From contig JAZTXH010000011.1 in assembly GCA_045636325.1 (NCBI GenBank), forward strand, positions 9,377-73,376: a stretch of DNA of 64,000 nt, given 5' to 3'. The position numbers were made by a program, and so were the translations under genes. Shown piece by piece: positions 1-64,000 of this stretch; position 1 is the stretch's first letter; each line of letters begins with the position of its first letter. The DNA is from Clostridia bacterium (GTDB taxonomy: Bacteria; Bacillota; Clostridia; UBA1381; UMGS1253). The notes beneath the pieces are model-generated. The model worked only from the letters and a program-made list of their open reading frames with translations. It was not told the origin of the DNA and searched no databases.

Positions 1-1113
1 TACATAATCGTCTGTGCCAAATCCGCTGCCAGGAACAACAGCTACCTTTTCACCCTCAAGAAATGCAAGTGCAAAATCGTCAGATGTGTTAATTTTAATT
101 CCGCCAATTTCTTTTCCTTTTAGAGCGGAAATATTCATCATCACATAAAACGCACCCTGAGGCATAGAAGCTGAAACACCGTCAATTTTATTAATTTCAG
201 AAATCATGTAGTCTCTTCTTTCTTTAAAGGCACACTTCATCTTTTCAATTTCATCGGAAGGTCCGTCAAGTGCCGCCACCGCTGCATACTGTGCTATAGA
301 ATTAGGGTTAGATGTTGCATGGCTCTGAATATTTGACATAATCTTTGCAATTTTTGCATTTGAAGCAGTGTATCCAATTCTCCAGCCGGTCATTGCATAA
401 GTTTTTGAAACACCATTTACTATAATAGTAAGGTCTTTAATTTTTTCATTAAAAGACGCTATACTCACATGTTTACCTTCATAAATAAGATGCTCATAAA
501 TTTCATCAGAAACAACATAAATATCATGCTCAACCGCAATTTCTGCAATTTTTAAAAGTTCATCCTCGGTATAAATCATACCTGTGGGATTACTGGGCGA
601 GTTTAAAACAATTGCTTTTGTTTTATCTGTAATTGCATTTTCAAATTCGTCAGGTGTAATTTTAAAGCCGTTAGACTCTGTTGTTGCAACTCCAACGGGT
701 ACACCATCAGCAATTTTAACCATTTCCGGATAGCTTACCCAGTAAGGTGCAGGAATAATTACCTCATCTCCCGGATTAAGAATTGCCATAAATACATTTA
801 CCAGAGAATGTTTAGCACCGTTTGAAACAACAATATTTTCAACTCCGTATTCTAAACCGTTTTCACGCGCAAACTTTCTTACAATAGCTTTTTTCAACTC
901 AACAGTACCGGATGCCGGAGTATATTTTGTAACTCCTTTTTTGATAGCTTCAATAGCTGCCTTTTTAATGTACTCCGGTGTGTCAAAATCAGGCTCACCA
1001 ACACCAAATCCAACAACATCCAATCCTTCTGCTTTCATAGCTTTTGCCTTGCTATCTATAGACATTGTGGGAGACGGGCTTATCTTTGCCGCCTTTACAG
1101 AAATATCACTCAT
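1..1113 (-). CDS. Class I PLP-dependent aminotransferase (aspartate aminotransferase-like), C-terminus cut by window edge
   Basis: Absent from the ORF track because it runs off the window. From ATG 1113-1111 (GGAGGG RBS, RC of ccctcc ~1122-1127) the minus strand reads MSDISVKAAKISPSPTMSIDSKAKAMKAEGLDVVGFGVGEPDFDTPEYIKKAAIEAIKKG... Spot-translation at both ends and around the PLP motif (not every codon read) is in frame across the 371 codons to position 1, where it reads ...LEGEKVAVVPGSGFGTDDYV. The PLP-lysine motif GVSKTYAMTGWRIGY is readable around 380-425. Confidence 0.85.
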   Translation of the reverse strand, partial: MSDISVKAAKISPSPTMSIDSKAKAMKAEGLDVVGFGVGEPDFDTPEYIKKAAIEAIKKGVTKYTPASGTVELKKAIVRKFARENGLEYGVENIVVSNGAKHSLVNVFMAILNPGDEVIIPAPYWVSYPEMVKIADGVPVGVATTESNGFKITPDEFENAITDKTKAIVLNSPSNPTGMIYTEDELLKIAEIAVEHDIYVVSDEIYEHLIYEGKHVSIASFNEKIKDLTIIVNGVSKTYAMTGWRIGYTASNAKIAKIMSNIQSHATSNPNSIAQYAAVAALDGPSDEIEKMKCAFKERRDYMISEINKIDGVSASMPQGAFYVMMNISALKGKEIGGIKINTSDDFALAFLEGEKVAVVPGSGFGTDDYV

Positions 1114-1241
1114 ATCATTTACCCTCCATGGTTTTTAATCATTTGTTCTATATTATAGCACATTCATTTAATTCATGCAAGAAATAAGATAAAATATTTT
1201 AAAAAATTAAGTGTATTTTTCTAAATGTTTATTTTTTTATG

Positions 1242-2087
1242 TTATTTTGAATAATTGACAAGTGTAATTTCTTTAATCTCTCCACGTTTTTTATATATAA
1301 ACGCATATTTCATATCATCGAAAGAAAAGTTTTCATTTTCAAAATCCACATCACCAAGAACATCAGGATAACTTCCCTGCTCTATTCCGTAAATGTCTGT
1401 TTTTTCAAATCTTGCTCTTGCATCGTTTTTATATGCATTATAAATGCTTATGCAAGCGTTTTGAGAAACATCAAAAATTTCACTTTCAGAGATTTTTCCG
1501 CTATTATTTGTCATTGTCAATATGCATTTGTCGTTATTAATTTTTGTTTTTAAAATATATCCGAAATAAACTTCATTTTTTGCGTTATTTTCTTCGCCAT
1601 ATAAATACCATGCCGCCTTTTCGGGTGTGGAAATCTGAACTTTAAAATCCCCGCTTTTATCTATATTGTCAAGACTTATTACAACCCTTATAAAATCAAC
1701 AGTCTCGTCAAACATAGTATCAATTATTATCATATCACCGCAGGATAACTCTTCCATGCTTGTTTTAATACCATTTACCTGACAGTCCTCTTCAACTACA
1801 AGGGGCTCTTTTTGAATTTTACCGTTCATAAAATACTCAATAAAGTAAACATCGTCATTATTATGCAGTCCTCTTCTGCATGAAACAACCATAACAATAT
1901 CTTCTGCGGTTTTTGGCACCGGCTGAGCGGAAATTTCTTTTTCGTAGCTTTCTGCAATACTTTTTATATCATTTAACATACACTTAAAGCCGAAGCTAAA
2001 AAAATCGGTTTTACCCTCTGCCATACATGCAATACCCGAATTTAAAACAATTATTACAGCAATTAACAACGTAAGTATCTTTTTCAT
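1242..2087 (-). CDS. Hypothetical secreted/exported protein
   Basis: ORF-track entry 1242..2108. Preferred start is ATG 2087, preceded by GGAGGG (RC of ccctcc 2093-2098). N-terminal signal-like hydrophobic stretch KKILTLLIAVIIVLNSGIACMA. No family recognised. Confidence 0.6.
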   Translation of the reverse strand: MKKILTLLIAVIIVLNSGIACMAEGKTDFFSFGFKCMLNDIKSIAESYEKEISAQPVPKTAEDIVMVVSCRRGLHNNDDVYFIEYFMNGKIQKEPLVVEEDCQVNGIKTSMEELSCGDMIIIDTMFDETVDFIRVVISLDNIDKSGDFKVQISTPEKAAWYLYGEENNAKNEVYFGYILKTKINNDKCILTMTNNSGKISESEIFDVSQNACISIYNAYKNDARARFEKTDIYGIEQGSYPDVLGDVDFENENFSFDDMKYAFIYKKRGEIKEITLVNYSK

Positions 2088-2104
2088 ATTTTCCCTCCGT
2101 AAAT

Positions 2105-3043
2105 TCATTTTAATCTTTTCATAAAGAAGTTTATAAGGTTTTCACCCATTATCTTTTTAACCTTTTCTTCACTGTAGTTAAGCTTTAAAAGTTCATCTGC
2201 AATTTTATAAACGCTCTGCGCCCCTTCAATTCCGTCTGCTATAATATCCATTCCGTCAAAATCACTGCCAAGGCCTAAGATATCTTTTGCACCCAGTGCC
2301 ATAAAATACTCAATATGTTTTATAATATCAGATACATCTGCCTTGCCGCCTTCCCTTAAAAAAGGCGGATAATAATTAATGCCTGCAAATCCATTTGCTT
2401 TTATTAAGTGTTTAATTTGCTCGTCTGTTATATTTCTTTTATGCTCACATAGCTTTCTTGCATTGGAATGTGTTACCATAATATTATGGGTATACTCACA
2501 TGAGTCCCAAAAAGTTTTTTCGCTTGCGTGTGAAAGGTCAGTAAGAATACCTTTTTCATCAAGCTTTTTTATAACCCTTTTCCCAAACTCGCTAAGGCCG
2601 GTATCAGTTTCGCATCCTGCCCCGCAGCCTATATTATTTTTGTAATTCCATGTAAGAGTTAAACACCTTACTCCGTTTTCATATAAAATGTTAATAAAGC
2701 TTTCATCAGCGCCTAATATTTCTCCACCTTCAACGCTGATAATGCCTGTATATTTATAATTTCTTATACTATATTCAATATCGGCTTTGCTTTTTGCAAG
2801 AAAAAATATTTTCTTGTTTTTTTCTGCCTGATGCTTTAAATTCTGAGCTGTTTCATAAAAGCGTTTTCTTATAAAACTCACATCTTTTTTTGGGTCAGTC
2901 CATATAGCAAACACCTGAAGATACCCCGAATATCCGCTAAGTCTTTTTAAATCAAAATGACTGCTGCTTTCATACAAATTAAATTTTCTGTACATTTCAC
3001 CCGCTGTATCACAATGGGCATCAGCAACAAAAATTTCATTCAT
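2105..3043 (-). CDS. Membrane dipeptidase (peptidase M19 / renal dipeptidase family)
   Basis: 312 aa with DAHCDT near the N-terminus, plus SVEGGE, THSNAR and GLGSDFDG motifs typical of M19 zinc dipeptidases. Confidence 0.8.
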   Translation of the reverse strand: MNEIFVADAHCDTAGEMYRKFNLYESSSHFDLKRLSGYSGYLQVFAIWTDPKKDVSFIRKRFYETAQNLKHQAEKNKKIFFLAKSKADIEYSIRNYKYTGIISVEGGEILGADESFINILYENGVRCLTLTWNYKNNIGCGAGCETDTGLSEFGKRVIKKLDEKGILTDLSHASEKTFWDSCEYTHNIMVTHSNARKLCEHKRNITDEQIKHLIKANGFAGINYYPPFLREGGKADVSDIIKHIEYFMALGAKDILGLGSDFDGMDIIADGIEGAQSVYKIADELLKLNYSEEKVKKIMGENLINFFMKRLK

Positions 3044-3423
3044 ACCTCTTCAAAAGCCCCTTCTATATAATTTATGCTTTCCAGCCTTATTTCACCGCTT
3101 TTGTTTTCCTTATGAAAAACCTCGCACACATCAAATCTTATGGCACTTTCAATATTATTTTCTTCTATGTATTTATATGCAGTTTTTATTATTTTTTGCC
3201 TTTTGCGCAGGTCAACAAATTCACAAGGGTACCCAAATGCAACACTCCGTCTTGCCTTTACCTCACAAAAAATAATGTATTCGTCTTTTTTTGCGACAAT
3301 GTCAATCTCACCAAATTTAGAATGATAATTAGTATCAATAATTTTATAACCGCATTTTTTCATATATTCTGCAGCATATTTTTCACCGATATCACCTATT
3401 GCAGTTGCTTTAATCTGCGACAT
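3040..3423 (-). CDS. yraN: YraN-family endonuclease-like protein (UPF0102)
   Basis: 127 aa. GEIDIVA and IFCEVKAR motifs. Overlaps the rnhB stop, matching the common rnhB-yraN pairing. Confidence 0.8.
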   Translation of the reverse strand: MSQIKATAIGDIGEKYAAEYMKKCGYKIIDTNYHSKFGEIDIVAKKDEYIIFCEVKARRSVAFGYPCEFVDLRKRQKIIKTAYKYIEENNIESAIRFDVCEVFHKENKSGEIRLESINYIEGAFEEV

Positions 3424-4030
3424 ATTCTCTTACTCCCTTGAAGCTTTTTCTGTGTATAGGAGACGGCCCGTATTTTTTTATAAGCTCCATATGCTCTTTT
3501 GTGCCGTATGCCTTATGTTTTTCAAAATTGTATTCAGGGTATTTCACTGCCATTTGTTGCATATACCTGTCACGGGAAACCTTAGCTAAAATTGATGCAG
3601 CCGCAATTGATGCAGAAAGCGCATCACCCTTGACAACAGTTTCGTGTGCAATTTCCATACCATTAATTCTGTTACCGTCTATTATAACATAGTCAGGCTT
3701 TATTTTAAGTCCATCCACTGCACCATTCATAGCTTTAAAAGTTGCATTAAGGATATTTATTTGGTCAATTTCTTCAGCCGACACCGGACACACGCAATAT
3801 GCCAACGCTTTATTAATTATTTCATCATAAAGCGCTTCTCTCTTTTTTTCTGTCAGCTTTTTTGAATCGTTAAGCCCCTCAATTGGATTTTTTTCATCTA
3901 AAATAACTGCCGCTGCATACACATCTCCTGCCAGTGGTCCTCTGCCTGCTTCATCAACTCCGGCAATAAGCTTATACCCCTGACTGCGAAGCCTTTTTTC
4001 TATTTCATACATATCGGTTGCTTCTTTCAT
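3410..4030 (-). CDS. rnhB: Ribonuclease HII
   Basis: GVDEAGRGPLAGDVYAAAV and DSKKL motifs. Preferred start is ATG 4030 with GGAGGG upstream; the ORF track extends to 4057. Confidence 0.9.
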   Translation of the reverse strand: MKEATDMYEIEKRLRSQGYKLIAGVDEAGRGPLAGDVYAAAVILDEKNPIEGLNDSKKLTEKKREALYDEIINKALAYCVCPVSAEEIDQINILNATFKAMNGAVDGLKIKPDYVIIDGNRINGMEIAHETVVKGDALSASIAAASILAKVSRDRYMQQMAVKYPEYNFEKHKAYGTKEHMELIKKYGPSPIHRKSFKGVREYVAD

Positions 4031-4169
4031 TTCTATCCCTCCGGATGCTAAAAACATTATTTTAATTTTAATAAGAAATATTTTATCATATTTTTTTATT
4101 TTTTTCTACCTTTTTTTAAAATTTTGTGTTATAATGTTATCAGTATTCATTCAGACTAAGGAGACAGGC

Positions 4170-4703
4170 ATGAAACACTTTTACAAAATAGAAGATTCAC
4201 TTGAAATAAAGCTTATAATTTTATACACTATGAATAAGGCAGATAAGCCTTTGACCTCTTCAGAGCTTACTCATATTATACTTGGCAGTGCAAAGATTAA
4301 CTTTTTTGATATTCATAAGGCAATGGATTTTTTAACCGAAGCAGACGAGGTTTATACAATTAACGACGAAAACAACCAGACTTATTACGCTCTTACCAAC
4401 GAGGGCAAGGTATGTGCAAATCATTTTTATGATATAATTCCCCTTGAGGTAAGAAATTATATTGATGACTGCCTTAAATCACTTTTCAAAGAGCACGAAG
4501 AAAAACGCCGTATGACTGCCGAAACAGTGCCGGTGGATTATGAATCATTTAATGCACAATTCTCACTTTCTGACGGCGATATTAAGCTTTTGGATTTATC
4601 GGTTTTTGCAGGTGATGAAGAACTTGCAAAAAAAATGTGTAAAAACTTTAAGGAAAATTCGATTGAGCTTTATGACATTATCTTAAAAATTCTTACTAAA
4701 TAA
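4170..4703 (+). CDS. DUF4364-like putative winged-helix regulator
   Basis: ORF-track 4134..4703. ATG 4170 follows AAGGAGA. The size and the N-terminal IKLIILYTMNKADKPLTSSELTHIIL pattern resemble clostridial DUF4364 proteins; this is recognition by eye only. Confidence 0.5.
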   Translation: MKHFYKIEDSLEIKLIILYTMNKADKPLTSSELTHIILGSAKINFFDIHKAMDFLTEADEVYTINDENNQTYYALTNEGKVCANHFYDIIPLEVRNYIDDCLKSLFKEHEEKRRMTAETVPVDYESFNAQFSLSDGDIKLLDLSVFAGDEELAKKMCKNFKENSIELYDIILKILTK

Positions 4704-4754
4704 TAAAATATTATATATGATTAAATGATGTATAATCCACTTTTGGCATATAAC

Positions 4755-4799
4755 AAAAAGAGATGGTTTTTAAAACAATTTAAAAATCATCTCTTTTTA
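4755..4799. terminator. Bidirectional rho-independent terminator between convergent genes
   Basis: aaaaagagatggttttt ... aaaaatcatctcttttt: stem gagatgg/tcatctc flanked by an A-run and a T-run. Confidence 0.6.
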
Positions 4800-4802
4800 T
4801 TT

Positions 4803-5729
4803 TTAGCCTGACAGCTTTCTTAATTTTTCAATTGTATCTTTAAAATAATCAGGTAAATCAACTTCAAATGCCATTTCCTCTTTAGTCTGAGGATGAATAA
4901 ACTTTATCTTTTTTGCGTGCAAAAGCTGACCTTCCAGCTTAAAGCTTTCTTTTTTGATGCCATATGTTTTATCGCCCACAACACTGTGACCTATATATGC
5001 CATATGCACTCTTATCTGATGGGTTCTGCCCGTTGAAAGCTTACATTCAACCAAAGTATATTTCCCAAGCCTTTCAATAACTTTAAAATGAGTAAGAGCA
5101 TCCCTTGAATTTTTTTGGGTAACACACATCTTTTTTCTGTCTTTATCGCTTCTGCCGATAGGCTGATTAATATCGCCCTCATCAAGCTTTACATTACCGT
5201 TTACCAATGCGTAATATATTCTTGAAAGACTTCTGTCTTTTAACTGGTCTGACAAAAATCTGTGGGCATCGTCATCCTTTGCAACAATTATAAGCCCTGA
5301 TGTATCCTTATCAATACGGTGCACAATACCCGGGCGCATAACACCGTTAATGCCTGACAGCTCATCACCGCAGTGATGCATAAGTGCATTAACAAGAGTC
5401 CCCGTATAATTGCCTGCCGCAGGATGCACCACCATCCCCTGCTTTTTATTTATAACAAGAAGGCTTTTATCTTCATAAACGATATCAAGCTTAATATCTT
5501 CACTTTCTATGTTAAGCATTTCAGGTGCGGGAATTGTAAGAATAATTTTTTCACCCACAGATACCTTATACTTTTTATCTGCCTTGCCCGATACCTTTAC
5601 GCACCCGTCTTCAATAAGCTTTGCCACCCTTGAACGGGATACTCTGTCACATACATCTGCAAGATAGCTGTCAAGTCTTTTTCCCGTATGCTCTTCTTCT
5701 ACTGTAAATTCCAGTATTTCTTCATTCAT
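4803..5729 (-). CDS. rluD: 23S rRNA pseudouridine synthase, RluA/RluD family
   Basis: N-terminal S4-like domain and catalytic HRIDKDTSGLIIVAK motif. Start is uncertain: ATG 5729 (MNEEILEF) is preferred; the ORF track extends to 5759. Confidence 0.85.
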   Translation of the reverse strand: MNEEILEFTVEEEHTGKRLDSYLADVCDRVSRSRVAKLIEDGCVKVSGKADKKYKVSVGEKIILTIPAPEMLNIESEDIKLDIVYEDKSLLVINKKQGMVVHPAAGNYTGTLVNALMHHCGDELSGINGVMRPGIVHRIDKDTSGLIIVAKDDDAHRFLSDQLKDRSLSRIYYALVNGNVKLDEGDINQPIGRSDKDRKKMCVTQKNSRDALTHFKVIERLGKYTLVECKLSTGRTHQIRVHMAYIGHSVVGDKTYGIKKESFKLEGQLLHAKKIKFIHPQTKEEMAFEVDLPDYFKDTIEKLRKLSG

Positions 5730-6201
5730 TGTCTTCATCCTTTTTTTCTTTGTCGGCAAAAAATATCATATAAATTATTATAAGAGCGCCGCCGCACGTA
5801 ACAAAAATATCCGCTAAATTAAAAACCGGAAAAGTAATAAAAGCAAAGTTTATAAAGTCTATAACATATCCTAGAAAAATTCTGTCAATCAAATTTCCTA
5901 TTCCGCCTGACACAATCAAAAGCACCGACAAATTAAGCATAAAGCCTTTTTTCTTTGTTCTTGCAAAAAAGAAAAGTAAAACCCCTATCATTAAAATAGG
6001 TGCTATAATCAAAAAAAGTCTCTGCCCTGAGAACGAACTGAATGCCGCTCCCGTATTTGTTGTATAATAAAAATCTATTATTCCCGGAATAACTTCAACA
6101 GTGCCGCGCCCTAAAAGCTTTATCGTAGCAAAATATTTTGCTATCTGGTCTGCGCTCACTAAAAGCACTCCTGCTATAATCCAATAAAAAACCGATACCA
6201 T
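5722..6201 (-). CDS. lspA: Lipoprotein signal peptidase II
   Basis: 159 aa, four hydrophobic segments, with NTGAAFS, GNLIDR and VIDFI motifs. Confidence 0.9.
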   Translation of the reverse strand: MVSVFYWIIAGVLLVSADQIAKYFATIKLLGRGTVEVIPGIIDFYYTTNTGAAFSSFSGQRLFLIIAPILMIGVLLFFFARTKKKGFMLNLSVLLIVSGGIGNLIDRIFLGYVIDFINFAFITFPVFNLADIFVTCGGALIIIYMIFFADKEKKDEDNE

Positions 6202-6219
6202 ATCTATTTCTCTCCGAAT

Positions 6220-7293
6220 TTATTTCATAATTTTTCTTATTCCTGCTTTAATTTCTTCTTCTGTAATATCGTTTGTAATTTTAACTGAGCCTTCACCAAT
6301 GGGTAAAACAAATTTTATTTTATCTCCCACCTTTTTCTTATCCTTTTTCATATAAGAAATAACTTCTTCCTCCGTTATTCCGTCAACAGATAAACAAAGC
6401 CCGTAAAGCTTTATTGCGTTTAACATTCTGTCTGCATAAGAATCTGAAATACAGTTTCTCATTTTCGCAATTTCAAATATTCCAATCATTCCAAGCGCCA
6501 CACATTCGCCGTGCAAAAGCTCAAAATTTTTGGCACTTTCTATTCCATGACCTATTGTATGCCCGAAATTTAAAATCATACGAAGCCCCTGCTCCGTTTC
6601 GTCTTTTGAAACAACATCAGCTTTTATTCTGCAGCACGTATAAATCATTTCTGAGATATATTTGTGCGAAAGCTTTTTTATATCCTCATGATTTTTTTCA
6701 AGAAAACTTAAAAAATTAATATCATAAATGGCACAATATTTTATAACCTCACCCATTCCCGCTTTAAATTCTCTCTCAGGCAAAGTTTTAAGAGTAGAGG
6801 TCGAAATATAAACCAATTCAGGCTGTTTAAATGCACCGATTATGTTTTTAGCGCCACAATAGTCAATTCCAACCTTGCCTCCAACACTGCTGTCGACTTG
6901 CGCAAGAAGTGTTGTAGGCATTTGTATAAAAGATATTCCGCGCATAAAAGTAGCCGCCGCAAAGCCCGCCATATCGCCGCACACACCCCCGCCAAGGGCA
7001 ATTATACAGCTTTTTCTGTCAAGTCCGTTTTCAAGACAGCAGTCATATATCTTCTGTATGGTAGAGATATTTTTGCTTTTTTCGCCTGCTTCAAACACGC
7101 ATACTCCTACATTAGAAATTTTACTTTCAACAATTTCTTTAACTTCTTTTAAAAACAGTTTTTCAACATTTGAATCAGTTACAATAACCGCTTTTGTAAA
7201 ATTCTTTTCTATACATTTTTTTAGGCCGGTAAATCCATCTTCAATACATATATTATAACTTCTGCTATTTAAGTCTACATTCAGCTTTTGCAT
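6220..7293 (-). CDS. aroB: 3-dehydroquinate synthase
   Basis: 357 aa. GGGVCGDMAGFAAATFMRGISFIQMPTTLLAQVDSSVGGKVGID is the canonical AroB core. Confidence 0.9.
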   Translation of the reverse strand: MQKLNVDLNSRSYNICIEDGFTGLKKCIEKNFTKAVIVTDSNVEKLFLKEVKEIVESKISNVGVCVFEAGEKSKNISTIQKIYDCCLENGLDRKSCIIALGGGVCGDMAGFAAATFMRGISFIQMPTTLLAQVDSSVGGKVGIDYCGAKNIIGAFKQPELVYISTSTLKTLPEREFKAGMGEVIKYCAIYDINFLSFLEKNHEDIKKLSHKYISEMIYTCCRIKADVVSKDETEQGLRMILNFGHTIGHGIESAKNFELLHGECVALGMIGIFEIAKMRNCISDSYADRMLNAIKLYGLCLSVDGITEEEVISYMKKDKKKVGDKIKFVLPIGEGSVKITNDITEEEIKAGIRKIMK

Positions 7294-7333
7294 ATTTCTC
7301 GCTCCATTTGCCGATTTTCATTTAATTAAAAGC

Positions 7334-7365
7334 AGCTCCAAAGGCATCTTTGTGCCGATGGAGCT
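7334..7365 (-). terminator. Hairpin downstream of divIVA (probable terminator)
   Basis: agctcca(7334-7340)...tggagct(7359-7365) with an inner ggca/tgcc pairing. Only a short T-run follows on the minus strand. Confidence 0.4.
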
Positions 7366-7391
7366 AAATATTTTCATCTTATATTCAAGCC

Positions 7392-7859
7392 TTATTCATT
7401 ACCCGGCTCAACAATTCCCTCAACAACCTTAAGCTGTGCTTCAAGGAAAGTTTTCATATACTCTCTGTAATCAAGCATTTTCTGCCTTGATTCAGCATAG
7501 CATTTATTTAATTTATCAATTTCTTCGTTAGCTTCTTTTATAATTGCATTAGCTCTTGTGCGCGCATCTTCAACAAGCTTTTCTGCTTTAAGCTGTGCTT
7601 CGCAAACGATAGCTTCACCGTCACCTGAAGTCCCGGAAACTTCATCGCTTTCAGGAACACACGCAATCGCAGGTTCGCTTTGAAGCCTTGCAATTTCACT
7701 TTCAAGACCTGCAATTTTCTCACGCATATAAAAATAACTTTTATATAAATTTTCATAATCATTTAAAAGAATACCCATAAAATCTTCAACATCGTCACGG
7801 TTGTATCCGCTCATAGTTCTTTTAAATTCTCTGTTTTCAATATCCAAAGGTGTCAACAT
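7392..7859 (-). CDS. divIVA: DivIVA-domain cell-division protein
   Basis: MLTPLDIENREFKRTMSGYNRDDVEDFM is the DivIVA N-terminal signature, followed by a coiled-coil remainder. ATG 7859 follows GGGAAGGGGG; the ORF track extends to 7904. Confidence 0.85.
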   Translation of the reverse strand: MLTPLDIENREFKRTMSGYNRDDVEDFMGILLNDYENLYKSYFYMREKIAGLESEIARLQSEPAIACVPESDEVSGTSGDGEAIVCEAQLKAEKLVEDARTRANAIIKEANEEIDKLNKCYAESRQKMLDYREYMKTFLEAQLKVVEGIVEPGNE

Positions 7860-7900
7860 ATTATATATACCCCCTTCCCTTACTGAGCACAAAACCTTAC

Positions 7901-8665
7901 TCATACATATTTTTCAATATCAATAAATAATCTGCCTTTTTTAGATGTGCCGCTGACATCTAAAAATTTTACTTTTCCATATCCCCTGACAGATATTATA
8001 TCATCTGAATTTAATTTTACATCAGTTTTTAAACATTCCTCGTAATTAACCTTTACACAGCCTGACTCAATAAGCTCAACAGAACTTCCCCTTGACAATC
8101 TGTATATGGCGCTTATAATGCCGTCAAGCCTCACTGATGCCACATTCACACTTTCTTTCAAAACCTTTTTCTCAGTAAAATCTTCTGCGTTTCCTTCAAA
8201 GTGTTTACAATCTACACTGTTTCTTCCCACACTTGAAAGATTGTAAATAATATAATCACTTATATCGTTTTTGCAAAACACAAGCGCCTGACCATCTTTA
8301 ATTAATATATCGCCTATTACATCACGTGTAATTCCCATTCCAAGAATTGCCCCAAGATAGTCTCTATGACTAAGATTTGCGCCAAATTTTCCCTTTTGGC
8401 TTATCAAAATCTTATCTATTTCAGTTTCATGCTCATCCATCCAGTCAGGATATGCAAAAAACATCACTCTTTCAGCATCCTCGTATCCACCAAAAAAGTC
8501 AACTTTTACCCCATATGGCAATTTAAGATTTCTCTTAATAAATATTGCCGAAGCAGGGTCTGTAAAATTACTCTGGCACACCGAGCCGCGCTTTTGACAA
8601 ATTTTGCACGCATCTTCAATTTTCGAAAGTAAAAGTTTTCTTTCTTCTTTTGTTTTATCCATCAT
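7901..8665 (-). CDS. ylmH: YlmH-like RNA-binding (S4 domain) protein
   Basis: 254 aa with a C-terminal S4-like segment VRLDGIISAIYRLSRGSSVELIESGCVKVN. Sits in the conserved position between yggT and divIVA. Confidence 0.75.
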   Translation of the reverse strand: MMDKTKEERKLLLSKIEDACKICQKRGSVCQSNFTDPASAIFIKRNLKLPYGVKVDFFGGYEDAERVMFFAYPDWMDEHETEIDKILISQKGKFGANLSHRDYLGAILGMGITRDVIGDILIKDGQALVFCKNDISDYIIYNLSSVGRNSVDCKHFEGNAEDFTEKKVLKESVNVASVRLDGIISAIYRLSRGSSVELIESGCVKVNYEECLKTDVKLNSDDIISVRGYGKVKFLDVSGTSKKGRLFIDIEKYV

Positions 8666-8682
8666 TAAGCACTATCCGCCTT

Positions 8683-8967
8683 TTACATCAATCCCATGCC
8701 TACTTTTGTTTCCATAAGACGCTGATTAATATACCATATCAGGACATATATCAAAAATGCATCTATATCAAAAAACAGCTTTTTCTTCCCCGTCAGTTTT
8801 TTTATGGGGTAACCTATAATAAAAGTAAAGGGCATTGTTACCGTATAAAATGCCCTGTATGCTTTATTCTCATCAGTAGTAAAACATGAAATAAGGCAAC
8901 GCAGGATAAGCAAAATTCTTAAAATTCTGCAAACCCATAAACCGATTTCCAACCAAACAGCTGCCAT
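8683..8967 (-). CDS. yggT: YggT/YlmG-family membrane protein
   Basis: 94 aa, two hydrophobic segments. Conserved position sepF-yggT-ylmH. Confidence 0.7.
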   Translation of the reverse strand: MAAVWLEIGLWVCRILRILLILRCLISCFTTDENKAYRAFYTVTMPFTFIIGYPIKKLTGKKKLFFDIDAFLIYVLIWYINQRLMETKVGMGLM

Positions 8968-8983
8968 TTTCTACCTCTCAATA

Positions 8984-9433
8984 TCAGGAATTCCAACTGC
9001 TGAAAAGTCCTTTATTTTTAAGCTCGTCCTTAAAATCACCCATAATGCTTACATTATAAGGTGCAATAAGGAATATACCTGCAGAAACCTTCTGAATATT
9101 ACCATCAAGACCATAAACCGCACCGCTTAGGAAATCTACCACACGGCGTGCAACATCTGTGTCAAGGTCTTCAAGATTAATTATAACAGGTTTCTTTGTT
9201 TTCAGGTGGTCTGCAATACCTTTTGCATCATCAAAATTTTCAGGCTGCATAACAACAACCTTAAGCTGTGTTGTTGCATGAATGTTAACAACCTTATTCT
9301 TTCTTCCGAAGCTGCTCTTTAATTCGGGTTCGTCATCTTCTTGGCGGTTTACATCATCCCATACATCAATATCTGCATCTGTACCTTCAGTGCCCAAACC
9401 TACCATATCTTTTATAGCGTCAATAAATCCCAT
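8984..9433 (-). CDS. sepF: Cell division protein SepF
   Basis: 149 aa. C-terminal DUF552-type core VVVMQPENFDDAKGIADHLKTKKPVIINLEDLD...DFLSGAVYGLDG. Confidence 0.9.
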   Translation of the reverse strand: MGFIDAIKDMVGLGTEGTDADIDVWDDVNRQEDDEPELKSSFGRKNKVVNIHATTQLKVVVMQPENFDDAKGIADHLKTKKPVIINLEDLDTDVARRVVDFLSGAVYGLDGNIQKVSAGIFLIAPYNVSIMGDFKDELKNKGLFSSWNS

Positions 9434-9493
9434 TATACGTTCCTCCTTATAATTGCTTTAATTATAAATTTTCTATTGATATTTTCTCTTTTT

Positions 9494-10198
9494 CTATTGA
9501 TAATTCCTCTTTCCGAAGATTGCACTTCCCACCCTTATCATATTCGCACCGGCTAAAACTGCATCTTCAAAATCAGAGCTCATACCCATAGACAAAATCT
9601 CCATATCTATATTATCATATTTATTTGCTTTAATGTCAATATACAGTTTACGGGTGTTATCAAAATGTAATCTTGGTGTTACATTGTTGACATATATCGG
9701 AGCAATCGTCATAATTCCTTTGACTTTTACATTTTCAAGCGCTGATGCATGCTTAAGCAATGAGTCTAATTCTTCAGGGGCACACCCGAATTTACTTTCT
9801 TCCCCTGATGTGTTCACTTGAAGCAAAATTTTTTGCACTGCATCCGCTTTTTTTGCCTGTTTTTGAATTTCATCTAACAATTCTGCAGAATCAACCGAAT
9901 GGATAAGCTCTACTTTGCCAGCAATATATTTCACCTTATTTTTTTGCAGATGACCTATAATGTGCCACTCTTTCGGGAAAACTTCAGTATACTTTTCCAT
10001 AAGCTCCTGAACTCGGTTTTCACCTGCTATGTCTACCCCGCAATTAATTGCATATTCTATATCGCTTGCAGGAAATTTTTTTGTTACGCAAACAAGAGAA
10101 ATTTCCTCGCTTTTCCTGCCGGCTTTTTTACAGGCGATATTTATTCTTTCTTTAACCTTTTTTATATTTTCGCTTATCTCAAATTCCCGACTGTTCAT
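9494..10198 (-). CDS. yggS: YggS/YlmE-family PLP-binding protein
   Basis: 234 aa alanine-racemase-N-fold pattern (LVCVTKKF, GENRVQE, HIIGHLQKNKVK). Confidence 0.9.
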   Translation of the reverse strand: MNSREFEISENIKKVKERINIACKKAGRKSEEISLVCVTKKFPASDIEYAINCGVDIAGENRVQELMEKYTEVFPKEWHIIGHLQKNKVKYIAGKVELIHSVDSAELLDEIQKQAKKADAVQKILLQVNTSGEESKFGCAPEELDSLLKHASALENVKVKGIMTIAPIYVNNVTPRLHFDNTRKLYIDIKANKYDNIDMEILSMGMSSDFEDAVLAGANMIRVGSAIFGKRNYQ

Positions 10199-10215
10199 AT
10201 CAATCTTCTTCTCCG

Positions 10216-11436
10216 TTATTTCACAAGTTTTCCTTCAAAAATTCCGTCCCTGTCAAGAATAACGCTGTCATACATACGTATCATTCCTGAAGCAGCCGAG
10301 TTTTCTACAATTGCAACCTCATCGTTACTGTAGAGTACATTTACTTTTCGAAATCTCACCGTACCATTTGAATTAACATAAACACCCGGATCGTTTTCAG
10401 CTGAAAACCTGAGCGCAGTTGCCGGTATCTGTAGCCCTAAATGTTCCTCTTTTATAATTTCCACTTCACTTACTCTATTACAATACGCATTTTTAATTGC
10501 ATCACCGATTTCCAATACACACAAAAATCTTTCATCATCTTCACTGTAGAGCTTTATTATCTTTGCCTCTGCTTCCGAATCAGAGCCGTCTGCAATTCTT
10601 ATTTTTACATTACTCCCTTTACTGAGTCCGTAAACATCAGCTTTATTTATTTGGCAAACAAGAAGCCATTTTGTGTTATTAACTGTTTTACATACCTTAT
10701 TAGATGCATTGTATTGCAAAACCTCGTTGCTCTTTACGTTTTTTGCATTCCTTACACAGTCATTTATCATATCTAAAGTTATAAGGTCATATTCCTTCGC
10801 CTTAAAGGTTTCTTCATATCCATCCGTAAATGGGAAGAATATTCCCGAATTTTTTGCATATATCTTTTCATTTGAAGCAGTTATTGTGCTCTCAATTTCA
10901 TTTCTTCTTTCTTCAAGGCTTGCAACAGTATCATTTATAACACCGCCACTGCCAACGTTCATAACTTCCTCTAAATTAATTGCAGCAACATCTAAAGATG
11001 ATAAATCATATTTCAAAGTAAGGTCTATAATCTGCCCTACTCCTCTTCTTATATCATTTTCCACAGAATTTATGTCTGATGTAAAATTCGCATTGCCGCT
11101 GCTTAATTCATCAAGCATCTCAATTCTTGAATTTATCTCTTCTATTTCCTGTTTTTCGCTGTCTTTAAGAGTTCCCTGATAAACAGTTGCAATATACGAC
11201 CCGGCAGAAACCTTTGTACCGCTTTTAACCCTGCCTATAAGTATACCGCCGTGTCGGGTAGAATAAACATCTTCATCTCTTACATACACAGCAGAAACCT
11301 TTATTTTATCCTCATATTCCATAAGGCGTGCAACATGCGTTGAAACCTCATCATTATTAAAATATCTAAAAAGCCAGATAAATAAAACCAAAACAATCAG
11401 TCCTATAACAATCCAGCGTCTTTTGTATTTTTTCAT
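10216..11436 (-). CDS. HlyD-like membrane-fusion-fold protein (N-terminal TM anchor, coiled-coil middle)
   Basis: 406 aa. N-terminal TM segment WIVIGLIVLVLFIWLF, a central E/S-rich predicted coiled coil and a beta-rich C-terminus. The family name is by eye only. Confidence 0.5.
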   Translation of the reverse strand: MKKYKRRWIVIGLIVLVLFIWLFRYFNNDEVSTHVARLMEYEDKIKVSAVYVRDEDVYSTRHGGILIGRVKSGTKVSAGSYIATVYQGTLKDSEKQEIEEINSRIEMLDELSSGNANFTSDINSVENDIRRGVGQIIDLTLKYDLSSLDVAAINLEEVMNVGSGGVINDTVASLEERRNEIESTITASNEKIYAKNSGIFFPFTDGYEETFKAKEYDLITLDMINDCVRNAKNVKSNEVLQYNASNKVCKTVNNTKWLLVCQINKADVYGLSKGSNVKIRIADGSDSEAEAKIIKLYSEDDERFLCVLEIGDAIKNAYCNRVSEVEIIKEEHLGLQIPATALRFSAENDPGVYVNSNGTVRFRKVNVLYSNDEVAIVENSAASGMIRMYDSVILDRDGIFEGKLVK

Positions 11437-11792
11437 ATCTAACCTCCGGCAAGATAATCTCTTGACTAAAATATCAATCTGTGCTAAACTTATATACCAT
11501 ATATTCTACCACAAACAGACTTGCAAAATCAAGACATATATTATATTTATTTTTAAGGAGATTTGATTTTATGATAAAAAAGCATTTGGTGATAAACACT
11601 CCGCTCCAGATTTTAAAGGCGACCCTCCCTTATGAAAATTAATAAAAATGAATACGAATTTTATAAACAAAGCAAGATTGGAGCTTTTGTATTTGTTTTT
11701 CAGGCAAAAGGTTTCTTTTATAAATACGATAAAGGCGGTATAGATGCACTTTCACCAAAAGCAATGAAAAGATACTATTACAAAGAAATATA

Positions 11793-11981
11793 GAAATTTA
11801 TCATAAGCTTAAAGAACTCTGCGAAAAAGAGAATATTTCTCTTACCGCAGCAATGCTTTCCTGCCTTACATCAAACACTGATTTCAATACAGTTGCAACA
11901 GCAGAGCGGGTTTTAACGAACATACAGGCTTGTGACACTATACTTGATTACAATGAGATATTAAAAACACTTAATTATTAA
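11793..11981 (+). pseudogene. Relic of an aldo/keto-reductase-like gene (C-terminal fragment only)
   Basis: The frame reads EIYHKLKELCEKENISLTAAMLSCLTSNTDFNTVATAERVLTNIQACDTILDYNEILKTLNY*, which resembles AKR C-termini. Upstream (11571-11790) only 23- and 53-codon ORFs remain. No intact ORF of 60 aa or more exists in 11437-12051. Confidence 0.4.
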
Positions 11982-12051
11982 ACTCAATGTCGACGCGCAT
12001 AAATTTTCTTTCAATTTCAAAACAAACATTTTTTGTTTAAAATAAAGATTT

Positions 12052-12765
12052 TTAACTTATCATAAGGTCGTTAATTTCATCTTGTGTAAGCTCTCGCATC
12101 TTACCGCGTTCAAGCGACTTATCAAGTTTTAAATTTCCAATCTGAATCCTCTCTAAGCTTAAAACTTTTTTTCCAACAGCTTCAAACATTCTCTTTACCT
12201 GATGGAATTTTCCTTCATATATCGTAAGGTAAATAAAACTTTCACCGTCATTTACGTTTATAATTTCAAGCTCAGCCGGCAGGCATTTATATCCGCCGTC
12301 AATCTCTATTCCTTGTTTCATTTTATCTACATCCGAAATATTAATCTCACCTTGAATTTTTGCATAATATTTTTTTTGGATATAATGCCTTGGTGATGTA
12401 AGATGATGTGAAAAGTCTCCATCATTCGTAAGAAGCAGAAGCCCTGTTGTATCTATATCGAGTCTTCCCACACAAAACACATCATGCATTTTATATTTAT
12501 CTTCTACCAATTCCGTAACAACCCTGTATCTTTTATCTTCATTTGCACTAATATATCCTTCCGGCTTATTAAGCATAAGATAAATATGTTTCTTATAAAA
12601 AATTTCTTTTTGTTCACAAACAATTTTATCTTCATTTTCGTTTATATGCATTTCCGCCTTTCTTACGGTTTCGCCATTAACTGAAACCTTACCGTCTTTT
12701 AAAAGCCGTTTTACATCCTTTCTGCTCCCTAATCCCATATTGCATAAAAATTTATCAATCCTCAT
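12052..12765 (-). CDS. rRNA pseudouridine synthase, RsuA/RluB family
   Basis: 237 aa. N-terminal S4 domain (MRIDKFLCNMGLGSRKDVKRLLKDGKVSVNG) and catalytic GRLDIDTTGLLLLTNDG. Confidence 0.9.
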   Translation of the reverse strand: MRIDKFLCNMGLGSRKDVKRLLKDGKVSVNGETVRKAEMHINENEDKIVCEQKEIFYKKHIYLMLNKPEGYISANEDKRYRVVTELVEDKYKMHDVFCVGRLDIDTTGLLLLTNDGDFSHHLTSPRHYIQKKYYAKIQGEINISDVDKMKQGIEIDGGYKCLPAELEIINVNDGESFIYLTIYEGKFHQVKRMFEAVGKKVLSLERIQIGNLKLDKSLERGKMRELTQDEINDLMIS

Positions 12766-12880
12766 AATTATCCCTTCTTTAAAACAAGAATTTTACTTAT
12801 CTAATAATATCATATTTATACATACACAATCAAGAGAAACAATCAAAAAAACAATAACACCAAGAGATGAAATCACAAGC

Positions 12881-13069
12881 GACACATATAAGCTTGGCAT
12901 TCCCAAATCTGACGTACACGATTTTTACAGAAATATTTGTGCAGCAATAGACGGAGAAAAAGAGCAACTTATCAAGCCTCGCGAATCGTTTCGTGTGCTT
13001 AAAACAATGAAAGCAGCCTTTGCTTCCGTTGATGCAGGTCCGGTTATTACTTTAGACGAAGGAAACTGA
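12881..13069 (+). pseudogene. Relic of a Gfo/Idh/MocA-type oxidoreductase (C-terminal fragment)
   Basis: The tail of ORF 12740..13069 reads ...DVHDFYRNICAAIDGEKEQLIKPRESFRVLKTMKAAFASVDAGPVITLDEGN*, typical of the C-terminal end of Gfo/Idh/MocA enzymes. The N-terminal ~250 aa, including the Rossmann domain, is absent. Confidence 0.4.
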
Positions 13070-13086
13070 GTTAAGAATAAAAAGTC

Positions 13087-13120
13087 AAACTGCGGATGTA
13101 TTTTTTGTCCCCAGTTTTTT
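13087..13120 (+). terminator. Hairpin + T-run retained behind the oxidoreductase relic
   Basis: aaactgcgg (13087-13095) pairs with ccccagttt (13109-13117) with one mismatch, followed by tttt. Confidence 0.35.
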
Positions 13121-13346
13121 ATTACAGAGCAAATGGGATGTGACATGCACAAGTTCGTTTTTTCTTAGTTTAATATTTTTTTGCTTTTTAAAGACATATT
13201 TTTTGTATAAAATATCACATGCAATTTGTTTTTTTATTTGACACAAAAAATTTTTTTCAAAAAAAACTATACAAATAAAAAAATCTGTGTTAAAATTATT
13301 GTGATGTAATTTTTAAGAATTATAAAAAACAAAGGAGCAAGTGTAA

Positions 13347-14030
13347 ATGAAAAAGATTTATGAAGGTAAAACAAAAGACGTTTATTCTCTTGACAACGGA
13401 AATGTAATGCTTAAGTTCAAAGACGACTGCACAGGTAAAGATGGTATATTTGATCCCGGCGAAAACAGTGTAGGTCTTACAATAGAAGGTATTGGCAGAG
13501 CTAACCTTGAAACTTCAATTCATTATTTCGAGCTTTTAAAGAAAGCCGGAATTAAAACTCATTATGTAGGTGCTAATGTTGAGGATGCAACTATGGAAGT
13601 TCTACCCGGTAAGGTATTCGGTCATGGTCTTGAAGTTATCTGCCGTTTAGTTGCAACAGGAAGCTTTATCCGCAGATACGGTGAGTACATCGAAGATGGC
13701 ACAGTGCTCGAAGGCGGATATGTCGAATGCACATTTAAAAATGACGAAAAGGGCGATCCTCTTGTAACAGGTGAAGGTCTTGCCGCTTTGGGCGTTATGA
13801 CACCTGCTATGTTTGAAAGCATGAAAGAGCAGACTCTAAAAATCACAAAAATCGTTGCTGATGATTTAAAATCAATAGGTCTTGATTTGTGGGATATTAA
13901 GTTTGAGTTTGGTTATAACAATGACGAAGTTATTCTTATTGACGAAATCGCTTCAGGTAATATGAGAGTTTATAAAGATGGTAAGATTGTTGACCCTGTT
14001 GAACTTACAAAGCTTATCTTAAACAGATAA
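13347..14030 (+). CDS. purC: Phosphoribosylaminoimidazole-succinocarboxamide (SAICAR) synthase
   Basis: 227 aa. N-terminal [10 protein letters not shown] signature, with AAAGGAG RBS upstream. Confidence 0.9.
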
Positions 14031-14049
14031 TAAAATAAACTGTAAAAAA

Positions 14050-14083
14050 GGCAATCAGTTTTTTGAAGCTGACTGCCTTTTTT
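14050..14083 (+). terminator. purC rho-independent terminator
   Basis: ggcaatcag (14050-14058) / ctgactgcc (14069-14077), followed by tttttt. Confidence 0.7.
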
Positions 14084-14277
14084 ACAGTTATTTTCGACTG
14101 TTCTAATTACGAATTTAATGTTTAAATCTTCATAAAGTATTATATGTCCACAGATGATAAAGCATCATAACTCTTTTACCACAGCAAGTCACATCTGCTG
14201 ACGAAACTGTTGTTTAATCATATCTCTTACCTCAAATAAATTATATCATCTGCTTATTATAGCTCTAAATGTTTATA

Positions 14278-15705
14278 TTATATTTTTCTTTTTATTTTCG
14301 CTTTAGTATTTAAATAGGACATCCTGAAAAACGAAAGTCTTTTATTTGTGTAGAGTTTTTGAATACTGTCATAAAAATTAAAAGGTGCAAAAGGTGCCAT
14401 ATATGGTGTTTTAAGGCTTGTATCATCTATTATTGAAATAAGCATTAAAAATCCTGCACACACAAGACCCGGAATGCCGAATATCCAAGATGTAAGCATA
14501 AAGAGAATCTTTATTATTCTGAAAGAATTAGCCATCGACACATCTGCCATAACAAATGAGCTTAAAAGAGAAAGCGAAACTATAATTAAAATTACCGGCG
14601 AAAATATTTTTGCCTCCACAATTGCAGAGCCAACCACAATACCTCCCACGATACCGATAGATGAGCCTATGCTTTTTGGAGCACGCATAAGTGCTTCTCG
14701 CAGAATTTCAACAAACGCTTCCATAATAAATGCTTCTGCAACCACATTAAACACAACTCCCGCCCTACCCGATGCAAGCACTATTGCATACGAGGTTTTA
14801 ATTGCTTCACCATGATGCAGCATAGTTGCAATATAAAAAGGAGTTATAAATAGCGATATGATTATTGCACTTATTCTTATAAGTCGTGAAAACAAAGTAA
14901 AATATATATTTTCATATTCTTCTTCGCCTGAGAAAATAAATTCAGAAAACACTTTAGGTAATACAAGAGCTATACCGCTGCCTTCGCAAAGCACTATTAT
15001 TTTTCCGTCAAGCATTGCACTGCAGGCAACATCGGAGCGTTGCTCCATTCCCGCCTGTGGAAACACCGAATACGGTTTATCATTTAAAAACCATAACAGC
15101 TTTCCTGCTTCATTTATTCCGTCTATATCTATTTTTGAAAGCCTTTCCTTTATAAGCCTGACATATTTGTCGTCTGCAATATCTTTTATATATCCTATAA
15201 GCACACCGGTTTTTGTTCTTCTGCCAATCTGCATCGTGTCAAGCTTTAAATTCTTATCCTTTACACGGTATCTTATTAAAGAAAGGTTAGAATCTATATT
15301 TTCAGTAAAGGAATCCTTTGCTCCAAGAATTGAGTAATTTATATCCGCTTCCGAAGGAGATGTTCGTATAACAGCTTTAAGATTGATTATAATCGGTGCA
15401 ATGCCCTCTGCCAACAAAGCGCACATCCCGTTTAAAACTTCATTTACTATTTTGTCTTCATTTTCCGATATTCTAAGGTCTTCACAAGTAAGAATACCAT
15501 ATGCAATATGCTGTGAGCTTTTGATTTTTTCTTCTCCGTTCAAAAATTTTAACATTGGCTTTATTACAGTTCTTGCAAGCATATCCGTATTTGTGAGCTG
15601 TTTTACATATAAAATATATACCTCGCCTTTTTTTCCTTCAATTTTTCTTAAAATAAGATTATGGTTTTTTGACCATTTGGTGACCTTTTCTTCTACATTA
15701 TACAT
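14278..15705 (-). CDS. Spore germination protein, GerA-family A subunit
   Basis: 475 aa. Soluble N-terminal half followed by a C-terminal multi-TM region, the typical GerAA/GerKA layout. Adjacent to C and B subunit genes. Confidence 0.8.
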   Translation of the reverse strand: MYNVEEKVTKWSKNHNLILRKIEGKKGEVYILYVKQLTNTDMLARTVIKPMLKFLNGEEKIKSSQHIAYGILTCEDLRISENEDKIVNEVLNGMCALLAEGIAPIIINLKAVIRTSPSEADINYSILGAKDSFTENIDSNLSLIRYRVKDKNLKLDTMQIGRRTKTGVLIGYIKDIADDKYVRLIKERLSKIDIDGINEAGKLLWFLNDKPYSVFPQAGMEQRSDVACSAMLDGKIIVLCEGSGIALVLPKVFSEFIFSGEEEYENIYFTLFSRLIRISAIIISLFITPFYIATMLHHGEAIKTSYAIVLASGRAGVVFNVVAEAFIMEAFVEILREALMRAPKSIGSSIGIVGGIVVGSAIVEAKIFSPVILIIVSLSLLSSFVMADVSMANSFRIIKILFMLTSWIFGIPGLVCAGFLMLISIIDDTSLKTPYMAPFAPFNFYDSIQKLYTNKRLSFFRMSYLNTKAKIKRKI

Positions 15706-15725
15706 TTTTAATTCTTCCTTTCAGC

Positions 15726-16751
15726 TTATTTTTGCTTTATATCCACCCAAAGATTAAGCTTTGCATTTTTTATAAGTTCAGAATAGTTTTGATTTTCAAA
15801 TTCAAATCTGTAGTCCTTTTGAAATATTCGATACAACTTTAAAAAATCACATCCCTCATCTTTGCAATACTTGAATGCCGCTTCTGCACTTTGTCTTATA
15901 TTTTTTTCTGCCTTTTGTTTTATATCCTCTGTCATATCCGCACTACAGACAAAATCAAAGGTAACATCAAAACTTAAATTTTCTCCGTCAAAATAAGCTT
16001 CTTTTCGTTCAGCAGTTTTATATATACTGTATTTGTCAGAATTAAAATAAAAATCAAGTGATGCCTTTTCATTAAGAAAAATATTAACCCCTTCTGTTTG
16101 CTCATTCTTTGTAAATCCAACAAGTTTCTCACCGTTAAAAATACCATATCCATCAAAACGCATAATATCATCAGAAATATCAACCGTGGCAACTGCAAGA
16201 CCTGTTTTGCCAACAGCCTGCATTTCAAAAACATCCGAAAATTCACAATATGTTATTCTGCCTTCTTCTCCTAATGCCTTTAGAAGGCTTTCAGCAGCAA
16301 ATCCTCCTGTAAAATCATTTATTGCATTGTGTGTTATAACTTTTTTCGGCTCTTTTTTGGTTATAAAGAACATGCTTTCGCTTCTTAATTTGTAGTCTGA
16401 TTTTAAACTTTGTGCAAGCTTATAAATTCCGTTTTCAGCAAATTTGTCCGACACAACAACTGCTCTTATTCCGCCATAAAACAGCGGATGGTCTGCACTT
16501 TTTTTAAGATTATCTTCTGCTTCGGCCAGACTTTTACCTTCAGCAAAAATCAAACTCACTGGCTTATCTGCCATAGAATCCGAAAGAGTTCTTACATTAG
16601 CTACCCCGCCGCCCAGTATTATTTTACCATCCTTTTCATCGGCAAAATAGGTTGTAAGAATATCCATATTTTCTATCTGATAATCACTGCAGCCACTAAG
16701 CAATAACACACACAAAACTACAAACAGACACACCGCTGATTTTACTTTCAT
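15726..16751 (-). CDS. Spore germination lipoprotein, Ger(x)C family
   Basis: 341 aa. Signal peptide ending in the lipobox LLSGC. Size and position match GerAC-type subunits. Confidence 0.75.
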   Translation of the reverse strand: MKVKSAVCLFVVLCVLLLSGCSDYQIENMDILTTYFADEKDGKIILGGGVANVRTLSDSMADKPVSLIFAEGKSLAEAEDNLKKSADHPLFYGGIRAVVVSDKFAENGIYKLAQSLKSDYKLRSESMFFITKKEPKKVITHNAINDFTGGFAAESLLKALGEEGRITYCEFSDVFEMQAVGKTGLAVATVDISDDIMRFDGYGIFNGEKLVGFTKNEQTEGVNIFLNEKASLDFYFNSDKYSIYKTAERKEAYFDGENLSFDVTFDFVCSADMTEDIKQKAEKNIRQSAEAAFKYCKDEGCDFLKLYRIFQKDYRFEFENQNYSELIKNAKLNLWVDIKQK

Positions 16752-16764
16752 TATATACCTCCTT

Positions 16765-17805
16765 TTAAGCGCTTTTATTTTTTTCTTTTAAATATCTTAA
16801 AAGATAACTTCCCGCAAGAAAATAAAGCAGCCCTCCTGCGCCAATGCTTAAAAACCATATAATTGTATCGGTTAAATTTTTTATGTTTGATAAAACTCTT
16901 GAAATAAAAAACACACCCGCGCTGCAAATAAAATACAACCACGATCTGTCTGAGTCATTTTTACTTAAAACAGCTTTTATTCCGCATCCGGCAGATATAA
17001 AGGCCGAAATCATAAATGCAACCCACGCAATAAAATATAAAATATCTCCTCTTCCAAGCAAATCACTTTTTCGCATAGCAAGCACTGCAGCGTCAAAACA
17101 CATAGCAGTCTGTTCTGCTCCCAGCAAAACTATGCACGAATAAATTATAAGAAAATATGCACATCCGCTCAACAAAAACCCTGCCAGCCATGAGACGGTA
17201 TTGCCCTTTTGGGAAAAAATGAGCGTACACAGGCTTGAAACAGACAGTATCCCAAAAATTGCAAGAGCGGGATAAATAATATTTCCATTAAGTCGTTCTA
17301 TTTCAAACAACGGAAAAATTTTTACTGTTTCCCCTCCAAAAACAATCAGACTTCTTATTAAAACAATTCCCGTAACAAAAAACAGTCCTGAAACTGTTAC
17401 TGCATAAAAAATTGCCCGTTTCTGCTTAAACAGTGTTATAAGCAAAATAATACATAATCCCGCGGTAATAAAAATTTCACTTGTATCGGGCAAAATCCAC
17501 ATATTTATTACAGATGTAAAATGTGCACACAAAAAGGAACAGGCTAAAAATAAAATAGCAGAATATATAAATTTGAAAACTTTTTTTGATGCTCTATTTT
17601 TTGTTATGTTTATCTCCTCATTAAATTGTCCTCGAGTAGCACATATCGTAAACACTGGCAAAGCAGCAAAAACACTCCCCAACACCACCGGAATCCATGC
17701 CGATGTTGACGCACCTTTAACAACTGTGTTTGCAATAAAAAAGCTTCCCGCACCAATACTTACAGTGGTAAAATAAATTATATGTGAAATATTGATTTTT
17801 TTCAT
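16765..17805 (-). CDS. Spore germination protein, GerAB-type permease (APC superfamily)
   Basis: Roughly 10 hydrophobic segments. True start is ATG 17805, preceded by AAAAGGAGGG. The ORF-track extension to 17871 runs into the hydA terminator. Confidence 0.75.
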   Translation of the reverse strand: MKKINISHIIYFTTVSIGAGSFFIANTVVKGASTSAWIPVVLGSVFAALPVFTICATRGQFNEEINITKNRASKKVFKFIYSAILFLACSFLCAHFTSVINMWILPDTSEIFITAGLCIILLITLFKQKRAIFYAVTVSGLFFVTGIVLIRSLIVFGGETVKIFPLFEIERLNGNIIYPALAIFGILSVSSLCTLIFSQKGNTVSWLAGFLLSGCAYFLIIYSCIVLLGAEQTAMCFDAAVLAMRKSDLLGRGDILYFIAWVAFMISAFISAGCGIKAVLSKNDSDRSWLYFICSAGVFFISRVLSNIKNLTDTIIWFLSIGAGGLLYFLAGSYLLRYLKEKNKSA

Positions 17806-17870
17806 TTTTGCCCTCCTTTTAGCCTTATTTTTGCCCTTTCTGCAAAATTTATACAACAGGCGATAACACA

Positions 17871-17914
17871 AAAAACAGCGAAGTAAAGTTTAAAACTATA
17901 CTTCGCTGTTTTTT
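17871..17914 (-). terminator. hydA rho-independent terminator
   Basis: acagcgaagta (17875-17885) / tacttcgctgt (17899-17909), with a T-run on the minus strand. Confidence 0.7.
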
Positions 17915-17928
17915 ATAAAGTATTTATA

Positions 17929-19656
17929 TTAAAATTTTTCTCTTGCTACATAATGTGTGTGAAGTAATTCATGCGCCTTATGAGAGTTAGGCTCACCAAA
18001 GTACTCTTTGTACATTAATTCAACATCAGGATTCTTATGACTCTGACGAACAGGTGCTTTTGCATCTTCTTCATAAAGCGCCTTTGCACGCTCTGCCTTA
18101 AGGTCGATATCCATTTGACATTTAGCAGAAACGATAGGCTGACCACCACCTGTTACACATCCGCCGGGGCAAGCCATAACTTCGATAAAGTGATATGTCT
18201 TTTCTCCTGCTTTAATAGAATCCATAAGCTTTCTTGCATTACCAAGGCCGTGTACTATAGCAACATTTACCATCTGACCGCCAAGCTCAAGAGATGCTTC
18301 TTTAATTCCTTCAACACCTCTTACTGCTTCAAACTCAAGCTTTTCTAAAGACTTGCCGTTTAATATTTCAGCAACTGTACGAAGTGCTGCTTCCATAACA
18401 CCACCGGTTGCACCAAAAATAACACCTGCGCCTGTATCTGTGCCAAAGGGCGAATCAAAAGTTTCATCAGGAAGCTTATCAAAAATTAGACCTGACTGTT
18501 TTATCATTCTTGCAAGCTCACGTGTTGTAATAACAACATCAACATCATTCGCCATTTCTTCACGCTGTGCTTCAAATTTCTTAGCTACACAAGGCATTAC
18601 AGACACAACATAAATCTTTTTAGGGTCAATGTTATTTTTCTCTGCATAGTAAGATTTCAAAACTGCACCAAACATTTCGTGTGGTGACTTGCAGCTCGAA
18701 AGATTCGGTATAAATTCGGGGTAATTGTGTTCACAGAACTTAATCCAACCGGGACTGCATGATGTAATCATAGGAAGTGTGCCACCGTTTTTAATTCTGC
18801 CAAGTAACTCTGTTCCTTCTTCCATAATTGTAAGGTCAGCTGCAGTATTTGTGTCAAACACTTTATCAAATCCCATTCTTCTTAGTGCTGCTGCCATTTT
18901 GCCTGTAACAGGTGTACCAATCGGATAACCGAATTCTTCACCTAAAGCAGCACGAACAGCAGGAGCTGTCTGAACGATAACATGCATGTCAGGATTATTA
19001 AGTGCCGCCCATACATCATCTGTGTTATCCTTTTCACGAAGAGCACCAACGGGACATGCCGCAATACACTGACCGCAGTTTACACATGAAACTTCTTTTA
19101 ATGACTTATCAAATGCACATGCAATCTTTGTATTAAATCCTCTTTCTGTAGCGTCAATTGCGCCAACGGTCTGAATATTTTTACATACACTTACACAACG
19201 TCTGCAAAGAACACACTTGTTATTATCACGAACAATTGAGGGCGAAAGGGCATCTATAGCATATTCTTTTCTTTCGCCTTCAAAAGCGATACCTGTAACA
19301 CCTAAATCATCAGAAAGCTTCTGCAATTCACAGTTCTGATTTCTTATACATGTAAGACACTTGCGGTCATGATTTGATAAAAGAAGCTCAAGTGTAACCT
19401 TTCTTGCATCTCTTACCTTCTGAGTATTTGTTTTAACTTCCAGCCCCTCAGATACCGGATACACACAAGCTGCCTGAAGTGCTCTTGCAGTTGAAACTTC
19501 AACCACACACATACGACAGGAACCTGTCTGACTCACGTTTTTCATATAACAAAGGGTGGGAATATCTATATTAGCCATACGAGCAGCTTCCAAAACAGTA
19601 ATACCTGCAGGAACACTGATTTCTATACCGTTAATTTTAATATTTACGTTTTCCAT
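17929..19656 (-). CDS. hydA: [FeFe] hydrogenase catalytic subunit (HydA, multimeric/bifurcating type)
   Basis: 575 aa. N-terminal 2Fe-2S ferredoxin-like fold, two CxxCxxCxxxCP motifs (e.g. CVNCGQCIAACP) and H-cluster signatures TSCSPGW, MPCVAKKFE and MACPGGCVTGGGQP. Confidence 0.95.
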   Translation of the reverse strand: MENVNIKINGIEISVPAGITVLEAARMANIDIPTLCYMKNVSQTGSCRMCVVEVSTARALQAACVYPVSEGLEVKTNTQKVRDARKVTLELLLSNHDRKCLTCIRNQNCELQKLSDDLGVTGIAFEGERKEYAIDALSPSIVRDNNKCVLCRRCVSVCKNIQTVGAIDATERGFNTKIACAFDKSLKEVSCVNCGQCIAACPVGALREKDNTDDVWAALNNPDMHVIVQTAPAVRAALGEEFGYPIGTPVTGKMAAALRRMGFDKVFDTNTAADLTIMEEGTELLGRIKNGGTLPMITSCSPGWIKFCEHNYPEFIPNLSSCKSPHEMFGAVLKSYYAEKNNIDPKKIYVVSVMPCVAKKFEAQREEMANDVDVVITTRELARMIKQSGLIFDKLPDETFDSPFGTDTGAGVIFGATGGVMEAALRTVAEILNGKSLEKLEFEAVRGVEGIKEASLELGGQMVNVAIVHGLGNARKLMDSIKAGEKTYHFIEVMACPGGCVTGGGQPIVSAKCQMDIDLKAERAKALYEEDAKAPVRQSHKNPDVELMYKEYFGEPNSHKAHELLHTHYVAREKF

Positions 19657-19674
19657 TATACTATCACTCCCCTC

Positions 19675-21555
19675 TTATTTCTTAACAATAGCGTTAAACT
19701 TACATGTAGACATACATACTCCACACTTAATACACTTAGACTGATCAATTGTATGAGCTGTTTTAACTGCACCTTCAATAGCTCCAACAGGACACTTTCT
19801 TGCACAAGCTGTACAACCTTTACACTTATCTTCTTCAATAGTATAACTCATAAGCTTCTTACAAACACCGGCAGGACATCTCTTGTCACGAACGTGAGCA
19901 ATATATTCGTCCTTAAAGTATTTTAATGTGCTTAATACAGGATTTGGGGCTGTCTGACCAAGACCACAGAAAGAAGATGCCTTAATTGCATTACACAATT
20001 CTTCAAGCTTGTCAAGGTCTTCCATTTCACCCCTGCCGTCAGTAATCTTTTCTAAAATTTCGTACAGACGCTTTGTACCTATACGGCAAGGTGAACACTT
20101 ACCGCATGATTCATCAACAGTAAACTCTAAAAAGAATTTTGCAATATCAACCATACAGTTGTCTTCATCCATAACAATAAGTCCGCCTGAACCCATCATT
20201 GAACCGATAGCCATAAGTGAATCATAGTCAATGGGAGTGTCAAGATGTGTAGAGGGAATACATCCGCCTGAAGGACCACCTGTCTGAGCGGCTTTAAACT
20301 TCTTGCCGTTAGGAATACCGCCGCCGATTTCTTCAATGATTTCGCGAAGTGTTGTACCCATAGGCACTTCCACCAAACCTGTATTTTTAATCTTACCGCC
20401 AAGAGCGAATACTTTTGTACCCTTACTCTTTTCAGTACCGATTGAATTAAACCAGTCAACACCTCTTAAAATAATGTGAGGAATGTTTGCATATGTTTCA
20501 ACATTATTTAAGATGGTGGGTTTTTCCCAAAGACCTTTTACAGCTGGGAACGGAGGACGGCTCTTAGGCTCACCTCTGTGACCTTCAATAGAAGTCATAA
20601 GTGCTGTTTCCTCACCACAAACAAACGCACCCGCGCCAAGACGTATTTCAACGTCAAAGCTAAAGTCTGACCCGAAAATGTTTTTGCCTAAAACTCCAAG
20701 CTCTCTTGCCTGGTCAATAGCTTTCTGCAAACGCTGAACAGCGATTGGATACTCTGCTCTTATATAAACATAACCCTGGTCTGAACCGATTGCATAACCC
20801 GCAATAGCCATAGCTTCCAAAACAACGTGAGGGTCACCTTCGAGCACACTTCTGTCCATAAATGCACCCGGATCACCTTCGTCAGCATTACATCCAACAT
20901 ATTTCTGACCCTTGGGCTGTTTTGCAGCAAAATCCCATTTCATGCCTGTGGGGAACCCTGCACCGCCACGACCGCGAAGATTTGACTTTTTCATTGTGTC
21001 AATAACTTCTTCAGGTGTCATTTCCTTAACGACTTTTGCAAGCGCCATGTATCCATCCATTGCAATGTATTCATTGATGTCTTCCGGATTGATAACACCA
21101 CAGTTACGAAGTGCGATACGCTGCTGCTTTTTATAAAAATCAATTTCATTCAAAGGCTTGATTTCGTCATCACCATGGACGCTTTCTTCATAAAGAAGCT
21201 CTTTAACAACATTACCTTTTACTAAATGCTCCTCTACAATTTTTTCAATATCCTCAAGTTTTACCATACTGTAAAAAGCACCTTCAGGATAAATAATAAC
21301 AATAGGACCTAATGCACAGAGGCCGAAACAACCTGTCTGTACAACTTTCACTTCGTTTTCAAGACCCTTTGCCTTAATCTGTTTATTAAACTCGTCCTGT
21401 AATTTTACAGAGCCTGAGGAAGTACATCCTGTACCACCGCAAACCATTACATGTGCCCTATATTCATCTCTCGGACAATCCTTAAGACCTTTTCTGATTA
21501 CAACCTCAGCCAAAGCCTTCTGGCGGATCTGATCCAATTCTGTTATACTCTTCAT
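19675..21555 (-). CDS. hydB: NuoF-like flavoprotein subunit of the hydrogenase (HydB)
   Basis: RGRGGAGFPTGMKW FMN/NADH motif, N-terminal thioredoxin-like 2Fe-2S region and C-terminal 2x[4Fe-4S] (CKGCTACARKCP, CIKCGVCMSTC). ATG 21555 follows AGGGAGGA; the ORF track extends to 21576. Confidence 0.9.
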   Translation of the reverse strand: MKSITELDQIRQKALAEVVIRKGLKDCPRDEYRAHVMVCGGTGCTSSGSVKLQDEFNKQIKAKGLENEVKVVQTGCFGLCALGPIVIIYPEGAFYSMVKLEDIEKIVEEHLVKGNVVKELLYEESVHGDDEIKPLNEIDFYKKQQRIALRNCGVINPEDINEYIAMDGYMALAKVVKEMTPEEVIDTMKKSNLRGRGGAGFPTGMKWDFAAKQPKGQKYVGCNADEGDPGAFMDRSVLEGDPHVVLEAMAIAGYAIGSDQGYVYIRAEYPIAVQRLQKAIDQARELGVLGKNIFGSDFSFDVEIRLGAGAFVCGEETALMTSIEGHRGEPKSRPPFPAVKGLWEKPTILNNVETYANIPHIILRGVDWFNSIGTEKSKGTKVFALGGKIKNTGLVEVPMGTTLREIIEEIGGGIPNGKKFKAAQTGGPSGGCIPSTHLDTPIDYDSLMAIGSMMGSGGLIVMDEDNCMVDIAKFFLEFTVDESCGKCSPCRIGTKRLYEILEKITDGRGEMEDLDKLEELCNAIKASSFCGLGQTAPNPVLSTLKYFKDEYIAHVRDKRCPAGVCKKLMSYTIEEDKCKGCTACARKCPVGAIEGAVKTAHTIDQSKCIKCGVCMSTCKFNAIVKK

Positions 21556-21639
21556 AACCGTCCTCCCTGTATTCAAGATAATAGTTAATAAATATCTGAT
21601 AATATCAAAATAAAAATTTTGTTTTATCCAATGTAATTA

Positions 21640-22131
21640 TCAGTCCATGTATTTTGCTAAAATATCTGCAACATCGTCCGGCAAAAGCTTGCCGTAAACT
21701 TCGTCATTAATTGTCATAACCGGAGCAAGACCGCAAGCTCCTATACAACGTGTAGCAACCAAAGAGAATTTACCATCAGGTGTACATTCGCCAACCTCAA
21801 TACCCAAAATCTCTTTCACCTTTTCCAAAATCTTGTCACTGCCTTTTACATAACAAGCAGTGCCCAAACAAATACCAATTTCATACTGACCTTTGGGATT
21901 AAGTGAGAACTGAGTGTAGAAAGTAACAATTCCGTAAACCTCCGCAAGTGGAACTCCCAAGCCTTCTGCAATCATAGTTTGAACCTCAATCGGAAGATAA
22001 CCATATACTTCCTGAGCCTTGTGAAGAACAGGAATAACTGCACCGCGGACATCTTTGTGTTCTTCAATTATTTTCTTAAGCTTTTCCGCCTGTTCCTGTG
22101 TTCCGTTAAAGGGTATAGCCTTCTTTTCCAT
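21640..22131 (-). CDS. hydC: NuoE-like 2Fe-2S subunit of the hydrogenase (HydC)
   Basis: ~163 aa. CLGTACYVKG ... CIGACGLAPV cysteine pattern of NuoE/HydC. ATG 22131 lies 9 nt after GGGAGG. Confidence 0.9.
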   Translation of the reverse strand: MEKKAIPFNGTQEQAEKLKKIIEEHKDVRGAVIPVLHKAQEVYGYLPIEVQTMIAEGLGVPLAEVYGIVTFYTQFSLNPKGQYEIGICLGTACYVKGSDKILEKVKEILGIEVGECTPDGKFSLVATRCIGACGLAPVMTINDEVYGKLLPDDVADILAKYMD

Positions 22132-22166
22132 CAACAAAAACCTCCCATATATGAATTTATGTTAAT

Positions 22167-22184
22167 TTATTAACTATTTAATAA
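22167..22184. promoter_or_regulatory. Rex-operator-like palindrome in the hydCBA leader
   Basis: TTATTAA-ctat-TTAATAA compared with the clostridial Rex consensus TTGTTAA-N4-TTAACAA. There is one symmetric mismatch per half-site, at the conserved G and C. It lies just downstream of the predicted -10. Confidence 0.25.
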
Positions 22185-22196
22185 ATCGTTCATTTT

Positions 22197-22225
22197 ATTA
22201 TACCAAACACGCAAATAAAATTCAA
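22197..22225 (-). promoter_or_regulatory. Sigma-A-type promoter of hydCBA
   Basis: The minus strand reads TTGAAT - 17 nt - TATAAT, with TGg immediately upstream of the -10 (extended -10). Confidence 0.55.
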
Positions 22226-22274
22226 TAGTTTTAGACATTTTTTTAATATTTTTTCACACTATTTTACCTTAACG

Positions 22275-22327
22275 CAAAAAACAAGGCTGTCTTCCTTTTA
22301 TAAAGAAAAACACAGCCTTGTTTTTTT
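22275..22327 (-). terminator. Terminator ending the polysaccharide operon
   Basis: acaaggctgt (22281-22290) / acagccttgt (22312-22321), with an A-run and a T-run on either side. Confidence 0.7.
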
Positions 22328-22328
22328 A

Positions 22329-22793
22329 TTAAAGTATTTCTTCCATAACTGTTTTCTGAGGCTTAAATCCCAGCTTTTCATAAAAATTTTTAGCCTCGCT
22401 GTTACATTCCCACACATTAAGTGTGATGTTGTAGCATCCGATTTCTTTTGCATAAGCCTTTACATATTCATAAAGTCTGTTTCCAATCTTTTTACCTCTT
22501 GCGTTTTCATCAACGCACAAATCGTCAACATAAAGACTTTTCATATCTTGAAAAATATTATCTCCTTCAATTTGTTTTATAATGCAAAAGCAATAACCCA
22601 AAACTTCACCGTTAAAATCATACACAAAAACAGGAGTCAAATCATTGTCTATAATTTTTTTTAGCTCATCGTCAGTGTATTTTCTGCAATTTGCTTTAAA
22701 AATGTCACTTCTGCCCTTATGATGCACATCTAAAACCTGACTCAAAAGCTTCTTAACAGCTTCAATATCTTTTATTTCACAACGCCTTATCAT
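22329..22793 (-). CDS. GNAT-family N-acetyltransferase
   Basis: ~154 aa. The acetyl-CoA binding region VDENARGKKIGNRLYEYV matches the R/Q-x-x-G-x-G/A pattern. ATG 22793 lies 2 nt after the fnlC stop. Confidence 0.75.
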   Translation of the reverse strand: MIRRCEIKDIEAVKKLLSQVLDVHHKGRSDIFKANCRKYTDDELKKIIDNDLTPVFVYDFNGEVLGYCFCIIKQIEGDNIFQDMKSLYVDDLCVDENARGKKIGNRLYEYVKAYAKEIGCYNITLNVWECNSEAKNFYEKLGFKPQKTVMEEIL

Positions 22794-22795
22794 TT

Positions 22796-23941
22796 TTACA
22801 CATCCTTGCGCCATACCATTTTATTAACAACGCCTGTGTAGCTTTGAATAATTTTTACAACCTTACTCGAAACATTTATTTCCTCATAAACAGTCACAAC
22901 TGTTCCCAAATCACCGTTTTTATTCATTTCAACAGCCACATCAACCGCCTGCAACACCTGTTCTGTTGTAATTCCCGCCAGAATAAAATTACCCTTATCC
23001 ATAGCTTCTGGACGCTCTGTGCTTGTTCTAATACAAATTGCAGGAATCGGGCTTCCGATTGATAAAAAGAAGCTGCTTTCTTCAGGAAGTGTTCCGCTGT
23101 CTGACACAACGGCAAAGGCATTCATCTGCAAATTGTTATAATCATGGAATCCAAGGGGGTTATGTGCTATCACGCGCTTATCAAATACAAAGTCACGTTC
23201 TTTTATAAATTTTTCACTTCTGGGATGACACGAATACAAAATAGGCATATCGTATTTTTCTGCCATAGCATTTACTGCATTCATAAGATTAAAGAAATTC
23301 TTTTCGTTATCAATATTTTCTTCTCTGTGGGCTGACAAAAGAATATACCTTCCCTTTTCAAGTCCAAGTCTGTTAAGCACATCACTCTTTTTAATCTGTT
23401 CTAAATTATCTGTAAGCACCTCTGCCATAGGTGAGCCTACAACATAAGTTCTTTCTTTTGCAACAGAAGATGCGTTTAAATACCTTCTTGCATGTTCAGA
23501 ATAACACATATTAACATCAGAAATAATATCTACTATCCTTCTGTTTGTTTCTTCAGGCAGACATTCATCAAAGCAACGGTTACCCGCTTCCATATGAAAT
23601 ATGGGAATATGAAGTCTTTTTGCACCAATAACGGAAAGACATGAATTTGTATCACCCAAAACAAATACAGCATCGGGTCTTTCTTCAACCATAAGCTTGT
23701 ACGACTTTGAAATAATGTTTCCCATCGTCTCGCCAAGGTCACTGCCTACAGCATCAAGGTAATAATCAGGGGCTCTTAATCCAAGGTCATCAAAAAACAC
23801 TTGATTTAGTGTATAATCCCAATTTTGTCCGGTGTGCACTAGAATTTGGTCAAAATATTTATCACAAGCTTTTATGCATGCACTAAGCCTGATTATTTCA
23901 GGTCTTGTTCCTATAATTGTCATCAGTTTTAACTTTTTCAC
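22796..23941 (-). CDS. fnlC: UDP-N-acetylglucosamine 2-epimerase, non-hydrolysing (FnlC/CapG-type)
   Basis: 381 aa. N-terminal LMTIIGTRPEIIRLS is typical of WecB/FnlC epimerases. Clustered with fnlA and fnlB. Confidence 0.85.
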   Translation of the reverse strand: MKKLKLMTIIGTRPEIIRLSACIKACDKYFDQILVHTGQNWDYTLNQVFFDDLGLRAPDYYLDAVGSDLGETMGNIISKSYKLMVEERPDAVFVLGDTNSCLSVIGAKRLHIPIFHMEAGNRCFDECLPEETNRRIVDIISDVNMCYSEHARRYLNASSVAKERTYVVGSPMAEVLTDNLEQIKKSDVLNRLGLEKGRYILLSAHREENIDNEKNFFNLMNAVNAMAEKYDMPILYSCHPRSEKFIKERDFVFDKRVIAHNPLGFHDYNNLQMNAFAVVSDSGTLPEESSFFLSIGSPIPAICIRTSTERPEAMDKGNFILAGITTEQVLQAVDVAVEMNKNGDLGTVVTVYEEINVSSKVVKIIQSYTGVVNKMVWRKDV

Positions 23942-23955
23942 ATCAACCTTCCTCC

Positions 23956-25107
23956 TTACACCTCAAGAAAATACGTATCCGGCTTATCCAGTTCGAAACA
24001 TTCATTGCACCACATTATAGTAACCATATCTTCATCGCCGAGATTTTCAATATTATGGGTATATCCCACCGGAATATCAACAACTTCAATTTTGTCGCCG
24101 GATACAAAATATTCAACAATTTCGTCTTCTCCGGCTTTTCTGAATCGTATAACACCCTTACCGCTTACTACAACAAACTTCTCATTTTTAGTATCGTGCC
24201 AGTGATTACCTTTCACTATTCCGGGCTTTGACACATTTACACTTACCTGACCATTAACTTTACTTTTAAACATTTCTGTAAATGAACCGCGCTCATCACA
24301 ATTCATTTTTAGCGGATATAAAAAGTCATCAATTTTTAAATAACTTAAATATGTACTGTACAACTTCTTTTCAAAGCTGCCTTCAGGCATATCGGGAATA
24401 TAATGGTTATTTCTGCTTTCTTTAAATTCATATAAAAGATCTGCAATTTCGCCAAGACTAACCTTATGTTTTACGGTTACATCACAGAACTTGTTATTTT
24501 CGTCATAACTCTCTTTGCCCGCTGCCGCTTTTAAAAATTCTTCTATAACATCATCTATATAAGCAAGTGTAAGCACGTGATTTCTGTCATTTACAGTAAT
24601 TTTAAAATCATTTGCAATATTATGGCAGAATGTTGCAATAACACTATTGTAATTTGGTCTGCACCATTTTCCAAACAAATTAGGCAGTCTGTAAACCATA
24701 ACCTTTGCGCCTGTTTCCTTTGAATATTCAAAAAGTAAATCTTCACCAGCTTTTTTACTTCTGCCGTAAGGATTGTCAAGTGCTGCCTGAATTGAAGATG
24801 TTATTACTACAGGTGCTTTGTTATTATGCTTTTTTAATGTGTCTAAAAGCACAGACGTAAACCCAAAATTACCCTTCATAAAATCTTCTTCTTTTTCAGG
24901 TCTGTTTACCCCTGCAAGATGATAAACAAAATCACACTTACTGCAATATTCGCAGAGTTTTTCCTCCGGAGTATCAATATCATACGAAAAAACCGTAATA
25001 TCCTCGCTTAAATAACGACATTTTCTTTTTCCGTCAGCAATATTTTGTAGTGCCCACACAAGATTTTTTCCAACAAATCCATTGGCACCGGTAACTAAAA
25101 TGTTCAT
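23956..25107 (-). CDS. fnlB: UDP-2-acetamido-2,6-dideoxy-hexulose reductase/epimerase (FnlB/CapF-type)
   Basis: 383 aa. N-terminal Rossmann MNILVTGANGFVGKNL plus a C-terminal cupin-like domain (GNHWH...), the two-domain CapF layout. Confidence 0.8.
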   Translation of the reverse strand: MNILVTGANGFVGKNLVWALQNIADGKRKCRYLSEDITVFSYDIDTPEEKLCEYCSKCDFVYHLAGVNRPEKEEDFMKGNFGFTSVLLDTLKKHNNKAPVVITSSIQAALDNPYGRSKKAGEDLLFEYSKETGAKVMVYRLPNLFGKWCRPNYNSVIATFCHNIANDFKITVNDRNHVLTLAYIDDVIEEFLKAAAGKESYDENNKFCDVTVKHKVSLGEIADLLYEFKESRNNHYIPDMPEGSFEKKLYSTYLSYLKIDDFLYPLKMNCDERGSFTEMFKSKVNGQVSVNVSKPGIVKGNHWHDTKNEKFVVVSGKGVIRFRKAGEDEIVEYFVSGDKIEVVDIPVGYTHNIENLGDEDMVTIMWCNECFELDKPDTYFLEV

Positions 25108-26255
25108 TTTATACCAATCCTTTTCTTAAACTGCTCTGACTTTAATGCCAAGTCTTTATCAAGATTTTTTTGCATTTTTATTTTGTTTTTTATCGTGTCT
25201 TTTTTTACAACGGAATACCCCGCTCTGTATACCCACATAGCAGGAAGCAAAAACGGCATCTTTTTTAAAATCTTATACTTTTTAGCCATTTCATTGTATG
25301 GCATAAAAAACATTCTTGCATAATGCTTAAGTGAGCGTTGCTCAATTGCAACCGACACATTCATTTCTTCTTTTGATACCAACTCACCATTTGCGATTAC
25401 ATAATCCGAAAGCTCTTTTATAACAGGATTTTTAACCTCTTCACTTTCAAACCAATATGAAGCCAATGCTCTTAAATTCCCTTCAATTTCATAAAGTTCA
25501 TATTCTTTAAGCATCCGGTTTATATAATCCCAATTAAGCTTTTCTTTATATGCTTTTATATATACCCATACATCCATTATCGATTTCATGCCAATACCCG
25601 CGTATCGCAAATGCTTTACCGCGTGTAAAATCACAAACAAATAATGATTTTCAAGTGTCAGGTTATAAAGAATTCCATCTTTTTGCTCAATGCTTTTTGC
25701 TATTTCTTCACTCAACCGATACCATTTGTCCATATTTTTATCCATCAGGTACCTGTGAACTTCGATATTAACAAGCTTATTTAAAACGTACTTATCGTGC
25801 ATTCCCATACCTATGCTGCCTTCTTCTGTAAAAAAACCTGCTTCCCTCATAATAGGATAAACCGCATCTGTATATTTTTCAGGTACATATATATCAATAT
25901 CGGACGATTGCCTGAAATGCGGCTGGGGATATAAATTTTTAAGCACTATTCCTTTAAGAGGCACAAACAAAATTTTGTTTTTTTCAAATAATTCAGATAC
26001 ATACGAAAAATTTGCCTCCTGAGCAACATTTTTCAAAATAGCTCTCTTATAATCTTTTTCAAGCTTTTCTGCAAAAGCATAATCAATTTCAAAATCGGCC
26101 CCTTTAAGCGCCTCATAGGCAATAACCGTAACCTGATGGCGGCGTGTAAGCTTATATAGCTTCATCATATCTGTGCCTTCCTCAGGCTTTATTAGCTTTT
26201 CACCGCACATTACGCATTTCACAAGATGAAGTAAATACTTTTCTTCTGCCGTCAT
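25104..26255 (-). CDS. Uncharacterised nucleotidyltransferase-fold protein (NTP_transf_5-like)
   Basis: 383 aa. LKGIVLKNLYPQPHFRQSSDIDIYV ... NIEVHRYL matches the pattern I associate with the 'uncharacterised nucleotidyltransferase' family. Its stop overlaps the fnlB start by 4 nt. Confidence 0.55.
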   Translation of the reverse strand: MTAEEKYLLHLVKCVMCGEKLIKPEEGTDMMKLYKLTRRHQVTVIAYEALKGADFEIDYAFAEKLEKDYKRAILKNVAQEANFSYVSELFEKNKILFVPLKGIVLKNLYPQPHFRQSSDIDIYVPEKYTDAVYPIMREAGFFTEEGSIGMGMHDKYVLNKLVNIEVHRYLMDKNMDKWYRLSEEIAKSIEQKDGILYNLTLENHYLFVILHAVKHLRYAGIGMKSIMDVWVYIKAYKEKLNWDYINRMLKEYELYEIEGNLRALASYWFESEEVKNPVIKELSDYVIANGELVSKEEMNVSVAIEQRSLKHYARMFFMPYNEMAKKYKILKKMPFLLPAMWVYRAGYSVVKKDTIKNKIKMQKNLDKDLALKSEQFKKRIGIK

Positions 26256-26274
26256 TTTTTTCTCCTAATAAGGG

Positions 26275-27315
26275 TTATTTTAAATTTTCCAGTTCCTGTC
26301 TTATGTATTCAAGGCTAAAAAGCTTTTGCTTAACCTCTTCTATGCTTAAAAGCTGCGTGTTTGAAGAATTAAACTCTGTCAAATGATTTCTCTTATTATC
26401 GCCATCTTTAAAATATTTGTCATAATTAAGATCACGCTTGTCCGCAGGTACACGATAAAAATCACCCATATCAACAGCATTTGCGCACTCTTCGTTGGTA
26501 AGAAGTGTTTCATACATTTTCTCACCATGACGAATACCAATAACCTTAATTTCACTTTTATTTTCTTTATCAAAAAGCTCTTTTACCGCCTGAGCCAGAA
26601 CTTCAATTGTGCAGGCAGGTGCTTTCTGCACCATAATATCACCGCTGTCTGCATTTTCAAAAGCAAACAAAACAAGCTCAACCGCTTCCTCCAATGACAT
26701 TATAAATCTTGTCATTTTAGGTTCAGTAACAGTTAAAGGATTACCCGCTTTTATCTGCTCAATAAAAAGCGGAATAACACTGCCTCTTGAACACATAACA
26801 TTTCCGTATCTTGTGCAGCAAATAAGTGTTTTATCAGGTGATACAGTACGGCTTTTTGCCACAACCACCTTTTCCATCATAGCTTTACTTGTTCCCATTG
26901 CATTTACCGGATATGCCGCTTTATCGGTTGAAAGGCATATTACCTTTTTAACGCCCTCATCAATTGCAGCAGTCAGCACATTATCTGTTCCCAAAACATT
27001 GGTTTTAACCGCTTCAACAGGAAAAAACTCACAAGATGGAACCTGTTTTAATGCCGCCGCATGAAAAATATAGTCCACCCCGTGCATTGCGTTTTTTACA
27101 CTCTGCAAGTCACGCACATCACCTATGTAAAATTTAATTTTAGCTGACTCTTCGGGATATTTTAACTGATACTCGTGACGCATATCGTCTTGCTTTTTTT
27201 CATCACGGGAAAAAATTCTTATCTCCCCTATATCAGTTTTTAAAAATCTGTTTAACACTGCATTACCGAACGAGCCGGTTCCACCGGTTATAAGTAAAGT
27301 TTTACCTTTAAACAT
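26275..27315 (-). CDS. fnlA: UDP-GlcNAc 4,6-dehydratase/5-epimerase (FnlA/CapE-type)
   Basis: 346 aa. MFKGKTLLITGGTGSFGNAVLNRFL ... HAAALKQVPSCEFFPVEAVKTNVLGT ... TDKAAYPVNAMGTSKAMMEK closely follows the CapE/FnlA/WbjB sequence pattern. Confidence 0.9.
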   Translation of the reverse strand: MFKGKTLLITGGTGSFGNAVLNRFLKTDIGEIRIFSRDEKKQDDMRHEYQLKYPEESAKIKFYIGDVRDLQSVKNAMHGVDYIFHAAALKQVPSCEFFPVEAVKTNVLGTDNVLTAAIDEGVKKVICLSTDKAAYPVNAMGTSKAMMEKVVVAKSRTVSPDKTLICCTRYGNVMCSRGSVIPLFIEQIKAGNPLTVTEPKMTRFIMSLEEAVELVLFAFENADSGDIMVQKAPACTIEVLAQAVKELFDKENKSEIKVIGIRHGEKMYETLLTNEECANAVDMGDFYRVPADKRDLNYDKYFKDGDNKRNHLTEFNSSNTQLLSIEEVKQKLFSLEYIRQELENLK

Positions 27316-28474
27316 AACTATTTACTCCTTTTAATAATTTTTTTATTATTCTTTTTATTTTATTAATGCAATGATGTATAATATTTTTACTTGTATATTT
27401 TTTAATATTCTTTTTTAAATCCATCTTATCAAGTTTCTTCATAAACTTTTGCCTTTTTGGAGACAAATCACACGACTTATGCGCTGACGGATTATATTTT
27501 ACTGCTTCATCAATATCACATAACTTATAAATCATCTCGTCTAATATTTTTTCAAACAAGCTTTTACCTTTTTCAGAATTTATAAACACCAATGATGTGC
27601 CTTTATTATCAAACATTTCCGGCAAAACCTTCTCGACACCCCAAAAATCTGCAAGCGTTATATCACTTTCACGTTCCAACGACTTCGAATGGCAGTTATA
27701 GCACGACGGTCTTAAATAAAGGTTAGCAAGAAAACCTTGCATAAATAAATCTTTGGGATAGATTTGTTCATACTCGCTACCGTTTGAAAACTCAAACCGT
27801 ACAGAGGACATTTGCCAACCATTTTGTTTAGAACGAAAAAATGTTTTATGTGTATGCGAATTTGTTTCTTTTTCGCGATATTCTATATATTTTTTCCATA
27901 CCTTTGGTGACGGAACACCGTGACAAATAACATCCGTCAATATTAAGTTTTCGTACTCTTTCATCAAAAAAGATTTTAATCCACTAATTTGACAAGGTGT
28001 TCCGGAGAACAAAACCATTTTATCGTTTATAAGATGTTCTTTTACCTGATTATATGTATCGCCTATGCTACTTTGAACATATTTTGAACCTCGAAGCTTG
28101 TATAATTCTGATTTTTCAGATATCTGTGTATGATACACATTAAGCTTTTCATCAAATGCTGCACCAAATACAACTCCGCCACAATTTAAAATTTCTTCTG
28201 CAAGCAATGTGAAAATACCACCTGAAGAACTGTCAAAGCGAATATTTTCATCTCTGTTAATACATGCATAAGCCTGCCCTTTAGGATTTCCTTTATATTG
28301 CTTTAATGCAGGGCACACTTTTTGACACAATCCACAGTTTACACATTTTGCTTCATCTGTAACAGGATACAAAAATCCTTCATCATCATGTTCCATTGTA
28401 ATGCAGTTGACGGGACAAATGTTATAACAGGCATGACAGCCTGAGCACTTTTGTTTTTTAATTATCGTCTGCAT
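27308..28474 (-). CDS. FrhB-like (coenzyme F420 hydrogenase beta-type) Fe-S flavoprotein
   Basis: 388 aa. Two N-terminal ferredoxin motifs, CSGCHACYNICP and CVNCGLCQKVCP, followed by an FrhB-like body. This type is commonly partnered with polysaccharide pyruvyltransferases. Confidence 0.65.
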   Translation of the reverse strand: MQTIIKKQKCSGCHACYNICPVNCITMEHDDEGFLYPVTDEAKCVNCGLCQKVCPALKQYKGNPKGQAYACINRDENIRFDSSSGGIFTLLAEEILNCGGVVFGAAFDEKLNVYHTQISEKSELYKLRGSKYVQSSIGDTYNQVKEHLINDKMVLFSGTPCQISGLKSFLMKEYENLILTDVICHGVPSPKVWKKYIEYREKETNSHTHKTFFRSKQNGWQMSSVRFEFSNGSEYEQIYPKDLFMQGFLANLYLRPSCYNCHSKSLERESDITLADFWGVEKVLPEMFDNKGTSLVFINSEKGKSLFEKILDEMIYKLCDIDEAVKYNPSAHKSCDLSPKRQKFMKKLDKMDLKKNIKKYTSKNIIHHCINKIKRIIKKLLKGVNSYV

Positions 28475-29988
28475 AGCCTTTCTCCTATTTTCTTTAATGG
28501 TTTACCTATCAAATCTTTTTCATATGTATTCATTCCCATAAACCACATTAAAAGCGCATATATAATAGCATATATTAATATAGCTACCATTAATAAAAAC
28601 AATTTTTCTGTGGGCAACAACCATCTTACAAGCAACCCTGATACAACAGCAAAACCAAGCGCCGGAATAAATTTAAAAATTTCTTTCCAGAAATATATTA
28701 TATTTATACCGATTTTCTTATGATAATACCAGTTCATAAAAAAGCCATTGCCTAACAAAAGCGATAGTGCTGTGCCCGCAGCCGCTCCTATAGTTCCCCA
28801 CAACTTTATAAACAAAACACTTATGGCAATATTAGTTAACGCTATAAACAAGTATACTATCGAACGAACCTTGTGCATATTTTTTGCTCTTTGAATCTCA
28901 ATACCAAGGTTTTGTATAAGCGGTATAGAAAGAGGTGTCATCAAAAGCAAGCCTATAATATATGAATCCTCATAACCCGCACCTGCCCATATTCCTATAA
29001 ACTCACGGCCAAACAATGCATACCCTGACAACATTAAACCAATAACAATAAACTGAATACGCCCAACCTTAGTAAAAAGATTTGTCAGAACGTTATTATC
29101 ATTTTCTTTAGCAACCAGCTTATTTATTTTAGGAGCAAAAACACCTGTAATATTAGTTGAAAATGTCATATACATAGAATTCAAGTTTCCCGCAACTCCA
29201 TATATAGCAACTGCTATTGTGCTCATCATTCTACCCAATAAAAACTTGTCTACACTCCAGTTTATTTGATCTACAATCATATTTATAAATATAAAAAATG
29301 TAAAAACAAACATTTCTTTCAACAACGAAAAATCCAAATCCCTAAATGAAATTTTTATTTTTAATTTTTTTATGCAAAAGGTCACATTCATAATAAAGGC
29401 AGAGACTGTCAAAAAGCTAGTGACACATACCATACCCACAGAACCAAAGCCGGCGACTAGTAACGGAAGTGTAAAAATCGGATTAAGCACTGCGGTAAGA
29501 AAAACCAAAATACGTTGAAAGAAAAATTTTTCATGTGCCGTTATAATGTTTGTAAAAATATTTCCAAACAAAATCAATGCCATATTAAAAACCATTAGTC
29601 CCATTAAAATTTTAGATTTTTCAAGCTCTGCCACCGTTAGGCCACCGCCAAAAATTTTTCCGGCATTAAACATTAAAAAAATACCGCAAGTCAGACAAAT
29701 TGAAGCTATAACAGAAAAAATCACAAAAAACATACCGTTTAATTTGGCTATGCCTGTTTCATCATTATTGACTTTGTACTTAGAGTAAAATCTTACATAA
29801 CTTCCTCCAAATCCAAAGGTCAAAAGGCTCAGGTAAGATACAACAGATGAAACAAGCTGATAAAGTCCATATTCACTTTGCCCCAAAAGCCTTAACATCA
29901 CAGGTGTATATATCAGTCCGCTTAAAATGTGAACCGCCTGCGTTGCATATGATATTATAACACCCGCTTTCAACTGATTAATTTTCAT
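28462..29988 (-). CDS. wzx: Wzx-type oligosaccharide flippase (MOP superfamily)
   Basis: 508 aa. Roughly 14 hydrophobic segments and N-terminal ...LLGQSEYGLYQLV... typical of polysaccharide-biosynthesis flippases. Confidence 0.8.
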   Translation of the reverse strand: MKINQLKAGVIISYATQAVHILSGLIYTPVMLRLLGQSEYGLYQLVSSVVSYLSLLTFGFGGSYVRFYSKYKVNNDETGIAKLNGMFFVIFSVIASICLTCGIFLMFNAGKIFGGGLTVAELEKSKILMGLMVFNMALILFGNIFTNIITAHEKFFFQRILVFLTAVLNPIFTLPLLVAGFGSVGMVCVTSFLTVSAFIMNVTFCIKKLKIKISFRDLDFSLLKEMFVFTFFIFINMIVDQINWSVDKFLLGRMMSTIAVAIYGVAGNLNSMYMTFSTNITGVFAPKINKLVAKENDNNVLTNLFTKVGRIQFIVIGLMLSGYALFGREFIGIWAGAGYEDSYIIGLLLMTPLSIPLIQNLGIEIQRAKNMHKVRSIVYLFIALTNIAISVLFIKLWGTIGAAAGTALSLLLGNGFFMNWYYHKKIGINIIYFWKEIFKFIPALGFAVVSGLLVRWLLPTEKLFLLMVAILIYAIIYALLMWFMGMNTYEKDLIGKPLKKIGERLCRR

Positions 29989-31156
29989 TGCTACATTCTC
30001 CCATATCTATTTTCCTTAAACAGCTTTGTAAATAACAAAGCGAATATTCTTTTATTTCACAAAAATCCTCAGTATCTTTTTTAGGTTCGTTGTCCTTTAA
30101 TTTTAAAAGATAGTTTATATTTCTTTTGTCTTCATTGTCACAAAAACGTTCTGTTTCATCAAACAAAGCCAACAAATCAATAATTCGCGAATCCATATTA
30201 CAACTGTCAAGGCGCGGAAAAACAAAATATTTTATCTTATATATATTCGAAAATACAGCCGCATGAAAGCTATCAGTAATAACATATTCAGCATGTTTTA
30301 TTAACGAAATAAATTCTCTTGGTCCAACATCATACAAATCAATATCAGCAAAATTCAAATCACTCATATTTACTCTGTTTAAATGAGGTATTGTTACTAA
30401 CTGTAATCCTGATTTTTTAGAAAACGCTTTTGCAATTTTCTTATCTTTTTTTGCATCTCCCAAAAAATAGCAAAATATATATTTATTTTTTATCATCCGC
30501 TGAGCACAAATCTCATCCCATGTATCTGATGTTAAAAGTAATGTAGGATCTAAAACAGTTTTAACCTCCACATCCATCAAGTCAGTTAACATCTTTGCTG
30601 TTTCTTTTTCTCTTGTAGAAATATCTTTAAACGACTTTAAATAATTGCATATTAACTTTTTATCCTCATCCGTAACATTTACATCCGGCATGCTCGCAGC
30701 ATATGAACATTTATATTTGCCTTCATTTACAAACGATAAAAAATATTCTTTATTATACCAAGACATATTCCAAATCTGATCACTTCCGGCAATAAAACCA
30801 TTATATAATCCGTTGCATTCATGTATATTATCAGGCGAATAACTTTTTTCAGAATGAGGAACAATCTTTTCAAACTCAGTAAACCTTTCATTTCTTAAAA
30901 TAACATTATTTTTTATTTTTTTTTGTATACTTTTTCTTATTTGTCTTTCAGGAAACTTAATTATTTTTTTTAATAATTTTTTAAATGTTAATTTTCTTTT
31001 AAAAGCTAAAGTAGTTGTTTTGTTAATATGCATCCATCTTATTTGTTCTGCGCTATAATTTAATTCGTCTATTGCTTTTGTTAAGGCATATGCCTGCAAT
31101 AACCCTCCGTAATTTCTATTTTTATAATACATTGTCATGATTCCGATTTTAGGCAT
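29978..31156 (-). CDS. Polysaccharide pyruvyl transferase
   Basis: GSDQIWN and ITDSFHAAVFS motifs of the PS_pyruv_trans family. ATG 31156 follows AAGAGGTGA; the ORF track extends to 31186. Confidence 0.75.
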   Translation of the reverse strand: MPKIGIMTMYYKNRNYGGLLQAYALTKAIDELNYSAEQIRWMHINKTTTLAFKRKLTFKKLLKKIIKFPERQIRKSIQKKIKNNVILRNERFTEFEKIVPHSEKSYSPDNIHECNGLYNGFIAGSDQIWNMSWYNKEYFLSFVNEGKYKCSYAASMPDVNVTDEDKKLICNYLKSFKDISTREKETAKMLTDLMDVEVKTVLDPTLLLTSDTWDEICAQRMIKNKYIFCYFLGDAKKDKKIAKAFSKKSGLQLVTIPHLNRVNMSDLNFADIDLYDVGPREFISLIKHAEYVITDSFHAAVFSNIYKIKYFVFPRLDSCNMDSRIIDLLALFDETERFCDNEDKRNINYLLKLKDNEPKKDTEDFCEIKEYSLCYLQSCLRKIDMGECSNEN

Positions 31157-31161
31157 CAGTA

Positions 31162-32148
31162 TCACCTCTTTAACTTTCTCCAACACAAACAGATATAGTA
31201 CGCAATATCAAAATATTTATTCCTTATCAATAATGCTATAAGGTACAAACTCAACTTTTTTCTTAATTTGATAATATTATCAGTAAAAACTTTGTTTTCT
31301 GATATTTCTTTCATTAAACTAATACATGTTTTTTTATCTGAGCTTATAATAGCTTTATTAACTAACGCAATAGTTCCAAAAATATGTGTTTTTAACAATT
31401 GTTCTATTACTTTACTCTCACAATTATATTTTTCGGCTATTTTTTTTGTATAATCAAACACCACACAAGTATTTGAATATGTATATTTTCTTACTTTAGA
31501 AAATAAAGAATCATTATTATCGCGTATATACATATAAAAAGCTTTATTTAACGCTTTAATCGATTGGCAGTACTGTAAATATGTTAAATTAAAATATGTA
31601 TCTTCTCCGTTATGCAATTCTGTATTGAAATAGATTTTATTTTCATTTATGATATTTTTTTTATATAGCTTTGCCCATGGTCCACATAAATTAATTTTAG
31701 GAAAGCTTTGGACACAAAAGGCTTCTATTAACTGGCGTGCATCATATTCTTTTTCTTCCATTTCAAAAATTTGTGTGCCATCTGATACCGTCATTTCAAT
31801 TTCAGTAAACACTAAATCATAGCCCTTATTCATATATTCAACCATTTCTGATAGCATGTCTTTTTTAATATAATCATCGCTATCAACAAACATTATATAT
31901 TTTCCGCAAGCAATATCTATACCTGTATTTCTGGCTGAGCTTACTCCGGCATTTTCTCTATGTATCACCTTAACTCTTTCATCTTTTACGACATATTCGT
32001 CACAAATAGCACCACTGCTATCTTTTGAACCATCATTTACTAAAATTAGCTCTAAATCATTAAATGACTGACTAAGAATACTTTCTATGCATTTGTTTAA
32101 ATACTTCTCTGCATTATAAACAGGAACAATTACACTTATTTCAGGCAT
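31162..32148 (-). CDS. Family 2 glycosyltransferase
   Basis: ISVIVPVYNAEKYL, LILVNDGSKD and FVDSDDYI (DxD) motifs. Confidence 0.9.
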   Translation of the reverse strand: MPEISVIVPVYNAEKYLNKCIESILSQSFNDLELILVNDGSKDSSGAICDEYVVKDERVKVIHRENAGVSSARNTGIDIACGKYIMFVDSDDYIKKDMLSEMVEYMNKGYDLVFTEIEMTVSDGTQIFEMEEKEYDARQLIEAFCVQSFPKINLCGPWAKLYKKNIINENKIYFNTELHNGEDTYFNLTYLQYCQSIKALNKAFYMYIRDNNDSLFSKVRKYTYSNTCVVFDYTKKIAEKYNCESKVIEQLLKTHIFGTIALVNKAIISSDKKTCISLMKEISENKVFTDNIIKLRKKLSLYLIALLIRNKYFDIAYYICLCWRKLKR

Positions 32149-32155
32149 AAATCCT

Positions 32156-33277
32156 TCACCCTCCTAATAACTCCTTTAAATCTTTCGCAAACTTTTTATC
32201 AAGCTCCGCTATTTTCTTTCTTCCGTCATAGCCATCATTCATATCAACATTCATAATAGTTTTTGCGATTGCCTGTGCCTCTTGTTTTTCATAATAATAC
32301 AGGCAACTTCCAACATCTGATGTTTCAATCGCAGGAATTTTTACAGTTACAACTCTCAACCCATTTGCCATATATGAAAGTATCTTTGACGGAAAAGATG
32401 TTGCATTAAAATCCGCATCAGGATTTTGAGTACTCATACCGATATGACATTTTTGCAAAAACTTTATATAATCTTCACCGGAAAGTAATCCATCATAGCT
32501 GACCTTAGCATTGGAAACACTGTTGACCATATTTATTTTATCAAGGAGTAATTTTTTATCATTATTACTTCCAAAACCAATAATATGTACACAATACTTA
32601 TCCGAAAGATGCTCAGCAGCAGCAGCAGCAACCCCGCCCCCTTTTCTTGGGTCAAATGTTCCTGCATAAAGGACATGAATTTTCCCGTCATCAAAAGATA
32701 CATTTCTGTCTTTTTCTACCTTATATGTACCGTGAATAATTGTATAAGGTTTATTATCTGTGTTAAATTTTTCATTAAGCAACTCGGTTGGGAAAATATA
32801 TTTATCTGCAATTTTTATAAATTGTATTTCTTTTCTTCTTGACCTGTCGGATTTTTTTATAACATCATTGTAAATTTCCTCAACCTCTAAAATGAGCTTG
32901 AATTTCTTAAATTTTTTTGCCCATTTTACAGACGATATATTTGCAAGAGAATGATATACTATTACCTCTTCATCTTTTTTTGTGTTCTTTAAAAGATACA
33001 AAAACATTCCCCAGAAATTCCACGCAAGTGCAAAAACCTTCTGCAGTTTGTTACCCCATTTAAACGCAGGCAGTTTAATAAGCTTTATGTTCTCCGTAAG
33101 CTTTGTTTCAGAACCTTTTATATATCCTCTTGAAGATGTAAGGCTTGCAGAAATAATTTCAACATTTATTCCAAGCCTTTCTATAACCGACATTATATAA
33201 TCAGCTTTATTGGTTGCGGCTAATGTATACCCTCTGCCTTCGTCATTATTTATATCATAAAATATTATATATTTCAC
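32156..33277 (-). CDS. GT-B fold glycosyltransferase (GT4-like)
   Basis: C-terminal half has the GT-B donor-binding pattern (YAGTFDPRKGGG..., SFPSKILSYMANG). Probable GTG start at 33277, 8 nt after GGGAG; the ORF track extends to 33292. Confidence 0.65.
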   Translation of the reverse strand: MKYIIFYDINNDEGRGYTLAATNKADYIMSVIERLGINVEIISASLTSSRGYIKGSETKLTENIKLIKLPAFKWGNKLQKVFALAWNFWGMFLYLLKNTKKDEEVIVYHSLANISSVKWAKKFKKFKLILEVEEIYNDVIKKSDRSRRKEIQFIKIADKYIFPTELLNEKFNTDNKPYTIIHGTYKVEKDRNVSFDDGKIHVLYAGTFDPRKGGGVAAAAAEHLSDKYCVHIIGFGSNNDKKLLLDKINMVNSVSNAKVSYDGLLSGEDYIKFLQKCHIGMSTQNPDADFNATSFPSKILSYMANGLRVVTVKIPAIETSDVGSCLYYYEKQEAQAIAKTIMNVDMNDGYDGRKKIAELDKKFAKDLKELLGG

Positions 33278-33282
33278 TTTTA

Positions 33283-34350
33283 TCACTCCCAAAAAAACAT
33301 ATATTGCGGATTATTTCTTATAAAGAAAAACAACAATACAAATACTAATACAACATTTGCAAGTGCTTTATCCTTTTCCTTTAAAGAAGTTATTATTTCA
33401 GGCACCAAAAGCATAATATAAACCGAAAAATACTGCACAACGCGCATCGTAGCCGGATGTGCAAAGGTTAACGGGACAAACACCATTGCCAAAAACATCG
33501 CATTAAAACAGCTTCTTACATCATCACCTTGCTCAAGTATATACTTTCTTCTCCACAATGCAACCATTACCACCATAATCAATAAAATTGTAAATGTATA
33601 CGCCCCTGCACCTTCATAAATACCATAGTCATATCCGGATGTTTCACCCAAAAACAGTATAACAGGCTCTTTAAATATAAATACGATTATCATTGTTGCT
33701 ATCATAGAGAATATATATAATATCGTAACTTTTTTGTTACACAAAAAATAAAACGGTATAAATACAAGACATGATTTATGCACTGTAGCCATTATCAGCG
33801 TCATTAATAAAAATGGTAAAAATTTTCTCTTCTTTATAAGAAAATCGCCTATAAAAACAACCACTCCCATAGCTATAGTCTGCCTGTGCCCTGTTATTGC
33901 AAAAAACGAATAAAAAAGACAACTGTAAATCAAAAAGCTCATAAATGGATTTTTTGATTTTTTATAAATCCACACTGCCATTGGCACGGTAAACACAAGT
34001 GCAATAAAAATAAGCCACACCTGATAGTCCTTACAAAAAATCTGAAATACTTTTTGCAAAAGATTATAACCCGGATCTTTTATTTCTTCGCCTAAAAATA
34101 TACCATCCACAAAATTATTCCACAATCTTTTCCAAGAATAGTTTTTAACCACATCAAAGCTGTATATTTTATATGCCTCCGTATCCGCTCCTACGCTAAT
34201 ATGTCTTAATCCCGAAATTAAAACCCACTGCATAGCTGCAATAACAGAAAAATATTTTTCAGGCGCTGCAATTGTCAGCTTTTTTTTAGGTGCTAAAAAC
34301 ACATATGCCCACAGTGCAATGAACGCTATATTTAACAAATAAACTGTCAT
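33283..34350 (-). CDS. wzy: EpsG-like repeat-unit polymerase (Wzy)
   Basis: 355 aa with ~10 TM segments and no soluble domain, located among GT genes beside wzx. Confidence 0.6.
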   Translation of the reverse strand: MTVYLLNIAFIALWAYVFLAPKKKLTIAAPEKYFSVIAAMQWVLISGLRHISVGADTEAYKIYSFDVVKNYSWKRLWNNFVDGIFLGEEIKDPGYNLLQKVFQIFCKDYQVWLIFIALVFTVPMAVWIYKKSKNPFMSFLIYSCLFYSFFAITGHRQTIAMGVVVFIGDFLIKKRKFLPFLLMTLIMATVHKSCLVFIPFYFLCNKKVTILYIFSMIATMIIVFIFKEPVILFLGETSGYDYGIYEGAGAYTFTILLIMVVMVALWRRKYILEQGDDVRSCFNAMFLAMVFVPLTFAHPATMRVVQYFSVYIMLLVPEIITSLKEKDKALANVVLVFVLLFFFIRNNPQYMFFWE

Positions 34351-34352
34351 AA

Positions 34353-35573
34353 TTATTTCCTCATATTTACCATGCTTTCATACAATTCCAAAGTATCTGC
34401 AATCAAATTCTCTTTTTCAAAATTCTCTTTTGCAAACAAAGCACAACTTTCTTTATAAAAATCTTTTGTGTTGTCTTTTATAATTTTTACTTTTTCGAAA
34501 ATTTCATTAACATTTTCACAGTCAACCACATATCCGCAATTTTCACCTATAAGCTCAGGAAGCGCCGTGGAATTATAAACAATCGCAGGCGTGCCACAAG
34601 CAAGAGCTTCAGCAACCACTTTACCGAATGTATCCTCTCTTGACACATGAACATATACATCTGCCATTGAATACACTTTTGCAAGTTCTTCCGTTCCGTT
34701 AACATAATTTATTTTTGTTATATTTTCGGGCAAAGCTTCATTATCAAGCCCACCGCCTACCATAACAATATGTATGCTTTCATCTATCAATTCTGAAAGC
34801 TTTAACACATCATTAAATTTATCGGAATTTTTTCTCCATCCGCCCGCAACAGTTAAAATAATAAACTTATCTTCAGGTATGTTATACTCTTTTTTTATTT
34901 CTGAATCAACAGGCTTAAAAGTATTCAAATCAATCCAGTTATATATTCTTTTTATAGCTTTTGCATTTTTAAAAAACGGACTTTTTTGGGCCTCCTCTTT
35001 AGTCCATTCGGAAACCCCTGTAACAGCAACCCTTGGTATATTGTTAAAAAGCTTGTTTTTATCATTCCACATTTTTTTGGTTCTGTCCAAAAACCAACTG
35101 GGGTTATCTTTTTTAAGTCTTGGACAATCATAACACCCGGTTTGCCACCTATAGCATTTATCCATTGTATAGTGAGTGCATTTTCCTGTTATAAACCAAC
35201 AATCATGTAAAGTTGCAACAGTTGCAATATCTTCTTTTGCTATAAATTTCAAAAGCATTTTTAAATTTATAAAATTTGCATGCAAATTTCTTAAATGAAT
35301 AACATCAGGTTTTATTTGTTTTAATCTTTTTATAAGTCTTTTAGTTGCACCATACGAAAAATACGCCTGCTTACCGGTTATTCTTGATAAAAGTGCGTGC
35401 ACTTTAACATCTAAATCATTATTGATACGTTCACCCAATGAATAATCACTCTTTTTATTGCCGTAAAATATGTAATTTTCAATACCCTTTTCAGTTAGTT
35501 TTTCGGACAATTCCACACAGGTTCTTCCTGTGCTTCCATATCCGCAAACAGCATTAATCTGCACTATTTTCAT
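34353..35573 (-). CDS. Family 4 (GT-B) glycosyltransferase
   Basis: 406 aa. MKIVQINAVCGYGSTGR N-terminus and C-terminal EDTFGKVVAEALACGTPAIV (E-x7-E region). Confidence 0.8.
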   Translation of the reverse strand: MKIVQINAVCGYGSTGRTCVELSEKLTEKGIENYIFYGNKKSDYSLGERINNDLDVKVHALLSRITGKQAYFSYGATKRLIKRLKQIKPDVIHLRNLHANFINLKMLLKFIAKEDIATVATLHDCWFITGKCTHYTMDKCYRWQTGCYDCPRLKKDNPSWFLDRTKKMWNDKNKLFNNIPRVAVTGVSEWTKEEAQKSPFFKNAKAIKRIYNWIDLNTFKPVDSEIKKEYNIPEDKFIILTVAGGWRKNSDKFNDVLKLSELIDESIHIVMVGGGLDNEALPENITKINYVNGTEELAKVYSMADVYVHVSREDTFGKVVAEALACGTPAIVYNSTALPELIGENCGYVVDCENVNEIFEKVKIIKDNTKDFYKESCALFAKENFEKENLIADTLELYESMVNMRK

Positions 35574-36843
35574 TTAAAACACCTTCAAAGTCTTTGTATA
35601 ATCTTTTTTGTATATCATCTATCTGATGATTCTTACGTCCGCATTCCCACGCTTTTTGTCCATAGTCGTTTATAATTTGAGGCTTTTCAATAATACTTAT
35701 AATTTTATTTTTTATTTCATCTTCATTAACAGCTGTAATCGCAGCATCATTTTTTATTAAGTAATCAATTGAAGCTACATCTTTAGGTCCAACCGCAAAA
35801 ACACATTTCGCCTGCGATAAATAGTCAATAATTTTAGTAGAAAATGATTGCCTAACCGCAAGTCGACTTTTTAAATCAAAAGATTCAACATGCACAAGCA
35901 CATCGGCATCTTTTTGTATTTGTATAACCTGCTTCGCTGATATTCCTCCTTTTATATTTACACTTTCCGGGATATAAAGCGTTTTTTTCATTTTTACTGT
36001 CATTGGTGTTAAGGTATATATATCCAACTCCGCTTTTTTCCCACTTTGGTTAATCTGCTCTAAAACTCTACCTATATTTGCAAGTTGCTTATACCTACCG
36101 GTCCCTATGTTGCCTGTATATACAAATTTAATTATTTCGCCTGCCTGTTTTTGTTCAGGCATATTTTCAAATTTATCACCCTTCCAAAGAATTTTGCAGT
36201 TTTTGGCAAAACATTTATCATATTCTTTTTTCTGTATATCAGAAATTACATATAAAATCTCGCATCTGTCAACAACTTTTTTTACTTTTCTGCGCTTATA
36301 AAGTCTATCTATCCAATATAACGGTGACAAACTAAACTGTCTTAAAGTATAAACATCATCTGACACGTATCCAACCATAGGAACACCCGTATGCTTTTTT
36401 AAAAAAAGAGCAATATCACTTAAATAATTGGAATAATAAATCGGCTGAAAAATCAAATCCGGTTTGAACTCATCTATAAACTCTTTTAACGCCTTGCTTT
36501 TCCATCTGCCAATTTCCCAAATAAAATCTCTTGCCCAAAAGAAAAGCATATTTCTCCTTTTTCTTGCACCATCAAAAAAGGCTTTTTCATTTTGACTCAA
36601 ATCAACAACTTCCGCTTCATTCACTTTATGTCCTGCAGAAATACTTTTGTCTAAAAAATTTTTCAGTAGTTCTTTTTCTGTGATTTGAAAACTTTTTTTC
36701 ACAACACTTAAATCAGAAGAACCATATCTGCAATAAATATTCGCAATTTCAACACTTTCTATCCCTGAAAATATATTTGTAAAAGTGTTGCCAAAACTAT
36801 TATTCAAATTCCATGGTACATTAGACAATACAAGAATTCTCAC
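35554..36843 (-). CDS. Divergent GT-B-like glycosyltransferase
   Basis: 429 aa. GTG start after AAGGAGAG. The C-terminal half (FVYTGNIGTGR..., SFSTKIIDYLS) resembles GT-B donor domains. The N-terminal half was not recognised. Confidence 0.5.
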   Translation of the reverse strand: MRILVLSNVPWNLNNSFGNTFTNIFSGIESVEIANIYCRYGSSDLSVVKKSFQITEKELLKNFLDKSISAGHKVNEAEVVDLSQNEKAFFDGARKRRNMLFFWARDFIWEIGRWKSKALKEFIDEFKPDLIFQPIYYSNYLSDIALFLKKHTGVPMVGYVSDDVYTLRQFSLSPLYWIDRLYKRRKVKKVVDRCEILYVISDIQKKEYDKCFAKNCKILWKGDKFENMPEQKQAGEIIKFVYTGNIGTGRYKQLANIGRVLEQINQSGKKAELDIYTLTPMTVKMKKTLYIPESVNIKGGISAKQVIQIQKDADVLVHVESFDLKSRLAVRQSFSTKIIDYLSQAKCVFAVGPKDVASIDYLIKNDAAITAVNEDEIKNKIISIIEKPQIINDYGQKAWECGRKNHQIDDIQKRLYKDFEGVLNENSAD

Positions 36844-36858
36844 AAAGAATACTCTCCT

Positions 36859-37968
36859 TTATTTTGCATTTAATATATAAAAATCTTCTAATTTCTTCGT
36901 TGTTGCTTTAACATTATACCCCATGTTTTCTATCTTCTCAATTTCACTAAAACGTTCATTACTCATGCTAGCATGTACTATCTTTTGTGCCCAATAAAAA
37001 GCTCCATTCTCCAAAGGAATGCACTCCGTTAAATCTGATAACACATTAGCTTCTTCGGGCACATTTTTCGACACAAAACATTTAATTCCCGTTGCTTGTG
37101 CCTCAATAAAAGCAATCCCTAATCCCTCGTATAAAGATGGAAAGACAAAAGCATCCATAGCCATTAAAATCTCAGGTACATCATCTCTGATTCCCAACAA
37201 AATAACATCTTTTTCTAATTTTAAAGATGCTATTTTATTTTCAAATTCCTCTCTGCAAGGACCATCACCAACCAATAGTAGCTTTGAATTTTGATTTTGC
37301 CTTTTCACTTCTTTGAATACATCGAGCAAAAAGCTATGATTTTTTACTTCTGTAAAACTTCCTACATGCCCTAAAACAAATTGATTTTCTAAACCAAGCA
37401 ACTCTCTATAATGCATTCGTTTGTTATTATCATATCTATATTTTTCTAAATCAATCCCATTCTTTATTAACTCATAATTCTTACATTTCAATATTTCTTT
37501 TCCAAATGCACCTACACCCGCAGCATCTGAACATGCAAAAAAGTAATCACCCTTATTTTTTACTAAGTTTATTAATACCTTCTTTACATTTTTCTGAATC
37601 ATATTTCCCCTGCAAGATGTACTATGACTATGTAAAATAACCATGCTACTTTTTTTCGCACTCTCAATATATAATTTTACAGTAGATATCATATGAATAT
37701 GAACAATCTTATAATTGTTTTCTTTAAAAATTTTTTTCCACCACGAAGCATAGCTAAAAGCAGTCTTAATCCCAAACTTAGGTGCTATAAAAATTCTTCC
37801 GCCCAAATCCCTTACTTCTTGTGAAAAATAACATGCTTTTTCGGTATGTATAACAAAGTCAAACTGAATCTTTTTTCTGTCTATATTCCTGTATACATTC
37901 ATCACCATACTTTCGGCACCACCACAATCAAGTGATCCCAAAACGTGCAATACTCTAACAGGTTCCAT
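36859..37968 (-). CDS. Family 4 glycosyltransferase
   Basis: 369 aa. VLHVLGSLDCGGAESMV N-terminus and PSLYEGLGIAFIEAQATG C-terminal motif. Confidence 0.85.
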   Translation of the reverse strand: MEPVRVLHVLGSLDCGGAESMVMNVYRNIDRKKIQFDFVIHTEKACYFSQEVRDLGGRIFIAPKFGIKTAFSYASWWKKIFKENNYKIVHIHMISTVKLYIESAKKSSMVILHSHSTSCRGNMIQKNVKKVLINLVKNKGDYFFACSDAAGVGAFGKEILKCKNYELIKNGIDLEKYRYDNNKRMHYRELLGLENQFVLGHVGSFTEVKNHSFLLDVFKEVKRQNQNSKLLLVGDGPCREEFENKIASLKLEKDVILLGIRDDVPEILMAMDAFVFPSLYEGLGIAFIEAQATGIKCFVSKNVPEEANVLSDLTECIPLENGAFYWAQKIVHASMSNERFSEIEKIENMGYNVKATTKKLEDFYILNAK

Positions 37969-37970
37969 AA

Positions 37971-38945
37971 TTACAAATTCTCCTTATACCAGTCTATCGC
38001 CAAAACGATACCATCATCAAAGCTGTAATCGGGGTCATAGCCTAAAAGCTTTCTTGCCTTTGAAATATCTGCATTACTGTGCTTTATATCCCCAGCTCTG
38101 TCGGGTCCGAATCCAGGCTTAATATCAACACCCAAAACATCACACAACTTATTATATAAGTCAATAAGATACACCTGACCGCCATAAGCAACATTAAAAG
38201 CCTCACCTGCTGCTTCGCTTCCGGAAGCCATACCTTTTATATTAGCTTCAATAACATTTTCAATATATGTAAAATCTCTTGACTGTTTTCCGTCACCATT
38301 AATTGTTGGTGCTTTACCCTCAAGTAAAAGCTTTAAAAACTTAGGTATTACAGCGGCATAATAGCCATACGGATCCTGTCTTCTTCCGAAAACGTTAAAA
38401 TATCTGAAGCCAACAGTTTCAAGACCATACAAGCTTGTATAAAGCCTTGCATACTCTTCATCTGTTTTTTTTGTAAGCGCATAAGGAGATAAAACTTTTC
38501 CAACCCTATCCTCTCTCTTGGGTAGGTTGGGCTCATCACCATAAACAGAAGAGCTTGATGCGTAAACGAATTTTTTCACATTATTCTGCCTTGCCGCCTC
38601 AAGCATATTAACAGTACCACCAATATTTATTGCCTCATACACAACCGGCATTTCTATACTTCTTGGCACACTTCCCCACGCTGCCTGATGTGAAACATAG
38701 TCTGCTCCTTCGCAAGCTTTCATACATGTATCCATATCACGTATATCACCTTCAATAAGCTCAAAGTGCTCATTTTCCATAAGATGCGCAATATTTTCAC
38801 GTTTGCCTGTTGAAAAATTATCTAAACAACGCACGCGATATCCCATATTAATTATTGCATCACACAAATTTGAACCTATAAATCCCGCACCACCGGTTAC
38901 TAAAAACAATGAGTTTTCTTTAAATTTCACATCTTTATATCCCAT
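37971..38945 (-). CDS. NAD-dependent nucleotide-sugar 4-epimerase (WbpP/TviC-like)
   Basis: 324 aa SDR. LVTGGAGFIGSNL and the SPYALTKK catalytic YxxxK. Immediately follows the UDP-HexNAc dehydrogenase, as in TviB-TviC / WbpO-WbpP pairs. Confidence 0.7.
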   Translation of the reverse strand: MGYKDVKFKENSLFLVTGGAGFIGSNLCDAIINMGYRVRCLDNFSTGKRENIAHLMENEHFELIEGDIRDMDTCMKACEGADYVSHQAAWGSVPRSIEMPVVYEAINIGGTVNMLEAARQNNVKKFVYASSSSVYGDEPNLPKREDRVGKVLSPYALTKKTDEEYARLYTSLYGLETVGFRYFNVFGRRQDPYGYYAAVIPKFLKLLLEGKAPTINGDGKQSRDFTYIENVIEANIKGMASGSEAAGEAFNVAYGGQVYLIDLYNKLCDVLGVDIKPGFGPDRAGDIKHSNADISKARKLLGYDPDYSFDDGIVLAIDWYKENL

Positions 38946-38947
38946 TA

Positions 38948-40261
38948 TTATAACCTCCAGTAAACAAAGCCTTTTTCTTCGGCTTCTTTTTTATCGTAAA
39001 TACCTTTAACATCAATTAAAATCTTGTTTTCATCTTTAAACATCTTTTCAAATTGACACAAACTTATTTCCTTAAATTCTTTATGCCCAACCGCAACCAC
39101 TAAAGCATCAACGCTGCAAACCTCATCTAAACCGACTATTTCAATTCCGTAAAGACGCTTAGCTTCTTCTTTATCTGCCGCCGGGTCACAAACAACAGGA
39201 TTAATTCCGTATTCATTAAGCTCGTTTACTATATCTATAACCTTTGTGTTTCTTGTATCAGGGCAATCTTCTTTAAATGTAAAACCCAAAACCGCAACCT
39301 TTGCGCTTGTTACATTTTTATCTGCTGCAATAATCTTTTTAACAACATTTTCAGCAACATATTTGCCCATATCGTCATTTATTCTTCTGCCGGTCAGAAT
39401 TATCTGTGAATGGTACCCCATTCTTTCCGCCTTATATGTAAGATAATAAGGGTCAACACCTATACAATGACCTCCTACAAGACCGGGTCTGAAAGGCAGA
39501 AAATTCCACTTTGTGCCCGCTGCCTCCAAAACGGCTTTTGTATCTATCCCCATTTTGTTGAATATAATTGAAAGCTCATTCATAAAAGCAATATTTATAT
39601 CACGCTGGCTGTTTTCAATAACCTTTGCCGCTTCGGCAACTTTTATGCTTTCTGCCCTGTGCACACCGGCGTCAACCACTATTTCATAAACCTTTGCAAC
39701 TGTATCAAGTGTTTCTTCGTCCATACCTGAAACAATTTTTACTATAGTTTCTAAACGATGCACTTTGTCACCGGGATTTATTCTTTCGGGCGAATAACCG
39801 ATTTTAAAATCCACACCGCATTTTAAACCGCTTTCTTCTTCAAGAATCGGCACACATACCTCTTCTGTAACACCGGGATATACCGTTGATTCATATACAA
39901 CAATGCTTCCCTTGGTAAGATTTCTGCCTAAAATTTTACTTGCACCAACAACGGGTGAAAGGTCAGGTGTTTTATCATCGTTTACAGGTGTTGGCACTGC
40001 CACAATGTGAAATTTTGCCTCTTTAAGTTTATTTTCATCACTTGTAAACTCTACCTTACAGCTTTTTATACCCTCGCTTCCGATTTCATTTGTAGGGTCA
40101 ATACCGCTTTTGTAAAGCCTGATTTTTTCCTTGTTAATATCAAAGCCTATAACGCCTACCTTTTTTGAAAATGCAACCGCAATGGGCATACCAACATACC
40201 CAAGGCCCACTAAAGATATTTTTTCTTCACCCGAAAGTATTTTTTCATACAAATTATTCAT
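38948..40261 (-). CDS. UDP-N-acetyl-hexosamine 6-dehydrogenase (TviB/WbpO/CapL-like nucleotide-sugar dehydrogenase)
   Basis: 437 aa. N-terminal [17 protein letters not shown] Rossmann and catalytic GGHCIGVDP. The substrate assignment rests on the paired epimerase. Confidence 0.75.
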
Positions 40262-40263
40262 TT

Positions 40264-41379
40264 CTATTCCACCTCACAAATTTTCATTATTTTACACATT
40301 TTTTCATTAACAGAAAAAACATCAAATTTTTCTTTGCAGTACTCATAACTTTTTTCACCCATTTTTACAATACTTTCCTTATCTTTGCAAAACTTTATCA
40401 TAGCATCAGCCAATTTTTTGTAATCACCAACAGGCACCAGATAACCGTTTTCTCCATCTTTTACTGTTTCTCTGCAGCCATTGGTATCTGTTGTTATAAT
40501 GCTTCTTGCCATTGCCATTGCCTCAAGCACCGTTCTTGGTGTGCCTTCCCTATACGATGGCAACACATATACGCTGCACATTTCATAATATGGTCTCACA
40601 TCACTCGTTTCATCAAAAAGAGTAATAATACCTCTGCTTATATAATCCTTTACAAAGCTTTCCGGGACAGCATCCTGCATTTCGTATTCAAATTTTCCCA
40701 ACAAATAAAAATTTACTTCAGGATGCATCTCTTTTACACATTCTGCCGCCTTTAAATACTCTGCAACTCCTTTGCTCTTAAGAAGCCTTGACAGCATAAA
40801 AAACGAAGTGTTTTCGGGGTAAGGCTTTGGTATGAATTTTTCCATATTGACCCCTGAACCATTTACCACATGGCATTTCTTTTTTGAAACAAGTTTTTTT
40901 TCGCAAAACTCATTTAAATCATCACTGTTCTGAAAAATTGCAGAATTAACACACAAAAAAGCTATTTTATACAGCATCTTAACAATAATACCAAGCATTT
41001 TTGCCTTTACTGTTTTTGAAGTAAATGTATATCCCCCACCTGTAACCATACTGTTAATATTTTTTACACCTGCAAGCTTTGCCGCTAATGCTCCGTATGT
41101 AACGGGTTTAACAGTATATCCAAGTGTTATGTCAGGCTTTTCCTTCTTCATCAGCTTAAATAAGTTTAAGCAATATTTCAAATCGCCAATAATGCTTGTA
41201 CCCGTTTTATTCATCGGTATTTTTTCAAATCTTGCTCCGAGCTCAAGAATTTTTTCAACATTATCTTCATCGGGTCCTGTTACTATAACCTCATACCCTG
41301 ATGCAATAATTTTTTTTATTAAATCACCTCTGAAATTATACACTGTACGATTTTTCGGAGATATAAGTAAAAATTTCAT
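40264..41379 (-). CDS. Family 4 glycosyltransferase
   Basis: 371 aa. [32 protein letters not shown]-terminus and [25 protein letters not shown]-terminal motif. Confidence 0.8.
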
Positions 41380-41382
41380 ATC

Positions 41383-42285
41383 TTATCTTTTCCATCCCTT
41401 CAGATTTTTCAAAATAAGTTCAAATAATCTTTCGTTGTTTCCCTCACCCACAAAAGAATTATGGGGTGTCAAAATAACATTTTCCATATCCCAAAGCATT
41501 GACTTTTCACTAAGCGGTTCTTCTTCAAAAACATCAAGAACAGCGCCGTAAAGCTTTTTTTGCTCTAAAACTTTTATAATTGCATTTGTATCCACAATTC
41601 CGCCCCTGGCAATATTAACCAAAATTGCATCCTTTTTTAAACCACTGATTGTATCTTCATTTAAAAGATGCTTTGTATCTTCTGTAAGAGGCAATGTCAA
41701 CACCACAATATCCGCACTTTTCAAAGCCATACCCATCTTGTCAAGTAAAAAAACTTCCTTATACCAAGGCTTGTCTATATTTAAAACATCAATGCCAAAC
41801 ACACTACATCCAAAAGCAGAAAACCGCTTTGCGCATTCATCGCCCACACTTCCGCAGCCTGCAATCAAAACATTTTTGCCTGAAAGCTCAAGTAAGCCGC
41901 GATGCTTTTCCCATTTATGCTTTTTTTGATTATCAAAAAAAAATCTTACCTGTTTATAGAGCTGTAAAACACCGCTTACGGCAAATTCTGCCATAGGAAT
42001 ACTATATACCCCACGGGCACTGTTTATAACTATCCCTTTACTTTTTATATATTCAAGCGGTACTCTGTCAAGTCCCGCACTTGTTAATTGTATATACTTT
42101 AAATTCACAAAATCCTTTATATCATTATGCAAAAACAAGCCGTTGCACAAAACTGCATCATAAATTTCACACAAACTTACTCTTTCTCTTTCGTCTGCGT
42201 GAAAATACACTTCAAAACCAAGCTCTTTTATTTTTTCAATCTGTTTTTCTGAAGCATTATATGCTCCTGTTATCAAAATTTTCAT
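41383..42285 (-). CDS. D-isomer-specific 2-hydroxyacid dehydrogenase
   Basis: 300 aa. GKNVLIAGCGSVGDECAKRF (GxGxxG) and LVNIARGGIVD...LDVFEEEPL...TPHNS catalytic region. Confidence 0.85.
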   Translation of the reverse strand: MKILITGAYNASEKQIEKIKELGFEVYFHADERERVSLCEIYDAVLCNGLFLHNDIKDFVNLKYIQLTSAGLDRVPLEYIKSKGIVINSARGVYSIPMAEFAVSGVLQLYKQVRFFFDNQKKHKWEKHRGLLELSGKNVLIAGCGSVGDECAKRFSAFGCSVFGIDVLNIDKPWYKEVFLLDKMGMALKSADIVVLTLPLTEDTKHLLNEDTISGLKKDAILVNIARGGIVDTNAIIKVLEQKKLYGAVLDVFEEEPLSEKSMLWDMENVILTPHNSFVGEGNNERLFELILKNLKGWKR

Positions 42286-42308
42286 ATTTATGACTTTCTT
42301 TCAATATT

Positions 42309-43151
42309 TTATTGCCTTTTTTCAATAATCTTTTTTATCACTTCTACCTTTTCTTTTAAAACACAAACATTGCTTTGAAAATATTCACTGTCATTTTCTT
42401 TTATATGTCCAAAAACTTCATCTTCATATTCCCTTAAATCACGAAGTCCTGATTTAAAAATTCTTCCAACCTCATTAATATCTCCGATTTGTTCATAGTT
42501 ACAAAAACTTCTTGATAAAATAACTGCACCTGAGCCAAGTCTGTAATGTTCTTTTAAAATTACTTCAGCAGGCAGCATACCCGTTCCCACTGCGGCAATT
42601 CCGCCAAACCCGAATGGAATATTTTTTGCTTTAAATTTTTCTGCCAAAGCTTCAACCATGCCTTCTGCCAAAAGTTCAAACATAAACTTCTTTTTATACC
42701 CAAGACTTAAATCGTTAAGACCGATAAAAACCTCATCAATTCCATCAATTTCAATAATTTCTTCTACCGCTTCTGCCGCTTGAGGTGTTTCAAAAAGCAG
42801 ACAGGTTTTCGCTCTTCCGTTAACACATTTTATAAATTCTTTTACTTCATCTGTTGTTTTAAAATAAGGAAGCATAATAACATCTGCTCCGCAGTTTATA
42901 ACCGTATCAATTTCTTCTTTTAATCCCGGATAAACAGGATTACTTCGCACCAATAACTCAACATCTTTTAAGCTGCTTCTTATATTTTTTATATCGGAAA
43001 AGCTGTGCTGAGACTGCACCGTATTCATACCGCCCTGCCGCTCTTGCTTGCCGATTTTTTCAAGGTCAATAAATATTCTGTCTACCCCGTTTTCGAAAGC
43101 AATTTTCGCCACAGACACATCATTTGTTATGTACATCAATTTTAAAGGCAT
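42309..43151 (-). CDS. TIM-barrel aldolase-like protein (HpcH/HpaI / citrate-lyase-beta-like, tentative)
   Basis: 280 aa. DRIFIDLEKIGKQERQ and ...IMLPYFKT..EV... alternating beta/alpha pattern. The family call is by eye and weak. Confidence 0.4.
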   Translation of the reverse strand: MPLKLMYITNDVSVAKIAFENGVDRIFIDLEKIGKQERQGGMNTVQSQHSFSDIKNIRSSLKDVELLVRSNPVYPGLKEEIDTVINCGADVIMLPYFKTTDEVKEFIKCVNGRAKTCLLFETPQAAEAVEEIIEIDGIDEVFIGLNDLSLGYKKKFMFELLAEGMVEALAEKFKAKNIPFGFGGIAAVGTGMLPAEVILKEHYRLGSGAVILSRSFCNYEQIGDINEVGRIFKSGLRDLREYEDEVFGHIKENDSEYFQSNVCVLKEKVEVIKKIIEKRQ

Positions 43152-43161
43152 TTAAATCCAC

Positions 43162-43779
43162 TCACTTTAACACTGCATCTTTTTTTACCGCTGTTTCCTC
43201 TTTGTTTTCATTATCCGCATTGGACAAAACCTTAAATATAGTTGTGAAAAATATTTTTAAATCCACTTTAGGTGATACATTATCAACATACCACACATTA
43301 AGCTCAATTCTTTTATTCCACTCAACATCTTTTCTGCCATGAACCTGTGCCCATCCGGTTATGCCGGGACGCACGTCAAACATTCTTCTCTGCTCTGCAG
43401 AATATTCTTTAAATTCCCATGGATGATATGTAAGCGGCGGTCGGGGCCCTATTAAAGCCATATCACCTTTTAATATGTTTACAAGCTGTGGTAATTCATC
43501 TGCACTGCTTGCTCGCAAAAACTTTCCCATTCGTGTTACACGCTTATCACCTTTACCGGAATAAACGCCTTGTTTTTCTGCATCCACACACATTGAGCGG
43601 AATTTATACATTTCAAAAACCTTGCCCTTTAATCCGAGTCGCTTTTGTTTAAACAAAACAGGTCCTTTTGAATCAATTTTTATTAAAATTGCCAAAATAA
43701 TAAAAACGGGCGATAAAACTATTATTCCAATTAATGAAATCGTAAAATCAATCGCTCTCTTTATATAATTACGATACAC
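43162..43779 (-). CDS. Small monotopic phosphoglycosyl transferase (bacterial sugar transferase, PglC/WbaP C-domain type), priming enzyme
   Basis: KRAIDF..., single N-terminal hydrophobic helix, DELPQL and RPGITGWAQV motifs. GTG 43779 lies 7 nt after GGAGGG; the ORF track extends to 43794. Confidence 0.9.
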   Translation of the reverse strand: MYRNYIKRAIDFTISLIGIIVLSPVFIILAILIKIDSKGPVLFKQKRLGLKGKVFEMYKFRSMCVDAEKQGVYSGKGDKRVTRMGKFLRASSADELPQLVNILKGDMALIGPRPPLTYHPWEFKEYSAEQRRMFDVRPGITGWAQVHGRKDVEWNKRIELNVWYVDNVSPKVDLKIFFTTIFKVLSNADNENKEETAVKKDAVLK

Positions 43780-43827
43780 AAAAAATCCCTCCAAAAAATT
43801 TCTCGTGAATATAACATACCATTTGTA

Positions 43828-43856
43828 ATTATATCACAATAAAAAATTAAATACAA
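43828..43856 (-). promoter_or_regulatory. Sigma-A-type promoter of the polysaccharide operon
   Basis: The minus strand reads TTGTAT - 17 nt - TATAAT with TGa extended -10 (TGATATAAT), about 45 nt upstream of the priming transferase start. Confidence 0.55.
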
Positions 43857-43966
43857 GTGTTTTTATTCACTTTTTTGCTAAAAAGCAAACTTTTATTTAT
43901 CTTTTTGAGAACTTTTCTACAAAAAACTACATTAATTTTGTATTTTTCTTTCTTATTCATAATTTC

Positions 43967-43995
43967 TTGACATTCTTTTTTGTAGTGTATATAAT
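43967..43995 (+). promoter_or_regulatory. Sigma-A-type promoter of hydE-tcdA
   Basis: TTGACA (43967-43972) - 17 nt - TATAAT (43990-43995). Confidence 0.6.
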
Positions 43996-44027
43996 ATTAT
44001 CCATAAACACGAAAGGATTAAACTTGC

Positions 44028-45065
44028 ATGACCGAACGCGAAATTATACAAAAACTTCACATAAATAAAGATTTAAACGATGATGAATTTATTTATCTTC
44101 TTAAATCCGATTATGAAAACGATTTTCTTTTTAAAACAGCCGACGAAGTGCGCCGCAATATTTATTCAGATAGCGTGTATATACGTGGTCTGATAGAAAT
44201 ATCAAATTATTGTAAAAATAACTGTTACTATTGCGGCATAAGATACGCAAACAAAAATCTTGACAGATACAGACTTTCAAAGGAAAATATTCTTTATTGT
44301 TGCAGTGAAGGATATTCCCTCGGTTTTCGCACCTTTGTGCTACAGGGCGGTGAAGATAACCACTTTACTGACGAATTGATATGCGATATTGTAAGCAGTA
44401 TAAAGACAAATCATCCTGACTGTGCAGTTACCCTGTCTCTTGGCGAAAAATCAAAAGAAAGCTACTCTTTATATAAAAATTCAGGAGCTGACCGTTATCT
44501 GCTTCGCCACGAAACTGCAACAGATTCACATTACAAAAAATTACACCCAGAATCAATGAGTCTTGAAAACCGCAAAAAGTGTCTTTTCAATTTAAAAGTC
44601 CTTGATTTTCAGATAGGCAGCGGTTTTATGGTTGGATCTCCTTTTCAGACATATGAAAACATTGTTTCCGATTTAAGATTTTTAAAAGAGCTTGCGCCTG
44701 ATATGATTGGAATAGGGCCATATCTTCCCCATAACGACACTCCCTTTAAAGACAAAAGTAAAGGAAGTCTTACCTTAACTTTAAAGCTTATTTCCATTTT
44801 GCGCCTTATGTTCCCATATGCTCTTATTCCTGCAACCACCGCACTTGGTACAATACACGAAAACGGACGTGAAATGGGGCTTAAGGCAGGCGCAAACGTT
44901 GTTATGCCAAATTTATCACCCACTGATGTAAGAAAACTTTATGCTCTCTACGAAAATAAAATAGCTACAAACGAAGAATCTGCACAAAGTCTTAATCTGT
45001 TAAAAGAAAAGGTTGAAAATGCAGGCTATAAAGTTGTATGTGACATTGGCCATGTTAAGAAATGA
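44028..45065 (+). CDS. hydE: [FeFe] hydrogenase maturase HydE (radical SAM)
   Basis: 345 aa. IEISNYCKNNCYYCGIR (CxxxCxxC), VLQGGED, TLSLGE, DRYLLRHET, GSGFMVG, ATTALGT and GANVVMPNL closely follow the HydE pattern. Confidence 0.85.
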   Translation: MTEREIIQKLHINKDLNDDEFIYLLKSDYENDFLFKTADEVRRNIYSDSVYIRGLIEISNYCKNNCYYCGIRYANKNLDRYRLSKENILYCCSEGYSLGFRTFVLQGGEDNHFTDELICDIVSSIKTNHPDCAVTLSLGEKSKESYSLYKNSGADRYLLRHETATDSHYKKLHPESMSLENRKKCLFNLKVLDFQIGSGFMVGSPFQTYENIVSDLRFLKELAPDMIGIGPYLPHNDTPFKDKSKGSLTLTLKLISILRLMFPYALIPATTALGTIHENGREMGLKAGANVVMPNLSPTDVRKLYALYENKIATNEESAQSLNLLKEKVENAGYKVVCDIGHVKK

Positions 45066-45074
45066 GGTAAAAAT

Positions 45075-45773
45075 ATGTTTTCAAGAACTAAAATGCTCTT
45101 CGGCACTGATGCAATAGAAAAACTTAAAAATTCAAGAGTTGCAGTTTTTGGCTGCGGAGGTGTGGGCGGCTATGTTATCGAAGCTTTAGCAAGGGGCGGT
45201 ATCGGAACAATTGACCTTGTTGATAATGATAAAGTATCGCTTTCAAACATTAACCGTCAAATTCTTGCAACTACACTTACTGTCGGCAAAGATAAAACAT
45301 CAGTCGCCGCAGAGCGGATAAAACAAATCAATCCTGATATAACGGTGTTTGAACACAATATATTTTTTATGCCCGACACATCACATATTTTTAATTTTTC
45401 AAATTACGATTACGTGGTTGACGCTATTGACACCGTAACGGGTAAAATCGAGCTTATAATACAGGCAAACAAGGCAAGCGTTCCTATAATAAGCAGTATG
45501 GGTACAGGAAACAAAACAGACCCCACTTTATTTGAAATTGCAGATATTTACAAAACAAGTGTCTGCCCGCTGGCTAAAATAATGCGCTATGAGTTAAAGA
45601 AAAGAAATATAAAAAGTCTTAAGGTTGTTTATTCAAAAGAAATACCTCAAAAACCTTTATTTCAGAACGAAACTGCCCCATCAGGGCGTAATACTCCTGC
45701 AAGTTGCTCTTTTGTTCCTCCTGTTGCAGGACTTATAATTGCAGGAGAGGTTATAAAAGATTTATTAAAATAA
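45075..45773 (+). CDS. tcdA: tRNA threonylcarbamoyladenosine dehydratase (ThiF/E1-like)
   Basis: 232 aa. VAVFGCGGVGGYVIEALARGGIGTIDLVDNDKVSLSNINRQ. Confidence 0.8.
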   Translation: MFSRTKMLFGTDAIEKLKNSRVAVFGCGGVGGYVIEALARGGIGTIDLVDNDKVSLSNINRQILATTLTVGKDKTSVAAERIKQINPDITVFEHNIFFMPDTSHIFNFSNYDYVVDAIDTVTGKIELIIQANKASVPIISSMGTGNKTDPTLFEIADIYKTSVCPLAKIMRYELKKRNIKSLKVVYSKEIPQKPLFQNETAPSGRNTPASCSFVPPVAGLIIAGEVIKDLLK

Positions 45774-45792
45774 TTATATTTTGCGAACTGAT

Positions 45793-45837
45793 AAAAAAAG
45801 CAATTCCCTGTTAACAAGAAAAGGAATTGCTTTTTTT
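45793..45837. terminator. Bidirectional terminator between tcdA and copA
   Basis: aaaaaaagcaattcc ... ggaattgcttttttt. Confidence 0.7.
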
Positions 45838-45840
45838 GAT

Positions 45841-48348
45841 TTAATTATTCACTTTATACCCTTGCACTTCTACTGCATTTTTTAACACCTCAAAAGATAT
45901 TTCTTTTTCGGTAATAACCCGTGCACCATTTTCTTCATGGCTTACAATAGCTTCTTTGACACCGTCAATTTCTTCAAGACATTTTTTTACTCTTGCCTCG
46001 CAGTGCACACACATCATACCTTCAATTTTCATTACTAATTCCATCTTATTGTCCTCCGTTTTTTCTTGTGCTTTATCTTTTATTTTAACCTTTTTATCTT
46101 TCTTATGGCCTTTTATATCTAAAAAATTCAACCTCAAAGCATTACTTACCACAAAAAAACTTGAAAGGCTCATTGCAGCCGCCGCAAACATAGGATTAAG
46201 CGTTATATTAAAAGCGTATAGTGCACCTGCAGCTATCGGAATACCGCAAATATTGTATAAAAAAGCCCAGAACAAGTTCTCATAAATATTTTTAAGGCTG
46301 GCGCGACTGAGTCTTATTGCCGCAGATACATCCGTAAGGCTGTTTTTTACAAGAACAATCTGTGCTGAGTCAATAGCTATATGACTTCCTGCTCCTATTG
46401 CAACACCAATATCCGCTTCCGTAAGTGCAGGCGCATCATTAATTCCGTCACCTACCATCAAAACTTTGCCGTCCTTTTTAAGCTCTTTTATTTTGGCTGC
46501 CTTATCTTTTGGCATAACATTTGCAAAAACCTCATCTATACCTGCCATATTCGCAACACAGTCCGCACTTTTTCCATTGTCACCCGTTATCATAACCACC
46601 CTTATGCCCATATTTTTAAGTTCTTTAACTGCTTTTGCACTGTCATGCTTAATCTCATCCGCCACTGCAATTATACCAAATACTTCATTTTCATCGGCAA
46701 AAACAAGCGGTGTTTTACCTTGCCCCGAAAACTCATCTGCCTTTTTTATAAAATCTTCTTTAACATCAGTAACCGTTTTTATAAATTTCAAGCTTCCTCC
46801 ATAAGCTTTACTGCCGTTTAAAACCGCTTCAACACCATTTCCCACAAGTGTTTTAAACTCTCTGCTTTCTTTTGGTTGTATATTTTTTTCCTTCGCTTTT
46901 TTTATAATGGCTTTTGCTAATGGATGCTCGCTTTTTTCTTCAAGAGCATACGCAAGCTCAAGCAAGTTATTCTCACCTATTTTCGGTGCATAAATATCAA
47001 AAACCTTTGGTTCACCTTTTGTAACTGTTCCTGTCTTGTCAAGGACAACCACCTTTGTTTTTCCTGCCTGCTCAAGGGCGGTAGCATTTTTAAATAAAAT
47101 TCCGTTTTTTGCACCTACTCCGTTACCAACCATAATTGTAACCGGAGTGGCAAGCCCCAAGGCGCACGGACAACTTATAACCAAAACACTTATTGCTCTG
47201 GTAAGCGCAAAGCCTACTTCCTTGCCAATTAAAATCCATATTATAAATACAACTACCGCAATTGTTATTACCGTCGGCACAAATATACCTGACACTTTAT
47301 CTGCCGCCTTTGCAACAGGAGGCTTTGTTGCAGCTGAATCACTTACTAATTTTATAATCTGTGCAAGAGTGCCGTCCTTCCCAACGCTTGTGGCACTGCA
47401 TTTTATATACCCAAGCTCATTTATTGTTGCTCCGTAAACACTGTCACCTTCGTTTTTTTCAACCGTAATACTTTCTCCCGTAAGTGCCGATTCATTAACG
47501 GTGCTGTTCCCCTCAATAACAACTCCGTCAACTGGAATACTTTCTCCGGAACGTACAACAAAAACATCTCCGGTTTTTATATTTTTTATATCCGTTTTAA
47601 TTTCTTTTCCTTCTTTTATGACAACTGCTGTTTTTGGTGTCAGCTTCATAAGGGATTTCACCGCATCTGTTGTTTTTCCTTTTGAGCGTGCTTCAAGCAT
47701 TTTTCCTACTGTTATAAGGGTAAGTATCATCGCTGCACCTTCAAAATAAAACTCGTGCATATACATATGTGCTTTACCTTCCTCAGCTGCTGTCATGCAA
47801 AAAAGTGCATACACACTATAGACAAACGATGCTCCCGAACCTATAGAAACCAAACTGTCCATATTAGGTGCACCCTTTAATATACCTTTAAAGCCATTTG
47901 CAAAAAACTTTCCGTTTATTACCATAATTATTGCAGACAAAAGAAACTGCACTATTCCGTTTGCAATATAATTATTTTCAAAAAATTCAGGCAACGGCCA
48001 GCCCCACATCATATTTCCCATGGAAAAATACATTAAAATCAAAAGAAATACCAAAGAAGTCGCAAGCCTTGTTTTAAGCACCTTTATTTCATCATCAAAT
48101 GAAACGTTGCTTTCTTCACTTTTTTCCTGATTTTCTTCATTTTTAGCCCTTGCACCGTATCCTGCATTTTCAACTGCTTTTATTATATCGCTGTCAGGCG
48201 CACTTCCTACTATATCCATTGAATTTGTTAAAAGATTTACGCTGCATTTTTCAACTCCATCTACTGATTTTACTGCCTTTTCAACCCTTGCACTACAAGC
48301 AGCACAGCTCATGCCCGTAATATTAAACTGCCTCACCTTAACTCTCAC
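45841..48348 (-). CDS. copA: Copper-translocating P1B-type ATPase with N- and C-terminal heavy-metal-binding domains
   Basis: 835 aa. N-terminal GMSCAACSARVEK, CPC motif (SCPCALGLATP), DKTGTVT and GDGINDAP, plus a C-terminal HMA domain GMMCVHCEARVKK. The ORF-track start is GTG 48348. GTG 48336, 7 nt after AAGGTGAG, is an equally good start. Confidence 0.95.
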   Translation of the reverse strand: MRVKVRQFNITGMSCAACSARVEKAVKSVDGVEKCSVNLLTNSMDIVGSAPDSDIIKAVENAGYGARAKNEENQEKSEESNVSFDDEIKVLKTRLATSLVFLLILMYFSMGNMMWGWPLPEFFENNYIANGIVQFLLSAIIMVINGKFFANGFKGILKGAPNMDSLVSIGSGASFVYSVYALFCMTAAEEGKAHMYMHEFYFEGAAMILTLITVGKMLEARSKGKTTDAVKSLMKLTPKTAVVIKEGKEIKTDIKNIKTGDVFVVRSGESIPVDGVVIEGNSTVNESALTGESITVEKNEGDSVYGATINELGYIKCSATSVGKDGTLAQIIKLVSDSAATKPPVAKAADKVSGIFVPTVITIAVVVFIIWILIGKEVGFALTRAISVLVISCPCALGLATPVTIMVGNGVGAKNGILFKNATALEQAGKTKVVVLDKTGTVTKGEPKVFDIYAPKIGENNLLELAYALEEKSEHPLAKAIIKKAKEKNIQPKESREFKTLVGNGVEAVLNGSKAYGGSLKFIKTVTDVKEDFIKKADEFSGQGKTPLVFADENEVFGIIAVADEIKHDSAKAVKELKNMGIRVVMITGDNGKSADCVANMAGIDEVFANVMPKDKAAKIKELKKDGKVLMVGDGINDAPALTEADIGVAIGAGSHIAIDSAQIVLVKNSLTDVSAAIRLSRASLKNIYENLFWAFLYNICGIPIAAGALYAFNITLNPMFAAAAMSLSSFFVVSNALRLNFLDIKGHKKDKKVKIKDKAQEKTEDNKMELVMKIEGMMCVHCEARVKKCLEEIDGVKEAIVSHEENGARVITEKEISFEVLKNAVEVQGYKVNN

Positions 48349-48645
48349 CTTATTTCTTACTGTGTAATTTATTCAAACACAGAAAACGTTCTCCCGTTTT
48401 CTCGAAACGTATATTTTTTAACATCAAAAACTTTTTCAGGTATTCCGCTTTTTTCACACTTAGCACAGGTGCACACATTTTAAGAATCTATCGTTTTATA
48501 GTGTCTCCAAAGTGGCCGCCTTCATTTGTATATTTTTCAAACAGCAGTATAGCCTTTTCGCAGGTATTCAAAATTTCTTCCCTGCTCGTAAAATTTTATC
48601 TATATATCTGCACCTTACAATCTTTTTATTTCATTTTTCGTCTAT

Positions 48646-48674
48646 ATATTATCACACAATAAAAGCTCTGTCAA
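48646..48674 (-). promoter_or_regulatory. Sigma-A-type promoter ~300 nt upstream of copA
   Basis: The minus strand reads TTGACA (48674-48669) - 17 nt - TAATAT (48651-46), directly after the anti-sigma stop codon. Confidence 0.45.
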
Positions 48675-48700
48675 TTAAAGTTTTTATTTTGAAAATTATT

Positions 48701-49555
48701 TCAAATATTTTTTCTCGTTAATTCAACCAAATCACCGTCATGTGCATTAAGGCTTACTGTAATAGCTTCGCTTTCGGTATAAAAGCTTACATACCATATA
48801 CCGTCTTGCTCATAAGCGTCTGCATTTATATAATCTGTTGTTATATAACCCAAAGCTTCGCTTATTGCGCTTGCATTATCAAAAATCACATCGCCTGTTG
48901 CCGATATGTTATAAGCATCTTCGCTTGAAGTCTGGGGCACAGATATCATTCTTGAGTCCAAGCCTTCTCCACTGCCTGATGTAGGGGCATTGTTTTCCAC
49001 CATATTTTCTTGTGCATTTTCTTCAAAAGCAGTTTCGCTTTGATGTGATACAACGTTATTTTCACTTTCAGACATTCGAAAAGCATCCGGAATATTTTTC
49101 TGCTCTGCATCGCTTTGCTGACTTACAGTTTCCTGCTTATCAGCAGGTGGGGTGTTATTTTCATTTGCACTATTTAAGACTTTTTCAGAATCGGAATTTT
49201 CTCCCGCTGCGGTTTTATTATCTTTATCCTTAGAGGGTGAAAGCAGTCTCTCAGATGCATCCTCGTCAGATGTTATATAAGTCCTGTTTTTAATTTCCAT
49301 ATTTTGAATCTGATATTCACTATCCTGTGCTCTTCGTGCCTTGTGTAAATCCGACAACTGGGGATATACAACGAATGCAAGGGCAACAACAAATGCCGCC
49401 GCAACGCTTGCCGCATAAGATGTAATTTTTGTAAAATTATATTTAGGCTTACTTTTATAAAAAGTTTCACTTTTGCTTTTTAAAAGTATCTCTTCAATCA
49501 AGCCTTCTTTCGGATTTTGCTTATCTAATGCCTGCTTATACACTTGCTTAAACAA
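48701..49555 (-). CDS. Putative anti-sigma factor (single-pass membrane protein, no zinc-binding motif)
   Basis: 284 aa. Short cytoplasmic N-terminus, one TM segment (ITSYAASVAAAFVVALAFVVY), a low-complexity linker and a small C-terminal globular (PepSY-like?) domain. Its start overlaps the sigma gene stop by 8 nt. Confidence 0.6.
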   Translation of the reverse strand: MFKQVYKQALDKQNPKEGLIEEILLKSKSETFYKSKPKYNFTKITSYAASVAAAFVVALAFVVYPQLSDLHKARRAQDSEYQIQNMEIKNRTYITSDEDASERLLSPSKDKDNKTAAGENSDSEKVLNSANENNTPPADKQETVSQQSDAEQKNIPDAFRMSESENNVVSHQSETAFEENAQENMVENNAPTSGSGEGLDSRMISVPQTSSEDAYNISATGDVIFDNASAISEALGYITTDYINADAYEQDGIWYVSFYTESEAITVSLNAHDGDLVELTRKNI

Positions 49556-50045
49556 AATTAAACTCTCCTTTCAGTTTCTCTCTTAAAATTTCACGCCCGC
49601 GGTGCAACTGAGATTTTACAGTGTTTTCACCAATCCCAAGATATTTTGCAATCTCTGAGACGGACAATTCTTCATAGTAAAATAAATGAATAACCGTTCT
49701 GTATTTAAACGGCAAGTCTGAAACCGCATAAAACACATCACTTTCATGCTCGGTTTCAAAGCTAAGTTCTTCCCCTCCTGATAAGGGTACGGTTTTCTTA
49801 AACCAAGAGCTTGTGAAAATACTTTTTGCTGCATTAACGGCAACTCTTATAAGCCATGCTTTGGCATGTTCTTCAGATAAAAATTCTTTATCAGATGTAA
49901 GAAACTTTAAAAACACATCCTGACACACATCCTCAGCGTGCTGTTTATCCTTTGTCTGAGACAGGGCAAGCTTATAAATCATATTAAAATATTTCTCTGT
50001 CAGCTTTTCCTTTGAAACGGCTTTAAAATTCGTTTCATCAAGCAC
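49548..50045 (-). CDS. ECF-type RNA polymerase sigma-70 family factor
   Basis: 165 aa. Region 2 (AEDVCQDVFLKFL) and a region 4 HTH (LSVSEIAKYLGIGENTVKSQLHRGREIL). GTG start after GAAGGGGAGG. Confidence 0.85.
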   Translation of the reverse strand: MLDETNFKAVSKEKLTEKYFNMIYKLALSQTKDKQHAEDVCQDVFLKFLTSDKEFLSEEHAKAWLIRVAVNAAKSIFTSSWFKKTVPLSGGEELSFETEHESDVFYAVSDLPFKYRTVIHLFYYEELSVSEIAKYLGIGENTVKSQLHRGREILREKLKGEFNFV

Positions 50046-50372
50046 CTTAAAAACCTCCCCTTCATTTATTAATACTTTTCAGAAACCAAAAAGGTTGCAT
50101 AATTTTCAAAAAAATTTTTAGATTTACTTTTGTATTGGGTTTCGCCGATAACGGAATTGCTTTTTCTTAAAATATCCTTATAACAAACATTTCTCAGCAT
50201 ATATTTTATACAAATATACATGTATTGTCAAGGCTTTATATGTGTTTGACTTTAATATTTTTGCAGTCATTAAAAAAGCACAAATAGATATTTTTTGTCT
50301 GCTCTTATAACATTTCATCTAATTTTGTCATATTATGTACCAAGGGCGCGCCTTAAATATATATGAATAACA

Positions 50373-50525
50373 GTGCCTGCAGGCGGAAATGTAACATTGG
50401 TTTATAAAACAACGGTAAACGGCTTTACTCCCCTTGAAAGCGGAAGCACTATTGTAAACGAAGTTGTGGAAGATTCTGACACACTTTCTGCGCCCATCAC
50501 CGCCAGCGAAGCAGACACAGTTTAA
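50373..50525 (+). pseudogene. 50-codon C-terminal relic of a surface/adhesin-type protein
   Basis: Reads VPAGGNVTLVYKTTVNGFTPLESGSTIVNEVVEDSDTLSAPITASEADTV*, beta-rich and Thr/Val-rich like repeat domains of cell-surface proteins. There is an in-frame stop 2 codons upstream, no RBS, and the original terminator is retained. Confidence 0.4.
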
Positions 50526-50567
50526 AATTTTTAAACCATCGAAGCCTTTCAATAACAAATAAACGAT

Positions 50568-50609
50568 AAAAAAAGCCGGCAATTTCCCCGTGGAATTGTC
50601 GGCTTTTTG
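50568..50609. terminator. Bidirectional terminator (serves the relic and the convergent membrane-protein gene)
   Basis: aaaaaaagccggcaatt ... aattgtcggcttttt. Confidence 0.7.
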
Positions 50610-50713
50610 AAATTCTTGTCCCCCAAAAACAGTTTTAATCGTTTTTCAATCATCTCACCGCAGTTTTGCGTATTCTCCGCTTTTTAATGCAAACTCTCTT
50701 TAATAATTAAAAA

Positions 50714-51454
50714 TCAGTCATTTGCAATATTCGGCTGATTGTTTGCCTGTACGTAATTCGGCTGATTATTTACCGGTGCATGCTGCACAGGCGGCTGAGC
50801 CTGAGTTCTTGAAACACCTCCGCAAACTTCAAAGAAATATGCCTTATAAAGACCTGCAAAAACAGGAGCAACTGCAATAACCAATATGTATAATACAAAA
50901 AGTGCAAGGCCAAACAAAATTCCAAGAATAGGAATAATAGCCAGCAATCCAAGTATAAAAAATACGCCAAAGGCAATAGCCGCTATGCAAAGGTCAGCCA
51001 AAAACATCTGAGTCTTTAAACCATTGGTAAGCTTTTTTGAAATTCTAAGCGCTTCTGTTGCCTTAACATTGGGATAAGTAACTATAATATACGGAACAAA
51101 GCAATAAGAATAGCTTTTTACAACCGCAATAATCGGACCTGCAATTGGAATTAAAGCCCAAATAAGAATCCAAAGGTCCTTCCACGCCATAGCACCTATA
51201 ATACGGAAACAATTTTTGCTGAAGCCCACAAACAACTGGTCTGAATAAACAGCTTTTCCCATAAGTCCGTCAAGATAGATTTTTGACATACCGCATACAA
51301 GCAGATACGAAATCGCAATTCCCACTCCGGGAATCAAACCGAACATAACTGTCGCTACTATAACCAAAAGGGCGCTCATTAATGATAAACCCCAAAGAAC
51401 AAATGGTTTTTTTGCTAAAACTCCAAAAGCTCTTTTGTAAGAATCAAAAAACAT
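50714..51454 (-). CDS. Integral membrane protein (DUF975-like), Q/P/N-rich C-terminal tail
   Basis: 246 aa with ~5-6 hydrophobic segments. GGGGGAG RBS 6 nt upstream of ATG 51454. The family name is tentative. Confidence 0.75.
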   Translation of the reverse strand: MFFDSYKRAFGVLAKKPFVLWGLSLMSALLVIVATVMFGLIPGVGIAISYLLVCGMSKIYLDGLMGKAVYSDQLFVGFSKNCFRIIGAMAWKDLWILIWALIPIAGPIIAVVKSYSYCFVPYIIVTYPNVKATEALRISKKLTNGLKTQMFLADLCIAAIAFGVFFILGLLAIIPILGILFGLALFVLYILVIAVAPVFAGLYKAYFFEVCGGVSRTQAQPPVQHAPVNNQPNYVQANNQPNIAND

Positions 51455-51475
51455 ATATATCTCCCCCTTTTTATT

Positions 51476-51508
51476 TTAAGCCGAGGAGAGTTAAACTCCA
51501 TAGGCTCT
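51476..51508. repeat. Left arm of 33-bp perfect inverted repeat
   Basis: ttaagccgaggagagttaaactccataggctct is the exact reverse complement of 51749-51781. The bases outside both ends mismatch. Confidence 0.98.
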
Positions 51509-51536
51509 ATACTGTTAATTTTATCGCCTGAGAAAG

Positions 51537-51565
51537 AGTATATCATACTTAAAAAAGCTTGTCAA
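51537..51565 (-). promoter_or_regulatory. Sigma-A-type promoter facing the membrane-protein gene
   Basis: The minus strand reads TTGACA (51565-51560) - 17 nt - TATACT (51542-51537), preceded by TGa (extended -10). Confidence 0.6.
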
Positions 51566-51675
51566 TACAAACGCTTTTTTTGTAAATTTTTACATTTTTT
51601 ATAGAATTTTTGTGTGATTTAATATGTTTTTTTTGTATTTTGGCATAATTTTTATGAAAAATATATATTTAAGCC

Positions 51676-51704
51676 TTGCAAAACGTGAAAATATATAGTA
51701 TAAT
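51676..51704 (+). promoter_or_regulatory. Sigma-A-type promoter facing glgB
   Basis: TTGCAA (51676-51681) - 17 nt - TATAAT (51699-51704). Confidence 0.6.
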
Positions 51705-51748
51705 ATATAATATATAGGTAGTTTTTTCTGTTTATATTTAATAATTAC

Positions 51749-51781
51749 AGAGCCTATGGAGTTTAACTCTCCTCGGCTTAA
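51749..51781. repeat. Right arm of 33-bp perfect inverted repeat
   Basis: agagcctatggagtttaactctcctcggcttaa ends 4 nt before the glgB Shine-Dalgarno sequence. Confidence 0.98.
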
Positions 51782-51799
51782 GGCAAAGGAGTTTTTAAA

Positions 51800-53728
51800 T
51801 TGAATAATAATACAACCGGTTTTAAATACGGTATTTCAGAATATCAGTTATATTTGTTCAATGAAGGAACCAACTATCGCGCCTTTGAAATGCTTGGCGC
51901 GCACCCTTACGAAGAAAGCGGCAGAAAAGGTATACGCTTTGCAGTGTGGGCGCCAAATGCAAAAACTGTGCGTCTGACGGGCAGTTTTAACAACTGGCAG
52001 ACAGATGATATTTTTTTAAGCCCCATGGGCAGTACAGGTGTATGGTGTGTTTTTGTCGATTTTGCAAAAGAGGGCGATTTATACAAATATGTTATTGAAG
52101 GCTCAGACGGAGAGTTTTATTTTAAAGCTGACCCCTATGCTTTTTATTCCGAACTTCGCCCCGGAACTGCATCTGTAATAAAAAATATTGATAATTATAA
52201 ATGGAAAGATACATCATGGCTTAAAAAGCGCGAGAAAAATGCTCCTTATTCAAAGCCGATGCTTATATATGAAATGCATATGGGCTCATGGAGAAGGGGC
52301 GAAAACGGTGAATATTTAAATTACCGCGAAATCGCAGACAAACTTGTGCCCTACTTAAACGAAATGGGATATACCCATCTTGAACTTATGCCGGTTACAG
52401 AATACCCATTTGACGGGTCATGGGGTTATCAGGTTACGGGGTATTTTTCAGCCACAAGCCGTTACGGAGAGCCTGAAGATTTAATGTATTTTATAGATAA
52501 ATGTCATAAAGGCGGCATCAGCGTTATTTTAGACTGGGTACCTGCACATTTCCCCCGCGATGCTCATGGGCTGAGAATGTTTGATTCAACTCCACTTTAT
52601 GAATACGCAGACCCCCGCCTTGGTGAACATAAAGACTGGGGCACGATGGTGTTTGACTATTCAAAAAGCGAGGTTGTCTCCTTCCTGCTTTCCAGTGCAT
52701 ATTTCTGGATGGAAAAATATCATATAGACGGACTTCGTGTGGATGCAGTATCTTCTATGCTTTATCTTGATTATTCAAGGCAGGACGGGCAGTGGGTTAA
52801 AAACAGACATGGCGGAAACGAAAACCTTGAAGCTATTGAATTTTTGAAAAACCTAAACAAAACCATATTTTCTGCCTTCCCCGGTGCGCTTATGATAGCA
52901 GAAGAGTCCACCGCATGGCCGAATATCACAAAACCCATTCATGAGGGTGGCCTCGGCTTTAACTATAAATGGAATATGGGATGGATGAACGATACATTAA
53001 GATACGTTTCAATGGATCCGTATTTTAGAAAATTTAACCATAATATTCTTACGTTTTTAATGTGCTATGCATTTTCCGAAAACTATATCCTGCCGCTTTC
53101 TCACGATGAGGTGGTTCACGGCAAACGTTCGCTGATTGACAAAATGTACGGCACTTATGAAGAAAAATTTTCATCACTTAAAATGTATTATGCTTATGCT
53201 TATGCTCATCCCGGTAAAAAGCTTTTATTTATGGGAAGTGAGTTCGGCCAGTTTGTCGAATGGCGCCCGTCAGAAGAGCTTGACTGGATGCTTTTAGAAT
53301 ACGAAAGTCATAACAATCTTTTTAAATACGTTAAAGAGCTTAATAATTTTTATAAAAACGAAAAACCTTTCTGGGAAATTGAAGACAGCTGGGATGGTTT
53401 TAAATGGATTAATGAACACGACGGGTCAAACAGTGTGCTTTCTTTTGTAAGATATGCAAAAAGCAAGGCAAACTGCACTGTGGTTGTATCTAATTTCACC
53501 CCCGTTGAACGAATAAAATACAGGCTTGGCGTTCCCTCGGGAGGTGAGTGGGAGATTGTTTTAAACAGTGATGATATAAAGTTTGGCGGCGGGAGTGTAA
53601 TTTCTTGCACAAAGGCAAAAAAAGACCTGTGCGACGGATTTAAAAATTATATTGAGCTTGATTTACCCGGCCTTACAACCCTTTATTTAAAAAAGAAAAA
53701 GAAAATCCGTAATAGAAAAGAAAGTTAA
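51800..53728 (+). CDS. glgB: 1,4-alpha-glucan branching enzyme
   Basis: 642 aa. GH13 motifs HIDGLRVDAVSSMLY, MIAEESTAWP and SHDEVVHGK. TTG start 8 nt after AAGGAG. Confidence 0.95.
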   Translation: MNNNTTGFKYGISEYQLYLFNEGTNYRAFEMLGAHPYEESGRKGIRFAVWAPNAKTVRLTGSFNNWQTDDIFLSPMGSTGVWCVFVDFAKEGDLYKYVIEGSDGEFYFKADPYAFYSELRPGTASVIKNIDNYKWKDTSWLKKREKNAPYSKPMLIYEMHMGSWRRGENGEYLNYREIADKLVPYLNEMGYTHLELMPVTEYPFDGSWGYQVTGYFSATSRYGEPEDLMYFIDKCHKGGISVILDWVPAHFPRDAHGLRMFDSTPLYEYADPRLGEHKDWGTMVFDYSKSEVVSFLLSSAYFWMEKYHIDGLRVDAVSSMLYLDYSRQDGQWVKNRHGGNENLEAIEFLKNLNKTIFSAFPGALMIAEESTAWPNITKPIHEGGLGFNYKWNMGWMNDTLRYVSMDPYFRKFNHNILTFLMCYAFSENYILPLSHDEVVHGKRSLIDKMYGTYEEKFSSLKMYYAYAYAHPGKKLLFMGSEFGQFVEWRPSEELDWMLLEYESHNNLFKYVKELNNFYKNEKPFWEIEDSWDGFKWINEHDGSNSVLSFVRYAKSKANCTVVVSNFTPVERIKYRLGVPSGGEWEIVLNSDDIKFGGGSVISCTKAKKDLCDGFKNYIELDLPGLTTLYLKKKKKIRNRKES

Positions 53729-53814
53729 TTAATAAAATTATATAATATGCAGTAAATAGATGTGCGAAAACAATTTACTCATAAAACTCATAAATAAGAC
53801 AGGAGGAGAGAAAC

Positions 53815-55047
53815 ATGGATTGCATTGCTATGATTTTGGCAGGCGGTCAGGGAAGCCGTTTGGGAGCTTTAACAAAAGACGTTGCAAAACCTGCGGTTTC
53901 ATTTGGAGGCAAATACCGTATTATTGATTTTGCCTTGAGTAACTGTGCTCATTCGGGCATTGATACGGTAGGTGTTTTAACTCAGTATCAGCCATTGGAG
54001 CTTAATACCTATATCGGTAACGGAGTTCCATGGGATTTGGACAGAAATTACGGGGGCGTGTTTGTTCTTCCCCCATATCAGAAAGCGGAAAAAGGTGAGT
54101 GGTATAAGGGAACGGCAAACGCCATTTATCAGAACATCAGCTTTATTGAGCAGTTTAATCCTGATAACATACTCATTTTATCAGGTGACCATATTTATAA
54201 AATGAATTATCAAAAGATGCTTATGGCACACATTGAAAAGGGTGCTGATGCAACAGTTGCTGTTATGCCTGTTGCATGGGAAGAAGCATCCCGATTTGGC
54301 ATTATGTCAACCGATTCTGAGGGTAAAATCACAGAATTTGCTGAAAAACCAAAGGAGCCCAAAAGCAATCTTGCATCTATGGGCATTTACATCTTTAACT
54401 GGCAGAAATTAAAAAAATACCTTATTGAAGACGAAAACACTCCTGGATCAGATAACGATTTCGGTAAAAACATCATTCCCGAAATGCTTGGTGCTTCTGA
54501 GAAAATGTATGCATATAATTTTGAGGGATACTGGAGAGATGTTGGTACAATTCAGAGCCTTTGGGACGCTCATATGGATATGCTCTCTGACCCGCCCCGC
54601 CTTAACGTACAGGATTCTTCATGGGTTATATATTCAAGAAACCCCGTTAAACCTCCTCACTTTATAACTAAAGGTGCGATACTTAAAAACAGCTGTATAA
54701 CTGAAGGCTGTTATGTATCCGGTGTGGTTGACCACAGTATACTGTCCGAGGGTGTTAACGTTGAAAGTGGCGCTATTGTTCGTGACAGTGTTATTATGTC
54801 CGGTTGCGTTATAGGAGCAGGCTCAATAGTTGAAAAAGCTATCATCGGCCCTGGCACAGTAATCGGTGAAAACTGCGTAATCGGCCTTAAGGAAGCAAGC
54901 GGAGAAAACCCATATGCCTCTCCCATGTGCAGTGATGGTATAGTACTTATCGGCTGTGAGCTCAACATTGCCGATAGCACGCAGATTTATAAGAATTCTA
55001 TGGTAGAACATGATATATTAACAGATAAGGGAGGCGCAAATCAGTGA
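53815..55047 (+). CDS. glgC: Glucose-1-phosphate adenylyltransferase
   Basis: [14 protein letters not shown]...[21 protein letters not shown], followed by a C-terminal left-handed beta-helix. Confidence 0.95.
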
Positions 55048-56165
55048 ACAGTTTAATGGGAATTATCCTTACAGAGGATAAATCAAAACACTTAGGTGCG
55101 CTTACCGAAAAGCGTGCAATTTCAGCGATGCCTATTGGCGGCAGATACCGTCTTATTGACTTTATACTGTCAAATATGGTAAACTCAGATATTGACCAGG
55201 TCGGCATTGCGACACAGTATAACTATCAATCCCTTATGGACCATATAGGCTCAGGCAAACCCTGGGATTTAAACCGTAAAAACCGCGGTCTTTTCATTTT
55301 GCCCCCTTTCGTTGGCAGAGAAAACAGCTTTTCAGGCGACGGTGATTTGGACGTTTTATACGGCATTTCCAATTTTATTCACCGAAGCCCATATGATTAT
55401 GTGCTTCTGACAAACGGGTCTATTATGTTTAACACAACGTTCCGTGATATGCTTAAATGCCATATAAAGTCAGGTGCAGATATTACTGTTATGTATAATA
55501 CAGAGGAGGGTGCCTCGAGCGAATTTCTTTCAAGACATACGGTAATTGAAACTGACAACGAGGGCTTTATTACAGATATTATAAAAAACCATCACAATCC
55601 AAAAAGCCGCAAAGTGTCAATGGACACATATATTTTGAGCCGTTCACTTCTTATAAATATAATCGAAGACTGTGTTTCTCACGGCGAACACGATTTTGTT
55701 TTAGACGTGCTTGTTAAAGGTCTTTCACGCTTTAAAATAAATTCTTATGAAGCAAGCGGTTACGTTGGCAGAGTTGACACAATAGAAAGCTATTATTCAA
55801 ATAATATGAAGCTTTTGGATACTGCAGTAAGACGAGAGATGTTTTTATCCAAAAACAAGATATATACAAAGGTTAAAGACCAGGTACCCACTCACTACGG
55901 TGAGGGTGCGGTTGTGGCTGACTGTATGATAGCAGACGGCTGTAAAATTGAGGGTAAGGTTGAAAATTCAATTATTTTCCGCGGCGTTCAGATTGAAAAG
56001 GGTGCAGTGGTTAAAAATTCAATAGTTATGCAAAACAGCATAATACAGTCAAATTGTTATATTGAAAACGCAGTTTTGGATAAGGAAGTTATCGTAAAAG
56101 CAGGAAAAACACTTACAGGTCAGCCAAACTTCCCGTTTGTTGTTCCGAAAACAAGTATTATTTAA
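55044..56165 (+). CDS. glgD: Glucose-1-phosphate adenylyltransferase, GlgD regulatory subunit
   Basis: 373 aa GlgC paralogue ([21 protein letters not shown]) lacking the GGxGxRL motif. Its GTG start overlaps the glgC stop. Confidence 0.85.
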
Positions 56166-56232
56166 TTATAACAATTACTGTCTGCCGTTTTTAGCAAGAC
56201 AGTTATACCATACAAAACCGGAGTGATTAGAA

Positions 56233-57672
56233 ATGATAAAAGTTTTACTTGCCACATCAGAGGCAGTTCCCTTTGCCAAATCGGGCGGTTTGGCAGACGT
56301 TTGCGGAACGTTTCCGTTAAGCCTTGACAAAAACGAGGTTGACGTGCGTGTTATAATGCCAAAATACGGCGCAATACCAGCTGAATACACAGAGAAAATG
56401 GAATATTTAACAAATATATCCGTTCCCGTTGGTTGGCGCAATAAGTATTGCGGAGTATTTAAGCTTGTGCACGAGGGAATTACATTTTATTTTATTGACA
56501 ATGAGTTTTATTTTCTCAGCGGAAATTTATACAGCTATATTCACGAGGATATTGAAAAGTTTGCATTCTTTTCAAAGGCGGCGCTTTCTGTTCTTCCCGT
56601 GCTTGATTTCCGCCCCGATATTATTCATTGTAATGATTGGCAGACAGGTGCAATCCCCGTTTTATTAAACGCACAGTTTCAGGATAACCCCTTTTACCGC
56701 GGAATTAAAACAGTTATGACAATTCATAACTTAAAATTTCAGGGCATATGGGATAAAAAGGCTCTTACTGACGTACTCGGTATTTCTAATTCATATTTTA
56801 CCAACGACAAGCTTGAATACAACGGCGACCTTAACATTTTAAAGGGTGGCCTTGTTTACTCAGATGCTATAACAACAGTAAGCGAAACTTACGCTTCTGA
56901 AATTCAGACTCCCGAATACGGAGAGGGGCTTGAGGGTCTTTTAAAAGCAAGAAGTGCAAGCCTTTGGGGTATTGTAAATGGTCTTTCATATGAGCAGTAT
57001 AATCCTGCAACCGACAAGTATCTTGCACGCACATATAATGCAAGGAATTTTGTTTCCGGCAAAAAGGAAAACAAACTTGCACTTCAGAAAGAGCTTGGTC
57101 TTGAGGAAAATGAATGCACATTTATGATTGGTATTGTAAGCCGCCTTACTGACCAGAAGGGTTTTGACCTAATTGCGCATATTATGGAAAATCTGCGTGG
57201 TATGAATGCTCAGCTGGTGGTGCTTGGCACGGGCGAATTTGCATATGAGAGCATGTTTAAATGGTATAACGAAAATTATCCTCAAAGCTTTAGTGCAAAC
57301 ATTTGTTTTTCAAATGAGCTTGCCCATAAGATATATGCAGCTTGCGATGCATTTTTAATGCCGTCAAAATTTGAGCCCTGTGGCCTTAGCCAGCTTATCA
57401 GCTTAAAGTATGGCTGTGTGCCGATTGTGCGTGAAACAGGAGGCTTAAAAGATACAGTTTTTCCATATAACGAATATACAAATGAGGGTAACGGCTTTTC
57501 CTTTGGTGCATATAACCCTGAGGATTTGCTTACCATTGTAAATTACGCATATAATATTTTTTCATGTGACAAAAACGCATGGCGCAGCATCGTGCGCCGA
57601 GCTATGAAGTGTGACTATTCGTGGAATGTGTCTGCAAAAAAATATCTTGATTTATACAAAAGTTTACTTTAA
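56233..57672 (+). CDS. glgA: Glycogen synthase (ADP-glucose type)
   Basis: N-terminal SEAVPFAKSGGLADV, 479 aa, GT5. Confidence 0.95.
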   Translation: MIKVLLATSEAVPFAKSGGLADVCGTFPLSLDKNEVDVRVIMPKYGAIPAEYTEKMEYLTNISVPVGWRNKYCGVFKLVHEGITFYFIDNEFYFLSGNLYSYIHEDIEKFAFFSKAALSVLPVLDFRPDIIHCNDWQTGAIPVLLNAQFQDNPFYRGIKTVMTIHNLKFQGIWDKKALTDVLGISNSYFTNDKLEYNGDLNILKGGLVYSDAITTVSETYASEIQTPEYGEGLEGLLKARSASLWGIVNGLSYEQYNPATDKYLARTYNARNFVSGKKENKLALQKELGLEENECTFMIGIVSRLTDQKGFDLIAHIMENLRGMNAQLVVLGTGEFAYESMFKWYNENYPQSFSANICFSNELAHKIYAACDAFLMPSKFEPCGLSQLISLKYGCVPIVRETGGLKDTVFPYNEYTNEGNGFSFGAYNPEDLLTIVNYAYNIFSCDKNAWRSIVRRAMKCDYSWNVSAKKYLDLYKSLL

Positions 57673-57825
57673 ATTTTTCAGGTTTTTACTTGTTTTGTCT
57701 GCCCTGCGGGGGCTTTATACGTAGGGCAGTATATCCGCTTCTTTCATAAAAAAACATGACTCACTTCTTTTTTAACTGAAACGGATACAATATATATACT
57801 TTAAGTGGGTCGGAAAGGCAAAATA

Positions 57826-60267
57826 ATGTTAACAAAGAAACAAAAAACAATTTTGGACGATATCACCACTAAGGTAATGCGTATGTACGGTAAATCCATA
57901 GAGGATGCAACCGAAAACATTATCTATAAGGCATGCGCTCTTACTGTGCGTGATGAAATTATGAAAAAGTGGCAGTATTCCCACGCTAAGGTAAAGCAAA
58001 TAAAAGCAAAAAAGCTCTACTACCTTTCAAGCGAATTTTTAATGGGGCGTCTTTGGGGAACAAATATGTTAAACCTTGAGATGACAAAGGATTATGCTGC
58101 CGTTTTAAAGCATCTTGGAATTGACATCAATGCAATCGAAGATAAAGAGGCTGATGCAGGCCTCGGTAACGGCGGTCTTGGACGACTTGCAGCCTGCTTT
58201 TTAGATTCTCTTACCACACTTGACCTGCCCGCATACGGCTCAACAATCAGATATGAATTTGGCTTTTTCCGTCAGAAAATCGTTAACGGATATCAGTTTG
58301 AACAGCCTGATGCATGGCTCGATAACGGCTATGTGTGGGAGGTTGAACGCCCTGAAGAAACAGTTGAGGTACGATTTGGCGGTAAAGTTTATACTGACTG
58401 GAACGACGAAAGATTTTCTTTCCGCTATGAAAATTCACACACTGTTTTGGCTGTGCCTTATGACGTACCAATCTGCGGCTATGATTCAAAAATAATAAAC
58501 AAGCTTCGTCTCTGGAGCGCAAAAGCTCCTTCTGACCTTAATATGAAGTTCTTTAACGAAGGTCAGTATAAAAGAGCAACAGAAGAAAAGGATATGGCTG
58601 AGGTTATTTCAAAGGTATTGTATCCTGAAGATAATCACGCAGAAGGCAAGATGCTTCGTTTGCGTCAGCAGTATTTCTTAGTGTCTGCCACAATTCAGTG
58701 GATTTTAAAGGACTTTAAGCATTTCCACGGAACTGCATGGGATATATTCCCTGAAAAGATTGCAATTCATATAAACGATACCCACCCCACTCTTGCTATA
58801 CCTGAGCTTATGAGAATACTTATGGACGAAGAGGGTCTTGGTTGGGATCAGGCATGGGATATTACAACAAAAACCTTTGCATACACAAACCATACAGTTA
58901 TGGCAGAGGCGCTTGAAAAATGGCCCATTGATATATTTGAGCCAATTTTACCCCGAATTTATATGATTATAGCCGAGATAAATAATCGTCTTTTATACAA
59001 ATTAAACGAGATTTATCCCGGTGACAGAGCAAAAATTGATTATATGTCAATTATTTCAAACGGCGTGGTAAGCATGGCAAATCTGTGTCTTGCGACATGT
59101 CATGCAGTAAACGGTGTTTCAAAGCTTCATACGGATATTTTAACAGGCGATATATTCCGCGATTACTACAATATAAATCCCTCCGGTTTTCATGCAATTA
59201 CAAACGGTATTACATTCCGTCGCTGGATAATGCATGCAAATCCTGCACTGGCTGACCTTATAACCCAAACAATCGGCAAAGGCTGGCTTAAAGACGAAAA
59301 TGAGCTTAAAAAATTGGCTGAATACGCAACAGATGATGCTTTTTGTGAAAAGTTTTATAAAATCAAGCTTGAAAACAAAAAGGCATTAGCAGAATACATT
59401 AAAGAACATAACGGCATTGAAATTGACGTTAATTCAATTTTTGACGTTCAAGTTAAAAGACTTCATGAATACAAGCGTCAGCTTTTAAATGCACTTCACA
59501 TTATGTATCTTTACAATAAGCTGCTTGAAAACCCTGATATGGACTTTACGCCCCACACATTTATTTTCGGTGCTAAAGTTGCCCCCGGATATCACAGGGC
59601 AAAGCTTATTATAAAGCTTATAAACAGTATCGCAGACAGGGTTAATAATGACCCCAGAATCGGCGGTAAGATAAAGGTTGTATTTATCGAAAACTACTGC
59701 GTAACACTGGCTGAAAAAATTATTATAGCGGCTGATGTTTCCGAGCAGATTTCAACTGCAGGTAAAGAAGCATCAGGCACAGGTAATATGAAATTTATGC
59801 TAAACGGCGCACTTACAATTGGTACATTTGACGGGGCAAATGTTGAAATGAGCGAGCAGGTTGGCAGAGAAAATATGTATATTTTCGGCCTTTCAGCGGA
59901 TGAGGTAGCGGAAAAATACCGCTATCAGACAGGCGAGCCTCAGAAAATTTACGAGTCAAATATGCCTTTAAAGCGCGTTTTAGACCAGCTTATTGACGGT
60001 ACTCTTGAGCCTGAGCACGCAGGTCTTTTCAAAGAGATATACCATTCACTTATTTTCGGTGATTACGGCATTGCAGACCCCTATATGGTGCTTCGTGATT
60101 TTGATGCTTATAAAGATGCCCATGCAAACCTTGAAGCAGACTTTAAAAACCGCAAGCTATGGCTTGAAAAGGCAGTTAAAAACACTTCAATGGCGGCATT
60201 TTTCTCATCTGACAGAACAATAATCGAATATAATGAAAAGATATGGCATCTGCCCGCCATTGATTAA
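57826..60267 (+). CDS. glgP: Glycogen/maltodextrin phosphorylase
   Basis: GT35. PLP-lysine region EASGTGNMKFMLNGALTIGT. ATG 57826 is preferred over the ORF-track GTG 57805. Confidence 0.95.
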   Translation: MLTKKQKTILDDITTKVMRMYGKSIEDATENIIYKACALTVRDEIMKKWQYSHAKVKQIKAKKLYYLSSEFLMGRLWGTNMLNLEMTKDYAAVLKHLGIDINAIEDKEADAGLGNGGLGRLAACFLDSLTTLDLPAYGSTIRYEFGFFRQKIVNGYQFEQPDAWLDNGYVWEVERPEETVEVRFGGKVYTDWNDERFSFRYENSHTVLAVPYDVPICGYDSKIINKLRLWSAKAPSDLNMKFFNEGQYKRATEEKDMAEVISKVLYPEDNHAEGKMLRLRQQYFLVSATIQWILKDFKHFHGTAWDIFPEKIAIHINDTHPTLAIPELMRILMDEEGLGWDQAWDITTKTFAYTNHTVMAEALEKWPIDIFEPILPRIYMIIAEINNRLLYKLNEIYPGDRAKIDYMSIISNGVVSMANLCLATCHAVNGVSKLHTDILTGDIFRDYYNINPSGFHAITNGITFRRWIMHANPALADLITQTIGKGWLKDENELKKLAEYATDDAFCEKFYKIKLENKKALAEYIKEHNGIEIDVNSIFDVQVKRLHEYKRQLLNALHIMYLYNKLLENPDMDFTPHTFIFGAKVAPGYHRAKLIIKLINSIADRVNNDPRIGGKIKVVFIENYCVTLAEKIIIAADVSEQISTAGKEASGTGNMKFMLNGALTIGTFDGANVEMSEQVGRENMYIFGLSADEVAEKYRYQTGEPQKIYESNMPLKRVLDQLIDGTLEPEHAGLFKEIYHSLIFGDYGIADPYMVLRDFDAYKDAHANLEADFKNRKLWLEKAVKNTSMAAFFSSDRTIIEYNEKIWHLPAID

Positions 60268-60309
60268 TTTTGCATTGCTTATTTGCCTTGTGTGGAGGTA
60301 TTATTAAAA

Positions 60310-62226
60310 ATGATTATAGAACACAATTCACACAGCATCTTCAGCCGCACCCCTTTCGGTGCGGCTGTTTGCGGTGAAAAAATATGCTTAAGGCTTCTTT
60401 TGGGTGACTGCATCTGGCCTGAAAGCGTTAATTTAAAATATGAATTTGCAAAAAACGGTGAAAGGCAAGCTTTTAGCTTGCGAATGCATTTTCATTCCGT
60501 CATGTCAGGTCTTTATGTATACGAATGTTTTCTGAATGCCCCTGAATTTTCCTGCCTTATTTTTTATACATTTGAAATTAACTTTGAAAATGAAACCGTA
60601 CTTTACGGAAATAACGAAGCCCGCCTCGGCGGTATCGGACAAATTTATAAATCAGACGCTATCCCCTATCAGGTAACAGTTTATTCTGCTGATTTTAAAA
60701 CCCCTGAATGGTTTAAATGCGGCATAATGTATCAGATATTTCCTGACCGCTTTTACAAAACTGAAAGCTATGATGGACTTTCAAAAGCAAAAAATATAAT
60801 AAAGCGAGGCTGGGGTGATATACCCTTTTACACCCCTGAACAGTTTGGCGGCGAATATTTGGCTAACGACTGTTTCGGAGGCTCTCTTAAAGGAATTGAA
60901 GAAAAGCTTTTCTACCTTAAGGAATTAGGCATTGATATTATATATTTAAACCCCATTTTTGAGGCAAGCTCAAATCATAAATATAATACAGCCAATTATA
61001 AAAAAATTGACCCCCTTTTCGGTGACGAGGAAAGCTTTAAAAGCCTTTGCAAAAAAGCAGACGAACTTGGTATAAAAATAATTCTTGACGGAGTATTTAA
61101 TCACACCGGCTCTGACAGTATATATTTTAACAAATACGGAAGATATCCTGAACTTGGTGCGTATCAAAGCAAAACCTCAGAATATTACGACTGGTACAAT
61201 TTTGAAAGCTATCCTGATAAATACGATTGCTGGTGGGGAATTAAAACCCTTCCCCACGTTAATGAAGAATCAGCTTCATATATTAAATATATTCTTACTG
61301 ATAAAGATGCGGTAATAAAAAAGTGGCTTCGCCTTGGTGCAAGCGGTTGGCGTCTTGACGTGGTGGACGAGCTTCCTGATAGCTTTGTTAAGATTTTAAG
61401 AAGCGAGGCAAAAAAAGAAAAAGAATCTTCGGTTATCATAGGCGAGGTGTGGGAGGATGCCTCAAACAAAACTGCATACGGCGCGCTTCGGGAATATCTT
61501 GGCGGATACGAACTTGACTCTGCTATGAATTATCCTTTAAGAAATGCAGTGATTTCCTTTTCAAAAGAAGAAATAACGGCCAAGAGTTTTAACAGCATTA
61601 TAATGTCGCTTAAAGAAAACTATCCCGCTCCGGCGTTTTATGCAATGATGAACTTCCTTTCAAGCCACGATACTGAAAGAATTTTAACAAAGCTTTCAGA
61701 TTTACCTGACGGCAAAAGTCTTACAAGAGAACAGCAGGCTCAAATATTTTTTGATGAAAACAAAAGGACTTTGGCAATAAAAAGGCTTAATATTGCCCTT
61801 TCGCTTTTATTTACTCTGCCAGGCGTGCCATCGGTTTTCTATGGTGATGAAGCAGGTCTTGACGGCTACTCTGACCCATTTTGCAGAAAGTGTTTCCCCT
61901 GGGGCAAAGAAGATAAAAATATTTATAATATGTATAAAAACTTTATAGCCTTAAAAAAGAGTTCAAAAGCCTTTGTTTTGGGCGATATTGAATTTGTGTA
62001 CGGCGAGGGCACTGCTCTTGGATATTTAAGAACAACTAAAGACGAAGCGTTTTTATATATTGCTAATTCATCATCTAAACATGACTGGAATCTAAGCTTA
62101 GAGCTTGGAAAATACAGAATAGGAAAAATTACAAACGGTGTTGAAGATTACGCATGTGATTTTGGAAGATTTAATGTAAACCTTCCTCCCCTTTCCTATA
62201 AAATTTTCACCTGCGAGGTGGTATGA
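60310..62226 (+). CDS. GH13 alpha-amylase-family enzyme (neopullulanase/cyclomaltodextrinase-like)
   Basis: DGVFNHTG, GWRLDVVDELP, IIGEVWED and FLSSHDTER conserved regions I-IV. ATG 60310 follows GGAGG. Confidence 0.85.
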   Translation: MIIEHNSHSIFSRTPFGAAVCGEKICLRLLLGDCIWPESVNLKYEFAKNGERQAFSLRMHFHSVMSGLYVYECFLNAPEFSCLIFYTFEINFENETVLYGNNEARLGGIGQIYKSDAIPYQVTVYSADFKTPEWFKCGIMYQIFPDRFYKTESYDGLSKAKNIIKRGWGDIPFYTPEQFGGEYLANDCFGGSLKGIEEKLFYLKELGIDIIYLNPIFEASSNHKYNTANYKKIDPLFGDEESFKSLCKKADELGIKIILDGVFNHTGSDSIYFNKYGRYPELGAYQSKTSEYYDWYNFESYPDKYDCWWGIKTLPHVNEESASYIKYILTDKDAVIKKWLRLGASGWRLDVVDELPDSFVKILRSEAKKEKESSVIIGEVWEDASNKTAYGALREYLGGYELDSAMNYPLRNAVISFSKEEITAKSFNSIIMSLKENYPAPAFYAMMNFLSSHDTERILTKLSDLPDGKSLTREQQAQIFFDENKRTLAIKRLNIALSLLFTLPGVPSVFYGDEAGLDGYSDPFCRKCFPWGKEDKNIYNMYKNFIALKKSSKAFVLGDIEFVYGEGTALGYLRTTKDEAFLYIANSSSKHDWNLSLELGKYRIGKITNGVEDYACDFGRFNVNLPPLSYKIFTCEVV

Positions 62227-63458
62227 TGATTGATATTATAATTGCAGGTGGAGGTGCAAGCGGTATTATGGCCGCACTTTCTGCCAAAATGCAAAATCCT
62301 GCTTTGTCGGTTACAGTGCTCGAAAAACAAAACCGCCCTTTAAAAAAGCTTCTTGCTACTGGCAACGGCAGATGCAATATGTTAAATTTAAATCCCTTAA
62401 AAGAAAATTTTCACGGTACATTCACTGATATGGCAATGTCGGTGATAAAAAAGGCAGACCCCGAGTTAATTATAAGCTTATTTTCAGAGGTTGGGCTCAG
62501 TGTAACCAAGCGTTATGCTCCCCTTATTTATCCTGCATCAATGCAGGCATCATCTGTACGCGAGGCACTTTTAACCGCCTGCTATGAGAGAGGCGTTAAA
62601 ATCTTTTCCGACTTTGAAATTACGGATATATCTCATACTGAATACGGCTTTGATATTATAAATAAAAAGTGCAAAGTCTTGTCTTGTAAAAAGCTTATTT
62701 TATCAGGAGGAACGTCTGCCGGCGGCACACACACTAAAATGCATGAACTTATAAAAAGTCTTGGTCATAAAACAAATGACTACTACCCTGCCCTTGTGCC
62801 CCTTTGCTGCAAAGAAAAAGATGTTTTAAAAATTGCTGACGGTGCAAGAGCATATGCAAGACTTAAGCTTTTATGCGGTGGTGAAGTGATAAAGGAAGAT
62901 TCCGGCGAAGTTCAGTTTTGCTGGTATGGCCTGTCAGGCATTGTTACCATGCAGCTTTCAGGTTATGCAGTAAAGCTTATAAACGAAGGCAAAAAGCCGG
63001 AAATTTGCGTTTGCCTTTATGATGACTTTGATGAAATTTACAACCGGTTAATTAAAGACAAAAGAGCATTTAATAAAATAAGCGTGCATCAAAGGCTTTG
63101 CTTTCTTGTTAATTCAGCGGTTTCGCAGATGATACTGAAAATAGCTGGCATTAAAGAGGATACGCTTCTTTCTGCCCTTTCGGAGACGGATATAAAAAAA
63201 GTTTGTTCTCTCTTATGCACTATGCGCTTTACTCCCACATCTGCCAAGGGCGAAGAATTTGCACAGGTTTTTGGCGGCGGTGCCGAATCTGCTCAATTTG
63301 ATGAAAACCTTTGTTCAAAAATAAATCCTGATTTATACCTCACCGGTGAAATACTTGACATTTACGGTGACTGCGGCGGCTATAACCTTACATGGGCATG
63401 GGCAAGCGGATATGTGGCGGGTTCTTCGGCAGCAAAGGCTTTAACAACGCATTTTTAA
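62223..63458 (+). CDS. NAD(P)/FAD-dependent oxidoreductase, HI0933/BaiN-like flavoprotein
   Basis: 411 aa. N-terminal DIIIAGGGASGIMAAL dinucleotide fold and C-terminal GEILDIYGDCGGYNLTWAWASG. Confidence 0.75.
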   Translation: MMIDIIIAGGGASGIMAALSAKMQNPALSVTVLEKQNRPLKKLLATGNGRCNMLNLNPLKENFHGTFTDMAMSVIKKADPELIISLFSEVGLSVTKRYAPLIYPASMQASSVREALLTACYERGVKIFSDFEITDISHTEYGFDIINKKCKVLSCKKLILSGGTSAGGTHTKMHELIKSLGHKTNDYYPALVPLCCKEKDVLKIADGARAYARLKLLCGGEVIKEDSGEVQFCWYGLSGIVTMQLSGYAVKLINEGKKPEICVCLYDDFDEIYNRLIKDKRAFNKISVHQRLCFLVNSAVSQMILKIAGIKEDTLLSALSETDIKKVCSLLCTMRFTPTSAKGEEFAQVFGGGAESAQFDENLCSKINPDLYLTGEILDIYGDCGGYNLTWAWASGYVAGSSAAKALTTHF

Positions 63459-63468
63459 GGAGACTTTC

Positions 63469-64000
63469 ATGATAATAGATTTTCACACTCACGCTTTTCC
63501 GGATAAAATTGCAAAAGTTGCAATTAAAACTCTTGCAGAAGCATCAAAGCTTACCCCTTATACAGATGGTACAATTTTAGATACTGACGAAAAAATGAAA
63601 GCTATGGGAATTGACAGACGGGTAATGCTTTCAATTGCAACAAACCCAAAACAGCAAACAAACGTTAATAATTTTGCGATTGAAACAAATAAACATAAAA
63701 ACATATATTCCTTTGGCTCTGTTCATCCTAAGGCAGAAAATGCCTTAACCGAGCTTGAAAGGCTTAAAAATGAAGGACTGCGTGGTATAAAGCTGCATCC
63801 TGAATATCAGGGTTTTGAAATCTCTGATAAAAGCGTGTATCCTATATATGAAAAGTGCATAAAATTAGGGCTTATAATAGTTTTTCACGCAGGAAAGGAT
63901 ATCGGTTTTCCACAAAGCCTTAACGCATCATGCAAGTCAATTAACCGCCTTTCAAAAGACTTTGGAGGTACAGATTTTGTTATGGCACATTTCGGCGGTT
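63469..64000 (+). CDS. Amidohydrolase-family metal-dependent hydrolase (TIM barrel), 3' end cut by window
   Basis: Not in the ORF track (runs off the window). ATG 63469 follows AAGGAGA. Reads MIIDFHTHAFPDKIA...GIKLHPEYQGF...VFHAG... Confidence 0.7.
   Translation, partial: MIIDFHTHAFPDKIAKVAIKTLAEASKLTPYTDGTILDTDEKMKAMGIDRRVMLSIATNPKQQTNVNNFAIETNKHKNIYSFGSVHPKAENALTELERLKNEGLRGIKLHPEYQGFEISDKSVYPIYEKCIKLGLIIVFHAGKDIGFPQSLNASCKSINRLSKDFGGTDFVMAHFGG

Follow-up and report, generated by a model that had tools for sequence, protein, structure and literature searches.

The fimS switch of E. coli is a promoter-bearing segment of about 300 bp between short inverted repeats (IRs); the repeats are 9 bp long, the segment carries one promoter, the recombinase genes fimB and fimE are adjacent, and the outcome is on or off. 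The RecV-dependent switches of C. difficile (cwpV/Cdi1, flgB/Cdi4, cmrRST/Cdi6 and pdcB) consist of short IRs around a segment of a few hundred base pairs in or next to the 5'UTR. RecV flips such 5'UTR switches although it is encoded far from them (PMC5903667), and RNA that depends on the orientation of the segment can regulate after transcription initiation (PMC5903667, PMC5386303, PMC2784873). Both orientations of these switches have been demonstrated, and each of them turns a single gene on or off. In Clostridia-like gut genomes, with a median of three validated invertons, a read-validated example from group 139 (hCom2, Clostridium sp. D5) is intergenic, with IRs of 26 bp around an interior of about 206 bp; nearly all members of this group are accompanied by a tyrosine recombinase at most 5 kb away, and their IR motif is common to many loci (PMC11892184). 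Perfect reverse-complement copies of nearby sequence are also made by template switching, which, when it occurs between arms, can invert the spacer (PMC8794818, PMC8604942, PMC13100816). At the RNA level, ROSE and fourU thermometers and the E. coli glgC leader, bound by CsrA at two sites, represent cis-acting leader hairpins directed against the Shine-Dalgarno (SD) sequence. Finally, MITEs, Correia elements and REP/REPIN sequences are small palindromic or TIR-bounded intergenic elements able to bring promoters or hairpins into leaders.

Our analysis of a 64-kb stretch of DNA (the window) concerns a locus in which two perfect 33-bp inverted arms bracket a 240-bp interior, located between a gene for a DUF975-like membrane protein and a glycogen operon. 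The locus resembles the C. difficile-type and gut-Clostridia invertons, yet it cannot be classed with them, since of three defining features, namely coexisting orientations, a recombinase and an IR motif shared with other loci, none was seen in the accessible data. It shares with the C. difficile switches the Clostridial host and the layout in or next to leaders, and with group 139 the dimensions and the intergenic location. Unlike the C. difficile switches, it has two outward promoters bracketed by perfect 33-mer IRs, the predicted masking of the SD sequences is the same in both orientations, and inversion is only a candidate; unlike group 139, it has no recombinase in the window and no other copy of the arm. 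Compared with the anti-SD leader hairpins, with which it shares SD complementarity, predicted occlusion of the SD and, in the case of glgC, the glycogen operon as a setting, the arm has no Rfam homology, is duplicated onto a second, divergent gene and is absent in relatives. Documented template-switch events are mostly of shorter range than this arm pair, and neither arm occurs in relatives, so that a donor copy must have arisen first. In contrast to MITEs, Correia and REP/REPIN elements, the interior is native, the arm is not dispersed and the window contains no transposase. The searchable literature yielded no account of a glycogen operon with an invertible cassette that carries two outward promoters.

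The left arm (51476-51508, TTAAGCCGAGGAGAGTTAAACTCCATAGGCTCT) matches the reverse complement of the right arm (51749-51781) at 33 of 33 positions, as stated in the original prediction, and the pair is the sole inverted repeat of at least 22 nt with non-hairpin spacing in the 64 kb. The prediction that identity stops abruptly at both ends holds for the outer ends of the arms; at the inner ends, however, the similarity runs on through one mismatch followed by TA, and a repeat finder lengthens the pair to 36 nt at 97%. Similarly, no direct repeat was found outside the arms at the flanks, as had been claimed, but the arms end in the palindrome TTAA, and a TA or TTAA duplication could be hidden there. 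With up to three mismatches allowed, the 33-mer has exactly two copies in the window, namely the two arms, and in dinucleotide-preserving shuffles it was recovered in 0 of 100 cases; because of this result a chance origin of the repeat is rejected, the observation being far beyond chance. Across the 855 kb of DNA examined, perfect IRs of 20 bp or more at a spacing of 40-1500 bp were otherwise represented by a single case, a GC-rich 22-mer in an unrelated MAG. The G+C content is 45% in the arms, 19.6% in the interior and 35.6% in the whole window.

The original prediction had placed two outward-facing sigma-A-type promoters between the arms, and a consensus scanner reproduced both. The promoter directed toward the DUF975-like gene (minus strand, 51537-51565) has the form TTGACA, 17 nt, TGaTATACT and scores 11/12 with the TG; it is kept in the relative L088. 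The promoter directed toward glgB (plus strand, 51676-51704) has the form TTGCAA, 17 nt, TATAAT and scores 10/12. Direct reading of the sequence gives GGGGGAG (minus strand, 51461-51467) as the SD of the DUF975-like gene and AAGGAG (plus strand, 51786-51791) as that of glgB; the latter is kept in relatives, and the start codon of glgB is TTG at 51800. Thus the predicted architecture is present as described: perfect IRs, a promoter-bearing 240-bp interior, and each arm between a consensus promoter and the ribosome-binding site that it serves. The left gene (minus strand, 50714-51454) encodes a membrane protein of 246 aa which itself has no Pfam match at E <= 1e-3, while its homologues, with identity up to 69%, carry PF06161 (DUF975). 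To the right, Pfam assignments bear out the glycogen operon: glgB, the 1,4-alpha-glucan branching enzyme gene (plus strand, 51800-53728; CBM_48, Alpha-amylase and Alpha-amylase_C), is followed on the same strand (53815-60267) by glgC (53815-55047), glgD (55044-56165), glgA (56233-57672) and glgP (57805-60267). The order of the glycogen genes is the same in the relatives L089 and L091.

Relatives without the arms were available for both sides of the locus: on the left L088, a 1-kb ENA contig with a DUF975 gene of 69% identity, and on the glgB side L089, L090 and L093, with GlgB proteins of 77-79% identity. In L088, the DNA upstream of the gene keeps its relative orientation when aligned to the window's minus strand; the matching stretch begins at the SD, takes in the TTGACA promoter and reaches the -35 element of the glgB-side promoter, with 123 of 169 positions identical on the interior side and 33 of 44 on the gene side; the alignment contains one 32-nt gap, at the position of the left arm. 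In L089, L090 and L093 the promoter block CCTTGCAAA...GTATAATATATA is invariant, the SD context TTTCAGGCAAAGGAGTTTTT is kept, and the arm is absent from the glgB leaders. The leader of L089 is harder to align than those of the other relatives. We also removed in silico every window segment of 28-36 nt and realigned the remainder to the relatives. The deletion that best restored the alignment was 31 nt at 51477-51509 against L088 and 32 nt within 51746-51782 against L090, and the best deletion against L093 likewise overlapped the right arm.

Judged by these alignments, the interior (51509-51748) with both promoters is native DNA in its ancestral orientation, a divergent promoter region occupying the same place in arm-less relatives and not mobile DNA, and both arms are clean insertions, 31-32 nt long and specific to the lineage. 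The insertions show no obvious target duplication; both are preceded by TAY and followed by A, both sit inside one 345-bp spacer, and the distance from the end of the arm to the GGAG of the SD downstream is 6 nt for glgB and 11 nt for DUF975. The very recent origin suggested in the original prediction is supported by this pattern, since both arms are specific to the lineage and missing from arm-less relatives. The orientation found in the window is the ancestral one and the sole orientation seen among the window and these relatives. None of 12 glgB loci from more distant GTDB relatives (about 60% identity) has a comparable IR upstream of the gene. Two relatives of the DUF975 gene, P0003 and P0005, do not adjoin glgB.

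As the arms are inverted and the promoters divergent, the two predicted mRNAs have one sense sequence in common, AGAGCCUAUGGAGUUUAACUCUCCUCGGCUUAA, read from the minus strand of the left arm as part of the DUF975 leader and from the plus strand of the right arm as part of the glgB leader; the leaders themselves were predicted from the consensus promoters only. Folded alone, the arm has a free energy of -11.7 kcal/mol (z = -2.9) and forms a hairpin of two stems, AGCC/GGCU and GGAG/CUCC; as an imperfect palindrome of about 32 nt it falls within the REP-type size of 20-40 nt. Within the leaders, the tract CUCUCCUC is predicted to pair with the true SD in both mRNAs. According to the partition function, the predicted probability of an unpaired SD rises from 0.02 to 0.42 for glgB and from 0.13 to 0.66 for DUF975 when the arm is removed. 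The flipped cassette was built in silico with the left junction ...CCCCTTTTTATT-[TTAAGCCGAGGAGAGTTAAACTCCATAGGCTCT]-GTAATTATTAAATATAAACAG and the right junction CAGGCGATAAAATTAACAGTAT-[AGAGCCTATGGAGTTTAACTCTCCTCGGCTTAA]-GGCAAAGGAGTTTTT, and the values for the arm-bearing leaders hardly changed (0.01 for glgB and 0.11 for DUF975). Because the masking is the same in both orientations, the predicted RNA effect needs no inversion. Shuffled arms masked both SDs equally well in 5 of 600 mononucleotide shuffles and in 29 of 600 dinucleotide-preserving ones, so the predicted masking is unusual, though not overwhelmingly so (p about 0.01-0.05), and its support is modest. A CTCC motif in any insert would by itself favour the masking of an SD. 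The z-scores for folding of the whole leaders are weak (-2.07 for glgB and +0.32 for DUF975), and the two copies, being identical and having no homologues, provide no conservation or covariation signal. In the glgB leaders of relatives there is no significant hairpin at the equivalent position. L088 possesses a small GC hairpin of its own in the DUF975 leader; in the window this hairpin is degenerate.

Further copies of the arm were sought in several collections. A blastn-short search of the window and of about 790 kb from relatives' loci revealed no degenerate copy, and exact matches to a 24-nt arm core were absent from GTDB representative genomes, JGI metagenome contigs and IMG/VR. The cassette produced only AT-rich noise against PLSDB plasmids and INPHARED phages, and a metagenome scan with the conserved interior block returned only L094, an unrelated chance match. 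No Rfam family was detected, either locally at E <= 10 or across the window at the gathering threshold, and the supplement tables of the inverton survey contain no matching IR (PMC11892184). The possibility, raised in advance, that the 33-mer is a dispersed multi-copy repeat was not borne out and is rejected, as all the collections searched hold no other copy. With its two copies separated by 240 bp and the other 63.7 kb free of any, the arm has a distribution that argues against a high-copy REP-like family and points to local copying from arm to arm, or to selection of the pair. The predicted absence of a recombinase gene was verified: among the 58 ORFs of 90 aa or more in the window, which cover 51 kb on the left side of the cassette and 12 kb on its right, Pfam scans identified no recombinase, integrase or transposase, and no gene of the IS200/IS605 or RAYT type was found in the window.

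The explanation suggested by the architecture itself is that a tyrosine or serine recombinase encoded elsewhere flips the 240-bp block via the 33-bp arms and thereby swaps the promoters, a reading that we regard as possible, if on balance somewhat doubtful. A perfect 33-bp IR around a 240-bp interior with promoters inside is a textbook arrangement, and IRs of this kind occur very rarely, be it by chance or for any other reason. Each arm can be read as an imperfect dyad with an asymmetric AGTTAAA in the middle (about 13-7-13), and in size and arrangement this would match the core site of a tyrosine recombinase; crossover sites are expected to be perfectly identical; and the alternatives of a MITE and of a dispersed repeat have failed. 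On the other hand, the flipped state was never observed, the window having the ancestral orientation, no further copy of the site exists in anything searchable, and the recombinase is absent from the span covered; in the largest validated Clostridial inverton group it is nearly always within 5 kb (PMC11892184). Moreover, as both promoters are near consensus and the masking does not depend on orientation, a flip would change little, unless the promoters are differently regulated. Recombination would also need the same double insertion as the other readings and, in addition, recognition of the new site by a recombinase. Inversion thus appears to fall somewhat short of an even chance, while its logical consequence, the exchange of promoters, was correctly drawn in the original prediction. 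Formulated for this lineage, the locus would be a newborn inverton, in which two sites of about 32 bp were inserted after the split from the arm-less relatives, so that an ancestral promoter block became flippable and the promoters of the glycogen operon and the DUF975 gene could be exchanged; this we consider conceivable but doubtful.

The same evidence bears on explanations that involve no inversion. The arm might be a REP-type or mini hairpin mobile element that was inserted twice independently, any effect on expression being incidental, and its palindromic form and length, the clean insertions in matching contexts and its G+C content, far from that of the interior, would suit such an element. 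However, only two copies exist in 64 kb, and they share one 345-bp spacer, whereas a family that hit this spacer twice should recur in the window; given also that the arm is missing from the genomic, metagenomic and viral collections and that the window has no gene for an IS200/IS605-type or RAYT-type enzyme, this origin is improbable. Alternatively, the arms could be paired operators, one downstream of each divergent promoter, through which a single protein, possibly by looping, represses both units. The sites are identical, symmetrically placed at about +22 and about +38 of the two predicted transcripts, and each has internal dyad symmetry, but the spacing within the half-sites is unequal (AGCC-2-GGAG versus CTCC-3-GGCT), the sites are absent from relatives that keep the promoters, and the only adjacent regulator is an ECF sigma/anti-sigma pair, whose promoter type, on inspection, the arm does not resemble; an operator pair is therefore quite improbable. 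That the whole 306 bp, with its outward promoters, was inserted between the genes as a MITE or an IS remnant can practically be dismissed. The small size, the terminal inverted repeats, the outward-reading promoters and the TTAA ends, which could conceal a target duplication, would fit, yet the interior is homologous to native intergenic DNA, contiguous with the conserved SD contexts and in the same place and orientation in arm-less relatives, which refutes this origin, and the element is single-copy in all searches.

We tentatively prefer a static reading, in which a leader hairpin was duplicated in inverted orientation and any action that it has is exerted by the transcribed RNA; this reading and that of an inverton are nearly equal in probability and are not mutually exclusive. 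A young lineage-specific hairpin segment of about 32 nt would have been inversely duplicated into both leaders of an ancestral divergent promoter region. Both mRNAs would then carry the same 33-nt module, composed of a decoy GGAG and the anti-SD tract, which would either fold on itself or pair with the real SD; in the latter case translation initiation of the glycogen operon and of the DUF975 gene would be damped, and the two could perhaps be co-regulated. The IR seen at the DNA level would be a by-product of copying one arm across, for example by a replication template switch, which gives inverted orientation and perfect identity automatically; IR arms and RNA hairpins have been documented to arise and to become homogenised in this way (PMC8794818, PMC8604942). 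Inversion between the arms may occasionally be possible without being the point of the structure. Some observations weigh against the static duplication: the 33/33 identity and the exact bracketing of the promoters are equally expected of an inverton, the rarity of long, spaced perfect IRs roughly equals that of validated invertons (PMC11892184), and both arms, the first copy included, look like insertions. A template-switch origin needs just one donor copy, and the possible entry and return microhomologies TA and TAA can be read at the arm junctions.

If the cassette flips, glycogen storage, a core metabolic trait, would be under phase variation by an unusual promoter-exchange design, and the arm-less relatives would show the birth of an inverton from promoter DNA that was already in place, a rarely documented event. 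If the cassette does not flip, the locus would be a clean natural case of one short hairpin module copied into two divergent leaders, with the same predicted masking of the ribosome-binding site imposed on both genes. In either case, a perfect IR around promoters is by itself insufficient for calling an inverton.

Several other candidate identities of the arm were considered, mostly by inspection, and dropped. It bears no resemblance to loxP, FRT or rox sites or to sequencing-adapter sequences, ISL3-type ends would be in the wrong register, it is unlike an ECF-sigma promoter, and as a tRNA-like anticodon arm it would be non-canonical. An antiterminator of the BglG/SacY type (RAT) is unlikely, because no terminator follows. 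No cre (CcpA) site was found in the glgB promoter. CsrA, a candidate ligand of the arm, is uncertain as a binder, because the GGA lies in a stem and not in a loop.

The lineage that carries this locus, a gut-type Clostridium, is essentially unsampled. The DUF975 protein, GlgB and GlgA each form a singleton cluster; GlgB is about 62% identical to that of the nearest GTDB genomes, and among metagenomic contigs the best identities are 75-79% (GlgB) and 69% (DUF975). The window also carries a GerA germinant-receptor operon, and the host is therefore a spore-forming bacterium of the Clostridia type.

The source lineage of the window is sampled very poorly. Three proteins tested from the window were singleton clusters among ~15 billion sequences, and the nearest relatives, at 62-79% identity, belong to Oscillospiraceae, 'Avimonoglobus', and unclassified Clostridia metagenome-assembled genomes (MAGs).

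Upstream of the arm-bearing locus, the arms being the identical 33-nt inverted repeats between a DUF975-like membrane protein gene and glgB, the minus strand encodes an ECF sigma factor paired with a putative anti-sigma factor (48701-50045). In two arm-less relatives, L090 (3779-4727) and L093 (1-140), the sigma gene lies immediately upstream of glgB in divergent orientation, while in the window the DUF975-like membrane protein gene and an 84-aa ORF (50328-50582), for which no Pfam match was obtained, intervene between the two; thus, the adjacency of the DUF975 gene and glgB is itself specific to the lineage. By inference, the DUF975 gene and the 84-aa ORF likewise stand between the sigma gene and glgB in L088, a 1-kb arm-less ENA contig. 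The DUF975 leader in L088 (z = -2.2) has a small GC hairpin of its own, GGCAUUAAAUGCC (159-173), just upstream of the site occupied by an arm in the window; the equivalent stretch of the window shows no structure and is degenerate. Also in the window, two 22-nt direct repeats (50729-50777; 86% identical, 27-nt period) fall within the DUF975-like gene at its 3' end; translated, they would give the protein a short C-terminal peptide repeat.

On the other side of the arms, glgB starts at a codon other than ATG in the window and in every close relative: TTG at 51800 in the window, TTG at 987 in the arm-less relative L089, GTG at 5001 in L090, and TTG at 535 in L093. In these four loci the Shine-Dalgarno (SD) context AGGCAAAGGAGTTTTT ahead of the start is almost invariant and the promoter block is highly conserved. 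Taken together, these sequence features suggest that initiation at glgB is under tight, conserved control. The same conserved glgB promoter is present in L091 (4790-5000), a relative with a 75%-identical GlgB; however, its leader is ~180 nt long ahead of the SD, as opposed to ~45 nt in the other relatives. Judging from this comparison, the glgB leader is evolutionarily labile.

The sole other perfect spaced inverted repeat in the 855 kb of DNA scanned was also located upstream of glgB, in a Bifidobacteriaceae MAG (L054, 1964-2122). It has 22-bp GC-rich arms, GGTGCAGGGTGCAGGGGTGCAG, with 115-bp spacing, and seems to belong to a short tandem-type repeat.

Elsewhere, the window contains a polysaccharide-synthesis cluster of ~20 genes, every one of them on the minus strand (~22300-43800). 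Among the products are glycosyltransferases, a priming sugar transferase, a pyruvyl transferase, an EpsG-type polymerase, a flippase, UDP-sugar epimerases and a dehydrogenase, and an FrhB-like reductase. No inverted repeat or inverton-like element was found at the promoter end of this cluster. The domains encoded by three minus-strand genes (17929-22137) match those of an electron-bifurcating HydABC-type [FeFe] hydrogenase. Finally, the presence of a germinant-receptor operon, GerA/GerC/spore-permease (14278-17871, minus strand), shows that the source organism is a spore former.
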